NCBI GenBank assembly: GCA_003427395.1
Contig: BFEA01000009.1
Location: 2,741,792-2,804,500 of the forward strand
Direction of reading: 5' to 3'
Source of the DNA: Chara braunii
Taxonomy: Eukaryota; Plantae; Charophyceae
Length of the DNA stretch: 62,709 nt
Part shown: one piece after another, positions 1 through 62,709 of the stretch
How positions within the stretch are numbered: the first letter of the stretch is position 1
Layout of the letters: every line of letters starts with the position of its first letter
Position numbers and translations under genes: made by a program
The notes under the pieces: generated by a model
Databases searched by the model: none
Told to the model about the DNA's origin: nothing
What the model saw: only the letters and a program-made list of their open reading frames with translations

Positions 1-7
1 GGGTCGG

Positions 8-237
8 GGTACGAAACGACACTTTCTTGCAATCCGACGGCGGGCGCGTTCAGATATTGAATAACGAAAACGAATTAAAGAAAGAAAAAGAAAAACGAAT
101 TCAAGAAAGAAAAAGAAAAACGAATTCAAAAAAGAAAAAGAAAAATGAATTCAAGAATATACAAAATCAAAAATTGAAAAAAGAAAAGAAAAAAGGGGCC
201 GGGGCACGAAACGACACTTTCTTGCAATCCAACGGCA
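8..237. repeat. Two copies of a ~37-bp unit (acgaaacgacactttcttgcaatcc) separated by A-rich DNA; fragment of a dispersed repeat family
   Basis: Direct copies at ~8-44 and ~201-237. A related sequence lies in reverse orientation at ~15430-15500 (ORF-track peptides MQSDGGRVQIL vs MLSDGGRAEIL). Confidence 0.6.
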
Positions 238-261
238 GCCTTTTAATATTCGTGTGTGAAC

Positions 262-292
<31 letters not shown>

Positions 293-2683
293 TGTGTGTG
301 TGTGTGTGTTGCAAATGATCCCACGACGAACTAGTCAGGCACTCCCCCCCCCATTACGGTGATACGCTTGGTACGGTCCCAATCGTACCGTTTCCAACAA
401 CCACCAAGCCAGTTGTCCCCCAACAATGATGCAGAAATGACGAAGCAGTTACATCCATAGGTATCGAATACACATCAGTAGAAAATTTAAAAAAAAAAAA
501 ATACACAGAGATCCAAACCCAAATAGTAAAGTAGGCAAAATATATGCTCATATACAGGATGTGAAAGGAAAGGTCGCAGGCAGGAATCTTCAGTCGATGG
601 ATGATGATAACTGCTTGTTACCCCTCATTCCACTGGTAATCAGAAGGGATGGTTAAAAAGACTAGGAGGGTCAGAGGGAGAGAGAGTAAAGATGTGAGAA
701 CAATTCCAAAGCCGGAGATATAAATCAAAGAAGATATAGTCTCAAGGCCAAGTACCCGATCACAAACAACAAGGTATCCCGTATCCAGAATCTTGATTGT
801 AAAAGAAACAATGAAGAATGAACTTAGAGTATCTTCAACAAAAACTAAAGGAGCCAAGCCAAGCTAGTGAGCAGCGAAGTCCGATATGGCAGAACGTGTG
901 GGAGAAAGCAAGCGGGAGCCCGGTTTGTACTTCATGGGATGCTCAGCGCCGCAGGAGGGGTGTGGCTCCCCTAAAAGTTTTTTCGTCGTTGCCACTCAAC
1001 CGGCTCATCTGAGGGGTTATGCACCTGCAAAAAGAACATTCACTGCACAGACAGACACAGACGGCCAATCCCCAGACAACCATACGAGTCGGAGTAGGGA
1101 CATAAAGGACCACGTCCCGCTTCTTCCGCCGCGAAATCCTCCTCAGGTTCCGACGTTATCGGAAGGTCCTCCTCCGCATCGGTCGTGTGAAGTCCCAGTC
1201 CGCCATGGCCGAATAGTCACCTTGCCACGCAAGCTTCGCTCCGTAGAAAAAGTACAGTCAAATGTATGTAGGACAGACTAACAATGTACATGCTGTAATT
1301 GGTAGGAGTACACGTATATATGGAGATGAAAACAACAGAAAAAGAGAAAAGAAAAAACGGAGGGAGAGAAGAGAAAAGAACACAGTATGGGCTGTCCCGC
1401 GTGGTTCCCCCTTTTTTTCGATGGGATCCGAGCGGCTGAGGTTCGTCATTATCGACTGGAATCTGGTCCTATATTCGTCCAGCTACACTTATCGGTAAAA
1501 ACCTGGGTCCTTACTAAAAAGCGATCCCGCGGAGATCTTGTTCCAATGGCTACCTCCCAAGTGCTGTACAGAGTGGATCCCCCTGGTAAAAGTGGGGAGG
1601 CTCATGGGTCCAGACCCTGAGTTGGGGAGGGACGGACAGGTGGGCCCGCGGGTAGGTGCATAAAAACAGGATGAGAAAAATAAAAGAGCCAAACAAAAAA
1701 ACAACCAAAAAAANNNNNNNNNNNNNNNNNNNNNNNNNNNNNNNNNNNNNNNNNNNNNNNNNNNNNNNNNNNNNNNNNNNNNNNNNNNNNNNNNNNNNNN
1801 NNNNNNNNNNNNNNNNNNNNNNNNNNNNNNNNNNNNNNNNNNNNNNNNNNNNNNNNNNNNNNNNNNNNNNNNNNNNNNNNNNNNNNNNNNNNNNNNNNNN
1901 NNNNNNNNNNNNNNNNNNNNNNNNNNNNNNNNNNNNNNNNNNNNNNNNNNNNNNNNNNNNNNNNNNNNNNNNNNNNNNNNNNNNNNNNNNNNNNNNNNNN
2001 NNNNNNNNNNNNNNNNNNNNNNNNNNNNNNNNNNNNNNNNNNNNNNNNNNNNNNNNNNNNNNNNNNNNNNNNNNNNNNNNNNNNNNNNNNNNNNNNNNNN
2101 NNNNNNNNNNNNNNNNNNNNNNNNNNNNNNNNNNNNNNNNNNNNNNNNNNNNNNNNNNNNNNNNNNNNNNNNNNNNNNNNNNNNNNNNNNNNNNNNNNNN
2201 NNNNNNNNNNNNNNNNNNNNNNNNNNNNNNNNNNNNNNNNNNNNNNNNNNNNNNNNNNNNNNNNNNNNNNNNNNNNNNNNNNNNNNNNNNNNNNNNNNNN
2301 NNNNNNNNNNNNNNNNNNNNNNNNNNNNNNNNNNNNNNNNNNNNNNNNNNNNNNNNNNNNNNNNNNNNNNNNNNNNNNNNNNNNNNNNNNNNNNNNNNNN
2401 NNNNNNNNNNNNNNNNNNNNNNNNNNNNNNNNNNNNNNNNNNNNNNNNNNNNNNNNNNNNNNNNNNNNNNNNNNNNNNNNNNNNNNNNNNNNNNNNNNNN
2501 NNNNNNNNNNNNNNNNNNNNNNNNNNNNNNNNNNNNNNNNNNNNNNNNNNNNNNNNNNNNNNNNNNNNNNNNNNNNNNNNNNNNNNNNNNNNNNNNNNNN
2601 NNNNNNNNNNNNNNNNNNNNNNNNNNNNNNNNNNNNNNNNNNNNNNNNNNNNNNNNNNNNNTTTTTTTTTTTTTTTTTTTCGC

Positions 2684-3572
2684 TTGAGGGAGTGGGACTG
2701 GGGTTGCGCCACCCCATGGCGCTTTCCGAATCCCCAACCCCCCTCCCCATCGGCCGCCACGCGTCCGTGGAGTCGCGGACTCGGCCGCGCTTGTCCGCCG
2801 CCGATGGGGATTCGTAGCCTACAACTCCTCCATCCACCCGGCTATCGGGATGTCGCCCTTCAAATTCGAGCACGGCTCACCGGTCACTTCGCCGTTGGAC
2901 AGCATCACTCCACGAACGGTCGAGAGCGACGACCATCTTCTTTTCTTGCGTCTGATGCAAGAATTACTTGTCAAGGCATGCGACCAGATGGCCAACACGC
3001 AGCAACGCATGAGCCAACAGGCTAATTGCCAGCGTCTTCCTTGAAAGTTCCGCGCCGACGATCCCGTTTGGGTCTCCGCCGTGGAATTCAGCCTTGAACA
3101 AGATATCTCTCGCATGCTCCTCCCGAAATGGATGGGGCCTTGGCCGATCTTGGCACCCGCTGGGGACGCACCCGAGGGACCTTCCTTACTATTCAGGTGC
3201 CCGCCCACTTGCCCGTCTACCCAGTCTTTCATTGCTCCAAGTTGGCTCTTTACACGCTAGCGGAACATGACGATTTTCCGGGAGACGTTTGCAGGACCCA
3301 TCCTCTATGGACGACTTTCAGGAGGTCGGCGACATCATCTCCGACGCTATGGCAACAGGCCAACCGAGTACTTGGTACATTTTGCATACTGCACAAACCG
3401 AGCTGACCGTTGGTTGACCCGTGCGGAACTTCAAGCAACAGCTCCAGACGTTCTCACACGCTACGAGCGCAAGATGCAAGGCAAGCCGGTCTCTTCGGCT
3501 CCACGCCGCACCCGCGTCCAGGTTCCACCTTCAGATCGTCAGCTTCACCCTCGCCCCGGCTTGACTTCATAA
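2684..3572 (+). pseudogene. Ty3/Gypsy (chromovirus-type) pol 3' end: integrase C-terminus, GPY/F module and chromodomain; frameshifted and interrupted by stops
   Basis: Peptides across frames: AYNSSIHPAIGMSPFKFEHG (integrase core end), KWMGPWPI and TIQVPAHLPVYPVFHCSKL (GPY/F region), EYLVHFAYCTNRADRWLTRAEL (chromodomain). Stop TAA 3570-3572 abuts the PPT. Confidence 0.9.
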
Positions 3573-3583
3573 GGAGGGGGGGG
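3571..3583 (+). promoter_or_regulatory. Polypurine tract of the chromovirus element
   Basis: aagga followed by a G-run, directly before the TG of the LTR. Confidence 0.9.
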
Positions 3584-3644
3584 TGTTACATGCTGCGCCT
3601 GCACACGAGGGCCGTTTTCCAGGCCCTGCGTCCCTTAGGCTGAA

Positions 3645-3910
3645 AGCCTGAAAACCAGGGCCTACAGGCCCCGTGTCTGTATCAGCCTGACAGCCTGAAA
3701 ACCAGGGCCTACAGGCCCGGTGTCTGTTTCAGCCTGACAACCTGAAAACCAGGGCCTACAGGCCCCGTGTCTGTTTCAGCCTGACAGCCTGAAAACCAGG
3801 GCCTACAGGCCCCATGTATGTTTCAGCCTGACAGCCTGAAAACCAGGGCCTACAGGCCCCATGTCGTTTCAGCCTAACAGCCTGAAAATAAGGGCCTATA
3901 GGCCCTCAGG
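3645..3910 (+). repeat. 47-bp tandem repeat (~5.5 copies) in the LTR U3 region
   Basis: Unit agcctgaaaaccagggcctacaggccccgtgtctgtttcagcctgac. Confidence 0.9.
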
Positions 3911-4098
3911 CTTTAGCCAGAAGCTACCTGGAAACTTCCCGGACGCTTCCTCAGGGTCTAGCACGTTTGGGCATTGGCAAGAGCAGCCTCCTGGACGGGC
4001 CAGCACTATATAAGACTGGCCCGCCCTACAGGCAGGAGGTAGTCTCCAAGATTCGGCAGCAGCACTCTGGAGGAGCGCTGCAGGAGTAGTATTAGCGC

Positions 4099-4232
4099 TA
4101 GCAGTAGTCTTCAGCGCTGGGCGCTTTGTAGCGTTAGCAGAAGTCTTCAGCGCTGGGCGCTTTGTAGCGTTAGCAGTAGTCTTCAGCGCTGGGCACTTTG
4201 TAGCGTTAGCAGTAGTCTTCAGCGCTGGGCGC
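4099..4232 (+). repeat. 36-bp tandem repeat (~3.7 copies) downstream of the LTR TATA
   Basis: Unit tagcagtagtcttcagcgctgggcgctttgtagcgt at 4099, 4135, 4171, 4207. Confidence 0.9.
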
Positions 4233-4455
4233 CATAGCTAGAGTAGTACTAGAGAGAGAGAGATTGGGCGGAGGCCAGGGATACTTACCTGCNGCGCCGT
4301 TGCTCCAGCTTCATCTTCGAGGTACCTGCAGCACAGCGCCATCTTCACAGGTTAGTACCTGACNCATGAGAGAGAGAGNGTTCTTCTTCTTCCTCTTCTC
4401 AGTCCACCATCTCCTTCTCACCCTCCCGCTATCTGACTTCACTGCATCAGCAGAC

Positions 4456-4498
<43 letters not shown>

Positions 4499-5229
4499 TG
4501 ACATTTGGATACAGACTCGACATTGGACTTCAGACAAATCGAAGAGGGATTATTTGGGATTTGAAATGAGACTTGGTGTTGACGACTTTTCCATCTCCCC
4601 CTTCCTGTTCTTCATCTGATCCCCTCCTCTTCGTCTGTGTATGTCTGGACCTGGCGCCTCTTTCCTATGTATAGCGCCAGGCTCCTTCACACCTTGGGAT
4701 GGACATGATGCATGTTTGGTCTGCGTTTAAACATTGATTGGGCTAGTCATTTGCATTCTAGCATTCTGCTTCGCTATCTTGTGCGACGTGAATCAGGTCA
4801 GGACTTGTATCTTAAGTCTTCCCTGCGCTATAAAAGCACCATTTTGTATGTATCGGAATGCACATTGCTTCTTGAGATTCTACTTGCACTGCATTGTCCA
4901 TTCAGTCCTTTTTATCACATTGCGGATCCTCGGTTATTATGTACATCGCCCAACTGGGCATGTAACAGTTGTAACACCCATGAACTGAAGAAATGCTGAC
5001 CACCTCCCCTCCCATCCTTACGTAAATGCTCCTAGCGCACCGCCTATCCCACTATCCTACCTCAGTGTGACCAGCACTCAGGACCATTACCCTACCAATG
5101 GGCAGGTAACTTGGACCGAACAGCAGTGATAGGCACCAGGGCCAATAGGTTACCCAGCCATGGTGGAAGCGGAGTCGAACGAGCCTTGTCGAATGGGAAC
5201 TTCGGACGCCAGGTCCAGACAATCTACTA

Positions 5230-5830
5230 CAGGCCCCAAGAGACTCTAGACCCTAAGTTCAGACATCGTAGGCGCCGAAGCGACTTATTTCCGTCCTGCC
5301 CTTCCCCTACGGTCTAAGCCTTATATAGCCACCAGACAGTTCTATCCGAATATCAGGTGGGACTCCGGCGACCCTTACCTTAGACCCCCTCAGTCACCCC
5401 AAGAGACTCTAGACCCTAGGTCCAGACACCGTAGGTGCCGACTTATTTCTGTCCTGCCCTTACCCTAGGGTCTAAGCCTTATAGTATGCCCGAAGGCTGT
5501 GTGTGTGCTCTGTGATCAACGTAGCATCATGTGTGTTCGAAGCGAGAACGGGGTAAGCTCAAATATCAGGGGGACTCCGGAGACCCCTACCTGTACCTAC
5601 TACAGATACTAGACCCCACCCAGTGACTAGATCCCCCCAGTCACCCGAAGAGACTGTAGGCCCTAGGTCCAGACACCGTAGGCGCCGAAGCGACTTATTT
5701 CCGTCCTGCCCTTACCCTAGGGTCTAAGCCTTATACTATGCCCGAAGGCTGTGTGTGCTCTGTGAATCAATGTATCGATATGCATAGGCAGCATCATGTG
5801 TGTATTTCGAAGCGAGAACGGGGTAAGCTG
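5230..5830. repeat. Three degenerate direct copies of a ~90-bp core with shared flanks; probably LTR-derived
   Basis: cccaagagactctagaccctag...gacttatttccgtcctgcccttaccctagggtctaagccttata at ~5234, ~5397 and ~5645. Confidence 0.75.
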
Positions 5831-7519
5831 GACAAGAACCCAACCCCCGAAGGTCCGGACCGAGCTTGAGCCCGTGACCTTGTAGCATCATACTAGCATG
5901 TAATCGAATGACTGTACCATGTGAATAACTAGCGGAAACGGCACGAACGTGTGATATGCCTGACTGGGGAGATCGACAGAACACCCAAGGCCAACGCCCC
6001 CAAGCAGCCCATGTGAAACCCAGAACCAACATACAACACCATGAACAGCCCTTGGGTGGTGCGCAGGTAGTGTCTGTAATAGTACCATGCGTCAGCCCAA
6101 GGGAGTGTATGTCCAGCCGTGCGTCAGTCTAACGCCCTGCCGGTGTCCATGCGCAAGGCTGCAATTGAGTTTTGAACCCGCAACCTTATGCCACAATGCA
6201 CATTTCCAACCGGTGCTCTAACCACTGAGCTAATCAGAGTCAAACAAATGAATTCAGAACAATTCGGAAACACAAACACACAGAAAAAAAAAAAGAGAGG
6301 GTCGGAACTACCTGTGGTTTGAACAACAAACACGAGTCAAATAAACAAATGATTCACCCCCCGCAAAACGATATCCAACACCCAAAAAAACAAGAAATGT
6401 GAACGACTGTCAGGCGACTGCGGGCCTCGCTACACTACTCACCAGATGCACAAAAGACAGAATTTGGCAGAGCATCTTTCCATGTTGAACTTCTGGTCGA
6501 AGATTCATTCTCATTTCGAGGGCCCTATTTACACCAAAATAGCATGAGTACCGATTGCGTGTGTAACCAATACATAGGCTTTAGAAGGAATAGGTAGGCA
6601 CTACAAACCACTAATCGCACACTAATCCAGCAACCATTATTATGATGAAATAATTATTAAGTAATCATTATCTGCTCTTTTTTTTTTTTTTTTCCCTCTT
6701 TTTATAGGAGGGCTGTCCTGGAGGTATCATCATTGCGCTGACCGGCCCTCATCTTCTGATCGCATCTGGATTCGAACTAGGGTCTGTATTTTAGCAGTTC
6801 ATGGATGTATGTGCCAACTGAGGGGATAGTAACACTAGCTCTATCTTAAAAGTATCCGATCGCATTTACGGCCGGTGCTGGATACATCTGGCCCAAATTA
6901 CGTCCAAAAAATAAATAAAACGTCCTAGTGTGAGAATGCCCTGAGTTAGGCCCGTCCGGACCTTGTTCTCTCCTTCACCATTCATTCTTCAACCTTATCC
7001 ATCCATCGTTCTTCACAGCCATCCACTGAATTCTTCTCCCCGTGCGCGATTCGAGCTTTGTCTTTACGTATGCATGATTGGTAATGAAATCTTTGTTGAT
7101 CTATTGGGCCGAAGCAATTGTGGCCATTCATTGCTTTCTTTGTTGCTTGTCATCCTTGTTCTTGATTCGCAGATGGTCGCAATGTTGATGGGGTGCCGAA
7201 AGGCGAATCCAGAGGGGGTGCGCCCTGAGGATTGACAGGAGCGCAGGCTGGACCGAAACGCATCCGGAAAATCGCGGTGTACTTCAGGGAAATTGTGATG
7301 GAGTTCCATACTGAGAACTGTACATGCCGAGCCATAACGCCAATCTGTCGACACCTGTAAGAGCAGCGGTCCGTGGCCACTGTTGCTTCACTATTCTTCT
7401 TTTTGCTCAGTGGCAGGACAAGTAGGCGGGTTGCCGTAAGGAGGGCGGATCCAGGGAGAGGGCCCCTGACGACTGTCAGGTGCGCTTCCTGGCTGGCTGA
7501 AACATGCGTAGGGCAATGA

Positions 7520-8170
7520 GCACGTTTCTTCTGAACTCGGTGCATGCGTACGAATACGGAATTTTCTGCCGAAGGCGTGCATGAAAGACAGTCTATGGCC
7601 TCTGTTTATCGCTTTTCTTCTTCTTCACCCACATAACAACAAACAGATGCTCTCATTTATGCTATGCATTCGTTCTTTTCACGTTATGCATTCATTCTTC
7701 ACGTTATCCATTCTTCATGCTATTCCCAGATACTTAGGTCGGAAAATTAGGTGGCCACGCAAGGCGATTTCGGGCCTGAGGAAGGCTGGGAGCACAGCCT
7801 GGCCGAAACGCGTCGGGGAAGATGCGCGTTTCTTGCTGAAAACAGTACATGCGGAGAAGTAATAATACCTATCGATGCTTGTACAAGAAGCAGTCTATGG
7901 CCACTGTTTTCACTATTCCCCCACATCACAAACACATGCTCTCATTTATGTTACGCATTCGTTCTTCACGTTAGGCCATTCGTTCTTCACACCCTACAAA
8001 ACACACACACGCTCTCATTTATGCTATGCATTCCTTCCCGTTAGGTCCATTCGTTCCTCACACTACCCATTATGCATTCGTTCTTCACATTAGGCATTCG
8101 TTCGTCAAGTCGAACATTCCTTCTTCGTCACCCACATAACAAACAGATGCTCTTGAAGTTCACGTTAGGC
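7520..8170. repeat. Nested local repeats (tatgcattcgttcttcac units; agacagtctatggcc units)
   Basis: Many tatgcattcgttcttcacg variants. Block ~7525-7610 recurs at ~7825-7910 and ~9155-9240. Confidence 0.65.
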
Positions 8171-9375
8171 AGGCAGCTGCAATCAGACTCGTGCTCCTCT
8201 TACTCCGCATGCATGGCCCACACATAGCTCAGAGATATTAAGGCCGAGAACACAGTTCAGATGCAAACTCCCTTCAAATTGCCTACACATCACCCTTCGA
8301 CCCTGTATTCACAGCAACTGTTCACACGCACTTTACTCCGGATCTCCCTGGATGTCCCACACACTCCCACTCTGTACCGTATACACACACACACCCTCGC
8401 TACAGGCAGACTCTAACCTATGGCAGCTATCGCCGCCTTCTACCTCCTGACAGCTAGGGGCGAGGGCCGCTCCCTCTCCCTCACAGCCCACTTCAACCTC
8501 GGGCATCTGCAGACCACCTCGCACAAGACGCTCGGGCAGCGCTTCTGCATGGCGCACAGCAGAACGAATCCATGGCTCGACACTGCCTCTTAATTTATAC
8601 TTCTGTTGGTTGCTGGTCTGCCCCTTTCCACCGGGCCCAGGGTGCACAGTGTCCCGCATGGTACTTGCTGACTAGACAAAGTGAGACTGGGACTGGGTAC
8701 CGCCGACTAAGCAAAGTTGGACTACCCACTTGCCCACTTGCCTCTGGTCTAACGTGAGCCACGCTTCAAAAGGCCAGTTCCCGACCTTCCGGAAGTCTGT
8801 GGACTGGCCTTTCGGGACTATAGCAGCTACGACCTTGACCTTTCAGGACTGTAGCAGCTACGACTTGACCTTTCAAAGTTTCAACTACGACCCCTATACA
8901 GCTCTGAACCCTACTCGACAGACCTACTGTTCAAAACCCGACAGCTACACGGACCTACGACAGTCAGTAGTCAGCTACCAAGACACACGTCCCCGGTTCA
9001 ACACACAGGGGGCTACTTGGTACTGTACACAGGTGAGGTAAGGTCTAGGGATCGAGCCCTGGAATCTGCATACTCTAGCGCAAAGTTGAAAACCGCTTCA
9101 CAGCTCTCAAAGGTTCTTCGGCAAGGAGTGTGTTTAAGGTTCTTCGGCAAGGAGTGTGTTTCTTCTGAGTTCGGTGCATGAGGATGTATATGGGGGGGTC
9201 AAAGTGTGCACGAAAGACAGTTTATGGCCTCCGTTTATCAGACAGTAAATCCATTTGTTTCACAATCTTTCTTTAAGATGTCCACCAGCCATTGCCTCCT
9301 TTACGTTCAGTTTCCTGATTACATATTTATTTCTTTATTTATTTATTTATATTTATTAAATTATTATATTTGTTT

Positions 9376-9751
9376 GGGATAATTTGCGAAATACCCCTAT
9401 AAGTTGAGACCCCTTTTTTTTTTTTTTTTTTNNNNNNNNNNNNNNNNNNNNNNNNNNNNNNNNNNNNNNNNNNNNNNNNNNNNNNNNNNNNNNNNNNNNN
9501 NNNNNNNNNNNNNNNNNNNNNNNNNNNNNNNNNNNNNNNNNNNNNNNNNNNNNNNNNNNNNNNNNNNNNNNNNNNNNNNNNNNNNNNNNNNNNNNNNNNN
9601 NNNNNNNNNNNNNNNNNNNNNNNNNNNNNNNNNNNNNNNNNNNNNNNNNNNNNNNNNNNNNNNNNNNNNNNNNNNNNNNNNNNNNNNNNNNNNNNNNNNN
9701 NNNNNNNNNNNNNNNNNNNNNNNNNNNNNNNNNNNNNNNNNNNNNNNNNNN

Positions 9752-9818
<67 letters not shown>

Positions 9819-9863
9819 GCCCCCCCGGGGGCCGTGTGCCACTCCCGCTATCCGGCTATCCGG

Positions 9864-9900
<37 letters not shown>

Positions 9901-9933
9901 CTATTCCACTATCCCGCCCCGCTATCACGCTTC

Positions 9934-9973
<40 letters not shown>

Positions 9974-10526
9974 CTATTCCGCTATCCCGCTTCCCTTCTC
10001 TCGCTCTCTCTTTCTCTCACACGCGCAAAGACACAGCGAGGAGGCAAAACGCAATGATGACCTGCGCCACTAGCGATAAAACGAAAATACAAAGGGCCTG
10101 GGAAAAGTTGGCAAGTACTGGGACATTTTGCAAACATGGGCAGTACCCGGTAGTAGTTTGCAAAATCTCTCTCTCTCTCTCTCTCTCTTGCTATTCCGCT
10201 ATCCCGCTATCACGCTTCCCTTCTCTCTCTCTCTCTCTCTCACACGCACAAAGACACAGCGGGGAGGCAAAACGCAATGATGACCTGCGCCACTAGCGAT
10301 AAAACGAAAATACACGGGGCCTGGGAAAAGTTGGCAAGTACTGGGACATTTTGCAAGCATGAGCAGTACCCGGTAGGAGTAGTTTGCAAAGATGACAGGT
10401 CCAACCGACGCCAGGGGCCTTTCGCAAATCATTTTTTGTGTCAGAGGGGTATTCCACTCTACCCAGATCTTATAGGGGCATTTTGGCATGTTTCTCAACT
10501 TAAAGGGGTTTTTCGCAAATTATCCC
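9376..10526. mobile_element. Non-autonomous TIR element (Mutator-like MITE) with an internal ~145-bp direct duplication
   Basis: Left end gggataatttgcgaaatacccctataagttgaga; right end reverse-complements to gggataatttgcgaaaaacccctttaagttgaga (32/34). Internal repeat ~10018-10163 and ~10241-10390. No TSD recognised; contains a gap. Confidence 0.75.
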
Positions 10527-11933
10527 AAAAAAAACGAACAAACGAAAGTCCATCAGGACGAAGAAAAAAAAAAAATCACAGAACGCACACACCATCACCC
10601 CAAACAAAAAAAAAAAAAAGAAGGAAATAGAGCCGCACACCGCACGTATGTCTAGAAAACCTATTCGAGAGGTCGAGAAGGGAGAGAAAGAGACAGAAAA
10701 AGAGAGGGGGGAGAGAGAGAGAGAGAGAGCGGCAAGTACCGTCCCCCGCAACAAAAGAGAGACAGCACGAGACAAACGGAAAGAGAGAAAGACAGAAAGA
10801 GATAGACAGACAGACAGACAGAGAGAGAGAGGGACGTGAGAATACAAGCAAGTGGCCAACCGTCATCTCCAAGATTACGACCATTCTTAGGACGTGTCGG
10901 GAATCGTAAGAAAACGACAAAACGTTCGCCCACCCACTCCCATCACTCAACGGAAAAAACAAACAACAAAAGAGCACACCCTCCTCCCTTTTCCTCCCTC
11001 CGTTTTGCTCCACCCCCTCCTCCTCTCCTTCTCCTTTCCCACCCAACTTCATCCTCCACCTTCCTAAGTACCCCTCCCCCCTTCCCCCGACACACACACG
11101 AGCAAATGCACGCACATACGCACGCACGCACGCACGCACAAAAGAATACCCCCCAAACGAAAAAATAAAATGAAAAGAACACCCCCGCCATTCCCCACAG
11201 CTGGGAGTCGATATATCGACACAATATGTACTGACGGAAGGCAATTAAAAAGAGTGCAACGCCACTGCCGACGTCCGCGATACGGACCACTTCTCGCTCG
11301 CGTATCCCGATTCGCCCGTTAGGAGTAAGACAACGGAGTCCACGACGGCAAGCCATCATTACCATATCCATATCCTTCTCAAACTTCTCCTAGACCGCCA
11401 CTAACGAACCTCAATGAGTAAGTGAAAAGTATTAACAAGGAAGAAAAGGCGGGAACAAATTGGTTTGCCAGAAAATCAACGAATGTAGAGAACTACGTAT
11501 GTACACAGGCCTTGGTGGCCACAGAAAGCAACCGGGACACAAGGCACAGCCCCCCAACCCTCCCCGCCCAAAAGTAAGACACTGTGAAACGCATAAGAGC
11601 CTCCTCTCTCCTCCATGGTCAAAACACACACAATCGACAAACAAACTAGGAAAGCCAATAACAAAAAAAACGTAAAAAAGCCTCACCAAATCTCTCGAGG
11701 GTCACAAGAAAAATACCACCCCCTCTAATCCTATCACCACTACTCCTGAACATATCAAAGAATTGGAAAGGACACAGACCGCAACCACTCTCGATCTCTA
11801 AGAACTGCTCGCCGGTGCGCCAAAAACCAAAGACGATTCATGCCAATCCCATCAAGGCATGCACGCAGGCTCGATCGCTCAATCACTTGATCACTCGACC
11901 GTTCGTTTAATCTCATCATATGACGCGTCCGTA

Positions 11934-11996
11934 CGACGCACACTTCTCCCCTGCGACGCACACTTCTCCCCTGCGACGCACACTTCTCCCCGACAC
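11934..11996. repeat. 20-bp tandem repeat x3
   Basis: cgacgcacacttctcccctg repeated. Confidence 0.85.
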
Positions 11997-12148
11997 AACT
12001 CCTGTGCGTCATCATGTCCCGTTGATGCTCCGCGCCGATCGTTGATGAGAAAACCTCATTATTGCTCTGAAACGGGGACTTCTGCCAAAGGTACCTCCCT
12101 CACAGACGTGTCGATTCCCTTCGAAAACGGCACGTCATCCCTCCTCCC

Positions 12149-12240
<92 letters not shown>

Positions 12241-12248
12241 NNNNNNNN

Positions 12249-12325
<77 letters not shown>

Positions 12326-12519
12326 TACGCCGTCGAAGAAGAAGGACAGGATGAGGACGGTTCAAAGTACAGAGGGAGAGATGGACCGGGGGAGGGAGAG
12401 AAGGAACTCTGGAGAGGAGAAGAATTGTGTGTTGGTGGCTGGAGGATTATAATACGTGTTGTCACACACTTAAATCTACTGACTAAAAATATGTACTCTA
12501 CTTGCTATTTATAACTTTC

Positions 12520-13628
12520 TTATTGCTGCTTGGCGCCATAGCTCTCCAAGTGGATGCGCGGGGTGTGTTTCGCGTTGCTCGCCGCTGCCAAAAATACGGC
12601 AGCGAGCATTCTCGGGTGATCGAGCTTCTTCTTGCATGACACGCACACTACGTGTCGATAGTGCAGACTCACGCACCAGCGCGGATCCGGTGCCAAGCAC
12701 TTACAGTAGCACCCGGTCACACTGACGGTCACCAGCATCGTGGGCTCGTAAGTGGCCGCGAACTCGTCCAGACGAAAGACCGGTAACCCAAGCTCAGCTA
12801 TGGTGACAGGTTCGTCTTTCGAATACGCCTCCATGCGCAGGTGATGGGCTTGAATCTGACTAGACGCCCTCAATGCGCCCACCAACACATTTCCTACCAC
12901 TCCTGCATCCCGGGGTTCGCTACTACATTGCACGCAGAAAGCATAGCGCAGGTAGAAGCTAACCCCCCAAGCACGACCCCTACAATTCTCACAGCAAAAC
13001 CCCTCCGCTACGTCGCGAACAGTAACCAAGAGCGTCGGATCGGCAAATCGAGAGGAAGAAGAAGGAGAAGAGGAGGAGGAGGAGGAGGAGGAGGAAGAGG
13101 TGGAATCGTGGTCGTTGGATAAGGGGGAGGAGGAGAAGCCGAAATCGCCGGCCAAGGTGCTGAAAGGCGTGTCTTCAAGATCGATTGCGTAGAAGTCTGC
13201 CTCCTTCTTCAACGAGAACACCTCCTTCTGGGTCATCTTCGGTAGAGCTTGAACACTATGATACCGCAGAAGAGAGAGGATGTACTGGAAGACACGAGGC
13301 TCGCAGTCCACATACACAGTCACAGGTGTCTCTCCCTCACCCCCCTCTACCTCCTCCTCCTCCTCCTCCAGCTCTTCCTCTACCTCTACCTCCATGGCCC
13401 TACGGCGCTCCTTGCCACCACCTCCATACTCCTGTCCCTGCTCGTCCTCTTCCTCCCCTTCCTCGTCCGACGTCGTGGGGCCAGCGCTACCTGTCTCCGG
13501 CGATCGCCTGTTCATCATCCACCTATCGCTCAGAAGGGTTCGGAAAAACCCCGAGTACTCCAGCAGATCTCTGCTGACCACGAAGGGAGTGCACTCCTCC
13601 CCGGCCAGCACCCTCACGTAGCCGTCCT

Positions 13629-13680
<52 letters not shown>

Positions 13681-13689
13681 TACATACAC
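12520..13689 (-). CDS. BTB/POZ (KCTD/T1-type) domain protein with an acidic insertion, poly-Ser linker and two C-terminal Cys-rich repeats; true N-terminus unresolved
   Basis: Uninterrupted ~390-codon frame. BTB motifs YVRVLAG...FVVSRDLLEYSGFFRTLLSDRW and VYVDCEPRVFQYILSLLRY...LKKEADFYAI. The ORF-track start MYKRQ comes from the adapter at 13690-13725. Confidence 0.85.
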
Positions 13690-13725
13690 CTGTCTCTTAT
13701 ACACCTAGATGTGTATAAGAGACAG
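13690..13725. other. Nextera mate-pair junction adapter (paired Tn5 mosaic ends); assembly artefact
   Basis: ctgtctcttatacacct-agatgtgtataagagacag equals CTGTCTCTTATACACATCT+AGATGTGTATAAGAGACAG with a 2-nt deletion. It produces the peptides MYKRQ and CLLYTSRC. Confidence 0.97.
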
Positions 13726-14821
13726 CTCACGCACACACCCCACCCACACTCGCTGCGAGCTTCGTTCGGCAAAGCTAAGTGGCACCTTGAGCTTGCTTTG
13801 ACCTTTCTAGTTTCGACAGTCCCGCCTCGCACTTCGACGAGAACACCCGAGGTGAATACACTCCCTCCCTCTATCTTCCTCCCTCGCTTTCCGCCCTTCT
13901 CTCTCCTCTTCGCCGTGGGCAGCAGCACACCTACCTTCTCTCTCCTCGGCCATACTCCAGCACTTTTTTAATGTATCCGATAGCAATTACAGTTGAAGAT
14001 GGATGTATCTCACCACGAACACGTCCACAGCTGAGTCGAAAAAGTTCTGCTGTGCCCTTCTTCTTCGTCCTTTTTTTCCTTCGGTTTTCGGTTTTCCTTT
14101 GCTTCCCCTCTCTTTTCCCATCCTCACAAATACCCGTAAGTACTCTTGTAACGATCGCGACCTCCCGCTCTGTCTTGCCTCTATTTCCCCCTCCCCCCCG
14201 CCCCCCCCTCCCGCTCCCTCCCACTTCCCTTTCTCGGCTTCTCTCGGCTTCTGTTCCAGCGTCCACCCGTCTCAAACGTTGAAACAATCGACTGTGGGTC
14301 CACTGCCCGTCGGAAAAGGACAAAGCCTTATCCGCCTCCTGCGTAGAAACGTAGAGTCGAGTCATGCCGATCCAGAAGTAGGCTTGCGAATCAGTCCCTA
14401 GAAAGGCGTACTCACACTAGGACGTTTCCGGCAGAGCTCCGGACGAGATTGCGGTCAGATACACACGGGTGCGGTTGAAATTTTAGTCAGGTACATTTAT
14501 GAAAGTGCTAGTGTTTTCCTTCTTTTATTTTCTTTTGTTTTTTCTGATTCTTTCTGTTTTCATCTTGTTTGTCCTCATGCGAAGCTTGACAGGTGCTGGA
14601 GTATACACAGGTCGTGCCGAAGGATGATAGATCAGTGTCATATTTATCCACTACTCGCACATAGTCAACAACTGGATTCCAGGCAACTTTCATTGTCCCA
14701 TATCACGGATAGGCGTTCGAGTCCCCAGACGGAAGAGCACAATCTTGGGGGCTCGCCACACAGGCTGTCGAAAACCTGGTTTTCGACAATTTCGCTTCTC
14801 CACATAGACTTTCGAAGAATT

Positions 14822-15200
14822 GCCGCCTAGGTCAGCTGGTAAGGCAGGCAAGTGGCATTCAGGAGGTCTTGGGTTCAATCCCCATTGGCCTCATGCACCT
14901 TCCTGGGCAAGCTTGGTGCCCGCAACCTAGAGATATGTGGTTGGTCCCCCCGAGTGGCATTGAGCAGAGACTGCTGATATTCATAGGGGATGGGGACTGG
15001 AGGGGAGGCACAGTGACTGGCCCATCGAAGAAGCTTCGTCCTGATGCTACCGGCTGACCCCTGGCCGATATCGCCCACCTGCTGTAGCAGGTATCGCACC
15101 TGCTGGTGGGTGCAGCTCCCGCATGTTCCCTCATTGGAGGCTTGAGCACGGATGTGGCTGCTACGGGGTTCCCCGTAATACTATAATGACAACAAAAAAG
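14822..15200 (+). mobile_element. tRNA-derived SINE-like element
   Basis: A-box taggtcagctgg (~14828) and B-box ggttcaatccc (~14872) at tRNA spacing, with T-stem tggg/ccca. The anticodon arm does not fold. A GC-rich body is followed by an A-rich tail ending ~15199. Confidence 0.6.
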
Positions 15201-16022
15201 GCCTGAAAGGCTGTCCTGTCCAGATTTGACAGGTAATCCTACCCCTTAAGCAGCACTGGCCGCGAGGGGGAGGTCGATGGTCCGCTGCACGTCGGGTTGA
15301 AGTTTCAGTGCGGGCCGGCGGATGAAGGCGATCGCGGGCGGGTGGGCGTGCAGAGTGGCACGCGTACCGAATTGTTCACAGCGCGCCACTAAACGAGAGA
15401 GCGTGCCCATGGGGCCGGGTACACGGTGGGCGTCGATACGGATGAGTATCTCGGCGCGACCGCCATCGGATAGCATTTCCGTGTCAGTTTGTATCCGGCC
15501 TTTTTTTTTTTTTTTTCGTATTCTAAAAAAAAAAATTCTAAAAAAAAAAAAAAGAATTTGTCGTTTTGTTTCGTATTGTTGTTTTTTATTTATTTTATGG
15601 GGTAACTTCGGCGCAGTCACGAAAACAGTTTGTAATTGCACTTCAGGCAATCCCGCGAATACAACACACCCCCACGCGACCCCACTGGACCCGAAACGTA
15701 GGTCACATACATTCAGCATTACCGGCCCTTTTGCCTCAAGTGCAATTACAAACTCAATCCCTGACTGAGCCGTAGTTTTCTTTTATTTTATTTATCTTTT
15801 ATTTTTTTTTCTAATTATATTTTTCATTCTGGCGTGTCGTTTTGTTTGCTTTTTTTGCCTTTTGTTTTAGTTTTGTTTCCGAAACAAAAAAAAGACTTTG
15901 CATTTTTTTTTCCGTGAATTTGCATTTTTTTGCATCGGTCCGAAAAAAAAACAAACAAAAAAAGATGAAAGAAAAAACAAAAGACAAAAAAGACACATTT
16001 TTTTTGCAATTTTTTTGGGTCG

Positions 16023-16177
16023 GAATGAACTTTCCGCTAGAACACGGCCATGCAAGCACACCAGTGTTTGGCGCTCGGTCCGCGGTGCGGGCGGTCCGTG
16101 GGCATCACCACACCACTGTCGAAATGTGAGAAAATGCGGCGGACGCATCTGGCCATGTTCTAGCGGGAAGTTCATTC
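16023..16177. repeat. 27-bp inverted repeat pair with ~100-bp spacer (small MITE-like)
   Basis: gaatgaactttccgctagaacacggcc / ggccatgttctagcgggaagttcattc (25/27). No TSD seen. Confidence 0.7.
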
Positions 16178-16218
16178 TCATTTTGCACATTTTGGGTGTG
16201 GTGGGGCGATGCCCTCTT

Positions 16219-16263
<45 letters not shown>

Positions 16264-16662
16264 TACATACACGCACAGACACACACACACACATAGATGG
16301 GACGAAGTTTCTCTGTCTGTTTGTGTGTGTACGTGTGTGTCAGAGAGAGAGAGCGAATAAGAGTCAATGTGTGTGTGTGCGTGCGTGGGTGTGACAGAGA
16401 GTGTGTGGGTAAGAGTCTATGTGTGTGTGCGCGTGGGTGTGTGGCAGAGGGAGAGGCCCGGAGAGTGCCATCAAGACTGCCATCGCCAGTGGCAGGAGCC
16501 GAGACAGGGGTGTGTTGTGTAGCTATGGCGCGCATGTCTTGAAAAACAAAAAAAACAAAAAAAACAAAACAAAAAAACAAAGGAAAAAAAAAGGAAGTTT
16601 GTCTGTGTTTCTCTTTCCCTCACTCCCTCGCTTCCTCCTCTTTTTCCATATCTCTCTTAAAG

Positions 16663-16733
<71 letters not shown>

Positions 16734-16933
16734 GTGTGTGTGTGTGTGTGTACCAGATACTGACCTCCGCAAAGATTGCGCCTCGATGCAGGTACGGGAG
16801 ATACTCTCTCTCTCTCTCTCTCACTCGCGCGCCTCCTAGTTCCGTTACTCCCTCTCTTCGCCATATATACTGTGCACGAGGGGAGAGGTTTCATGTAGAG
16901 GCGCTTGAGCTTGAGCAACTTCAGCGCATAGAC

Positions 16934-16979
<46 letters not shown>

Positions 16980-17334
16980 GAAGGAAGGAGGACGAGGTTA
17001 GAGGTAACGACGGGTTGGATCGGCAACCAAATGTGCCAAGTGTGAAGAGAGAGGAAGACGACGACGAAGAAGAAGAGATAGGAGAAAAAAAAAAGAGAAA
17101 CGAAGAGAAGGAAGAAGATAGACGAAAGAGAGAGAAAGAAGACAGGTGAAGGTAAAGGAAGGCGGCCATAGGCGCAAGTTCGGAGGTGAAGGAGGAAGCG
17201 ACGAGAAAGAAGGAAAAAAGAGAGAAAAAACGAAGACAAAGATATGGCTTTTGATCGTAGGTTCCTCTTTCTCCTTCAACTTCACTCCTCCTTTTTTGGT
17301 TCTCAACTTCTTCTTCTTCTTTTCTTCTTCTTTT

Positions 17335-17452
<118 letters not shown>

Positions 17453-17869
17453 CCTTCTTCTTCGTCTTCTTCTTCCTCTACTTCTTATTCTCTTCTTCTT
17501 CCTCTTGGTGGCAGTCATAGCTGCCAGGTCATCAGTGTGTCATATGTGTGTGTGTGTGCAGTTACTCAGAGTAATCTTCATTTGCATTACGGCGAATGTG
17601 TGTGTGTGTGATAAACAAGATTTGGTGGTGGGCCACGGGTGGTTACAGTTGATCAGAAGGGATTGTTGGGCGCTATGTGCCATAACTATCTTGAGTAATT
17701 TGAATCCAAACTGCGTTGTTGCCTTGCATATCTCAAATTTTTGTGTGGACACTTGCATTCGTCGTTCTGAATTCGTCATCTGTTTGTATGCACCGTTATA
17801 ATTCGTCATTTGTTTGTGGGCGCTTGTATGTTTTTTTGCTTTTTTTTTGTAGGGCTTCCTTTTTTGTGA

Positions 17870-18051
17870 CTAATTGATTGATTGGTTGGTTGATTGATTG
17901 ATTGATTCCTTGCTTGATTGATTGATTGAATGATTGATCGATTAATTGATTGGTTGATTGATAATCAAAACCTACCCTCCGTCGGTCGAAAATCTACACT
18001 CTGCCGATCCAAAACCTACCGTCCACCGATTCGGATCCGCAACCTGTCTTC

Positions 18052-18084
<33 letters not shown>

Positions 18085-18211
18085 AATTGATTGACACCCA
18101 GGATCTACTCTCCGCGGGTCTGAAATCTACCCTCTGCCAATCTGGAACCTACCGTCCGCCGATCCGCAACCTGTCTCCCGCTGACCCAGAAGCTGGCCTC
18201 CGCTGATCGGG

Positions 18212-18258
<47 letters not shown>

Positions 18259-18300
18259 TAATCAATCAATCAATCAATCAATTGATTGATTGATTGATTA

Positions 18301-18335
<35 letters not shown>

Positions 18336-18695
18336 AATCGATTGATCGATTGATCGATTGATTGATTGATTGATTGATTAATTGGTCCTTTTGTAATTGG
18401 TAGGTCCCTTGCTCGTGATTGAAGGACCTTTTGCAATCAATAGGTCCCCCTCTCGCGATCGCAATGCCGATGATGTCTATCCCGACCCTGATCCCGATGT
18501 CGATCCCATGGCAACCACCTTGCGCCAAGTGCTGAGCGAGATGGAGCGGGGGTGAGAGAGAGAGGGAAAAATCTATCGATCTTCTCGGGAATACGCACGG
18601 CTGGATCTCGACGCCAATCCACCCATGCGTATCGGAATGCGCACGTGTGGTCATCAAGGCGATACCTGAAGGTAGATGGATCGCGGACCCGGAAC
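17870..18695. repeat. Modular (TGAT)n/(ATCA)n repeat interspersed with acctaccctccg/gatcccg units
   Basis: Alternating tetranucleotide tracts and GC-rich modules. An inverted homologue lies at 55382-55945. Confidence 0.8.
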
Positions 18696-19816
18696 CTCTG
18701 TACTACCGCGCGTTCATTGAACGCGCGTTTCCCATTCAGCCTTTGAACGTGGTGAACGCACGTTCAGTGAACGACAGTAAATGCGTTTGACGCGTTTGCG
18801 CAGGGGGTTGTGCGGGGTGGGGGGGGGCTTTGGGCAGTGTCGGGAGCGGCGGCGGTNNNNNNNNNNNNNNNNNNNNNNNNNNNNNNNNNNNNNNNNNNNN
18901 NNNNNNNNNNNNNNNNNNNNNNNNNNNNNNNNNNNNNNNNNNNNNNNNNNNNNNNNNNNNNNNNNNNNNNNNNNNNNNNNNNNNNNNNNNNNNNNNNNNN
19001 NNNNNNNNNNNNNNNNNNNNNNNNNNNNNNNNNNNNNNNNNNNNNNNNNNNNNNNNNNNNNNNNNNNNNNNNNNNNNNNNNNNNNNNNNNNNNNNNNNNN
19101 NNNNNNNNNNNNNNNNNNNNNNNNNNNNNNNNNNNNNNNNNNNNNNNNNNNNNNNNNNNNNNNNNNNNNNNNNNNNNNNNNNNNNNNNNNNNNNNNNNNN
19201 NNNNNNNNNNNNNNNNNNNNNNNNNNNNNNNNNNNNNNNNNNNNNNNNNNNNNNNNNNNNNNNNNNNNNNNNNNNNNNNNNNNNNNNNNNNNNNNNNNNN
19301 NNNNNNNNNNNNNNNNNNNNNNNNNNNNNNNNNNNNNNNNNNNNNNNNNNNNNNNNNNNNNNNNNNNNNNNNNNNNNNNNNNNNNNNNNNNNNNNNNNNN
19401 NNNNNNNNNNNNNNNNNNNNNNNNNNNNNNNNNNNNNNNNNNNNNNNNNNNNNNNNNNNNNNNNNNNNNNNNNNNNNNNNNNNNNNNNNNNNNNNNNNNN
19501 NNNNNNNNNNNNNNNNNNNNNNNNNNNNNNNNNNNNNNNNNNNNNNNNNNNNNNNNNNNNNNNNNNNNNNNNNNNNNNNNNNNNNNNNNNNNNNNNNNNN
19601 NNNNNNNNNNNNNNNNNNNNNNNNNNNNNNNNNNNNNNNNNNNNNNNNNNNNNNNNNNNNNNNNNNNNNNNNNNNNNNNNNNNNNNNNNNNNNNNNNNNN
19701 NNNNNNNNNNNNNNNNNNNNNNNNNNNNNNNNNNNNNNNNNNNNNNNNNNNNNNNNNNNNNNNNNNNNNNNNNNNNNNNNNNNNNNNNNNNNNNNNNNNN
19801 NNNNNNNNNNNNNNNN

Positions 19817-19851
<35 letters not shown>

Positions 19852-20108
19852 TCTGGGGCATTGGCCCACAGCCCCCCCCAAGCAACGCCGCCGCTTCCTA
19901 CAGGGTGGTGGGCCTCCCGGGGGGTGTTTTTTGCACTTTCATGGTTTGTTGAACGAGGCCGTCCACCCCGTGGTCCGCAACGCGCGCGCACGCCCCCCGG
20001 TATCGCGTTCAAATTTTTCGCACCACGTGGCGCGCAACGCGTTAAACTTTGAATGCGATTGAACGCGACAATGCGACCGTTTGAACGTGGACGCGCGTTC
20101 AGCGTGGG
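18696..20108. mobile_element. MITE with ttgaacgcg subterminal repeats, right end truncated; same family as 27380-27940
   Basis: Left end accgcgcgttcattgaacgcgcgtttccc matches actgcgagttcattgaacgcgggttttcc at ~27387. The right side has gaacg repeats but lacks the terminal ...ggttacacag. Mostly gap. Confidence 0.6.
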
Positions 20109-21324
20109 GCAAATCGGTTAGAAAGTTTTGTTAACAGTGCGCGCTCGTTGTTATGAGAGGCGTTGTGATAGTTAGGCGCGGTAGTAATATTCTTAGACCG
20201 AAAAGGGTTGAGGTGTCGATTGGGTTAGTATTATATTGAGAAAACTTCCGACGCAGAGACTTTAGATAAGCTAAACTAGAATACGCCTCGACCATATGGT
20301 CGGTGCAGTAAAAGGAAGTAATTGTCGGATTTTGCAGTATCACCCTGAAAATGTTTGTGGCATGTCATCCGAACTTGTATTCCGCAAACAGAGGATGAGG
20401 CTTGCGCTCGGCCTCCTGTATGTAGAGAGGGAGTTGCCCCTTGGATGGTGACTTCCTGACCGCGTGGCCACCCGAGCGACCGGTGTCTTCGTACCTTTAC
20501 AGAAGGAGACACCATTGCAACCTTTGATATCGTCTACATAGGGCCTAGAATAATACTACTAGAAATGGTGCCCGCCTACCGAAAGGTACTGGGCCTCTGA
20601 AAATGTTCGTCTTTGTATTCTTCCGCTCGGCCTTGAATTCCCGACACGTCTACTTGATGTGGTAGGCCTACCCACTGCTTGAGTGTTTTCAACAACCCTT
20701 AAGTGTCGCAAACCTCTTTCCCCGCTGCTTGAGTGTTTTCCCCACCGCGATCCTCAATGTCTCGGCCACCGGTAAGTACCAACCCTTCGGGCCCTCCAAT
20801 GAGTCAAGTACCTTTGCGGGTCACACACGTGCTCAAGCCGACAAGCACTCGGGCCGGAGCGCTGACCAACAAACATACTCGTACACAGACTCAGAAAACG
20901 GGCCCAACTGAGCCCCAATACACTATTTGTATCTGAACTGCTCCACTTCTACTCGAAGTAGGAACTAGCTCAGTAGGTTCGGGTGCAGACTATTGAGTGA
21001 CAGACGCAGGGATCGAATTTGCCCGACCCCTGAGGTAGCTCTTTTTTGACAAGGAGCTCAACAATATTTTGCCCCGACCTTGGGTGGCAAGGACTTGAAC
21101 CCCCGACCTGAGTATTAGGATTAGTTGTAGTTAGCTGGTTAATTGAGATTTGGGCGCCCGCATAACGGGGACCTGACACTTGGCCGGTATAGGTAGTTTG
21201 TTGGATTTTTATTATTTTATTTCTTTTTGTTCTTTTATGTTAACCGTAGTTTCATAAGATCCACGTTCATGAATCTGCCTCCGAACTCCGAGCAGATTCA
21301 GACTAGTAAAGTAGCAACGAACTG

Positions 21325-21500
21325 ACTGCTTGGGAGTACGGCGCGACATCGCAAAGGTTGAGGAGTACGGCGCGACGTCGTGAAGACTTAGGATCAGGGC
21401 GTGGCATCGCAAAGGCTGAGGAGTAAGGCGCGGCATCGTGAAGACTTAGGAGCAGAGTGTGGCATCGCAAAGGCCGAGGAGTACGGCGTGACATCGCGAG
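21325..21500 (+). repeat. ~30-bp degenerate tandem repeat within the LTR (also ~48265-48440)
   Basis: gagtacggcgcgacatcgcaaaggctgag / ggcatcgtgaagacttagg alternating units. Confidence 0.8.
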
Positions 21501-22116
21501 GATTTTGGAAGCGCGGCGCTGGGAAAAGAGGGGGTAGTATGGAGAAAAGGAGGAAAAGCCAGAGGGAGCAAAAAGCGAACTAGAACGCAGGTGGTCACGT
21601 GAGAGGTAGGAAGCGCGCGGGGAGAAGAAGAAGAAGAAGAAGAAGAGGAAGGAGGAAAAGAAGAGGAAAAAGAAGAAGGGAGAGAAAAGACGGGAAAGGT
21701 GGAGATAACTTATCTATCGCCCACCCTCTGATTCAGCACTCTCATCCTATAGAGGATAAATGCGGGAGTGTTCAAGTGCTGTCTTCGTATCCACACTCAC
21801 AAAAGGGGCCTTTCTATCAGTATCGGGAGGTGTCGAGACTCATGAGAAGACGCTTCGCTCGTTTTCCGATCGAGTAGCATCGTGGAGCAACTCACCGGCC
21901 AACGAGTAAGTCTCCGATCCGCAAATGAACTCTAGGTTCTTCCGTTGTTAGAATGCACATCGAACAAATGAATCTATGACTAGAATATGAAAAAGGTACA
22001 TTGCTATACTTTTGGGATTGAACAAAATCGAATGAATCTAACGTTAGGATAAGGAAGTATAAGTAACTATGTAAGCGTGCGGATTTGTGTGGGTAAGTGG
22101 AACGTACCATGTATGT

Positions 22117-22180
<64 letters not shown>

Positions 22181-22186
<6 letters not shown>

Positions 22187-22803
22187 TGCCAGGCCGAACA
22201 TACGGAGGCCCCTAAGCTGACCCCCGAACGTTCGGGTGTTAGGGTCCCCGTACGGGGCCCGAACTCGAAGGGGTTCGGACCCCGCAAAAAATGATTTTGG
22301 TAGCTAAAAATTATTTTTTTTTCTGAGTTTTGTTTTTTGAGTTCTCTGTTATGTAAGCTAATTGTCTCTTAATTTTGAATTCATTATGTGGAGCCAAACA
22401 ATAATAAAAAATCGGCAAAGATGGTGGTGTCAAAACTTGCTTTTCCACTTACTAATTTGTTTTTTTTTTCTTTTCACTTTTTGGTTTCCTTTTATTTCGG
22501 GGTCTGAAAACAATTATTATTTTTTCAAACTTTATTTGTAGGTTCTCTATTATGTAAGATACATATGTATAAAATTTCATGGCATTTGACAAATCCAAAA
22601 AAAAATAAAAAATCGCCAAAGATGGCGGTGTCAAAAACATGCTCGCCCACGCAATAATTTCATTCTCGTTTTATTTTTTCCTATTTTCATTAATATTATT
22701 TATNNNNNNNNNNNNNNNNNNNNNNNNNNNNNNNNNNNNNNNNNNNNNNNNNNNNNNNNNNNNNNNNNNNNNNNNNNNNNNNNNNNNNNNNNNNNNNNNN
22801 NNN

Positions 22804-22834
<31 letters not shown>

Positions 22835-22936
22835 GTTATGCGTTCGGCTGAACGTCCGAACGCATCGAGAGGGGGTCCCAAACGTTCGGGCGTTCGGGTT
22901 CGGGTGTTCGGCCCGTCCCAAACGCTGACAACCCTG
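22181..22936. mobile_element. hAT-like MITE inserted in a (TA)n tract of the 5' LTR
   Basis: Ends cagaattgccag / gctgacaaccctg (reverse complement cagggttgtcagc), flanked by tatatata. Absent from the 3' LTR at ~49086-49160. Confidence 0.75.
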
Positions 22937-23482
22937 TATATATATATATCGTCACAAAGTGATATATATATATATATATATAATATAATATTATATATAT
23001 ATATATATGTATACCTCGTCAAACGGAGCCGCTCTGCACTATGCTGCAGGGGGCGAATGGTGGTCCTTGGGCACACGTGGCATTTGTGTGGGGATCGAGG
23101 TTCCGAGGGATACGAGAGACATACCTGATGATGGAGGCGACCGGCCTTGGCCGAGAACCGCTCATACATCTGGGAGCTGTTGACGTCTTTTACGACATTA
23201 TAGATAGGCTAGATAGGATTAGTCATTCGTAGTTTGGGTGCTAAGCGCCAGATAGGATGTCGACATTGGTTTTTTTGTTGATGATGATGGGATCCTCAGA
23301 CATTGTTACTTACGAGTTTTTGCAGTGCTCTTATTTGATGAAACTCGTGTTGCAAATCTGCTTCTAATTCGAGGTCGCGACTTTCTGGTGTCATGTGCGA
23401 AATGTTGTTTGATTTCTAAAAATCGCTATGGCTCATTATTATTATCATTATTATTATTATTATTATTATTATTGATATTGTA

Positions 23483-23566
<84 letters not shown>

Positions 23567-25274
23567 TTTGTTAGTTGCCCTTATCTAAATGAGGTCGCAA
23601 CAGAATGAAGTCAACTGAGGAAAAACATAGAGAGGAGAGAGAGAAAATGGCGGGATTGGAGGCAGAGACTACATGGTACAGAGAGAGAGAGAGAAAGAAA
23701 GAGAAGAGGGGGGGGCGCATGATGATCGTAGAAGGCACGTAACATCTGTGAATAAGGGACCGAGGTTGAGAATGATACGAGGGACTTTTTTGTGCTTGAG
23801 GCGAACGGCGTTGGCCAATATCTGCTCAGACTTCGGGAGACTGTTGACGTCATCGACAACATTGTAGATAGGTACGGTGCGCCATTAATGGTCCAGGCAT
23901 TGAGCGCCAGATAGGAGCTCGACATAAGCTCATTGTTGATGATGATGAGATTCGTTCAGCGCTGTCAGTGTGAGCTTTTTTTGTGCTCTTATTTGTGGAA
24001 GTGGTGTTGTTATTCTGCTTCTGGTCACGGCTATTTGGTCTCATGTGTATGATGATGTCTTCTGAAGCTCACCATCGTTCATTTTCCTTGCATTTTATTT
24101 GATTTGATTAATTTTTTTATTAGTTGACTCGTATTATTATTACTATTTATTATTATTGTTGTTGATATTCTATTATTATTATTATTATTATCATTATTAT
24201 TATTACTGTATTCGCAATAAGACTCGTTTTTTTCTTACTTCACATGCATGGTACACCACACTGGCGACATACCCCCAACTCAAAACTCAGAGATGTGGAA
24301 CCAAGAACGTTGTTCGATTACAAGCTCGCTGCAGATAGACTATGGCGCTGTAGCACCCAACAAGTCTTTGCTCATAGCTATGACCAACTCCATTGCTCAT
24401 ATACCCTCAACTCTGGATCGTCCTGGATATCCCACAGGCGACACACTGTACAACTAACACGGACGAACACGCACAGATAGAACAAACAGAAACAGACGAA
24501 CCCGACTAACATACAGAAAGAAGACCGTCAGATAAACAGATCAATGTTGTGTTGGTGTGACCTAATGGCTTGAACGTTGCCTCATGACTCCATCGTATTT
24601 CTTTTATTTGGATAGGATCTCGGTGCATTTGTGCTTTTTGCTTCTACACGACTATTTGGACATTTGTGTGATTTCGCAACTTGGTTTTCTGTATAACGTT
24701 CGCACTCATATTCTCTGCGGTTGCGAAAAAGGAATATTATTAGTATTCTTATTCTTATTCTTATTCTTATTAAAATTAATTTTATCTTACCTGCATCCGC
24801 TGCTCACCATGCGGGAAAGGTAGAGGACGAGTTGAGCTGCAACCGGGAAAGACATGCTATTAGAGAGATAAAGAGACAGAGATTGGGCTCGCTCCACAAA
24901 AGTCTGTCAAGCATTTTCACGCCGGTAGTGGACCATACACAGATTGTTCCAGTAAATCAAATGTATCACATTCCTGACGTCGGATACATTTGAAATGTCG
25001 TGAACTGGAGCAAAACTTGTATGTGTGTCCGTGTGTGTATGTGTGAGTTAAAGAGGGGAGAAAGGGACATACAAATAGGCAGACCGTAACAGACATACAA
25101 AGACACAGATTTAGAAACACATGGTCACAGTGACACGGACACTGTGACACACACACACAAGTGAAACATTGAAATACATACATACATAGCAAAATACACT
25201 CATACACAGCAACACACACGGACACTGTGACACTCGTACAGACATAGTGAAAACTGAAAAACACATATAGTCCA

Positions 25275-25335
<61 letters not shown>

Positions 25336-27126
25336 AAAAAAAAAAAAAAAAAAAAAAAAAAAACACAGTGCATAATGACACACGGTGCGCAAGGGGACAC
25401 AGACAATGATGCAGACAAGTGACACACACAATAACGCGGACAGTGACACAGATGCACTATGTCACAAAGACAAACACAGTCAGTCACACAACGCGATACT
25501 CGAGCAAAATGGACGGACAAGCATAAGGATGTAAGGGTACGTACCTGGTATTAGCAGACGAATGCATAGGTCGACGTCTTCATATACTTGAGGAGGTTGT
25601 CGATACCAACAAAGGCTCCGTCACTTCATAGGATGGTAATAGCTGCATAGATGATGGCACCCTGAACACATACAGCGTGAGGTTGGCATAGCAAGAATGA
25701 GCCAAGGATACTATGAGCGCAGTATTGATACCACTTCCGCACACAGGCATGGGCTGGCGTGAGCCGCCACGGTATAGCGGGGCACTAGATGGCGGGGTCA
25801 GCGAGCTGCCAGTGGTTGTGGCGAAGCATGCAGAACAACGAGCGTGCATGTTAGGATGGGTGTGTACATACGTATATGGGACATCCAGGGTGGATCCTAG
25901 TTGGAAGAAAAGGTATTGAGCGAGTACTGGTGCAAACAAGTTGTTGGTGATACGGTGATCGGGGGGGAGGAGAGAGATCCTGTTGAGTACTGTGGGCCTT
26001 AATCATGTTCGAAGAGAGGCTAAATCAGACTGTGTTCCTTATCAGACTCATGAGCCCCGAGTGGTGTGGATACTTTTTGCCCAAATTAAATGTCATTATT
26101 ATATCATTTTCAATTACTAAATAGTGTTATTATTGTTGCTATTATTATTATCATTAATACGTTACTTTATTATTTTATTTATGACATTATTACTATTACT
26201 ATTACTATTACTATTATTCCCGACAGCTATAGGGAAATGTCATAAATGAAAAGGGGTACAGGGTATTGGAAAAGGGGAGAGTCACTGTAATCAGCGATAG
26301 GATCTACCTCCTCATTCCTTCTCTCTTCAACCAGCAACAGAACCAAATACTTCTAGACAAAAATGGTTAAAAGAATGTTAGTATCAAGTGACTATGAGGG
26401 AAAGGTCTTCATTTGAGGGACTTCAGATACTCTTTCATCCAGCTTAGACTTATCCAAAAGACAGGGCGATTGCGGGAGCTCTGCCGGAGTTCAGGCGGAA
26501 CTATGGATGCAGGGAACAATGAGGTACGCACACTTCTGCCTAACTCATAAACCTTTAATCTATAACCTCCGGGGAATGATCTTTGCATATAATAATAGAG
26601 AGAGCGTTTTGAGTCAGCAAATCTTCAGAACTGAACTCAAGACAAGGAAAAGAAAGAAATGCCTTTATAAAGAAAGAAGAACCATGGAGAGACTGTTCGT
26701 ATGGAAAAAATTTGATTGGAGTCTGACTAACTGTTGCTGGAAGATATAGCGAGAACCTCGCTATGTTAATGTTTCTTTGGGGATATGGCCACAAGGGGAT
26801 CGACTCCGTACAGTCTTCCCTTACTTAATAGACCACCTGACAAATGATAAAAGGGGTTCACAGTGGATTGAAGATTGTTTGTGTTGTGTTCGGATACTGT
26901 GATGATGGATTGCATCAATTTATTCTTGTTCCACAATGACTTAACTTAACCCTACATTCTCTCAAAAATATAAAACTAACACAGTCTGAGGATCAGGTGG
27001 AAGGTCTTTAAGCTATGGGGTACAGGTCCCGTATGGCCTACCCGCATAATCTTAAAGTCTTCCGAATGACGCAAGGCTCAAGAGATATCAAAAGAGACGA
27101 TCAATATCGTTAGAAAACTTCTATAA

Positions 27127-28248
27127 GCGATAGGAGGAGCGAGGCTCTGAGAAGCCTGCCCTATCACAATAATGACGCGGACGGTGATAAGAGAAGCAAG
27201 GCTCCGAGAAGCCTGCCTTACCATCAACCAGCCGTGCGTTAGTATGAGTAAGAGATAGGAGGAGCGAGGCTCCGGGAAGCCTGCCCTATCGCAAGGATAA
27301 CATGGGGGTGATAAGAAAAGGGAGACTCCGAGAAGTCTGCCTTATCACTAACGAGCCATGCATTCAAACAGGTGATAGGCTGTGAAACTGCGAGTTCATT
27401 GAACGCGGGTTTTCCGTTCAGAAGCTCCAGGGTAGCCCAGCAGGAGGGGCCGACGTCACAGGCGGTGATCGTGGACTCCCAGAGAGAAAAAAAAAAAAAA
27501 AAAAAATGATCAAAAAATTCGGAAAAAAAAATTGTTATTGAGAAAAAAAAAAAAAAAAAAATTTGCCTGAGCATTACATCTAAATTCGTTACCAAATTGG
27601 AAAAAAAAACTAGAAAACAGAAAATAGAAAAAGTTTAAAAAGAATTGAAATTAGTGAGTGAACACGATTTGACACCACCATCTTTGGCGATTTTTCATTT
27701 TTCTTTACCTTAGCAAAATGACTCCAAAATTGAGAGGCATGTACCTCACATCATACATAACTCATAATAAAAAATCAGGAAAAAAACGTTATTTTTAGGC
27801 ATCGAAATGATTTTTCAAAATAAAATAAAAAAATAAAAAAATAATTGAACGTCGTTCAATTTTGAACGCGAATTTAAATCTGCGTTCAAACGCACATTTG
27901 AACATGAACGCGCGTTCACGGCATTCAAACGGTTACACAGGTGATAGGAGGAGCAAGACCTCTTAAGGTCTGCCCTATCGCTTGGGTAGCACGGGTAAGG
28001 GAAGTGGTGATAAGAGAAAGCAAGACTCTGAGAAGGCTGCCTTATTACCCGCCAACCGTGCTTCGATATCTAACGGAGATAGGAGGAGCGAGGCTGCAAG
28101 GTCTTCCCTATCGCAATAACTAGCACAAGTAACAGAAGTGGTGATAAGAGAAGCAAGGCTCCAAGAAACCTGCCTTATTGCCCGCCGACTGTGATTCAGT
28201 ATCAAGTAGTGATAGGAGAAGCAAGGCCCATGAGGTCTTCCCTATCAC
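27127..28248 (+). repeat. Stem-loop array (9 units of ~60 bp) in the 5' LTR, split by a MITE
   Basis: Alternating gatagg...cctatc and gtgataag...cttatcac units around aggagcgaggctccgagaagcctgc. Confidence 0.85.
27380..27940. mobile_element. MITE with 8-bp TSD (hAT-like) in the 5' LTR
   Basis: TSD gtgatagg at 27372-27379 and 27941-27948. TIR ctgtgaaactg / cggttacacag (9/11). Empty site in the 3' LTR at ~53493. Confidence 0.88.
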
Positions 28249-29758
28249 AAACAGACACCCAGTAAAGGATGGGTAGATCTCGAGCAGTCTACCATACCAT
28301 TATTAACCTCCTCAATAAAATTGGATCAATCTGATTACTGACAGATTACTTCTGATTCTATTGAGGTGAGGATAGTGAGTTATTAGCCTGATAGACTCGT
28401 CCCTTCATCTCGACACTCTAATTCGATTCCTATCATATGACTCCTTTTAAAGATGGTTTGGCAATGTTGCATGTGCTTGCCAAAGAAGAAATCAAGAAAG
28501 AAACTTTGATAAACAGTCCTCAAAAGAAACTTATGTAGGACCATTGGGTCGGATAAACTGGGAATGAATTATTGTTCATGCCTGAACTGCAAGGCAACAA
28601 CCTGACAATTAGATAAGGATGGAAGCCAGAGAGTGGGTCACCAACTAGCGTTGATCTCTAGGTCACAAATCTAGAAGGAGTCTTCTAGATCCTAGTATAG
28701 GAAAATGGGATGTTAAGTTCTTTGGGACTGTGTTGTGCCTACATGTTTCCATCACTCTTGGGGAAACTACGGAAGAACCCGTAAGGGACTGCAATTCTTG
28801 TTCCCGTTGGATAACAGATCGGTAGGATTCCGACTCAACTTCCACATGGCTTGATACCCACATCTAAGACAAAATCGAAAAAAAGACAGAGAGATTTTCC
28901 CGTAGCTAAGCCTGAATTGTCCTAGTCACTCTCAAAGGTCTTTGAAAAGGTGAGGGTTGGGTAAAAGAGTTAGGAGTAGGAAGGAATGTTGTTCCAAGGT
29001 TTTGTGGAGTGAGGGACTTGCTATGAATGGGTTAAAGGTTGACGCTTGTAGTGCATTCTGTGTTTGCATTTGTACTCGTGTATTTGTGGTTTCTTTGCAT
29101 TTGCTCAAGTTTTGGGCCGTGATTGTCTCCTGAACTTGAGTGGTGATCTGAGATATTTGGATAGGGTGCACCACAATTGTGAAAGTGAGGTCTGCCACTC
29201 ATTCGCTCTCCTAACATACATATATAGGATTCTGTTGAAATTTTTTGGAAAAGGTAAAATTACAGAAGAAGCTAGACATTGACATTGATTATATAGTCAA
29301 CAAGGAACAAAGACTCTTTGTCATAAGTAGCTAAGCGTAGAAGACTATCCAAAAAGGGTTAACCTGATTAGGTAGTCGGTCCGAGGAAGTTAACTCCTCG
29401 GTACACAAATACGGGTCAGTCTTAAGGCGTTCTACCGCGCGTATGCCTATGCTACAGCGATCGAGAAAACGCCTTTGGTTGGCCTACCTCTGCAATTGCA
29501 TGTAAAAGCCTTCGCACATGGGTCAGTTGCTCAACAGGGATACGCCCACCTAAAGGATGGTGATAACTCCCGCAAGTGGAGGTAAGTTGTACCTCGCGGG
29601 ATCTATGACTTGTCGTAGGATCCGCGAGAGGTATAGCACGCTCGCACGGTCGGAGTGGTATTTAGCTAAGGTGACTTAAGACTCCTGCGTGATACGACCG
29701 TGAGGCCCGACACAAGAATTGTTTTACGTCTGGGTGTGGGACCGCCGTGCACGACAGG

Positions 29759-29778
29759 TGGCGCCGTTGCCGGGGATC
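29759..29778 (+). promoter_or_regulatory. Primer-binding site complementary to the tRNA-Asp(GUC) 3' end
   Basis: TGGCGCCGTTGCCGGGGATC, 2 nt after the LTR-terminal CA. Complement of plant cytosolic tRNA-Asp ...GAUCCCCGGCAACGGCGCCA; same PBS as Athila elements. Confidence 0.93.
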
Positions 29779-30066
29779 TCGTTTCCTAACCGAGGTCCTT
29801 AGTGAACGAACTCGGGTGAGGAAAGACGATGATCCAGGCAGAACGACAACTTGAAACTTTCTAAAATTAGATTTGACTAAAGGTTCTGAGTTGGTAGGAC
29901 GATAAGCATAATCGAGGTCAATACGATGACTTAGGGATACAAATAAACCATTGATCAAAGGCAGCTAGTGATAAAAGGTTGCTCTAAGCAAGAGAGAAGG
30001 CATTACGTAAATCATACATTATCTAAGATATTGATAAACGCCCCGCCTGCGCTCAAAGCCAACAAT

Positions 30067-32324
30067 ATGGCACCTAAGGGTCGTGGGACCGGCATGGGAA
30101 GAGGAAGAGGCGGAAGGCAAGGAAAGGCGTCTGAAAGGCCTATAGACTTGACCAAAGAATGGGAAAACTGGAAGCAAGAAGATGAAGGACTAGAAGAGAA
30201 GAAGGAAGGGCTGAGGGCGCGAATGCAGCAAGATGAGTGGCGTGAGCGTACCCCAAACCCAGGAAAGATGGCTTATTATTCATAGAAGTACGAAAGACGT
30301 TATGACGGATCTCTGCCACGTTTTGAGCTGCATAGCCACCCGCGCTTTGGTCTTTATCCACCATCTACCTCTTCGGCTCAGGAGCGGCAGTTGACCATCT
30401 TCCCTCAACCTCACCAGCAGGAGCCCCAACCGATACTACACGTTTCTGACCCTCCTGTTGTCTCACAATCTACATCGCCTGACAGGAGATTGTGCATCTC
30501 ACTTATGATGTTTTTGTTATGCACGATATAGATCTGTGGGTTTGTATCTTACCTGTTATCTACGAAGATTTTACGAAGTGTTAACTGAAGGCTCAGGATA
30601 AGATGGCAAGTGAAGGGGGATAGTTGAGCCATGAGTTCAATGAAAGATATCAGTATTAGTGATATCTATATAGAAAATGATTATTGGGTTATTGTTGTGT
30701 AGCGAACAGGTGGAGTATATCGATAAGGACAAGATGACTTCCGTCCAACACCGGTTCACAATCGAGAGGCTTAGGCAAATGAGGAACGGGTTAATGATGA
30801 ATATACCAACTCGTCGTAGGGGGAATGAGGAAACAGGGAATCGTTGGGGGAAACCTATAGAGAATCGTACTTTCATTTAGATTAAGTCTTGATGGGTTAA
30901 AGACGAAAGTTGTGCAATACAAAATGTTACATTATATGTTTCATCAGAGTATTTACGGACTATCATAATAATTTTTTTTTTAGGGATGGATCGATCTCTT
31001 TCAAGACTAATATGGCTTGCGGGATCCGCACTCGACACATGGAGTAGGGACGCGCATCTGAATGGGTTTAAGCAAGTTAAGGGAACAGTAGAGGTGAGAA
31101 GGGCTTGTGATTTGTTTCTACCAACTGCACGTTTAAGAGGAACTCTTTCGATGTTTATTATAAATGAAGCCTTCGGGGGGAGGATGCGAGAAGAGAAAGC
31201 TGCAAAATCTGGTTTGGCGGTACCCGACAGGAAATATCACGAATCTACCTCGTTATTAGTATATTACTTATACCTAGAGATGAGACATTTCATTGAGGAA
31301 AGAGAATTGTTGAATATATTACCACAAATCGACACGTATGCTCACAAGTACGAATTGGCAGATAGGTTTAACTACTGGGACGAATTACGACAGATAGTCA
31401 TCTTTCAAGCTTAATAATGAAACCCGATACTCCCAGCTTGAGAAACTTGGGAAGGAAATATGGTAGAATTAGAGGATAGAAAAATGCGGAGTTATGTCGA
31501 AAAAAAGTTAGACAATTGACTAAAGATAAAAGTTTTTCTTTTATATGGTTGTGCAAACATGGTACGATATGGCTCCTGGAATATGGTTCGCAAGCCAATA
31601 CTTCCTGATTAACCTGCCCTAGTAAAAAAACGGAGGAATTAAAATAACGTTACCTCGGCGAGGGGTGGAAGAAGGAGAAGAGATAGACACATGGTGTGGA
31701 ATACCAATAGGGATAGAGGCTTTCCTCTGGGTAGAAACTGGTTGGACCACCGAAGAAAGACACGCGATAGTAAGGGAGACCCTGTACCTATCGACCCTCC
31801 TTTGGAAGGCGCATATGATTGACCTCGCGATAGGAGAGAGTCGTTCAATCTCCAAGTATGTTCTGACTGCATGGATGACTCTTGAAGCATTCTCTCGGAA
31901 GATGTACTTGGGAGAACAAGGGATGGTCATACGGTCAATTGAGGCAAGATGAGCGACTGAGTTTGCCTATCCGACAATGAACGTTAAAGCTACTCTTCCT
32001 AAGTTTATAATTAACGAGGTTTTTTTGGGAATAGAAAATGTGGAGCGAGCAGTACTCGCAGCGTAATCAGCGTCTGATATGGGTTTCGAGTTTGAAGCAT
32101 CCGATGTTATTTACTGTTTGTACTTAAAAATGAGGCTGGAATTGGCAAAAGGGGACTTTTATAATATTATGTGTATTGTAAATGCGTATCTACGCACTTA
32201 TCATCGGGAAGATCGTTTGACGTACTGGGGCAGGCTTTGTAAGGAAGTATGCATTGAGATCTTACTAGATGGTATCCCATATTATTTGGTATGGTTAGAA
32301 GCTTTTGGCACAGGGATTGGGTAG
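30067..32324 (+). pseudogene. Accessory ORF region upstream of gag (ORF0), unknown function, containing a duplicated domain
   Basis: Protein-like fragments MAPKGRGTGMGRGRGGRQ..., 30986-31414, 31665-31952 and 32079-32324. Internal similarity FIINEAF/FIINEVF and YYLYLEMR/YCLYLKMR. Confidence 0.6.
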
Positions 32325-35300
32325 CTTTGGATGAGCTGAACAGTTGAGAACTATGAGAAAGGTGGTATCAGCAATACAGTAGATGGTTCTCAATGTTCGT
32401 TAATAGATAGTATAGGGATTTTTGTTAAGCGAAGTCAAACTGTCATGTCTTGACGTAAGATGGGACGGTGGTCGTTTGTGTATTTCAAGAGATTCTACGG
32501 TCTAAATAAAAGAAGAAGAAGGAAAAATGAGTGATCTTGGTGACGACGATATCAATGGAGGAGGGTCACCACCTATAATTGCGGCCGAAATTGTCAAGCT
32601 ATTGGAAAGAAGGACGATCAAAAGGTCAAACCTGCCGAAAATAGATATCTTCCCTTTCAAAGGAAAAACAGTGTCTCACTGGTTGGAATTGCTAGAAGAA
32701 ATCTTCAACCAGTTGATTTCCGCTGAGAAATTTTCTCACCTGTACGAATATGTATGGTGGGAGTTTAAGCCGGATGTGGAAGAAGTCGCAAGGAAGGTCA
32801 ATGATAATTAGGCAGAATTTAAGAAGGGTATGCAGAGGAAGTTTAAATTAGGGGACGGTCTGCTCATTATTGAGCACTTGTACAATATGAACCGGGATGA
32901 TTTCACCACGATTGGGGCATTCGCCAATGCTTTTGAGAAGACGGCAGAAAGAGTCCCAAGGTTGTCTGAAGAAATGCAGTGCGTCATTTTTCTGTGAAAG
33001 TTTTCTGGGTATGAGGCCATGGAGTTGACTCGAGGAGTAGCCGCAGGCAGGAAAACAACTTGGGAAACTATTAAGAGAAACATCGCGGGCGGGGATCTGG
33101 ACCAGGTGCTTTACCACGAAGTTAAAGTGAAATGAAGGAAAAGAAAGGCAGTAGAAACAAATAAAGGGACCGACAATGCGTTAGAGGGAGTACTGAGTGA
33201 TATGGCAAATGAGATGAAGGAATTGAAGGAAAAGGTGTCGCCACGGAAGGTAATGACGGTTACGCAACCATCAGGGAAAAGGAAGAAAGAAGAAGAAGGG
33301 GAAGGCGAGGAAGAAGAAGAAGAGGATCATGAGGTAGCGGTCAAATTAACAAAGTGTCGAAGGAAGGCGAGATATTTAGCCATGGGGGGACCAGGTACGG
33401 TGAAAGGACATGTTTCTCAGCAGGCGATAATCCAGTATGGCCAAGAGTCGTCAACAAACACAGCTCAGTTCGGACAATGGCCAGTGGGGCCACTGATGAG
33501 TGCATGGCCCGGGTATTTCCTAATGGGACCATGGTCAATGCAAGGACCAGTAGGACCTTATCCAATGATGCCACAAATCAAGAATGTGGGAGGCGAGCAA
33601 GGAGTAGGACGTGATCAACAAAAGGGTAAACAACAACCAGGACCAAGTCACCAAGNNNNNNNNNNNNNNNNNNNNNNNNNNNNNNNNNNNNNNNNNNNNN
33701 NNNNNNNNNNNNNNNNNNNNNNNNNNNNNNNNNNNNNNNNNNNNNNNNNNNNNNNNNNNNNNNNNNNNNNNNNNNNNNNNNNNNNNNNNNNNNNNNNNNN
33801 NNNNNNNNNNNNNNNNNNNNNNNNNNNNNNNNNNNNNNNNNNNNNNNNNNNNNNNNNNNNNNNNNNNNNNNNNNNNNNNNNNNNNNNNNNNNNNNNNNNN
33901 NNNNNNNNNNNNNNNNNNNNNNNNNNNNNNNNNNNNNNNNCGGACAAGGATACGGAAGAGGATGGGTAAACTACAGTGAATGTACTTGTACTCACTGTGG
34001 GATCAAAGGGCATACGGTAAAGCGGTGTCACGTCAAGAAACTAGACGAATGCGATGAACGCATCACCTCGAATATAGATGGTGATGTGTTCAACAAAAGA
34101 GGTAATATGATCAGTCTGGACATTCTTGGTGGCACGAGGGAAGAAGCACTCCGAGTGGCTGGGCTTGGTCCCAGCACTCCGACAATGTTCTAAATTTGGC
34201 AAGAGAAGGAAGACCCTGTTGTGCATGTGGAAGATATAACGGAACTAGAAGAGAAAATGGGCAAGATGGAGGTTAGAGAAAACAAAGAGAACATTCCCCT
34301 CATTGAAGAAGAACCAGAGGGGGAGGATGTTAGCGTCAATGTCAAAGAAGCATTTGCTAGGATGGAGTACTTAATGGAAAAAATGCAAAGGTTACACCTA
34401 AGGCTTCGCGGAATATGTGAAGAAGTTGGAAGAGAAGGAATTAGATATCCGAAAGTATTTACCATGGGACTCGAACGACCGGGGGAGCGACCAAGTAAAC
34501 CTGACCCGAGAATGTTGAGAGCCAACATGGCTGCGAAAACTAGCATGGGCCAAAGGAACGTGAGGGGGTCCTTTCCATACGCTACGAGAAGGCAACATGG
34601 GAGCAATCCTCCGAAGGAACAAACACAGACTTCCTAGCCGGTTGAGGAAGAGTCACCAATCACGGTAGAAGAGGATGAGGACGGAGACGATAAAATGAGG
34701 GAAGTATGCTCACAAGTACGAATCGGCAGATAGGTTTAACTACTGGGACGAATTACGACAGATAGTAATCTTTCAAGCTTAATAATGAAACCCGATACTC
34801 CCAGCTTGAGAAACTTGGAAAGGAAATATGGTAGAATTAGAGGATAAAATAATGCGGAATTATGTCGGAAAAAAGTTAGATAATTGACAAAAGATAAAAG
34901 TTTTCCTTTTGTATGGTTGTGCAAACATGGTACGATATGGCTCCTGGAATATGGTTCGCAAGCCAATATTTTCTCATTAACCTGCCCTAGTAAAAAAACG
35001 GAGGAATTAAAATGACGTTACTTCGGCGAGGGGTGGAAAAAGGAGAAGAGATAGACACATGGTGTGGAATACCGATAGGGAAAGAGGCTTTCCTCTGGGT
35101 AGAAACTGGTTGGACCACCGAAAAAAGACACACGATAGTAAGGGTGACCCTGTACCTATCGACCCTCCTTTGGAAGGCGCATATGATTGAACTCGCGATA
35201 GGAGAGAGTCCTCCAATCTCCAAGTATGTTCTGACTGCATGGATGATTCTTGAAGCATTCTCTCAGGAGATGTACTTGGGAGAACAAGGGATGGTCATAC

Positions 35301-38145
35301 GGTCAATTGAGGCAAGATGAGCGACTGAGTTTGCCTATCCAACAATGAACGTTAAAGCTACTCTTCCTAAGTTTATAATTAACGAGGTTTTTTGGGGAAT
35401 AGAAAATGTGGAGCGAGCAGTACTTGCAGCGTAATCAGAGTCTGATATGGGTTTCGAGTTTGAAGCATCGGATGTTATTTATTGTTTGTACTTAGAAATG
35501 AGGCTGAAATTGGCAAAAGGGGACTTTTATAATATTATGTGTATCGTAAATGCGTATCTACGCACTTATCATCGGGAAGATCGTTTGACGTATTGGCGCA
35601 AGCTCTGTAAGGAAGTATGCATTGAGATCTTACTAGATGATATCCCATATTATTTGGTATGGTTAGAAGCTTTTGGCACAGGGATTGGGTAGCTTTGGAT
35701 GAGTTGAACAGTTGAAAACTATGAGAAAGGTGGTATCAGCAATACAGTAGATGGTTCTCAATGTTCGTTAATAGATAGTATAGGAATTTTTGTTAAGCGA
35801 AGTCAAACTGTCATGTCTTGACGTAAGATGAGACGGTGGTCGTTTGTTTGTCTCAAGAGATTCTACGGTCTAAATAAAAGAAGAAGAAGGAAAAATGAGT
35901 GATCTTGGTGATGACGATATCAATGGAGGAGGGTCACCACCTATAATTGCGGTCGAAATTGTCAAGCTATTGGAAAGGAGGACGATCAAAAGGTCAAACC
36001 TGTCGAAAATAGATAATCTCCCTTTCAAAGGAAAAAGAGTGTCTCACTGGTTGGAATTGCTAGAACAAATCTTCAACCAGTTAATTTCCGCTGAGAAATT
36101 TTCTCAGTTGTACGAATATGTATGGTGGGAGTTTAAGCCGGATGTGGAAGAAGTCGCAAGGAAGGCCAATGATAATTAGGCAGAATTTAAGAAGGGTATG
36201 CAGAGGAAGTTTAAATTAGGGGACGGTCTGCTCACTATTGAGCACTTGTACAATATGAACCGGGATGATTTCACCACGATTGGGGCATTCGCCAATGCTT
36301 TTGAGAAAACGGCAGAAAGAGTCTCAAGGTTGTCTGAAGAAATGCAGTGCGTCATTTTTCTGTGAAAGTTTTCTGGGTATGAGGCCATGGCGTTGACTCG
36401 AGGAGGAGCCTCAGGCAGGAAAACAACTTGGGAAACTATTAAGAGAAACATCACGGTCGGGGATCTGGACCAGGTGTTTTACCACGAAGTTGAAGTGAAA
36501 CGAAGGAAAAGAAAGGCAGTAGAAACAGATAAAGGGACTGACAATGCGTTGAAGGGAGTACTGAGTGACATGGCAAATGAGATGAAGGAATTGAAGGAAA
36601 AGGTGTCGCCAGGGAAGGTAATGACGGTTACACAACCATCAGGGAAAAGGAAGAAAGAAGAAGAAGGGGAATGCGAGGAAGAAGAAGAAGAGGATTATGA
36701 GGTAGCGGTAAGAAGGGGAATGCGAGGAAGAAGAAGAAGAGGATTATGAGGTAGCGGTCAAATTAACAAAGTGTCGAAGGAAGGCGAGATATTTAGCCAT
36801 AGGGGGACAACGTACGGCGAAAGGACATGTTTCTCCGCAAGCGATAATCCAATATGGCCAAGAGTCGTCAACAGGCACAGCTCAGTTCGGACAATGGCCA
36901 GTGGGGCCACTGATGAGGGGATGGCCCGGGTATTTCCTGATGGGACCATGGTCAATGCAAGGACCAGTAGGACCTTTTCCAATGATGCCACAAATCAAGA
37001 ATGTGGGAGGCGAGCAAGGAGTAGGACGTGATCAACAAAAGGGTAAACAACAACCAGGACCAAGTCACCAAGNNNNNNNNNNNNNNNNNNNNNNNNNNNN
37101 NNNNNNNNNNNNNNNNNNNNNNNNNNNNNNNNNNNNNNNNNNNNNNNNNNNNNNNNNNNNNNNNNNNNNNNNNNNNNNNNNNNNNNNNNNNNNNNNNNNN
37201 NNNNNNNNNNNNNNNNNNNNNNNNNNNNNNNNNNNNNNNNNNNNNNNNNNNNNNNNNNNNNNNNNNNNNNNNNNNNNNNNNNNNNNNNNNNNNNNNNNNN
37301 NNNNNNNNNNNNNNNNNNNNNNNNNNNNNNNNNNNNNNNNNNNNNNNNNNNNNNNNNNNNNNNNNNNNNNNNNNNNNNNNNNCGGACAAGGATACGGAAG
37401 AGGATGGGTAAACTACAGTGAATGTACTTGTACTCACTGTGGGATCAAAGGGCATACGGTAAAGCGGTGTCACGTCAGGAAACTAGACGAATGCGATGAA
37501 CGCATCACCTCGAATATAGATGGTGATGTGTTCAACAAAAGAGGTAATATGATCAGTCTGGACATTCCTGGCGGCACGAGGGAAGAAGCCTTCCGACTGG
37601 CTGGGCTTGGCCCCAGCGCTCCGACGATGTTCTAAATTTGGCAAGAGAAGGAAGGCCATGTTGTGCATGTGGAAGATATAACGGAACTAGAAGAGAAAAT
37701 GGGCAAGATAGAGGTTAGAGAAAGCAAGGAAAACGTTCCCCTCATTGAAGAAGAAGCAGAGGGGGAGGATGTTAGCGTCAATGTCAAAGAAACATTCGAT
37801 AGGATGGAGTACTTAGTGGAAAAAATGCAAAGGTTACACCTAAGGCTTCGCGGAATATGTGAAGAAGTTGGAAGAAAATGAATTAGATATCCGAAAGTAT
37901 TTACCACTGGACTCAAAGGACAAGGGGAGCGACCAAGTAAACCTGACCCGAGAATGTTGAGAGCCAACATGGCTGCGAAAACGAGCATGGGTCAAAGGAA
38001 CGTGAGGGGGTCCTTTCCATACGCTACGAGAAGGCAAGAGGGGAACAATCCTCCGAAGGAACAAACACAGACTTCCCAGCCGGTTGAGGAGGAGTCACCA
38101 ATCACGGTAGAAGAGGATGAGGACGAGGACGATAAAATCAGGGAA
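31336..38145 (+). repeat. Tandem duplication of ~3.37 kb (31336-34703 and 34704-38145) covering the ORF0 3' part and most of gag
   Basis: Junction ...gataaaatgagggaa|gtatgctcacaagtacgaa. Copies are colinear and highly similar but not identical. Confidence 0.95.
32527..34703 (+). pseudogene. gag: gag copy 1 (truncated by the duplication junction)
   Basis: MSDLGDDD...PKIDIFPFKGKTVSHWLELLE; zinc knuckle CTHCGIKGHTVKRC (C-x2-C-x4-H-x4-C) at ~33987-34028; in-frame stops. Confidence 0.85.
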
Positions 38146-39237
38146 GAAGAAGATAAGCAGGCGGAAACTATGGCTAAGGAGAGGAAAGAAGAAGTCAAGG
38201 AAGGGAAATCGAAGACAGATCAAATAGCGAGCAAGAAACGAAAGTATCAGACTTCGATCGAGGAAGGAGTTGACCTGGAAGGACTACTGAATAAGTTATT
38301 GGAAGGTCACAACGAATTGTTGAATTTAAGAGAGATTTTTGCTTCAGCCCCAAGACTAAGGGAAATGATGAAAGCTAGGTTGTCACACAAGAGAGTGGCC
38401 ACAGTACGAATAGGGGACCTGATTCCCAAAGAAGCCAACTGGAGCGTTGCAGGAAGCAAGATGAACTGACAGTTCGTGGGGACCGGGTCCTTAGATATTA
38501 TGATGAAAGGGAAAATGTGTTGAGGTATGGTTGATACAAGGGCCGAAATGAATATCATAAATGAGGAAACTGCAGAGAGATTGGGGTTGGAGATTGATGA
38601 GAATGATTGCGGAATCCTCAATGGAGTTAGTGGCAAAACCAGATAAATGGGAGTCGCTTCAAATGTTGTAATAGAAATAGGAAGGGTTAAGGTGCGCACA
38701 TGTTTCTACATTATGCCAAGTTTGGACCTCCTGATTTTATTAGGCAGATCCTTCTTGTGCAGATCCGAAGCGCTCATTTTGAACAAACACGACAGCACCA
38801 TGTTCGTTATCCTATGTGATCCCGCTTGTGGAAATTTTGAAGTAATTACTTGTAGAAATACCGGGCCACACAGTTCGAAAAACTGGCTCAATGCGGGATC
38901 ATATACATTCGAGGAATCGGAGAATATGCGGAGACAACTAGAATAGGAAGACGAAGAAGAAACGGACGATAAGGAAGTCGGTGGGCTCGTATTGAGCCTA
39001 TCGAGTATCAGTGAAGCAGTCGAGTTGGTATCAACCTATAGGATGGCTGACCCTCATGCCGTCAGGGCGCTTGCTGAAAGAGTTCAGGAAGATCCAAAAG
39101 GAGAGAAAATCGATCTGGTGTACAGACCTCCCTCTCCTCAGATAGTAGGGCCACAAACATCAAATGCACAAGCGGCCGACCAACATTTTTTAGGGGTGGG
39201 CTCAAGTAGGGCTCCAAAAGACGGTACAAGACGATAA
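35895..39237 (+). pseudogene. gag: gag copy 2 continuing in frame into aspartic protease
   Basis: CCHC knuckle ~37429-37470. Protease motif GMVDTRAEMNII (~38524; DTG decayed to DTR) and LILLGRSFL. The frame ends shortly after the slippery site. Confidence 0.88.
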
Positions 39238-42207
39238 ACAAGAAAAGTCACCCGGTACCAATTCTGGTAAGTTAGGAGGAAGGAGTGTATTACGAGCAAG
39301 AAAGGGAGTTGATACGACAAATGAGAGAAAGTACTAAAAATGAACCTTGTCGCATCAATAAGGAAACTGAAAGAAATTTGATAATAGGCGAACCCGGTTT
39401 CCTGACAAACCAAGAAGAGGCTTCGGTTAAGGACCTGATACGTGAGAAGCATGGAGTGTATGTTTTCACTGATGATCAGCGAGGATGGCTGAATGTTTAC
39501 AAAATCAAAATAATCCGCATTCATACTATGCCTCATGAGTCATGGAATGTTCGAGGAGCTAAGTATCCCAATCCTGAAGATCGTAGAAAAGTGGTGGAGT
39601 ACCTAGATGGGAAGATTCGTACGAATGCTGCAAAATTTTCTAGCAGACCATACGCTTCTCCTTGGTTTTGCTTTGTAAAACCAAACGAGGTGCTTAGATG
39701 GGTACAAGACCTACAACGATTGAATGTGGTGACCGTAAGGGATGCTGGGGGGTTGCCTAACGCTAGTCAATTGTCAGAGTTTTGCGCAGGAAGATCGATT
39801 GTATCCCTTATTGATCTCTACTCAGGGTATGATCAGTTTCCTATCTATCCTGCAGACTGTCATATAACGGCGATGCACACGCCTAAAAGGATGGTCCAAA
39901 TGAATGTTGCATCCCAATGATGGACCAACGCAGTGGCAATAGTGCAACGCGGTATGATCAGAGTAACGCAACCGATCAACCCTCAAATTACTGAGCCGTA
40001 CATTGACGACCTTGCCGTCAAGGGCCCTATCGAGAAAAATGAATCGGAAGTGGCTTATGGGATAAGAAGGTTCATATGGGAGCATGTCTAAGGATTAAGA
40101 GAAGTTATATCTCTCTTAGAAGAATACAACCTCACTGTTAGTGGCGTGAAAACAAGGCATTGTGTGAAGAAAGTAACCATTCTGGGATATGTATGCAATG
40201 AATATGGTCGACGACCAGATGGTAAAAAGACTAACAAAATTCTGGAATAGCCTACCCCCTTCAAGAATGTTAGTGAAGTTCGTAGCTTTTTGAGAACCTG
40301 TGGATTCTGGAGAAGGTTCATAGAAAGGTTTGCCACCAAGACGGGGCATCTAAGGAAACTACTACGAAAGGATCAGAACTGGGAGTAGGGTGACCTTCAA
40401 GAAGGAGTGATCGATGAGTTGAAGAAGGAATTCAAAGAAGGGGGTTTAGTGTTGGGGGTGCCAGATTATGATGCAACTATGGAAAGACCTTTTATAGTTG
40501 AAACCGATGTTGGACCAACTGCCTTGGGAGATGTCTTGATCCAGGTAGACAGTAGCGGAAAGGAAAGACCTTTGAGATTCGAAAGCCGAACGCTCAATTC
40601 AACGGAACGGAACTACTCACAGTTCAAAAGGGAAGCCTTGGCAGTCCTACACTGCCTAAGAATTTTCAGGCATTACCTTTTTGGAAGGACGTTTATCCTC
40701 AGAATTGACCCAACGACGCTCATGTATTCTCTCAAGAAATTTTCGCCATCAGACCCGACTATAATCAGGTGGCTTACCTATATATGGATGTTCGATTTTC
40801 AGCTAGAATGTATCCCGAGAAACAGGAATAAGGATGATGGCATGAGTAAAATTGAATGGGGAGATCAAGCAGGGTCAGAAGAGGAGGCAACTCCGGTAGA
40901 TGAATTTTTGGAAGAAAAGGATGATATGCGTACTCATGTCAACTGTTGGGCTATGTTCGTTGAGAGTAAGGCAATGAGGAGAGGAAATCCGATGTGGCAT
41001 CCGCCTCCTGAGTTTATGAGGGATACTTACGCCGATAGTAGAGGAGGAGTCATAGGAAGAAAGGAACCTGGAATGGATGATGGAGTTGGCCTTAGCCGAG
41101 AACTATAGGGTGATGGATGAGCCACGAACGGTCGAGGCAGGAGCTTGACAAGCAGACGAACAAGTAGCCATGGTGGGTAGAATGTACTACTTGTCGATGA
41201 CGAATTCCCTCTTACAAGTCCAATCGAATGATGAAGGGAGTGTGGTGAAAGCTGATGAAATAATAATTGGGGATGATTATGAATTTGATGAGGAGAAAGA
41301 GGAGGAATTTGAGCAAGGAAAGATTTCATAAGATTTCCGAGAGGAGGAGTATGATGGATTCTACCTAGAAATGGGATTGCTCCTTCAAGGAGACAAGAGG
41401 GAGAGAGAGAGGTTAGTGAGACGACTCTTCGGATGAGAGATCATTATGTAGTAAGAGGTGACCATTTATTCATTTAAGATAAAAGGGGGCCGCCGCGGCA
41501 GTGGTGTGCAGAAATAGTCGTGAGATTGATGTCATAGCTGCGCTTCATGACGGGATAGTTGGGGGACATCGAAGTTTTGCGGCAACCTACAAGCAGGCGA
41601 TGAAACTCTACTATTGGGTAAGAATGTTTGAGATGAATCGTATATACTGTGAATCATGTGTACCTTGTCAAATACGATCACCCGTCAAATATAAGGAGCC
41701 TCTGCATCCCAGGTACATCAAAGATGTGGGGGTAGTTGTTCATTTGGACCTACTGGCCATGCCGTAAGGGCTCAATGAGTATACTTATATATTTGACGTC
41801 AGGGACAACCTTACCGGATTTGTCGATGGCAAGACCATTAGGAACAAAACTGGGGTGGTGCTGGCAGAATACATCAAGGAATACTACCTTAGGTATCCGT
41901 TCGTATTAGAATTCACAATGGACAGGGGGTCTGAGTTTACGTGTGGGGAAGTGAAAGAACTGCTAAGAGAATTAGGAGTCATGGGTAACTACACGACTCG
42001 GGCTCACCCACAAGCAAATGCGTCAGTTGAGAGGGGTCATAGTACCATTATAAATTTGCTAGCCAAATGGATCAATGGGAGGCCGAATCTCTGGCCAAAA
42101 TACCTGAGAATAGTATTCTTTGTGGAAAATGTCACTATTAAGAGGACAACGGGGTATGCACCTGCAACCCTCTGGCATGGTCGGCACGCCACATTCCCAA
42201 TAGAAAG
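39186..42207 (+). pseudogene. pol: pol: reverse transcriptase, RNase H and integrase (integrase C-terminus deleted)
   Basis: RT: YASPWFCFVKPN, WVQDLQRLN, IDLYSGYDQF, YIDD (39999-40010). RNase H: IVETDVGPTALG, YSQFKREALAVL. IN: H-x5-GH...CVPC zinc motif, HLDL, MDRGSEF and VERGH with D-35-E spacing. Confidence 0.95.
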
Positions 42208-42438
42208 CAAGATTAGAGAAGAGGTGAGCAGATGCTAATGACCGAACTTAAGTCAGCAAGTGTACACATACATTTATATATATATACATATATATATGAG
42301 TACATATATATATATATGGGTAAAGGATGTTTTCTAGAGCTTATGATGTGAAATGCTGCTTTGATGATGATGGTTGACCCTTGTACCTGTCACTGCTCCC
42401 TCTCTGTGTGTAGGCGTGACTCTTGAGAAGAGGTGGCC

Positions 42439-44633
42439 ATGGCCCAAAGAGGAAGAATGGCAGGGCCCTCTGGACCAACCTTGAGAAAGGGAAGGCAGAG
42501 GAGGGATCAGAAAGTCTCAAGGAGTCTGGAGGAGCTACCGATCTACGAGGCAGGGGATAACTGACGTGTATTCTTGAGAGATTTCGAGGAGTATGCCTTC
42601 AGGTGAGAATGGGATGACAGGATGAACCTCTGAAGGTGACTGGAATAGGAGGATATAAGAAAAAAATTGAAGGAGTGGCAGCAAGGTACTTGAGATGGAA
42701 GACTTATGTAGTCAAGTTGTGGCAGCTCATTGGAGAGTTTCCCAGAGATGAGATAGAGGATGACTTGGCATTTGATAGGATTAATTTGGATGATTTTGTT
42801 GAGAGCCTTCAACTATCTGCAGAGAAGGGAAAATGGAATGATGGGGATAAAAGAGAGAAATTGTTGGAAACAACAGAAAAAGTGAGCTTGAAGAAGTAAA
42901 AGAGATTGTGGATGGTGTTGACACTTGACAAGGCATAATGGTGAAGTTACAAATGACATACACTCAGCTGAGGCAGGACCAGACCAGAAAAGAGAGGCTG
43001 CAAGGGAAAAGATTGTGGATTGGAAGAGAGAAGGATAAGATGCAAGGGAGTGTCCAGGAAAAGGAAAAGGAAGAGGATGTGCTACTAAGGATCTTGAGGA
43101 ACAGACCTGGGACATGGGCCAAGGACAAGAGAGAAGGGGCAGAGCAGGTTCTGGAGAAAGGAGAAAAGGGGAAGGAGATGAGTGAAGCCTCAGGGGTTGG
43201 AAAAACTGAAGTGAGAAAGTCAGTTGAGGATGGCAGGAAAGGAGTTGAGATAACAGGAAGAAAGAGGAAAGGGGGATCAGAAAAGGATAAGGGAGTGGAA
43301 GAAGAGAAGTAAGGAGAGATAAGGGTGGAGTACGAAGGGTCATCCCAGAAGAAAGAGGAAGCAAAGTAAGTACAAATAAGCAAAGGGGAAAGAGCTCAGC
43401 AGGAGAAGTGGAAGAAAGAGTGGAGATGCTACAACACGATGATCTGTCTGCAAACTCTTCTTGGGATGTAAGGTTTGAGAGGATGTTGCTCTTTGAGCTG
43501 GTGGTAAGTTCAAAACATTCCACCAACATGCATGCGACTGCATGAGATGTAAAGTGCACCAGACATTTTAAAGAGTATGCAGAAGTTGCAAGGAAACTTT
43601 GTGAGATGGAGAGAGGAAAGGAAGAGAGGGAGATTGGCGATGATTTGAGTGCTTTGGGGAAGGGACTTCAATCAGAGCTCAGAGAAAGCACCGAGCTTTT
43701 CACCCAAGGATTCTTGGATTTTATCCTTGGGCTTCTGAGAGAGATAAGCAGGTTGAGGAAAAGGGAGGAGGAAAAAAATACCCAGGTAGCAAGTGTGATA
43801 GAGGGTTTGAAAGGGGTGACGAAGGAAGTGGAAGACTTAAAAAAGGCGAAGGAAGAATTGTTAAAACAGGTAAGTGCATTGGAGGTTTCCCGAGCCCAGA
43901 AGAGCAAGGAGTTGGAAGATGAAGCGGCAGAGAGGGAGAAGATAGAGAAGAAAGTTGAGGGTTTGTGCTCAGGAATCAGTGCGCAGGGGGAAAATTTAGA
44001 AGAAAAGATTACAGAAAGAGAAAAAATGAGTCAGATGTGGGAAAAAAGATGGGGTGAGATTCTGAAAGGGATGGAGGAGCTCAGACTAAGCCACCAAGAG
44101 AAGGACAAAGAGACAACAAAGATAGTAGAATGGAAGGGTGAAGAGGGGTTTGAGATTAAGATGACAAGAGGAGAAGGGGAGGATCCTCTGTCAAAAGAGA
44201 AAGAGGAAAAGAAAAATGAACAGACTGATGTTGGAGAGGTTGGGCCCTCCAGAAAGAGGACACGAGAAGGGTTAAGGATAGAGGAGCCTCCTGCCTCAGA
44301 GGAAGGAAATAGTGAATGTTTGACCCTGCTTCAGCAGGGAGGCGCTGAAAAAAGGAGGTTCCCTGGATTGGAGTCATCATAGGGAGCGGGGAGTCAGGCA
44401 CAAACTTCAACTAGACCTCACAAAAAGAAGGCTAAATACAACAAAGCCAGAATGGGTACTTCTTTTGCACAGAAGAATGACAGTTCAGGGATGACTGTGA
44501 GATATTAGCCAGGTACATTAAAGCAGGGATGACTAAGTTTGATGCACAAGGGAGGTTGGTTGCCAGCACAGGACAGACGATCCCAGGACGCCCAAGGGTG
44601 GCACAGTAGAGCTTCATCAGATACTGGGGTTGA
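42439..44633 (+). pseudogene. Second gag-like ORF downstream of integrase (capsid-like repeats, coiled coil, degenerate CCHC knuckle)
   Basis: gccATGg start after a pyrimidine-rich ...tgtgtAG. Peptides LPIYEAGDN*RVFLRDFEEYAFR*EWDD and AFDRINLDDFVESLQLSAEKGKWND; heptad-rich 43606-44382; YFFCTEE*QFRDDC near 44457. Confidence 0.65.
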
Positions 44634-45923
44634 ATATCACCTTCCTAGCTTAGAAAGAAGTAGAGATGTGAACACTAAATAAAATTGAGATTTTGTTGAG
44701 TAAGAGAAAACATGGATGAGTAGAATGTTGTCTGGGAAGGGAACGAGTTTCTTTCCCTTAAGTTTTGATAGACTAAGGGTTAAGATTGTATAGAAGAAAA
44801 AAAAATGCATAAACATTTGAAGATAGACAATGACGATGGGAGGGATAAGTCGCAGTTCTGACTCAGTGTAACATACTTTGTATTTATATATGTGTTCAAA
44901 AGGGATGAGTTGGTGATCACAAACACTTTTCACGTTGTGAATGAGTCCTTGTCTATGGTTTGAGTCTCTTTGTGAATAGGTATCTCTCTTCGTCTATCAC
45001 TATTGGACTCATCTGAGGCCCAAAGATGGTGGTAAAAGAACGGGCGGATAAAAGTCTTGTGAGGAATTCAGGTAAAAAGTTGTATGCTCAAATGATGGAT
45101 TGATGCCTGATTGAAAAAAAAAAAAAAAAAAAAAAACACGATGACATAGACAAGTTCTTTCAATGAGTTAAAACGGTTTGCAATCATTGTGACCGGAATG
45201 TTTGTTTTGTTGGTTTTGGACAAGCAAAGAGTCAGCAATTATCGACTATCGTTTTTTTATGCAAAATGACCCCGAGGTGCATATCTTACTGAGTTGTGAT
45301 GAAAGACTTGGAGGGCACAACCCTGAATGGCAACCTGACGATAGCTCAATTGGTTTGAAAATCTCATTTATCTTGTCTATTTTAAGAAAGCATCGTTCAT
45401 CCATCTCAAGGGTTAACCTGATGGCATAAATTACCAAGCCTATGGTGAAAATTTGGCATCGTTGGGACGTAACTCCCAGCGTGGGCTGCTGACCTAACAT
45501 AACCGGACTGCGGACCCTTCGACTGTGGCTTAGAAGAAACACTAGAGGGGATGGTCACCCCAATGAAAGGATCTATTCAGGTGGGTGTCGGAGGGGTCGA
45601 GATTAGTCTTGAAATCTGTGAATATTTTGTTTTATAAGATGAATATCCCATCGTTGTACAACCAACGAGGGTAACCGCCGTTAGACAACGACATGGTGGG
45701 CCGCAACTCCGGCCTGATCAGCAAGACTGTGGTGGGTCAAGATGGAGACTGCTTGTCCTCCTATATTAGGCTTCGGGCAGGACAACTGGCAACTTTGGAC
45801 ATTTGTACCAAAGGTTGGACATCCAAGGTCTCGGTTAGGACCCGTGTTTGAAGGGTTGAGTTCGCATGCGGACACTGACCCTGGCGACAACAAACGATGA
45901 CCTGGGCCAAAAGTCTAAGGCCC

Positions 45924-45938
45924 AGGGGAAGGAGGAAG
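45924..45938 (+). promoter_or_regulatory. Polypurine tract of the giant element
   Basis: aggggaaggaggaag, 3 nt before TGTCAC. Confidence 0.8.
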
Positions 45939-45961
45939 CATTGTCACACTTGACGATTTCA

Positions 45962-46058
45962 TGTATTGTAATACGGATCGAGTATCCCCACCTCGAGTCA
46001 TTGGATTTTTATTATGGATATGATATGAGAGACCCGGGTTAAAATCCCGGCAGTAACA
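45962..46058 (+). pseudogene. Decayed tRNA-Asp-like sequence with an insertion in the anticodon loop
   Basis: ttgtaata...gagtatccccacct and gacccgggttaaaatcccggca align by eye to tRNA-Asp ttgtagta...aagtattcccgcct and gacccgggttcgatccccggca. T-stem ccggg/cccgg intact. Confidence 0.5.
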
Positions 46059-46395
46059 ATGAAACGTGAGGTGACAATGTCAATCCTGAACCACACTTTA
46101 TTCCATGGATTCGGATTTGACGAATTGCTTGTCGGAAAACATCTTTGTTGCATATAGCTCTCCAGCGACAGGAACGTCGCTTAATAGGGTCCGGGAACAC
46201 TGCCGGACCAAATACCCTTACAAAGGTATTTGGCCATGTTTTTTAGGTCGACACGCCTATTGCACCGACCGCCATGACGAAGTCAGTCTGAATGTAGATG
46301 TGTATGTGTCTTTCGCACCGCACTTTCCTCGACCATTGAGGACGGAGCAAATCGGTTAGAAAATTTTGTTAACTATGCGCGCACGTTGTTATGAG

Positions 46396-47112
46396 CAGGG
46401 TTGTCGAGCTCCGGCCGGGGTCCGGGGGTCCGGGGCTGGGCACCCCCAACCCCGGCTCAGGAACCCCCCCCCCAAAATAAATAAATAAATAAATAAATAA
46501 AATAAAATAAAAAATAGTGTGGGGTGCGCAGCGAGAACGCGCACCACGTGAGCTAAACCACAAAAATGGGGTTTTTTGCCCCACCCCGGACCCCCCCCGG
46601 GGCCACACCCACCACTNNNNNNNNNNNNNNNNNNNNNNNNNNNNNNNNNNNNNNNNNNNNNNNNNNNNNNNNNNNNNNNNNNNNNNNNNNNNNNNNNNNN
46701 NNNNNNNNNNNNNNNNNNNNNNNNNNNNNNNNNNNNNNNNNNNNNNNNNNNNNNNNNNNNNNNNNNNNNNNNNNNNNNNNNNNNNNNNNNNNNNNNNNNN
46801 NNNNNNNNNNNNNNNNNNNNNNNNNNNNNNNNNNNNNNNNNNNNNNNNNNNNNNNNNNNNNNNNNNNNNNNNNNNNNNNNNNNNNNNNNNNNNNNNNNNN
46901 NNNNNNNNNNNNNNNNNNNNNNNNNNNNNNNNNNNNNNNNNNNNNNNNNNNNNNNNNNNNNNNNNNNNNNNNNNNNNNNNNNNNNNNNNNNNNNNNNNNN
47001 NNNNNNNNNNNNNNNNNNNNNNNNNNNNNNNNNNNNNNNNNNNNNNNNNNNNNNNNNNNNNNGAAACCCCTACCCCGGCTTGGGCCCCGGGGATCCCCGC
47101 TTGACAACCTTG
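46396..47112. mobile_element. hAT-like MITE with 8-bp TSD in the 3' LTR
   Basis: TSD gttatgag at 46388-46395 and 47113-47120. TIR cagggttgtcgagc / gcttgacaaccttg (12/14). Empty site at ~20150 in the 5' LTR. Confidence 0.9.
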
Positions 47113-48572
47113 GTTATGAGAGGCGCTGTGATAATTAGGCTCGGTAGTAATATTCGTAGACCGAAAAGGGTTGAGGTGTCGATTGGGTTAGTATTATATT
47201 GAGAAAACTTACGGCGCAGAGACTTTAGATAAGCTAAACTAGAATACACCCCGACCATATAGTCGGAGCAATAAAAGGAAGTAATTGTCGAATTTTGCAG
47301 TATCACCCTGAAAATGTTTGTGGCATGTCATGTGAACTTGTATTCCGCAAACAGAGGATGAGGCTCCCGCTCGGCCTCCTGTAAGTAGAGAGGGAATTGC
47401 CCCTTGGATGGTGACTTCCTGACCACGTGGCCACCTGAGCGACCGGTGTCTTCGTACCTTTACAGAGGGAGACACCGTTGCAAGCTTTGATATTATCCGC
47501 ACAGGGCCTAGACTCATACTACTTGAGCTGGTGCCCGCCTACCGAACGATACTGGGCCTCTGAAAATGCCTGCCTTTATATTCTTCTGCTCGGCCTCAAA
47601 TTCCCGACGCGTCTCCTTGATGTGGTATCGGCCTACCCGCTGCTTAAGTGTTTTCAACAACCCTTATGTGTCACGGGCCTCTTTCCCCGCCTCTTGAGTA
47701 TTTTCCCCACCGCGATACTCAATGTCTCGGCCACCAGTAAGTACCGACCCTTCTGGCCCTACGATGAGTCAAGTACTTTTGCGGGTCACACACGTGCTCA
47801 AGCCAACAAACATACTCGCACACGGACTCAGAAAACGGGCTCAACTGAGCCCCAATACACTATTTGTATCTGAACTGTTCCACTTCTACTCGAAGTAGGA
47901 GCTAGCTCAGTAGGTTTGGGTGCAAATTATTGAATGACAGACGCAGGGATCGAATTTGCCCGACCCTTGAGCTAGCTTCTTTTTGACAAGGAGCTCAAGA
48001 GTATTTTTCCCTGACCTTGGGTGGCAAGGACTTGAACCCGCAACCTGAGCATTAGGATTAGTTATAGTTAGCTGGTTAATTGAGATTTGGGCGCCCGCAT
48101 AACGGGGACCTGACACTTGGCCGATATAGGTAGTTTGTTGGATTTTTATTATTTTATTTTATTTTGTTCTTTTATGTTAACCGTAGTTTCACAAGATTCA
48201 CGTTCATGAATCTGCCTCCGAACTCCGAGCAGATTCAGACTAGTAAAGTAGCAACGAACTGATTGCTTGGGAGTACGACGCGACATCGCAAAGGCTGAGG
48301 AGTACGGCGAGGCATCGTGAAGAGTTAGAAGCAGGGCACGGCATCGCAAAGGCTGAGGAGTATGACGCGGCATCGTGAAGAATCAGGAGCAGGGTGCGAC
48401 ATCACAAAGGCTGAGGAGTATGGCGTGGCATCGCGAGGACTTGGGAAGCACGACACAGGGAAAAGAGAGGGCAGTGTGGAGAAAAAGAGGAAAAGCTAGA
48501 GGGAGCAAAAAGGGATATCGCAAGCAATTTAGAACGCAGGTGGTCGCACGAGAGGTAGGAGGCACGTGGGGA

Positions 48573-48603
<31 letters not shown>

Positions 48604-49085
48604 GAGGAGAAGAAGAGGAAGAAGAAGAAGGAAAAGAAGAAGGCAGAGAAAGAACGGGAAAGGTGGAGACAACTTATCTATTGCCCACCCTCTGATTCAA
48701 CACTCTCATCCTATAGAGGATAGATGCGGGTGTGTTGAAGTGCTGTCTTCGTATCCGCACTCACAAAAGGGGTCTTTCTATCAGTATCGGGAGGTGTCGA
48801 GACTCGTAAGAATATGCTGTGCTCGTTTTTCGATCGAGTAGCATCGTGGAGCAACTCACCGGCCAACAAGTAAGTCTCCGATCTGCAAATGAACTCTAGC
48901 TACTTGCGTTGGTAGAATGCACAGTAAACGAATGAATATATGACTAGAATATGAAAAAGGTACATTGCTATACTCTTGGGATTGAACAAAATCGAATGAA
49001 TCTAACGTTAGGATGAGGAAGTATAAATAACTATGCAAGCGTGCGGATATTTGTGGGTAAGTGGAACGTACCATGTATGTTAGGA

Positions 49086-49117
<32 letters not shown>

Positions 49118-50292
49118 GTTGTCAAATGTATATCCATATGCATATATATATATATATGTATACCTCGTTAAAATGAGCCGCTATGCACTATGCTGCAGGG
49201 GGCGAATGGTGGTCCTTGGGCACACGTGGCATTTGTGTGGGGATCGAGGTTGCGAGGGATACGAGAGACATACCTTATGATGGAGGTGATCAGCTTTAGC
49301 CCCGATCATACATCTGGGAGTTGTTGACGTCACTTACGACATTATAGATATGCTAGATAGGATTAGTCATTCGTAGTCTGGGCGCTAAGCGTCAGATAGG
49401 ATGTCGACATTGGTTCTTTGTTGATGATGATGAAACTCCTCAGACATTGTCACTTACGAGTTTTTGTTGTGCTCTTATTTGATGAAACTCATGTTGCAAA
49501 TCTGCTTCTAGTTTGAGGTTGCGACTATCTGCTGTCATGTGCGAAATGCTGTTTGATTTTTATAAATCGTTGTTGCTCATTATTATTGTCATGATTATTA
49601 TTATTATTATTATTATTATTATAATAATAATAATAATTATTATTATTATTATTATTGATATTGTAGCTATTATTATTATTATTTTTATTGTTGTTGTTTG
49701 TTGCCCTTATCTAAATGAGGTCGCAACAGAATGAAGTCAACTGAGGAAAAACATAGAGAGGAGAGAGAGAAAATGGCGGGATTGGAGGCAGAGACTACCT
49801 GGTACGGAGAGAGAGAGAGAAAGAAAAAGAAGAGGGGGGGGCGCATGATGATCGTAGAAGGCACGTAACGTCTGTGAATAAGGGACTGAGGTTGAGAATG
49901 ATACGAGAGACTTATTTGGTGCTTGAGGCGAGCAATGTTGGTCGATATCTGCTCGGACTTCGGGACACTGTTGACGTCACCGGCAACATTGTAGATAGGT
50001 AGGGTCCGCCATTAGTGGTTCAGGCGCTGAGCGCCAGATAGGAGCTCAACATAAGCGCATTGTTGATGATGATGAGATTCGTTCAGTGCTGTCACTGTGA
50101 CCTTTTGTTGTGCTACTATTTGGTAGAACTGGTGTTGCTATTCTGCTTCTGGTCACGACTATCTGGTCTCATGTGTATGATGCTGTTTTCTGAAGCTCGC
50201 CATCGCTCACTTTCCTTGCATTTTATTTGCTTTGATTTATTCTTTTATTAGTTGACTGATATTATTATTATTATTTATTATTACTGTTGTTG

Positions 50293-50353
<61 letters not shown>

Positions 50354-50878
50354 TGTATTCGCAATAGGACTCACTTCTTTCTTACTTCACATGCATGGTA
50401 CACCACACTGGCGACAACCGCCCAACTCAAAACTAAGAGAAGTGGAACCAAAAACGATGTTCGATTACAAACTCGCTGCAGATAGAGTATGGCGCTATAG
50501 CACCCAACAAGTCGTTGCTCATAGCTATGACCAACTCCACTGCTCATACCCTCAACTCTGGATCTTCCTGGATATCCCACACATGACACACTGTACAACC
50601 GACACATATGAATACGCACAAATAAAACAAACAGAAACAGACGAACCAGATTGACATACAGGAAGAAGACGGTCAGATAAACAGATCAACGCTGTGTTGG
50701 TGTGACCTGATGGCTTGAACGTTGGCTCATGACTTCATCGTATTACTCTTATTTGGATAGGATCTCGGTGCATTTGTGCTTTCTACTTGTACACGACTAC
50801 TTGGACATCTATGTGATTTCGCATTTGGTTTTCTGTATAACGTTCACACTCATATTCTCTGCGCTCGCGAGAAGGGAA

Positions 50879-50947
<69 letters not shown>

Positions 50948-53248
50948 AATGAATTTGATCTTACCTTCATCTGCCGCTCACCATGCGCGAAAGGTAGAGG
51001 ACGAGTTGAGCTGCATCCGGGGAGGACATGCTATTAGAGAGATGAAGAGACAGAGATTGGACTAGCTCCACAAAGTCTGTCAGGTGTTTTCATGCCGGTA
51101 ATGGATGTTCCAGTAAATTAAATGTATCCCATTCCCAGCGTCGGATACATTTGAAATATCGTGAAGTGGAGCAAGGCCTGTATGTGTGTGCGTGTGTGTG
51201 TGTGTTCGTTAAAGAGGGGAGAAAGGGACATACAAACAGGTAGATCGTAACAAACAGATAAAGACACAGATTCAGAAACACACGGTCACAGTGACACAGA
51301 TACTGTGACATACATACACAAGTGAAACAGTGAAATACACACATATATAACAAAATACACTCATACACAGCGACAAACACGGACACTGTGACACTCGCAC
51401 AAGCACAGTGAAAACAGAGAAACACGCATAGTCCAAAAAAAAAAAAAAAAAAAAAAAGAGTGCACAATGACACACAGTGCACAAGAGTACACAAACAATG
51501 ATGCGCACAAGTAACACACACTAACAAGGAAAGTCACACATATGCACTATGTCACAAACACAAACACAGTCAGTCACACATTCAATCAGACACACAACTG
51601 GATACTCAAGCAAAACGGACGGACAAGCATGAGGATGTAAGGGTACGTACCTGGTATTAGCAGAGACAAACATAGGTCGACACCTTTATATACTTGAGGC
51701 GGTTGTCGACACCAACAAAGGCTCCGTCACTTCATAGGATAGTAATAGTTGCATAGATTATGGTACCCTACACATACAGCGTGAGGCTGGCATAGTAAGA
51801 ATGGGCCAAGAACACTATGAGCGCAGTATTGACGCCAGGTCCGCACGCAGGCACGGGCTGGCGTGAGCCGCCACGGGATAGCGGGGCACTAGCGGGCGTG
51901 GTCAGCGAGCCGCCAGTGGTTGTGGTGAGGCATGCAGAACAGCGAGCGTGCATGCTAGGATAGGTGTGTACATGCGTATATGGGACATCCAGGGTGGATC
52001 CTAGTTGGAAAAAAAAGTATTGAGTACTGGTGCAATTAAGTTGCTGGTGACACGGTGATCGAGGGGGAAGAGAGAGATCCTATTGAGTAATGTGGGCCCG
52101 AACCATGTTCAGAGAGAGGCTAAATCAGACTGTGTTGCTGATCAGATCCATGAGCCCCGAGTGGTATGCATATTTTTTGCCCAAATTAAATGTCATTATT
52201 CTATCATTTTCCATTACTAAATAGTGTTATTATTGCTGCTATTATTATTATCATTAATACGCTATTTTATGATTTTATTTATGACATTATTACTACTACT
52301 ATTACTATTATTCCTGACAGCTATATGGAAAGGTCATAAATGTAAAGGGGTACAGGGTATTGGAAAAGGAGAGAGTCACTGTAATCAGCGATAGGATCTA
52401 CCTCCTCAGTCCTTCTCTCTTCACCCCGCAACAAAACCTCTCACACACCAAATACTTCTATACAAAATGGTTAAAAAAATGTTAGTACAAAGTGGCTCTG
52501 AAGGAAAGGTCTTAATTTGAGGGACTTAAGATCCTCTTTCATCCAGCTTAGATATATCCAAAAGACAAGGCGATTGCAGGAGCTCTGCTGGAGTTCAGGC
52601 GGAACTCTGGAGGCAGGGAACAACGAGGTACACTCACTTCTCGGCCTAAACCATAAACCTTTAATCTATAACCTCCGGGTAATGGTCTTTGCATGTAATA
52701 ATAGAGAGAGCGTTTTGAGTCAGCAATTCTTCAGAACTGAACTCAAGACAAGGAAAAGAAAGAAATGCCTGTATAAAGAAAGAAGAACCATGGAGAGACT
52801 GTTTGTATGGAAGAGATTTTATTAGAGTCTGACCGACTGTCGCTGGAAGACATAAGGAGAACGAGAAGTTCTGAGTATTTGTCTTGCTATGTGAATGTTT
52901 CTTTAGGGATGTGGCCACAAGGGAATCCACTTCGTGGAGTCTTCCCTTACTTAATAGACCACCTGGCAAATAATAAAAGGGGTTCACAGTTGACTGAAGA
53001 TTGTGTATGATGTGTTCGGATATTGTGATGATGAATTGCATCAACTTATTCTTGTTCCACAATGACTTAACCCTACATTCTCTCAAAAATATAAAACTAA
53101 CACAATCTGAGGATCAGGCCGAAGGTCTTTAAGCCATGAGGTACAAGTCCCGTATGGACTACCCGCATAATCTTAAAGTCTTCCGAATGACCCAAGGCTA
53201 AAAAAGCGTCAAAAGAGACGACCAATGTCGTCAGAAAACTTGTATAAA

Positions 53249-53782
53249 CGATAGGAGGAGCGAGACTCCGAGAAGCCTGCCCTATCGCAATAATGGCACG
53301 GAGGGTGATAAGAGAAGCGAGGCTCCGAGAAACCTGCCTTACCACCAACCAGCCGTGCGTTAGTACGAGTAAGCGATAGGAGGAGCGAGACTCCGAGAAA
53401 CCTGCCGTATCGCAAGGATAGCATGGGGGTGATAAGAGAAGCGAGACTCCGAGAAGTCTGCCTTAACACCAACGAGCCATGCATTCAAACAAGTGATAGG
53501 AGCAAGGCCTCTTAAGGCATGCCCCATCGCTTGTGTAGCACGGGTAAGGGAAGTGGTGATAAGAGAAAGGAAGGCTCCGAGAAGCATGCCTTATTACCTG
53601 CCAACCGGGCTTCGATATCTAACGACGATAGGAGGAGCGAGGCCGCAAGGTCTTCCCTATCGCAATCACTAGCACAAGTAAGGGAAGTGGTGATATGAGA
53701 AGCCTGCCTTATTGCCCGCCAGCTGTGCTTCAATATCAAGTAGTGATAGGAGAAGCAAGGCCCACGAGGTCTACCCTATCAC
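53249..53782 (+). repeat. Stem-loop array (9 units) in the 3' LTR
   Basis: Uninterrupted counterpart of 27127-28248. Confidence 0.85.
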
Positions 53783-54758
53783 AAACAGACACCCATTAAA
53801 GGATGGGTAGATCTCGAGCAGTCTACCATACCATTATTAACCTCCTCAATAAAACTGGATCAATCAGATTACTGACCGATAACTTCAGATTCTATTGAGG
53901 TGAGGATAGTGAGTTCTTGACCTAATAGACTCAACCCTTCATCTCGGAACTCTGATTCGATTTCTATCATATGACTCCTTTTAAAGATGGTTTGACGATG
54001 TTGCTTGTGCTTGCCAAATAAGAAATCAAGAAGGAAACTTTGGTAAGCAGTCATGAAAAGAAACTTATGTAGGATCATTGAGTCGGATAAACTGGGAATG
54101 AATTATTGTTCATCGTCTGAACTGCAAGGCAACAGCCTGACAATTAGATAAGGATGAAAGTTAGACAGTGGGTCACCGATAAGCGTTGATCTCTAGGTCA
54201 CAAATCGAGAAGGAGTGTTCTTAATCCTAGTATAGGAAAAGGGGATGTTAAGTTTTTTTTTACTGTGTTGTGCCTACAGGTTTCCATCACTCTTGGGGAA
54301 ACTACGGAAGAACCCGTAAGGGACTACAATTCTGTCATCGTAGGATAACAGGTCGGTAGGATTCCGACTCAACTTCCATATGGCTTGATACCCACATCTA
54401 AGACAAAACCGGAAAAGGGACGGACAAATCTTCCCCTGTATCTAAGCCTAAATTGTCCTAGTCACTCTCGAAGGTCTTTCAAAATGTGAAGGGTTGGGTA
54501 AGAGAGTCAAAAGTAGGAAGGAGTGTTGTTCCAATGTTTTGGGGAGTGAGGGACTTGTTATGAATGGGTTAAAGGTTGACGCTAGTAGTTCGTTCCCTGT
54601 CTGTATTTGTACGCGTGTATGTGACTTCTTTGCTTTTGCACAGGTTTTGGGTCGTGATTGTCTCCTGAACTTGAGTGGTGATCTGAGACATTTGGACAGG
54701 GTGCACCGCAATTGTAAGAGTGAGGTCTACCACTCATTCGCTCTAAGATACATATATA

Positions 54759-54808
<50 letters not shown>

Positions 54809-55381
54809 CAAGACTATATTTTGGGCCAAGCTTATGCAGGTTATTATCTAGGATTCTGTTGAGATTTTTGGGAAATGGTAAAATTACAGAAGCAGCTAGA
54901 CATTGACATTGCTTATATAGTCAACAAGGAACGTAGACTCGTTGTCATAAGTAGCTAAGCGTGGAGGACTGTCCGAAAAGGGTTGACCTGATTAGGTAGT
55001 CGGTCCGAGGAAGTTAGCTCCTCGGTACACAAATACGGGTTAGTCTTAAGGCATTCTACCGCACGTATGCCTATGCTACTGCGATCGGAAAAACGCCCTC
55101 GGCTGACCTACCTCTACAATTGCATGTAAAAGCCTTCGCACGTGGGTCAGTAGCTCAGCAGGGATACGCCCATCTAAAGGATGGTGACAGCTCCCACAGG
55201 TGGAGGTAAGTTGTACCTCGAGGGATCTCTGACGTGTCGTAGGGATCCACGAGAGGTATAGCACGCACGCACGGTCGGAGTGGTGTTTAGCTAAGGTGAC
55301 TTAAGACTCCTGCGTGATACGACCGTGAGGCCCGACACAAGAATTGCTTTACGTCTGGGTGTGGGACCGCCACGCGCGACA

Positions 55382-55787
55382 ACGAGATCGACGTCGGGAT
55401 CGGTCTTGGGATCGGCGTCCGTATCGGGGTCAAGAGAGAGGGAATCAGGATCAGAAATCGAGGTCAGGAGTGAGGGGATCGGGATCGGGAGATAAGGGGA
55501 TCGCAATCGGGGTCGGGAGAGGGGGGGGATCGGGATTGGCGGTTTTCATTGATTTATTGACTGATTCACTGGTTGATTGATTAATTGATTGATTGATTGG
55601 TTGATTAATCGATTGATTAATCGATTGATTCCGGATCAGCGCACACCTGGTTCCGAGTCCGCGGAAGACAAGTTCCGGATCGGCAGAAGGTAGGTTTGTG
55701 ACCGGCGGAGGGTAGGTCCGGGGTATCAATCACCCACTCACTCACTCAATCAATCAATCAATCAATCAATTAATCAATCAATCAATT

Positions 55788-55848
<61 letters not shown>

Positions 55849-55886
55849 GTCAACCAATCAATCAATTGATTTATTGATTGATTGAT

Positions 55887-55919
<33 letters not shown>

Positions 55920-55945
55920 CCCCGTCAGCGGAGACCAGGTTCTGC
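55382..55945. repeat. Modular (TGAT)n/(ATCA)n repeat, inverted relative to 17870-18695
   Basis: gattccccgtcagcggagaccaggttctg reverse-complements to a sequence close to cagaagctggcctccgctgatcgggaatc (~18187-18214). Confidence 0.8.
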
Positions 55946-56164
55946 TATACAACCGCGTGACATAGTACAGGTGGCATTGAAGTCACCTGCACTGCCTGTC
56001 TGTGCTTGCTAGCGTGAGTCTTGTTTTGTGTCCGTCGCTGTGCTGCCTCGTCCTTCGGTCGATTCTATTGTGCACACCCGCTCTCGCGTTTGGAGTTGTG
56101 TCGCCCGTTTGTATTCCTCCACGTGGCCGCAGGTTTGTGTAAGTGAGAGTGTGGTCGTGTGCGT

Positions 56165-58480
56165 TGTCGGCGCGAATACCCTTACAAGGGTATCCGCCCT
56201 GGTTTTTGCAAGTGGCAAAAAATAATTTTGGTTTAAAAATTAAATATACCACGTGAGTCGCGACAGGGTTCGTTGTCTATGCGGCTGATGGTTGACTAGA
56301 ATAAAGAGTGTATGGGCGCGCGGATTTGAGGCGCGAGTGATCCATTTAACTATTGATGATTGAAGAGTCGGCGTGATCGCCGGCCAAAAATTTTCTTCTG
56401 ATTAAACAGGGATTAAAAAGATTACGTTTCGTTGATTAATGTGTTTACCTATGACTTGTGCGTGCGTGCGGAGGACGGCATCAACAACAAAGTGACTTTT
56501 GAGGCGCCTCCGGTAGGCCCGTGCGTCGCGCGGTGTCCGTTTATTTAGCCTTCCGTAAGAGCTAGACCCAGCCTTGGGCCTAGCGCTATTGGTTACAGTA
56601 TCGGACTTCCATCAAGGAGATTCAGGGATTGAGGTCGAGCGACGACGATGTGGGAATATCAGAGCAGCGCGAAGGGACCAAAGGGTTGAGGTCCCGACGG
56701 GGCTATCCCCTTTGGTTTTGCCGTCGGTGGCGTTGGAACGGGGCTAGTGGGTTGTTTTTTTTCCTCGATCCGTCATATTCTGACGATTTAAAATATTGTA
56801 AATGTTTTATTTTTTTATTATCATATTATTTTATATTCCGGCGTCCCTTTGACTTGGGCGCGATGACGGATTTAGTGGTCGTCACGACAATTGAGGATCT
56901 TGAGTACGCGCCTCTTTTGGCGGGTCCGATCAGATTCTGCGTGACCGGGATGTTGGCAAAATTGTCGTTTCTCTTTCTATTTCGACTGCGTTGAAACGCG
57001 GACTGAGGAGTTCAACATGTATGCAAAGCCGGTGGGCGATAAGCCCACGTAGCGGGTGAAATGTGAGCCGCGGGGATAGCCGCAAGAGCGTTGTCCGCCA
57101 ACCATGGTCTTTCGTGAGAAGTTTGGGTGTGAGTGTGTGCGCCAGGGCCTACAAGGCGCCGAATTATGCCTGGGGGCAACGAGAGGGGAACCTGGGTGGG
57201 GGCCGCAGTGTGGCCTACTTACATGGGACCCTCCTTTGCGGTGGTCTTCGAGATTCCCATATGAACGTCTGCTATTATCACTGAGACCTGCATCGGGCCA
57301 GGGCCACTTAGGCCTCGCCTCGGCCCCATAGCAAGCCGTGCCCTCAGCTGCGTGTCAAGGATGTCCCCTCGGGTGGACGCAGTCGAGCCGGAATTAGTAA
57401 GAGGTTGTGGCAGGGTCGACAGTAGTATATGCTGGACACACAGGCAACCGACCAGGGCATAGGGGCGGAAGACTAACCGGGCCGTCGGGGAGTCGACCGC
57501 TTATTGAAGTATCGTCCGTGACGACCTTACCAGACTGCGTTGAGCACTGGGGGACTATTGCGGGCGGAGAGCTGCGTTAGTCGCTGAGGCAGAGTAGGGC
57601 GGACTGAGGGCAGGACGACGAGCGCTAGCACAGTGGGGTGACGAATACAGTGACGAACACAAGCAGTGGTGGAGGGTGAAGGCAGCAGGTCAGTGAGAAT
57701 AGGACGAACCTGACCCGGAATCGCGCCGGGTGCAGTGGAAGAAAACAGTGAGGAAGGGACGGGCGGCAGGCCGGTGAGGCGCAAACGGGGACGAAGGAGA
57801 AGGCAGTAGGGGGTGAGGATTTTAGAATGAGAGGGGGAAGGCGAAACAGCGCAGCTACGGGCGCTAAAGGCAGGAATGAGGGGCAGCGGGGGAACAGGTA
57901 AACAAGGAGAATGAATCTGGACGCAAAGTCACGCCGGATGCATGCGGGATACGAGGAGTGGCTATGGCGGAGAGAGGGAAGCATAACTCGCTTGTTCCTT
58001 AGTGGAATCAGGCCAGGTAAAGGCCGATTTTGGGGTTACGATGTCACACGAATCGCATAGGAGAGTCAGTTTAGCCATTAGATTAGTAGGAAGGGAGCTA
58101 GAGAGAAAGGAGGTGAGCTGAGAAGTCGAAGGAGGTGTAGGCAGGGTGAAGGAGGCGTAGCTCGCTCGTTTCTCGACAAAAACGAGCGAGGAAAGTTGTG
58201 AAGTAAAGGTTTTATGGCCGGGTGAATCAGATGGCAGTGTTAGTTTGAACAGAAAGTTAGTAGGTTAGGAGGTTAGTAGAAAAAGAGCCGCGCAGGAGTG
58301 TCAGGGAGATGAGCTATGGCAGGTATGGCAGAAAGGAAACGCTATCTCCTCCGTCCCTCCACGGAATGGGGCGAGGGAGGATGCTAGACTGACGTTTCTA
58401 ATGGTTAGGAGTTGATTTATGAGGTTAGTTTAGCTATAGGATTAGTAGATAAGGGGTCAGTAGGGAATTGAGCTGCACGT
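56165..58480 (+). mobile_element. Partial LTR-like sequence of a related family
   Basis: Starts TGTCGGCGCGAATACCCTTACAA. The first ~700 bp are a diverged direct repeat of 58481-59230 (shared cttgggcctagc, ggttgagg.cccgacggggctatccc). Confidence 0.55.
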
Positions 58481-60894
58481 TGTCGGCGCGAATACCCTTA
58501 CAAAGGTATTCGCCTTGTTTTTTGCAAGTGACCGGGAGGCTTGGTTAACTTGGAATTTTGAGTGCCCGCGCGGAAAAAATGGGGATCGTCCGCACGCAGG
58601 CTAAGGATTGCCTGAGTAGGAAGGGTGAGTGGGCGTACAGTTTTAAGGCGCACATGTGATTTCTTGTTTAAAATGAATTGTGAAGCCGGTATAACTATCT
58701 GGCTTGATTTTTGTTTACCACGTTTCGGTTGGCGGAAGGCTCGACATGTGGAAAGGTGTGAACGGTGGCCGCGACGCGACATGTACAAAATGGTGTGGGT
58801 ACTCGGCGGCCGCGCGCACGGTTGAAAAGGAGGGAGAGGCTTGGGTTGTTCTTCCCAGGCCTGGGCGATGCGCGGTACCACGTCATATTGAAACCTGTGC
58901 TCGACTGTCTCTGGCTTGGGCCTAGCCCTACAGGTTACAACATTGGACTATTACCATCGAGGTATGGGGGTCGAGGCCAGCGGACGACATCATGGGAGCA
59001 ATGGAGCGGCGTGGAGGAAACCGAGAGGTTGAGGGCCCGACGGGGCTATCCCTCTTCTGGTCTTATTGGCGGGCGAGGTGATGTCCGACCTGCAGGGCTG
59101 GCGAGGTGCCGGCAACTCCCTCTTTCCCCCGCTAATGTTTGTGTATTTTTCTTGATATATCTTTTTTTTTTTTTTTTTTTTTTACGTCCCTTTTTTCCTT
59201 TCCGCGTCCCGTGCTGGGGCGCGATACGTGGTTGTAGCCAGGACCCATAGGCGTAGCGTAGTTGGTACACCCATGAACTGTCGGAATACAGATCGCGCTC
59301 GATGCCGGATGGGTGGGACCCGGTACTCTGAGTTGCCTGGTCCTGCTCAGGCTTCGGTCAGGCAGAGGGTGCCACCTCGAGGCAGTTGCGAGGCCGGTCC
59401 TTCGGTAAATTTGTTAGGGGTTGGGGCGGCGCGGAGGAGACCCGCCTGGCCACTGTGCGGGATGACATGAGAAGGTCCGGAGATGAACCCGGACAACGAC
59501 GGGGCCAGGTGCTTGCGGAGGGAAAGACGAGAGACAGTAGGAGCTGCGCTCTTACTACGAGGGAGCCAAAGAACTTGTATTTAGACGTGCTCTGGCAAGA
59601 GATTCGTCCCGGGCATAGACAAAGAGCCACTATCAGCGTGTCGAAGAAATCAGCCCTTTCTTGCTCCGCTGTGCTGATGGCGGCGAGCGACAACAGGTCT
59701 CTTCGTACCGCAGCAGAAGACTTAGTCTGAGTTTGCCCCTTCTGGTGGTCGGCTGGAACAGCGAAGGGGTTGGAAACAAGCTACGGGGACTGAAGACCTG
59801 CCTGTTTGGTCGAGGCTGGCTGCGGTGCACAGTTGCTGCTGATTCTGTCGACCCAGGGCAAACTGCTGCTGCTGCTGCAGACTGGGCGTGGGCTGCTGCA
59901 GTTGCTAATGGCCGACTCTGTATGATGCCGCTAGTGCCTGTTGTTGATTACTGCATGCTGCGGCGCGCAGCCGCGAGCTGCTGGCCGCCGCTGTGAGTTG
60001 TGGCTATGTTCGGAAGCTGGGCAGGAAACGGTCGTCGTTGTGTTTGACTGAGCACAATCGTTGCTGCTGCTGACAGGGCACAGTTTACAACTATCTGCTG
60101 CGAGAAGACTGCGGCTGCTGATTGATAGTGTGTGAACTACGTTTGCGTGCGGACTGCTATTGTACGCTACTGCGTATTAATGCTTGTCGGTGTCGACTGT
60201 TACGGGTTGCTATGTAACCGCGATTGGGCTAAGGAGGGGTGTTGAGACTCGTGGAGGAGATCAGGCAGGATAAGTAGGGGGTTAGTGCTGCGATTTGTGA
60301 GGTTCGCGAAGGGTGGACCTGGACAGTTGACGTCAGAAGTTGACAAGGCTGCGGTGTTGTTTGGCCATCATTGTGGGGCCCTCAGGCGTTGAAGGTGCCA
60401 AGGCCCTCTCATGCGAGTCTGAGCGCACCATTCTTTGATCTGAGAGTCTCAAACTTTCTCTTTCTGTCCTTCTTCCTCTAAGTCTGCTCCTTTGGTTCTG
60501 AGAGGAAGGTGGCAGACGGGGCTGCGACCCGTAGTCCGTGCCAAGGCCTCTGTGGGAGGTTCGCCCCACCGATTGCGGGAGCTCTGCCGGGATTCGGGCG
60601 GAGTCCTGGAGGTAGGGAACTGAGTGGTAATTCCCAGACTCCTTCTATAACCCCAGTTATAACCCCTATCTGTATACCCCTCTACGGGTTGGCTGAGTGT
60701 GTTGTGTGAATCCTGTATCTGATTTTGGTTTGGCCTTCAGGACATAAATCAGAGTAAAGTAAAGGAACGTGTGTGCAACCTTAGTTTCAGCCTTACTGAT
60801 TGCCTGAAAGAAGATTGTGGACAAAAAGGGGTTGCATTTAGGGGGAAGGTTGGGAGGAAGGCAGTATTGCGTGCAGTTTTGATTGGGTCGTTAA

Positions 60895-61830
60895 GGCTGG
60901 GAGGTCCCCATAAGTTTCGGGAAGCCCAACGCTTTGTTTATTTTCGTTTTGCGTGGAGCAATTAGGCCGCTCTATAAGTTTAGGTAGCTTGAGTGCTCTT
61001 GAGGCTAGGGAGTCCCCATAAGTTTGGGAAGACCCGGTGCTGTGAATTGCGTGGAGGGTCAGGACGCTTTATAAGTTTAGGTGACCTAACTGCTCTGACT
61101 TGTGAGGGTTTGATTGTGGATGATTTTCAGGGACCCAGGGCGCTTTATAAGTTTAGGTACCTTGGGTTGCCTTGTTTTACTTGGAGGTTCTTTCAGTTTC
61201 TTTGATTCTGAACGAGAAGGTCTGAACCGCTCTATAAGTTTAGGTGGTTCAACTCTTCTCCTGTTTGTTCTGAGGGGGTAATTTTGTCAGGGGGCAGGCC
61301 ACTCTATAAATTTAGGTGCCCTGGCCTACTACCTCACACAGACTGGATCTGAGAGGAACGAACCTGGCAGAGGATCAGACCGCTCTATAAGTTTAGGTAG
61401 TGTGACCCAACGCCTCGCACATGATTGAACCCAATGGTTATGATTTGGTTATATTGTATTATTATATTATTAAGAATAGGCTAGTCAGACCGCTCTATAA
61501 GATTAGGTAGTCTGAGTATAACTTATCACAATTGAAGAGAGTATAATTAAGAGATATAACTGAAGGTAAACTTGGGCAGGCTGAGCAGTGTTCTAAGTTG
61601 AGCGGCTCAGCCCTATGTCTACTTTAAAGGTTAAGTTCAGAGAGATATATACAATTTGGCTATTTAAACAGTTCAGGGCGACTAGAGTGGTCTAGTCATA
61701 TGCCCAAAGAAGAGAGAAGTAGTTGTGTCCTGTGTTTTATATGTATTTGGCTAAGTCAGATGCGCTCTATAAGTTTAGGTGATCTGACTTTAGGCCTGGC
61801 TAAGTTGGGCGCTCTGTAAGTTCAGGTGGC
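60895..61830 (+). repeat. Array of 12 stem-loops with a TAAGTT apical loop and unique spacers
   Basis: Core cgctctataagtttaggt or compensatory variants. Loops at 60911, 60975, 61019, 61072, 61148, 61235, 61307, 61388, 61498, 61594, 61770, 61817. Confidence 0.9.
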
Positions 61831-62094
61831 CTGACCTATGCCTTCTGTAAGTTGGGTATAAAGGGGGTAACTCACAGAGAGAGCATGAACTATTGTTTGC
61901 TAAAGACTTGGGGGTTGGTGAGAGTACTTACCTTTGTGGTTTGGCCTGCCTGTGGCTGAGTGAGGCTACTACTTGGGCTGGGTTTCAGGTTGATAGGTAG
62001 TTGCTTTAGAGGTTCGCCACGTGCTAGAGCGACAGGAGTTAGTTCAATTCTTGCATTTTCTGAGCTGACTTTATTTTACTTAGATTGATTCCTG

Positions 62095-62510
62095 CATTTT
62101 CTGGGATCCTTTGTTATACTTGGCTTGTATAAATTTTGGTAAGCTACTTTCTCTACGGGAAGCGCTGCCAAAATTTCTGCAGATCCAGGGAGTTAGCCAA
62201 ATTTTGACTTTTCCAAGTCCAACGTGTCTAAAGTTCATATATGGCTTAGTAAAAATCTGGAAAGTCTCATTTTCTAAAGGGAGTGCTGTCCAAATTTTTG
62301 CTAATTCAGGGAGTTAAACAAAATTTGGACTTTGAAAAGTTAAAGGTTACTTCTGTTTTGTTATTTAGGTTGATATAAATTATGGAAAGACATTTTTCCT
62401 ACGGGAAGCGCTGCCGAAATTTTCTCAATTTAGAGGAGATAGATTATATTTTGACAGGTGATGATTTTGACAATCCAATCTGTATAGGGGAGACTCTGCC
62501 AAGATTTACC
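62095..62510 (+). repeat. Degenerate ~122-bp tandem repeat (3-4 units) with internal hairpins
   Basis: ctacgggaagcgctgccaaaattt variants at ~62153, ~62274, ~62399 and partially ~62487. Confidence 0.75.
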
Positions 62511-62709
62511 TTTGCTTTGGGCACTGTGTAAGGGTAGACTTAGGCTTAGTTAGTTCGGAAGGGTTTTGGAGTAAGGTTGTGATTATCCTCTAAGGATTTA
62601 TATGTTTAGCTTGGGGTTTCGCCTGTCATGTGTTATAGACCCTCTTGATCGGTTGATTCAGGATCTGGATTAGACTGAGTTCGATCCTACGAGGATCACC
62701 TTCTGTTAT

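Follow-up and report, generated by a model that had tools for sequence, protein, structure and literature searches.

The array lies in the giant LTRs of a decayed Ty3/gypsy element

Self-comparison of the window (the whole 62,709-nucleotide stretch of Chara braunii DNA that was analysed, to which all positions refer) revealed two long direct repeats, at approximately 20106-29756 and 46201-55381. A primer-binding site (PBS), which we take to be of the tRNA-Asp type, directly follows the first repeat, and its position at 29759 sets the sense of the element as the + strand. The element comprises the following features.

20106 to 29756, + strand: 5' LTR; its first ~140 nt were not found and several insertions are present
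29759 to 29776, + strand: PBS TGGCGCCGTTGCCGGGGA, directly past the 5' LTR
30067 to 30282, + strand: first open reading frame (ORF) past the PBS; its N-terminus is rich in Arg/Gly, and it shares 71% identity with Chara braunii CBR_g53845 over residues 1-73 of the latter
32536 to 42235, + strand: broken gag (partly duplicated) and pol, with a CCHC knuckle at 33987 and 37429, the RT motif YIDD at 39999, RNase H and integrase
46201 to 55381, + strand: 3' LTR, ~8.5 kb once an insertion at ~46397-47110 is removed; TGCCGG start, CGACA end

Paired LTRs, a PBS and the order RT-RNase H-integrase identify a Ty3/gypsy LTR retrotransposon, with broken genes and Pfam matches for RT and integrase that fall under the curated cut-offs. 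Among 14 homologues of the RNase H region, the ten best are proteins from Chara braunii (40-68% identity). The two LTRs diverge by ~9.5% (over 3.2 kb aligned). Since these differences arose after insertion, they were used as a neutral control.

The first ORF has a single clear homologue among the 1.84 billion representatives searched. The CBR_g53845 gene model fuses the Arg/Gly-rich first-ORF sequence to Gag-like sequence, and the first ORF may therefore belong to Gag. When translated past its stop (X inserted), the ORF gave no match; the Atlas gave no usable match, and P0015 matched no Pfam family. Extra ORFs lie between the PBS and gag (30067-32877), where CBR_g53845 links the first ORF to Gag at ~32662, a junction that hints at a spliced RGG-Gag. 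Past integrase, a second Gag-like region (42502-44500) matches CBR_g53845 residues 266-385 and contains a coiled-coil stretch as well as a degenerate knuckle-like motif near 44460. The gag region contains a 3.4-kb tandem duplication of ~94% identity (31336-33655/34704-37072 and 33941-34704/37383-38146), which holds N gaps and may in part be an assembly effect. In what is presumably U3, both LTRs have a tandem repeat of 29/58 bp with an (AAG)n tract behind it, enhancer-like in appearance (21329-21497, 48270-48434). The LTR starts at 46201, 56165 and 58481 have in common TG(T/C)CGG..AATACCCTTACAA.GGGT/GGT, a terminal motif that is conserved and hairpin-like.

Nine bulged hairpins alternate in both LTRs

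An earlier note on this DNA had described nine units with alternating basal stems in both LTRs. These were found at 53248-53782 and 27127-28248, and are arranged as shown.

53248 to 53782, + strand: nine bulged hairpins of the 3' LTR, in the order A-B-A-B-A-B-A-B-A
53248 to 53288, + strand: unit A1
53304 to 53346, + strand: unit B1
53373 to 53413, + strand: unit A2
53428 to 53470, + strand: unit B2
53493 to 53530, + strand: unit A3 (3-nt loss)
53555 to 53598, + strand: unit B3
53625 to 53663, + strand: unit A4
53689 to 53716, + strand: unit B4 (15-nt loss)
53743 to 53782, + strand: unit A5
53296 to 53358, + strand: outer 6-bp helix around B1, GCACGG (53296-53301) with CCGTGC (53353-53358)
27127 to 28248, + strand: orthologous nine-unit array of the 5' LTR
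27380 to 27939, unstranded: later insertion of 560 bp that splits the 5' LTR array in unit A3, with a 9-bp duplication (GGTGATAGG) and CTGTG/CACAG ends

The insertion in unit A3 is presumably MULE-like, judging by the length of its target-site duplication. It is related to AT-rich insertions at 22287-22688 and 18704-20105, and the ends of these insertions are rich in TTGAACGCG.

Hairpin units are 41-45 nt long and form an A-B dimer of 124-133 bp. Each unit is predicted to begin with a basal stem of 8-9 bp, above which AGRA (AGAAA in B3) is unpaired on the 5' side; two G-C pairs and a single unpaired purine then lead to an upper stem of 5 bp, closed by a loop. The bulge is all-purine on the sense strand of the element in 17/17 copies that retain it, and half of the units have AGAAG instead of GGAG. 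An internal loop AGGAGCG had been proposed previously; AGRA and a single purine of this stretch indeed appear unpaired, but its GC is predicted to pair with a GC of the 3' arm. The quoted upper stems were all located: AGGCT/AGCCT (units at 27125, 27182 and 27250), AGACT/AGTCT (27306, 53427), AGACC/GGTCT (27939) and AGGCC-gcaa-GGTCT (53623). While the internal loop is conserved as claimed, it is not conserved in place of the apical loop, which is also largely kept: a CCGAGA-type loop is present in 6/9 units, with A3, A4 and A5 differing. In the same six units the hexaloop sequence permits a C1-G5 pair, for which no covariation was seen. The compensatory difference between the A and B basal stems exists, but represents one ancestral event spread by dimer duplication rather than nine. 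Several units of the 3' LTR carry pairs broken by post-insertion mutation.

A helix equivalent to that around B1, built from the spacers and not mentioned in the earlier note, encloses every B unit. In both LTRs it carries compensatory changes, from C-G to U-A around B2 and from G-C to A-U around B4. A search of the window with a covariance model of the 18 copies detected no additional unit.

Base pairing in the array is under selection

The 551-nt array folds with a z-score of -3.9 (+ strand) or -2.8 (- strand), and 0/100 shuffles folded as well. Under a 120-nt span limit the values are -2.9 (+) and -3.6 (-), with three flanking 551-nt stretches ranging from +1.0 to -2.2. Overall, 90.6% of 256 cells are paired, with two-sided change in 4 pairs, while controls slid along the sequence pair at 34-45%. 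The covariation score was reached by 0/500 shuffles, a test inflated by the relatedness of the sequences, and the two-sided-change count alone was reached by 161/500. These counts rest on 18 related copies within one element, from which the structure itself was derived.

A second contrast is provided by the two LTRs. States common to both are paired in 100/102 cells, and the alternative states among them keep the pair in 6 cases and break it in 2. LTR-specific differences, on the other hand, keep the pair in only 2 cases and leave 18/20 unpaired (Fisher p 0.002 versus the shared alternative states; omitted are the top pair of A4/A5, which cannot be aligned, the stretch missing from B4, and two columns where A3 has its deletion). 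Columns that vary between dimers number 21/26 in the spacers, 8/56 in the stems and 1/9 in the bulge. Between-dimer divergence is ~five times higher in spacers (0.47) than in stems (0.09), whereas LTR-versus-LTR divergence is flat over the column classes, at 5-11%. A neutral simulation with CpG/CHG weighting and matched stem divergence (approximate rates, star tree) gave 92.7% pairing with a mean of 0.37 compensated pairs, and at least 4 such pairs in 0/4000 runs.

Six compensated pairs were identified in total, two of which are contributed by the outer helix, found once the core structure was fixed. Three, namely the two outer-helix pairs and the outer pair of the basal stem, lie at CpG and could have drawn on deamination. 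The other three, a basal G-C/A-U, an upper-stem G-C/A-U and a top U-A/C-G, do not. Deamination at CpG/CHG, which the earlier note had named as the finding that would overturn its claim of co-varying stems, therefore does not account for half of the compensated pairs, nor for the 18/20 contrast. Selection on base pairing is thus well supported, and the array is very probably a selected RNA structure.

We also considered which strand is folded. Among core cells common to both LTRs, G-U outnumbers A-C by 6 to 1 (about four events), an excess that fits a + strand RNA; the outer helix adds one further shared A-C cell. Folding energy does not discriminate between the strands, as global folding favours + and span-limited folding favours -.

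The array occupies a slot shared with an unrelated array

A second hairpin array is present in a different LTR of the window. The features relevant to a comparison of the two are listed below.

52571 to 52621, + strand: 51-nt hairpin motif, recurring at 60570-60620 in the neighbouring element (82% identical, E 1.6e-8)
52628 to 52633, + strand: predicted splice donor GAG/GTACAC (26524 in the 5' LTR), a prediction only
54255 to 54643, + strand: two predicted splice acceptors 3' of the array, CAG ending 54279 and 54643, recognised by eye as a pyrimidine tract plus CAG
60889 to 61860, + strand: the other array, with a TAAGTT loop and variable stems, in an LTR that starts at 58481; used for comparison only

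The two arrays had been described as unrelated in sequence yet equivalent in position, and both statements agree with our results. The best BLAST match between them has an E-value of 2.8, and the covariance model found no match in the 60.9-kb array at E<=5. Both arrays follow the same 51-nt motif and a donor-like GT past it (52628 and 60627), and on this basis the description as one slot with different codes holds. The two LTRs that share the motif are otherwise unalignable. The motif itself folds as a predicted hairpin and has very high depth in genomic contigs. Where the upper stem of one LTR's copy departs from that of the other, the changes are matched, and U52594/A52604 both become C/G in 18/18 reads of RNA run X5. 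It is a candidate for a conserved RNA motif of these elements. At the donor position, relatives carry AG/GTAAG or AG/GTAACC. The acceptor ending at 54279 reads CAT in the 5' LTR, and neither acceptor passed a stricter script filter; a candidate acceptor past the 60.9-kb array lies at 62368. Further downstream of our array, contig depth at 54334-54442 and 54552-54660 is far over background (14,900 and 5,400, respectively), and the first of these stretches contains a GTCGG/CCGAC hairpin.

RNA runs X5 and X7 contain reads of relatives that cover the 51-nt motif, and the first mates of these all map to the - strand. In the usual library type, a first mate on - corresponds to sense RNA. Loose read ends in both runs continue with AG then AT where DNA contigs have AG then GT, with an agreement of only ~0.5, which is suggestive of splicing at the relatives' donor site. 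No RNA joint across the predicted splice sites was seen in the RNA reads examined. On the array, X5 and X7 gave no depth; the analysis covered 6% and 13% of these runs, respectively, which yielded 22 and 45 aligned reads in total. Run X6 provided 21 reads of other lineages at 80-95% identity, with the first mate on + in 18 and on - in 3; no strand can be read from this, because at the upstream motif both directions are equally frequent in X6. There were no RNA reads at least 95% identical over unit B1, and a search of sequencing runs gave no RNA run among the matches listed.

An upstream donor at 48870 is preceded by a GA-rich, repeat-bearing region. From these we infer a transcript start near 48.8 kb, which suggests that the array lies within R/U5. 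The array lying in untranscribed U3 had been named in advance as a refutation, but genomic RNA includes the U3 of the 3' LTR, and the question is therefore mis-posed in that form. There are 32 ATG triplets between the donor and the first acceptor, and an AATAAA at 53848, 66 nt past the array, is kept in both LTRs.

The hairpin core extends beyond this family

In genomic contigs, summed depth over B1 peaks at ~65,000 (run X1) and 38,000 (X2), compared with 300-800 for most neighbouring LTR bins. The core is thus ~80-200 times deeper than the rest of the LTR, a figure to be taken as a ratio and not as a copy number, and one obtained by short-seed matching, which favours intact cores. Depth drops steeply across the basal stem, from 65,000 in the core to 29,000 at 53308-9 and 9,800 at 53304-5. 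At contig joints, units follow one another in tandem, separated by short spacers that are AT-rich and bear no relation to the local ones, and contigs also carry other basal stems (GGCGATAAG with CTTATCGCC, and GTGGTAAG). The core is plainly present in lineages with LTRs that fail to align to this one at 80%.

At a 3% threshold, six substitutions over B1 were listed in contigs and reads. Two of these restore pairs that are broken in the present copy (G at 53332 and T at 53342, with 84% and 58% of X1 depth, respectively). The remainder are an A/G change in the bulge, changes at loop positions 2 and 4, and one at 53336 that passes in the RNA run only. The loop variants in contigs give CYGRGA.

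The core depth, together with the foreign spacers and basal stems, indicates a code common to more lineages than this family, and does not support the earlier proposal of a family-specific barcode. The hairpin core looks like a clade-wide code instead. Outside these data, 12 pattern matches in metagenome contigs were attributed to chance, as all were single and none had BLAST similarity to the window, and the hairpin pattern had 0 matches in viral contigs.

A possible docking signal for Gag on unspliced RNA

That the unpaired purines are conserved implies that something reads them. In retroviruses, NC recognises bulged purines left unpaired, G//AGG and GGAG among them, and these sites are often spliced out (PMC13736810). 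On the genomic strand, the array has a conserved predicted structure in which purines are left unpaired, and the Gag of this element has a CCHC knuckle. For these reasons, the reading we favour, though with some hesitation, is that the array may serve as a packaging signal on unspliced genomic RNA, with multiple docking sites for Gag. The nine hairpins, kept paired by selection, would act as RNA in the unspliced genome of the element. Its own Gag, the putative partner, would bind the unpaired purines via the CCHC knuckle and so pick this RNA for packaging. The array would sit in an intron predicted in the LTR leader and so be missing from spliced mRNAs. Other element clades in the same genome would have different hairpin codes in the same slot.

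The main rival to Gag docking is an export element. In this case the array would be an RNA response element, through which an accessory protein (the Arg/Gly-rich first ORF, for example) or a host factor retains the intron and exports or stabilises unspliced RNA, in a manner similar to Rev/RRE or the CERV of Cer1. The same structural and positional evidence fits, and an RGG-type ORF with a 71% identical Chara relative is indeed the first past the PBS. The LTR retrotransposon Cer1 needs a protein made from spliced mRNA for export of its genomic RNA (PMC10309623, accessible parts), and the C1-G5 hexaloop matches the pseudo-triloop motif of TAR, IRE and HBV epsilon as given in the available part of PMC1636360. 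However, the fusion in CBR_g53845 means the ORF may be part of Gag, the ORF has just the one clear homologue, and the hexaloop is absent in 3/9 units. We consider a response element possible but distinctly less probable than Gag docking.

A structural role without a dedicated protein (leader compaction, ribosome shunting past AUGs, or control of 3'-end formation) would account for the selected pairing, for the ATG triplets ahead of the first acceptor and for the AATAAA kept in both LTRs. It leaves the conserved unpaired letters unexplained: bulge columns rarely vary in comparison with spacer columns, and just two loop places vary at >=3% in contigs. Such a role is accordingly improbable.

The neutral explanation, in which dimer duplication spread a palindrome that had arisen by chance and compensation came from deamination on both arms or from template-switch repair, is already disfavoured. 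Inter-LTR transitions are commonest at CG (0.22) and CHG (0.17) compared with CHH (0.11), three compensations are at CpG, and the units are close paralogues, all of which speak for it. Against it stand the greater divergence of spacers relative to stems, the tendency of actual neutral changes to break pairs and the outcome of the simulation. In addition, the U-A to C-G change opposes the direction of deamination if the majority state is ancestral, and palindrome repair would remove the asymmetric bulge, yet the bulge is kept. We regard this origin as very unlikely.

A DNA enhancer, in which host transcription factors bind inverted pairs of GATAAG/GATAGG at fixed spacing (presumably GATA-type boxes) and the hairpin is a by-product, is the least probable reading, since the invariance of GATA in the 5' arm (18/18 copies) and the placement of the A/B difference on the degenerate purine of the box are outweighed by upper-stem and outer-helix covariation and G-U states that it leaves unexplained, by a basal stem that is the least retained part in contigs and by the existence of the GTGGTAAG variant.

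Returning to Gag docking, a more speculative extension, and a somewhat unlikely one, is a modular address slot in the LTR intron of giant Chara elements: a shared hairpin and donor followed by a docking array of each clade's own, with the cognate Gag reading only its own code. If this were the case, orthogonal codes would ensure that an element does not package the genomes of others expressed alongside it; they would also account for the coexistence of many families in one genome without mutual parasitism and for the choice of a helper by non-autonomous elements. The unrelated code in the same slot 7 kb away offers a built-in test of cross-binding specificity. To our knowledge, the choice of RNA for packaging or export by plant and algal LTR retrotransposons is poorly mapped, and a 41-nt unit under selection for both its fold and its unpaired letters is a minimal candidate signal for this choice.

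Comparison with known systems

Several known identities were considered. A kink-turn has tandem G-A/A-G pairs after a 3-nt bulge; this was rejected because the opposite strand here reads TGCC, without GA. A hammerhead reading was rejected by inspection, and a comparison with Rec-type GGAA was dropped when the literature search yielded no support. Rfam contained no match to the array; three matches in 52800-54400 (E 0.56-4) were all under gathering and outside the array. In the literature searched, which was largely that outside subscription journals, no account of an array of this kind in an LTR of a plant or alga came up; the Chara genome paper may describe these elements.

In retroviruses, Psi is found mainly near the PBS or past it, in contrast to the Chara array, which is 1.6 kb inside the LTR and upstream of the PBS. 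With the packaging signals of HIV-1 (SL1 G//AGG and GGAG), HIV-2 (GGRG) and MMTV/MPMV (ssPurines), as presented in the available portion of PMC13736810, the array shares unpaired purines on stem-loops, a location in the 5' region and a CCHC Gag, and its place relative to the splice donor could likewise distinguish unspliced from spliced RNA. It differs in consisting of nine near-identical tandem units rather than a few dissimilar loops, no palindromic dimerisation loop was seen in it, and its binding by Gag is putative. The order of lower stem, bulge, upper stem and hexaloop with a possible 1-5 pair resembles HBV epsilon, HIV-1 TAR and the IRE (PMC1636360, in part), a resemblance only; unlike these, the Chara hairpin has a purine bulge, is multi-copy and has other loops in 3/9 units. 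Rev-type systems and the CERV of Cer1 similarly place structured RNA in an intron, here a predicted one, of a complex element with extra ORFs (PMC10309623, in part). This likeness is one of layout, the Cer1 RNA element itself lying outside the comparison.

As an element, the host of the array resembles the giant non-chromovirus Ty3/gypsy elements of plants (Athila, Tat/Ogre and Phygy), with a Ty3/gypsy domain order, extra ORFs and very large LTRs with tandem repeats, in so far as these are covered by the accessible text of PMC6317226 and PMC6431247. As for Phygy target sites in the available literature, the flanks at three insertion junctions of the window (55382, 56161 and 58477) are NCGN. 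Giant plant LTRs of up to ~5 kb (PMC6317226) or 6.5 kb (PMC6431247) are given in the same portions of these sources, compared with ~8.5 kb in Chara, and the descriptions there include tandem repeats and no covarying hairpin array. The array is real and selected, and is probably a variant of the cis-acting RNA signals known from retroelements, with Gag as its putative partner.

What the first reader, a model, noticed from the sequence alone, without database searches (positions are those of the whole stretch)
58481..62709. Shared modular architecture linking otherwise unalignable long LTR families (candidate undescribed system)
Seen: the giant LTR and the LTR starting at 58481 show no extended similarity by eye, yet keep the same ordered modules. 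These are a TGTC start; the AATACC-CTTACAA-AGGTATT hairpin plus oligo-T; kilobases of divergent DNA; cgattgcgggagctctgccgg (21/21 identical at 26467-26487 and 60570-60590, variant at 52571), which can fold as tctgcc/ggcgga; a ctataacc box ~75-95 bp later; and then a stem-loop array 300-700 bp downstream. Inference: a clade of Gypsy elements whose multi-kb LTRs act as platforms with a conserved promoter or RNA core and exchangeable structured-RNA arrays.
Basis: partly seen in the sequence, partly recalled or inferred. Interest (0 to 1): 0.82.

Follow-up and report, generated by a model that had tools for sequence, protein, structure and literature searches.

The report
Shared RNA core in giant LTRs
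Several jumping-gene families, likely from the alga Chara, have very long end-repeats whose sequence has drifted apart except for one 60-base piece predicted to fold as RNA and ending in a likely splice signal, followed by rows of predicted family-specific hairpins, a layout that would mark each family's full-length RNA for packaging.

Summary
The window holds a decayed Chara-type Ty3/gypsy element with ~9-kb LTRs, and two further LTR starts at 56165 and 58481. The giant LTR and the 58481 LTR align only at the start hairpin and a ~60-nt core. Three more copies (L001, L003, L010) and RNA reads of a fourth family share the core.

Corrections:
- The giant LTR starts TGCC, not TGTC.
- The ctataacc box is not invariant.

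Arrays follow in 5 of 5 copies long enough, of two unrelated covarying types. Relatives of the core are transcribed, likely in sense. No spliced read was seen, but the test was weak.

Best reading: diverged sister families keep an RNA leader hub (palindrome, hairpin, donor, then hairpin arrays) inside the LTR, in the order of retroviral dimerisation, splice-donor and packaging signals. Conserved islands in divergent LTRs are known (Sireviruses). The scan already reported the same-loop array on other DNA of this genome (e1-10641911).

The parts
20106..29756 (+). Family A 5' LTR (first ~140 nt lost at an inserted element), ending CGACA
   Evidence: 86-92% identity to 46344-55381 in five blocks; K2P 0.098 over 5822 sites
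26467..26525 (+). Shared core, copy A5, ending in G|GT donor consensus (GT at 26524-26525)
27126..28250 (+). Family A bulged-hairpin array in the 5' LTR, split by a MITE at 27380-27939
29759..29777 (+). Primer binding site for tRNA-Asp, two bases after the LTR end
   Evidence: identical to the PBS printed for FIDEL in PMC2844528
37882..42235 (+). Decayed gag-pol remains: DUF4100-like stretch, RT, RNase H, integrase in Ty3/gypsy order
   Evidence: Pfam; 120 of 120 listed RT relatives are Chara braunii proteins
46188..46209 (+). 7-bp inverted repeat straddling the 3' LTR junction; no polypurine tract upstream
   Evidence: longest purine run in the 100 nt upstream is 6 nt
46201..55381 (+). Family A 3' LTR, 9181 bp with a hAT-like insertion near 46388-47112; TGCC start, CGACA end
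46205..46244 (+). Start hairpin plus T6, family A
52571..52629 (+). Shared core, copy A3, donor GT at 52628-52629
53247..53781 (+). Family A array in the 3' LTR
56165..58480 (+). 5' (U3-like) part of a B-related LTR, cut off before its core by the 58481 element
   Evidence: 92% over 50 bp and 69% over 211 bp to 58481+, patches shared with L001 and L010; 160 DNA contigs run off into unrelated flanks before 56165; no core
58481..62709 (+). Family B LTR, open at the right window edge
   Evidence: 76% over 1467 bp to L001
58481..58523 (+). TGTC start, hairpin 58488-58513 and T6, family B
   Evidence: z -2.9
60275..60569 (+). Block conserved within family B upstream of the core, with a pyrimidine patch and a possible pairing partner (60531-60536) for the invariant start of the core; likely holds or follows the transcription start (inferred)
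   Evidence: reads begin in the 60244-60469 bin
60570..60628 (+). Shared core, family B: invariant palindrome 60579-60584, covarying hairpin 60588-60608, donor GT 60627-60628
60645..60666 (+). Repeated TATAACC-type box; degenerate across families
60891..61836 (+). Family B array, about 11 hairpins with a TAAGTT-type loop
   Evidence: 7 of 12 pairs change on both sides across 9 units
62116..62507 (+). Third array, 4 units, period 121, 125 and 85 nt; folds as a long hairpin but without compensatory pairs

Best explanation
These are likely sister families of one Ty3/gypsy lineage whose multi-kilobase LTRs have diverged beyond alignment except at modules predicted to act in the element's RNA, and the shared 60-nt core is likely a leader control hub whose splice-donor site would separate a spliced message from a full-length RNA carrying the hairpin arrays as packaging marks. 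Step by step. (1) Shown: termini, start hairpin and core are shared, the rest is not. (2) Shown by covariation, n small: the core hairpin and two array types are kept paired. (3) Shown for relatives, on the usual library convention: the core is transcribed in sense. (4) Inferred: transcription starts roughly 50-300 nt upstream of the core, so core and arrays are R/U5 leader, upstream of the PBS. (5) Inferred: the invariant 6-nt palindrome is a dimer-initiation site. (6) Inferred: the G|GT site binds U1, giving a spliced mRNA without arrays and/or protecting the 2-3 kb leader from premature 3' cleavage.
For: Core hairpin: 3 pairs changed on both sides, 97.6% of cells paired, 0/500 shuffles for covariation score, slid controls 35-55%. 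Reads of family D carry a further paired change, 26490 T>C with 26500 A>G (38/41 and 38/41 in X5; 56/62 and 49/52 in X7). GGTA is an island of identity between divergent flanks at the same offset in 5 of 5 genomic copies that reach it. Arrays covary: A type 4 pairs, B type 7 pairs. Strand-biased runs X5 and X7 show depth 22.3 and 38.2 on the likely sense side against 0.35 and 0.24 over 60470-60695. ATG is the rarest of 64 triplets downstream of the donor in B (15 vs 31.2, z -3.9) and L003 (18 vs 29.1, z -2.7), but not in B's upstream part (26 vs 26.4), as expected of a scanned leader. A GYARTC partner for the invariant GATTGC sits at -39 in all three B copies and in C. 5'-end palindromes drive dimerisation in Ty1 and Ty3 (PMC6844567 abstract; PMC11381356 section 26).
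Against: No spliced joint in RNA on either stretch; family A is barely expressed in those runs and family D's downstream exon was not on the stretch. Family D reads continue past the donor position with letters that also begin GT (14 and 30 reads), which fits unspliced RNA as well as a second exon. ATG depletion suggests the arrays often stay in translated RNA; it is weak in A3, A5 and L001 (z -1.1, -1.6, -1.0), and A's U3 is also low (z -2.6). Six core copies from three families give few independent events, and the tool warns that related sequences can beat the shuffles. The upstream pairing alone is not significant (14-64 of 200 shuffles as good). No start site was mapped (table 6 empty). 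Nothing tests Gag binding or dimerisation.
Confidence: 0.5

Rival explanations
1. The core is a 3'-end control module as in foamy virus: U1 bound at the donor silences a nearby poly(A) site (the TATAAC/CATAAAC boxes) in the 5' LTR, and folding hides the donor in the 3' LTR.
For: The donor lies inside the LTR, 15-40 nt before A-rich boxes. In foamy virus such suppression needs U1 binding but no splicing (PMC3694450 sections 3 and 8), which would explain the lack of junction reads.
Against: Predicted donor accessibility hardly changes with five 5' ends in four copies; only L003 drops, from 0.19 to 0.07. No poly(A) loose ends among those listed, though most rows were not shown. The box is degenerate. 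It overlaps step 6 of the best explanation.
Confidence: 0.17
2. The core and box are a DNA-level core promoter (box = TATA), and the arrays are transcription-factor or anti-silencing binding sites, like Sirevirus palindromic repeated motifs.
For: The box resembles the cTATA promoter element kept in diverse Sirevirus LTRs, and Sirevirus LTRs carry family-specific palindrome clusters (PMC2829016 section 4 part 2; PMC4728375 abstract). Several array windows fold as well on the minus strand.
Against: Reads cover the core, upstream of the box, and extend at least 40 nt further upstream, though 3'-LTR read-through could give this. Invariant G-U pairs and asymmetric bulges fit RNA, not DNA dyads. L003 lacks the box. 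In Sireviruses the motifs lie upstream of TATA; here they lie downstream of the box.
Confidence: 0.15
3. True modular exchange: unrelated LTRs acquired the start hairpin, core and arrays by template switching between co-packaged RNAs, as the first reader's 'platform' implies.
For: Identity drops sharply on both sides of the core (82% in the first 50 nt against a 34-60% alignment background). B carries two kinds of array.
Against: A and C show the intermediate expected from gradual divergence: 94% at the core, 62-69% in three patches and the same array type. Module order is colinear, and termini are shared as well.
Confidence: 0.12
4. The arrays are by-products of slippage and local duplication in long LTRs, and their pairing has no function; only the core and termini are selected.
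For: Units sit in tandem repeats of period ~124-133. The third array shows no compensatory pair.
Against: In B the spacers are unrelated while loop and pairing persist, with 7 double-changed pairs. The array is kept in L001 at 76% identity and in diverged family C.
Confidence: 0.06

Closest known systems
Sirevirus (Ty1/copia) LTR architecture: Bousios et al. 2010, PMC2829016 (abstract, section 4 part 2 read); Bousios et al. 2016, PMC4728375 (abstract read)
   Same: Very divergent members keep short conserved non-coding motifs in fixed order, an inverted repeat around the 3' LTR junction, and clusters of family-specific hairpin-forming repeats.
   Different: Gypsy, not Copia. LTRs of up to ~9 kb. 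Arrays lie downstream of the conserved core, in the inferred leader, not upstream of TATA. Units are asymmetric bulged hairpins with G-U pairs. No polypurine tract was found, where Sireviruses have several.
Foamy virus R region with major splice donor: Schrom et al. 2013, PMC3694450 (abstract, sections 3 and 8 read)
   Same: Splice-donor consensus inside the LTR, next to RNA structure and upstream of A-rich signals.
   Different: No canonical AATAAA, no predicted U3-dependent masking, and a multi-kilobase array-bearing region follows.
Retroelement 5' dimerisation and packaging signals: Ty1 PAL1/PAL2 (PMC6844567, abstract), Ty3 PAL6 (PMC11381356, abstract and section 26); HIV-1 dimer-initiation / splice-donor / psi order (recalled)
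   Same: Invariant 6-nt palindrome near the inferred 5' end, then a donor, then repeated stem-loops.
   Different: Everything lies upstream of the PBS, inside the LTR, and the putative packaging signal is a 8-11-unit array that differs between families. Function untested.
Athila-type non-chromovirus Ty3/gypsy elements, e.g. FIDEL (PMC2844528, passages; PMC6317226, passages)
   Same: Identical tRNA-Asp PBS, long LTRs, long region between integrase and 3' LTR, no extra RNase H or chromodomain hit.
   Different: LTRs about six times longer than FIDEL's 1531 bp. No PPT. A DUF4100-like stretch. The only named non-Chara relative among 20 looked up is fungal.
General LTR conservation pattern: Benachenhou et al. 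2013, PMC3601003 (passages)
   Same: Conserved termini and short internal islands; residual conservation in long R regions linked to stem-loops; U3 poorly conserved.
   Different: That study could not model plant Metaviridae LTRs, and the word 'splice' does not occur in its text.

Membership tests
Ty3/gypsy LTR retrotransposon (family A element) | Two direct LTRs flanking pol in the order RT, RNase H, integrase | tested here: met
Ty3/gypsy LTR retrotransposon (family A element) | PBS just after the 5' LTR | tested here: met
   tRNA-Asp PBS at 29759-29777
Ty3/gypsy LTR retrotransposon (family A element) | Polypurine tract before the 3' LTR | tested here: not met
   longest purine run 6 nt in 100 nt; one old copy only
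Ty3/gypsy LTR retrotransposon (family A element) | Target-site duplication | tested here: inconclusive
   5' end lost
LTR (58481 stretch) | TG start shared with a proven LTR and behaving as an insertion boundary | tested here: met
   shares the start with 46201 and 56165; contigs diverge before 56165; X6 reads there are preceded by sequence like the internal 3' end before 46201, consensus agreement 0.51
LTR (58481 stretch) | CA end followed by PBS, or a second copy | not testable with these tools
   end lies beyond the window; no genome held
Athila clade (REXdb non-chromovirus OTA) | tRNA-Asp PBS and no additional RNase H | tested here: met
   no additional RNase H family listed for 8 Chara relatives
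Athila clade (REXdb non-chromovirus OTA) | RT-RH-INT groups with Athila | tested here: inconclusive
   no tree built; of 20 relatives looked up, 6 named Chara, 1 named fungal, 13 without organism, none named Athila
Sirevirus | Ty1/copia domain order and multiple PPTs | tested here: not met
Foamy-type donor-gated LTR | Donor inside R upstream of a poly(A) signal | tested here: inconclusive
   donor consensus met; R limits and poly(A) site unmapped
Foamy-type donor-gated LTR | U3-dependent fold masks the donor | tested here: not met
   prediction only
Known RNA families (Rfam 15, ribozymes included) | Match at gathering score | tested here: not met
   0 in the window; only two chance-level hits in 58400-62709

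The most novel reading that the evidence does not exclude
Giant Chara LTRs hold a 'packaging intron'. A universal short exon with dimer palindrome and donor is shared by all families, and the LTR-internal intron behind it carries a family-specific hairpin barcode that co-evolves with Gag. Each of many co-resident families would then package only its own unspliced RNA while translating a long multi-gene region from spliced or AUG-poor leaders, and these elements prime their second strand without a polypurine tract.
Probability: 0.22. Interest if true: 0.78.

Novelty: new variant of a known kind. Interest (0 to 1): 0.52.

Why it matters
How LTR retrotransposons outside yeast choose their own RNA for packaging is poorly mapped. 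A lineage with a fixed core and naturally swapped, covarying hairpin arrays offers a ready test: array type against Gag sequence, and leader swaps. The core is also a practical 60-nt probe for finding and classifying giant LTRs that BLAST cannot link, in a charophyte group not described at this level in the searches I ran (listings only).

Tried and rejected
No whole genome is held, so the genome-wide co-occurrence test could not be run.

Collection scans. The metagenome scan gave 14 loci; 3 are homologous (L001, L003, L010). The other 11 match at the pattern only and were dropped; L008 and L009 score 23-27 bits against 62-96. Viral scans gave 0, 0, 0 confirmed and 1 chance match, L015. Prokaryote scans gave 0.

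RNA. No RNA holder was listed by the run index. No RNA splice joint was seen. The drop in RNA depth after the donor was not counted as evidence of splicing, because most reads are under 90% alike (188/301 in X5, 284/448 in X7) and come from a family that diverges there. The family D continuation has no match in the window or the three loci.

Motif ideas. One motif shared by core, A array and third array looked striking with a pattern drawn after seeing all three (17 hits on +, 0 on -). It failed a fair test: a profile from A units alone finds L003's array but nothing in B, and background scores equal or beat the B sites. Rejected. A long 14-bp stem with bulge: the outer helix is not stable in context. 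Foamy-like masking was not predicted. Hammerhead or other Rfam family: none. tRNA genes: none. No tRNA-like CCA end is seen just before the 3' LTR.

Literature. No listing described Chara LTR structure (titles and abstract starts only). One search gave 2 off-topic papers and one search gave 0. The Chara genome paper (recalled) was not among the listings, and no supplements were read; they may describe these families.
Full report
Setting. The window is repeat-rich eukaryotic DNA. All 120 listed relatives of its RT fragment are Chara braunii proteins, at up to 85% identity (77% over the full query for the top hit), so the host is likely Chara. One giant Ty3/gypsy element (family A) spans about 20106-55381. 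Its LTRs are 86-92% alike in blocks, K2P 0.098. A tRNA-Asp PBS lies at 29759-29777, identical to that printed for FIDEL (passages). Decayed RT, RNase H and integrase lie on +. Two more LTR starts follow at 56165 and 58481. No whole genome was available.

Observation check. A sensitive comparison links A and the 58481 family (B) only at the first ~40 nt and at a ~60-nt core. The giant LTR starts TGCC at 46201 and its 5' copy lacks the start. A model of the core finds it in the window only in the three LTR copies, not in 56165-58480. That stretch looks like the U3 of a B-related LTR interrupted by the 58481 element. In DNA contigs, 160 records run off into unrelated sequence before 56165 (agreement 0.35), as at an insertion boundary. 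Another 69 reads there are preceded by sequence like the internal end before 46201. This supports the hairpin as an LTR start; the far end of B is unseen.

More copies. One metagenome scan returned 14 loci, of which 3 are homologous. L001 and L010 are family B (76-80%). L003 is a family C that is 94% like A at the core, 62-69% in three patches, and carries an A-type array. RNA reads reveal a fourth, expressed family D with different flanks. Arrays follow the core in 5 of the 5 genomic copies long enough to show them; L010 ends inside the core.

The core. Six copies align without gaps. An 8-bp hairpin with a 5-nt loop has three pairs changed on both sides, and D reads add one more paired change. 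It is still predicted for the 60570 copy in most contexts, and the outer helix I first drew is not stable in context. Upstream of the hairpin are an invariant GATTGC and an invariant palindrome GAGCTC. A possible partner for GATTGC lies at -39 in B and C and at -180/-190 in A, but is not significant on energy alone. Exactly 57 nt from the core start, all five copies that reach it have G|GTA between divergent flanks, a 5' splice-donor consensus (consensus recalled). The box behind it is degenerate.

The arrays. Fourteen A units from two LTR copies form a bulged hairpin with 4 double-changed pairs; these units are related by duplication, so events are fewer than cells. Nine B units keep a TAAGTT-type loop with 7 double-changed pairs. 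A third array at 62116-62507 shows none. A profile of A units does not detect B, so the two types are unrelated at this sensitivity. A shared sub-motif suggested failed that test.

Expression. In two strand-biased poly(A) runs, reads of relatives cover 60244-60695 on the side that is sense in most libraries (22.3 vs 0.35; 38.2 vs 0.24). A third run shows no strand bias. Most reads are under 90% alike, so this copy is not shown to be active. No RNA splice joint, no start or end cluster, and no poly(A) end appeared among the rows shown. D reads pass the donor position into sequence beginning GT, either intron or second exon. ATG is depleted after the donor in B and L003, weakly in A and L001, and not in B's upstream part (lead from e1-10416625).

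Mechanism. The simplest account is vertical divergence with retention of cis-acting RNA modules. Their order (palindrome, hairpin, donor, repeated stem-loops) matches what retroelements use for dimerisation, splicing and packaging (Ty1 and Ty3 papers; HIV order recalled), but moved upstream of the PBS and expanded into arrays. I put this at 0.5. Rivals are U1-gated polyadenylation as in foamy virus (0.17), a DNA promoter with binding-site arrays (0.15), true module exchange (0.12) and neutral arrays (0.06). All functional steps are inferred.

Comparison and novelty. Conserved motifs in divergent LTRs, family-specific hairpin clusters and a junction inverted repeat are described for Sireviruses, and stem-loop-linked residual conservation for LTRs in general. 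Earlier scan notes report hairpin-plus-donor modules in fungal-type LTRs, unchecked. The lineage has Athila's PBS, but its placement is open. What I did not find described (listings only, no supplements, library incomplete) is a multi-kilobase LTR leader with a shared donor-ending core and family-specific covarying arrays in a charophyte, or the missing polypurine tract. Verdict: real, a new variant of a known kind, interest 0.52.

Noticed in passing
window 46160-46209: No polypurine tract before the 3' LTR; a 7-bp inverted repeat straddles the junction, and RNA-run reads of related families show similar upstream sequence. Plus-strand priming is unexplained.
   Followed up: partly
window 17867-18500 and 55382-55944: Inverted ATTG-rich arms flank the giant element, which appears to have inserted into a foldback-type element.
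   Followed up: no
window 31336-38146: A 3.4-kb tandem duplication (94%) of the pre-gag and gag region inside the giant element.
   Followed up: no
window 27380-27939; 46388-47112; about 18690-20105: Small DNA-transposon-like insertions with 8-bp duplications inside both LTRs; a related one sits where the 5' LTR start is missing.
   Followed up: partly
window 59250-59292: Draws RNA reads on both strands whose loose ends look like tRNA/SINE A- and B-box sequence (label recalled); similar tRNA-like bits by eye near 47905 and 48030.
   Followed up: no
window 29947-31411 and 42618-44379: Extra sense ORF remains before gag and after integrase; those scanned (29947, 30893, 42929, 43546) have no Pfam hit.
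   Followed up: no
L003 reverse strand about 490-505: A 12-nt perfect palindrome just upstream of the core that duplicates the core's first bases.
   Followed up: partly
P0212: A distant RT relative carries an endonuclease/exonuclease/phosphatase domain ahead of a Gypsy-type pol.
   Followed up: no

Follow-up and report, generated by a model that had tools for sequence, protein, structure and literature searches.

It is poorly defined how plant-lineage LTR retrotransposons select their own RNA among co-expressed families. In MS2, the TR stem-loop and its look-alikes act as multiple packaging signals, which share a loop and a bulge and have variable stems (PMC6281560). In RSV the packaging signal is placed before the splice donor, so a retroviral packaging signal need not follow a donor (PMC5035971).

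We analyzed a 62,709-nucleotide stretch of the Chara braunii genome (contig BFEA01000009.1, positions 2,741,792 to 2,804,500 of the forward strand), here called the window, which contains an array of twelve hairpins with a near-invariant loop. In our preferred reading, to which we give a probability of roughly 0.45, the array is a multivalent, family-specific docking platform on the sense RNA of a retrotransposon, likely for the element's own Gag in genomic RNA packaging. The initial annotation of this sequence did not place the array in any described family, and this stands. An Rfam 15 search of 60330–62709 returned no match at E up to 1, and the same search of a second copy found in metagenome contigs, L001, returned only three weak matches (E 4.7–7.3). 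Listings and abstracts, mostly of open papers, on UAAGUU loop hairpins, gypsy tandem stem-loops and Chara braunii retrotransposon hairpins held no description of it.

A hairpin array with a near-invariant loop

The array occupies 60893–61840 on the + strand and comprises twelve units with the loop UAA(G/A)(U/A)U, as identified by a covariance model, pairing tests and orthologous covariation. The loops start at 60911, 60975, 61019, 61072, 61148 and 61235 in units 1–6 and at 61307, 61388, 61498, 61594, 61770 and 61817 in units 7–12. As first annotated, ten of the twelve loops are exactly TAAGTT, the other two being TAAATT (61307) and TAAGAT (61498), and the units are irregularly spaced at 44–176 bp. 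The spacers had been called non-repetitive, which is mostly true, but 60891–60999 and 60999–61096 are 70% identical, a 108-bp internal duplication that accounts for the first two pairs of units.

A typical unit has a lower stem of free sequence, mostly a G-U and then a C-G step, a bulged U on the 5′ side, a 3-bp upper stem and the hexaloop. Across 22 units from the window and L001, the upper stems are CUA/UAG, CUG/CAG, CAA/UUG and CCA/UGG, the loop positions U, A, A and last U are invariant (22/22), and the bulged base is U in 17. Units 1 and 3 are of a different type, which has CCCCA/UGGG(G) and lacks the U bulge. Eight of the twelve window units differ by at most two letters from one 17-nt core, and AG|GT is present in the 3′ arm of eight of the twelve. 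Also within the array, at 61680–61697, is a perfect 7-bp hairpin, GACTAGA-GTGG-TCTAGTC, which has the same letters in L001 and lies at a peak of DNA depth; it is a possible dimerisation element.

The annotated stem-loops proved real: there are twelve hairpins, their pairing exceeds that of shuffled sequences, and the covariance model finds all twelve (E ≤ 8e-4), by construction, having been built from the window and L001 units. Over the whole window, the model found nothing outside these units below E = 1. On each strand, the fold of the 971-nt array region is more stable than that of all 20 shuffles (z −3.45 for + and −3.13 for −); in a 120-nt sliding scan, most windows did not surpass shuffles. 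When a fixed structure was imposed on a gapless alignment of the 22 units (264 cells), 79.5% of the cells were paired, compared with 65.2% in shuffles; none of 500 shuffles reached 79.5%, a count that is not a probability, as the aligned units are mutually related. Slid registers of this alignment were only 23–50% paired, and two-sided changes were seen at all 12 pairs of the structure.

Arms of the twelve window units pair more stably with their own partners (−16.5 kcal/mol) than with swapped ones (−11.3 kcal/mol), and none of 100,000 permutations was as good; the own arm was the best partner in only two of the twelve. Taken singly, six of 12 units in the window and eight of 10 in L001 beat flank shuffles at 2/100 or better. 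The window copy looks decayed because fewer of its units beat these shuffles than in L001, and because four stem positions (61007, 61029, 61069 and 61402) lack a Watson-Crick partner here and have one in 93–99% of genomic contig depth, as taken from the best 40 of 1,539 and the best 40 of 504 read-table rows.

Metagenome contigs scanned for an exact 17-mer match yielded 45 loci, among which L001 is the sole homologue, 76% identical over 60326–61720; the other 44 were rejected as unrelated single matches without an array. The covariance model showed no array at the loci from scans of viral contigs (1 and 0 loci) or of prokaryote genomes (nine loci). The covariation comparison is between two full copies, the window and L001, with four gap-placed pairs excluded in each direction. 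L001 spans ten of the twelve units and keeps all ten hairpins in the same order. When the window structure is placed on L001, 93 of its 143 pairs are unchanged, 24 are kept by one change, 14 are compensatory two-change pairs (null 5.0, P = 0.0002) and 12 are broken (null 31.9). Reciprocally, the L001 structure on the window has 94 of 154 pairs unchanged, 20 kept by one change, 15 compensatory (null 5.4) and 25 broken (null 43.7). Loop letters changed at two of 60 positions between the copies and flank letters at 27.8% (p = 9e-7), and core letters vary far more in L001 than among the window units with the pairs always kept. The array is, on this sequence evidence, under selection for structure, and covariation between orthologous hairpins supports the annotated proposal that selection acts on a single-stranded form. 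The free exchange of stem letters with retention of pairing speaks against a dsDNA landing pad.

The array-bearing repeat and a related element

The repeat that holds the array spans at least 60330–62480. Summed contig depth in run X1, which is not copy number, is 5,900–46,700 over the array and 12–61 at 59360–60031; exceeding 59360–60031 in depth by a factor of hundreds to thousands, this is an interspersed high-copy repeat. A conserved upstream block (60330–60700, + strand), recognized by sequence comparison, has the highest RNA depth of the window in two stranded runs and folds no better than shuffles (z −0.8 and −0.4). Downstream of the array are two further hairpin-like units, the first strong and the second weak, that share the 14-nt loop ATTCYTGCATTTTC (62033–62105, + strand). 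These are followed by degenerate repeats of ~120 bp (62110–62480, + strand) that form weak hairpins whose loops contain AAATT; the repeats have the highest DNA depth of the repeat and vary in unit number among copies, with joints going back 50–201 nt.

A neighboring element occupies 20150–55381 on the + strand, bounded by direct repeats at 20150–29756 and 47113–55381 that are 86–92% identical. Its PBS, TGGCGCCGTTGCC, is of tRNA-Asp/Asn type and lies at 29759, right after the 5′ LTR. Between the LTRs are RNase H and then integrase matches, both on the + strand and in the same orientation as the block, and we assign the element to Ty3/gypsy because RNase H precedes integrase, the Ty3/gypsy order. 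All nine protein matches to the RNase H region are named Chara braunii (40–65% identical). The LTRs are ~9 kb, and nested insertions are seen at about 22180–22960, 27380–27937 and 46399–47107. A gag-like region is duplicated (31336–33655 and 34704–37072, adjoining assembly gaps), and a degenerate extra ORF follows integrase at about 42400–44400.

The segment 60570–60700 of the conserved block has a homologous counterpart within each of this neighbor's two LTRs (26467 and 52571; nhmmer E 1e-8 and 1e-7), in the same orientation, which supports the retrotransposon setting guessed in the annotation. Only this segment matches, and the homology ends short of the array, which begins ~200 bp behind the LTR-homologous block. 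The putative array-bearing LTR probably has its 5′ end at 58481–59240 (+ strand), a segment that starts with TGTCGG and is homologous to 56165–56867; 58481 shares a start hairpin with 46201, and contigs break off just before 56162–56165 into mixed flanks. The 130-bp homology and the inferred LTR start lead us to place the array provisionally in a multi-kilobase LTR, which would belong to a related family, start at 58481 and continue through 59240–60330; the focal PBS, gag and pol lie outside the window. The neighbor's LTR ends 2.8 kb after the block, and the equivalent end of the focal LTR would pass the end of the window at 62709. The hairpin AATACC-CTTACAA(A/G)-GGTAT occurs at 46211, 56175 and 58491, ~10 nt inside three LTR starts, and its outer stem changes between families.

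Analogous arrays lie on the + strand in both LTRs of the neighbor, with nine units at 27123–28251 in the 5′ LTR, interrupted by the insertion at ~27380–27937, and eight units of bulged hairpins (seven of them aligned) at 53244–53790 in the 3′ LTR. They follow the shared block by ~0.55 kb, and the loops of these bulged hairpins are mostly C(C/U)GAGA. An alignment of 16 of the 17 units (234 cells) is 90.6% paired, with slid registers at 35–47%. Two-sided changes occur in 14 cells, a number that 2 of 500 shuffles reach; one other count is reached by 5 of 500, and two more, at 134/500 and 500/500, are not above shuffles. There is no G-T excess in the neighbor's array (10 vs 11). The layout of a block followed by a same-loop array appears to be common to both families, with a family-specific loop, the support being weaker than for the focal array.

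Several other assignments for the array region were considered. A coding explanation was rejected: no long ORF runs over the array, a protein-level comparison of the window with L001 to the left of the block showed similarity only at the shared block edge, and two reading frames over the block had no protein match, which is weak evidence from short queries. A PBS at about 60360–60400 was dropped since the homologous block lies inside an LTR. Nothing was found in favor of a Penelope-like origin, and the available part of an account of Penelope-like elements does not mention a hairpin array (PMC8557442).

Elsewhere in the window, no tRNA genes were found. At 59250–59292, many RNA reads map on both strands and loose ends resemble tRNA A and B boxes, so far as sequence can tell probably a tRNA-derived SINE remnant. 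A solo or 3′ LTR (TGTTACA...TGTAACA) at 3585–4968 follows a purine tract and contains 47-bp and 36-bp tandem arrays; the sequence before it reads by eye like what we take to be a degenerate chromodomain. An ORF at 12520–13704 (− strand) has a BTB_2 domain match (E 1e-5) and a weak Auxin_inducible match, and contains a microsatellite and an adapter-like stretch. Within this region, at 13690–13726, two 15-letter motifs stand back to back, which we take to be the Nextera mate-pair junction adapter and likely an assembly artefact. Inverted (ATTG)n/(AATC)n arrays at 17867–18384 and 55548–55919 form long fold-backs, the source of spurious miRNA matches in the Rfam search.

Strand, transcripts and the donor-like site

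Counted on the − strand, Watson-Crick covariation reaches the same significance (12 and 13 compensatory pairs vs 5). L001 has 25 G-T and 4 A-C oppositions (p = 0.01 against base composition), and the window has 20 and 10, respectively (p = 0.51), so the annotated preponderance of G-T among non-canonical pairs on the + strand holds in L001 and stays at composition level in the window. In the poly(A) libraries X6 and X8, summed first-mate depth over 12 array bins is 17.1 on the − strand vs 0.6 on the + strand and 37.7 vs 0, respectively; library X7, from the same study, has no strand bias over the array. In most stranded libraries a first mate on the − strand represents + strand RNA, and we assume that rule here. 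Reads at least 95% like the window copy number 16 of 158 in X6 and 14 of 272 in X8, and because most are below 95%, the reads come from relatives of this copy. With these caveats, transcripts of the family in X6 and X8 lie on the + strand and come from copies other than the window's. The + strand reading of the annotation is supported by two of the three RNA libraries and by the G-T excess in L001.

At the end of the conserved block, at 60615–60632 (+ strand), is a donor-like site consisting of GGGAAC, six letters ending in G, and then GT, with the cut after 60626. It occurs in the same register in the window, L001 and both LTRs of the neighbor, and the array starts ~270 nt downstream. RNA loose ends fall at 60621–60623. 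In the larger groups, of 14 and 30 reads, GT follows in the same register, while eight reads from X8 (agreement 0.58) and one contig from X9 continue after AG without GT, as if spliced. No spliced joint from the donor-like site is present among the joints listed. A 1,763-nt contig from X9, a run guessed to be RNA, has joints linking the block and the array, a contig not being proof of one transcript. The RNA-to-DNA depth ratio drops about sixfold from block to array, which could instead reflect a block shared by more families. As a hint only, these observations suggest that unspliced RNA may be the sole transcript form to include either array, each of which lies downstream of a conserved donor-like G|GT.

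Candidate roles and known systems

In the reading we prefer, the twelve hairpins would form on the element's sense RNA and a protein would read the UAAGUU loop and bulged U, leaving the helix sequence free, with a dozen sites supplying avidity. The donor-like site ~270 nt upstream would leave the array in unspliced RNA only, and the different loop of the neighboring family would let each family's protein choose its own RNA. We favor the element's own Gag over one host factor because two related families have different loops. A broader proposal, possible but doubtful, is that charophyte giant-LTR Ty3/gypsy families carry an RNA barcode, made of a shared donor block and a family-specific same-loop array in unspliced RNA and read by their own Gag. 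If true, such a barcode would amount to a loop-protein specificity code, programmable and so far undescribed, that distinguishes an element's own genome from co-expressed relatives. The presence of two adjacent related families with the same layout and different loops makes a direct specificity swap test with short synthetic RNAs possible.

The structural and strand evidence that points to Gag docking would equally fit a host nuclear export or localisation factor that reads the sense-RNA hairpins and licenses unspliced RNA, as Tap does with the MPMV CTE. The position after a donor-like site suits an element needed by intron-retaining RNA, and the MPMV CTE and RSV direct repeats act in this way (PMC5035971). 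However, UAAGUU in one family and mostly CYGAGA in a related one better suit co-evolving element proteins, and the array has no Rfam match; on balance we think a host factor of this kind rather unlikely. The start of the array ~270 nt after the conserved donor-like site, and the AG|GT in eight of the twelve window units, could also indicate that the array tunes RNA processing, damping the upstream donor or acting in 3′-end formation in the 5′ LTR, via a host RNA-binding protein or structure alone. Yet AG|GT is missing in units 1, 3 and 10 and in most L001 units with pairing kept, no joints ending at AG|GT occur among the best-supported raw RNA rows, and structure alone would not fix the loop letters, which makes a processing role improbable in our judgment. 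Recursive splice sites in the 3′ arms were rejected, as only some of the units have AG|GT.

The selected form might instead be DNA, as cDNA hairpins in reverse transcription, as cruciforms, or as dsDNA sites for a transcription or anti-silencing factor. In favor is the probable location of the array in an LTR; LTRs often contain regulatory repeats, such as the Sirevirus palindromes (PMC4728375). Watson-Crick covariation is strand-neutral, and eight of the twelve window units are within two letters of one 17-nt core. This core is far more variable in L001, with the pairs always kept, and the one-strand G-T excess in L001 (p = 0.01) argues against cruciforms and dsDNA sites, leaving ssDNA of that strand unaffected; we give a DNA-level role little credence. 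It seems to us very improbable that the array is a neutral product, made by duplication of units and template-switch correction of near-palindromic sequence and owing nothing to selection for a bound partner. Template-switch correction can produce paired changes. Also in line with a neutral origin are the one 108-bp internal duplication seen, the decay of the window copy, and the fact that most windows of the 120-nt sliding scan are no more stable than shuffles. Such correction would, however, erase bulges and G-T pairs and would not hold loops at 2/60 changes while flanks diverge 28%, and all ten comparable hairpins are kept in order in L001.

Among described retrotransposons, the neighbor resembles ATHILA-like Ty3/gypsy elements (10.64898/2026.03.20.713144 and PMC2844528) in having a tRNA-Asp/Asn PBS and RNase H before integrase; the word 'hairpin' is absent from the main texts of both. 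ATHILA LTRs are given there as 1–2 kb by default, whereas those of the neighbor are ~9 kb with insertions. Like the palindromes of maize Sirevirus LTRs (PMC4728375), the array consists of repeated hairpin-forming motifs, in what is probably a plant-lineage LTR, that differ among families. In the Sirevirus palindromes the arms are conserved and the center is variable, whereas the array has a constant loop on arms that vary by compensatory changes. Sireviruses are also Ty1/copia elements, whereas the related LTR flanks RNase H and then integrase, the Ty3/gypsy order.

Retroviral psi, the MPMV CTE and the RSV direct repeats (PMC5035971) share with the array a structured RNA in a non-coding region of a retroelement, possibly in unspliced RNA only. 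Those are one or few distinct structures, whereas the array is a dozen same-loop units, apparently within a multi-kilobase LTR. In position the array is like psi or CTE elements and in design like multiple packaging signals, and it is a candidate for either class. It resembles MS2-type packaging signals (PMC6281560) in its many stem-loops, shared loop motif, 5′ bulged base and variable stems. It differs in being clustered in 0.95 kb of non-coding retrotransposon sequence and in combining a hexaloop with a bulged U as a putative protein site. MS2-type signals are dispersed along the genomic RNA; the array units lie within 0.95 kb of a window that lacks the focal internal region. If the partner is found, the array, as a naturally occurring set of 12 hairpin sites whose stems are free to vary, would offer a ready RNA-tagging design like MS2 arrays.
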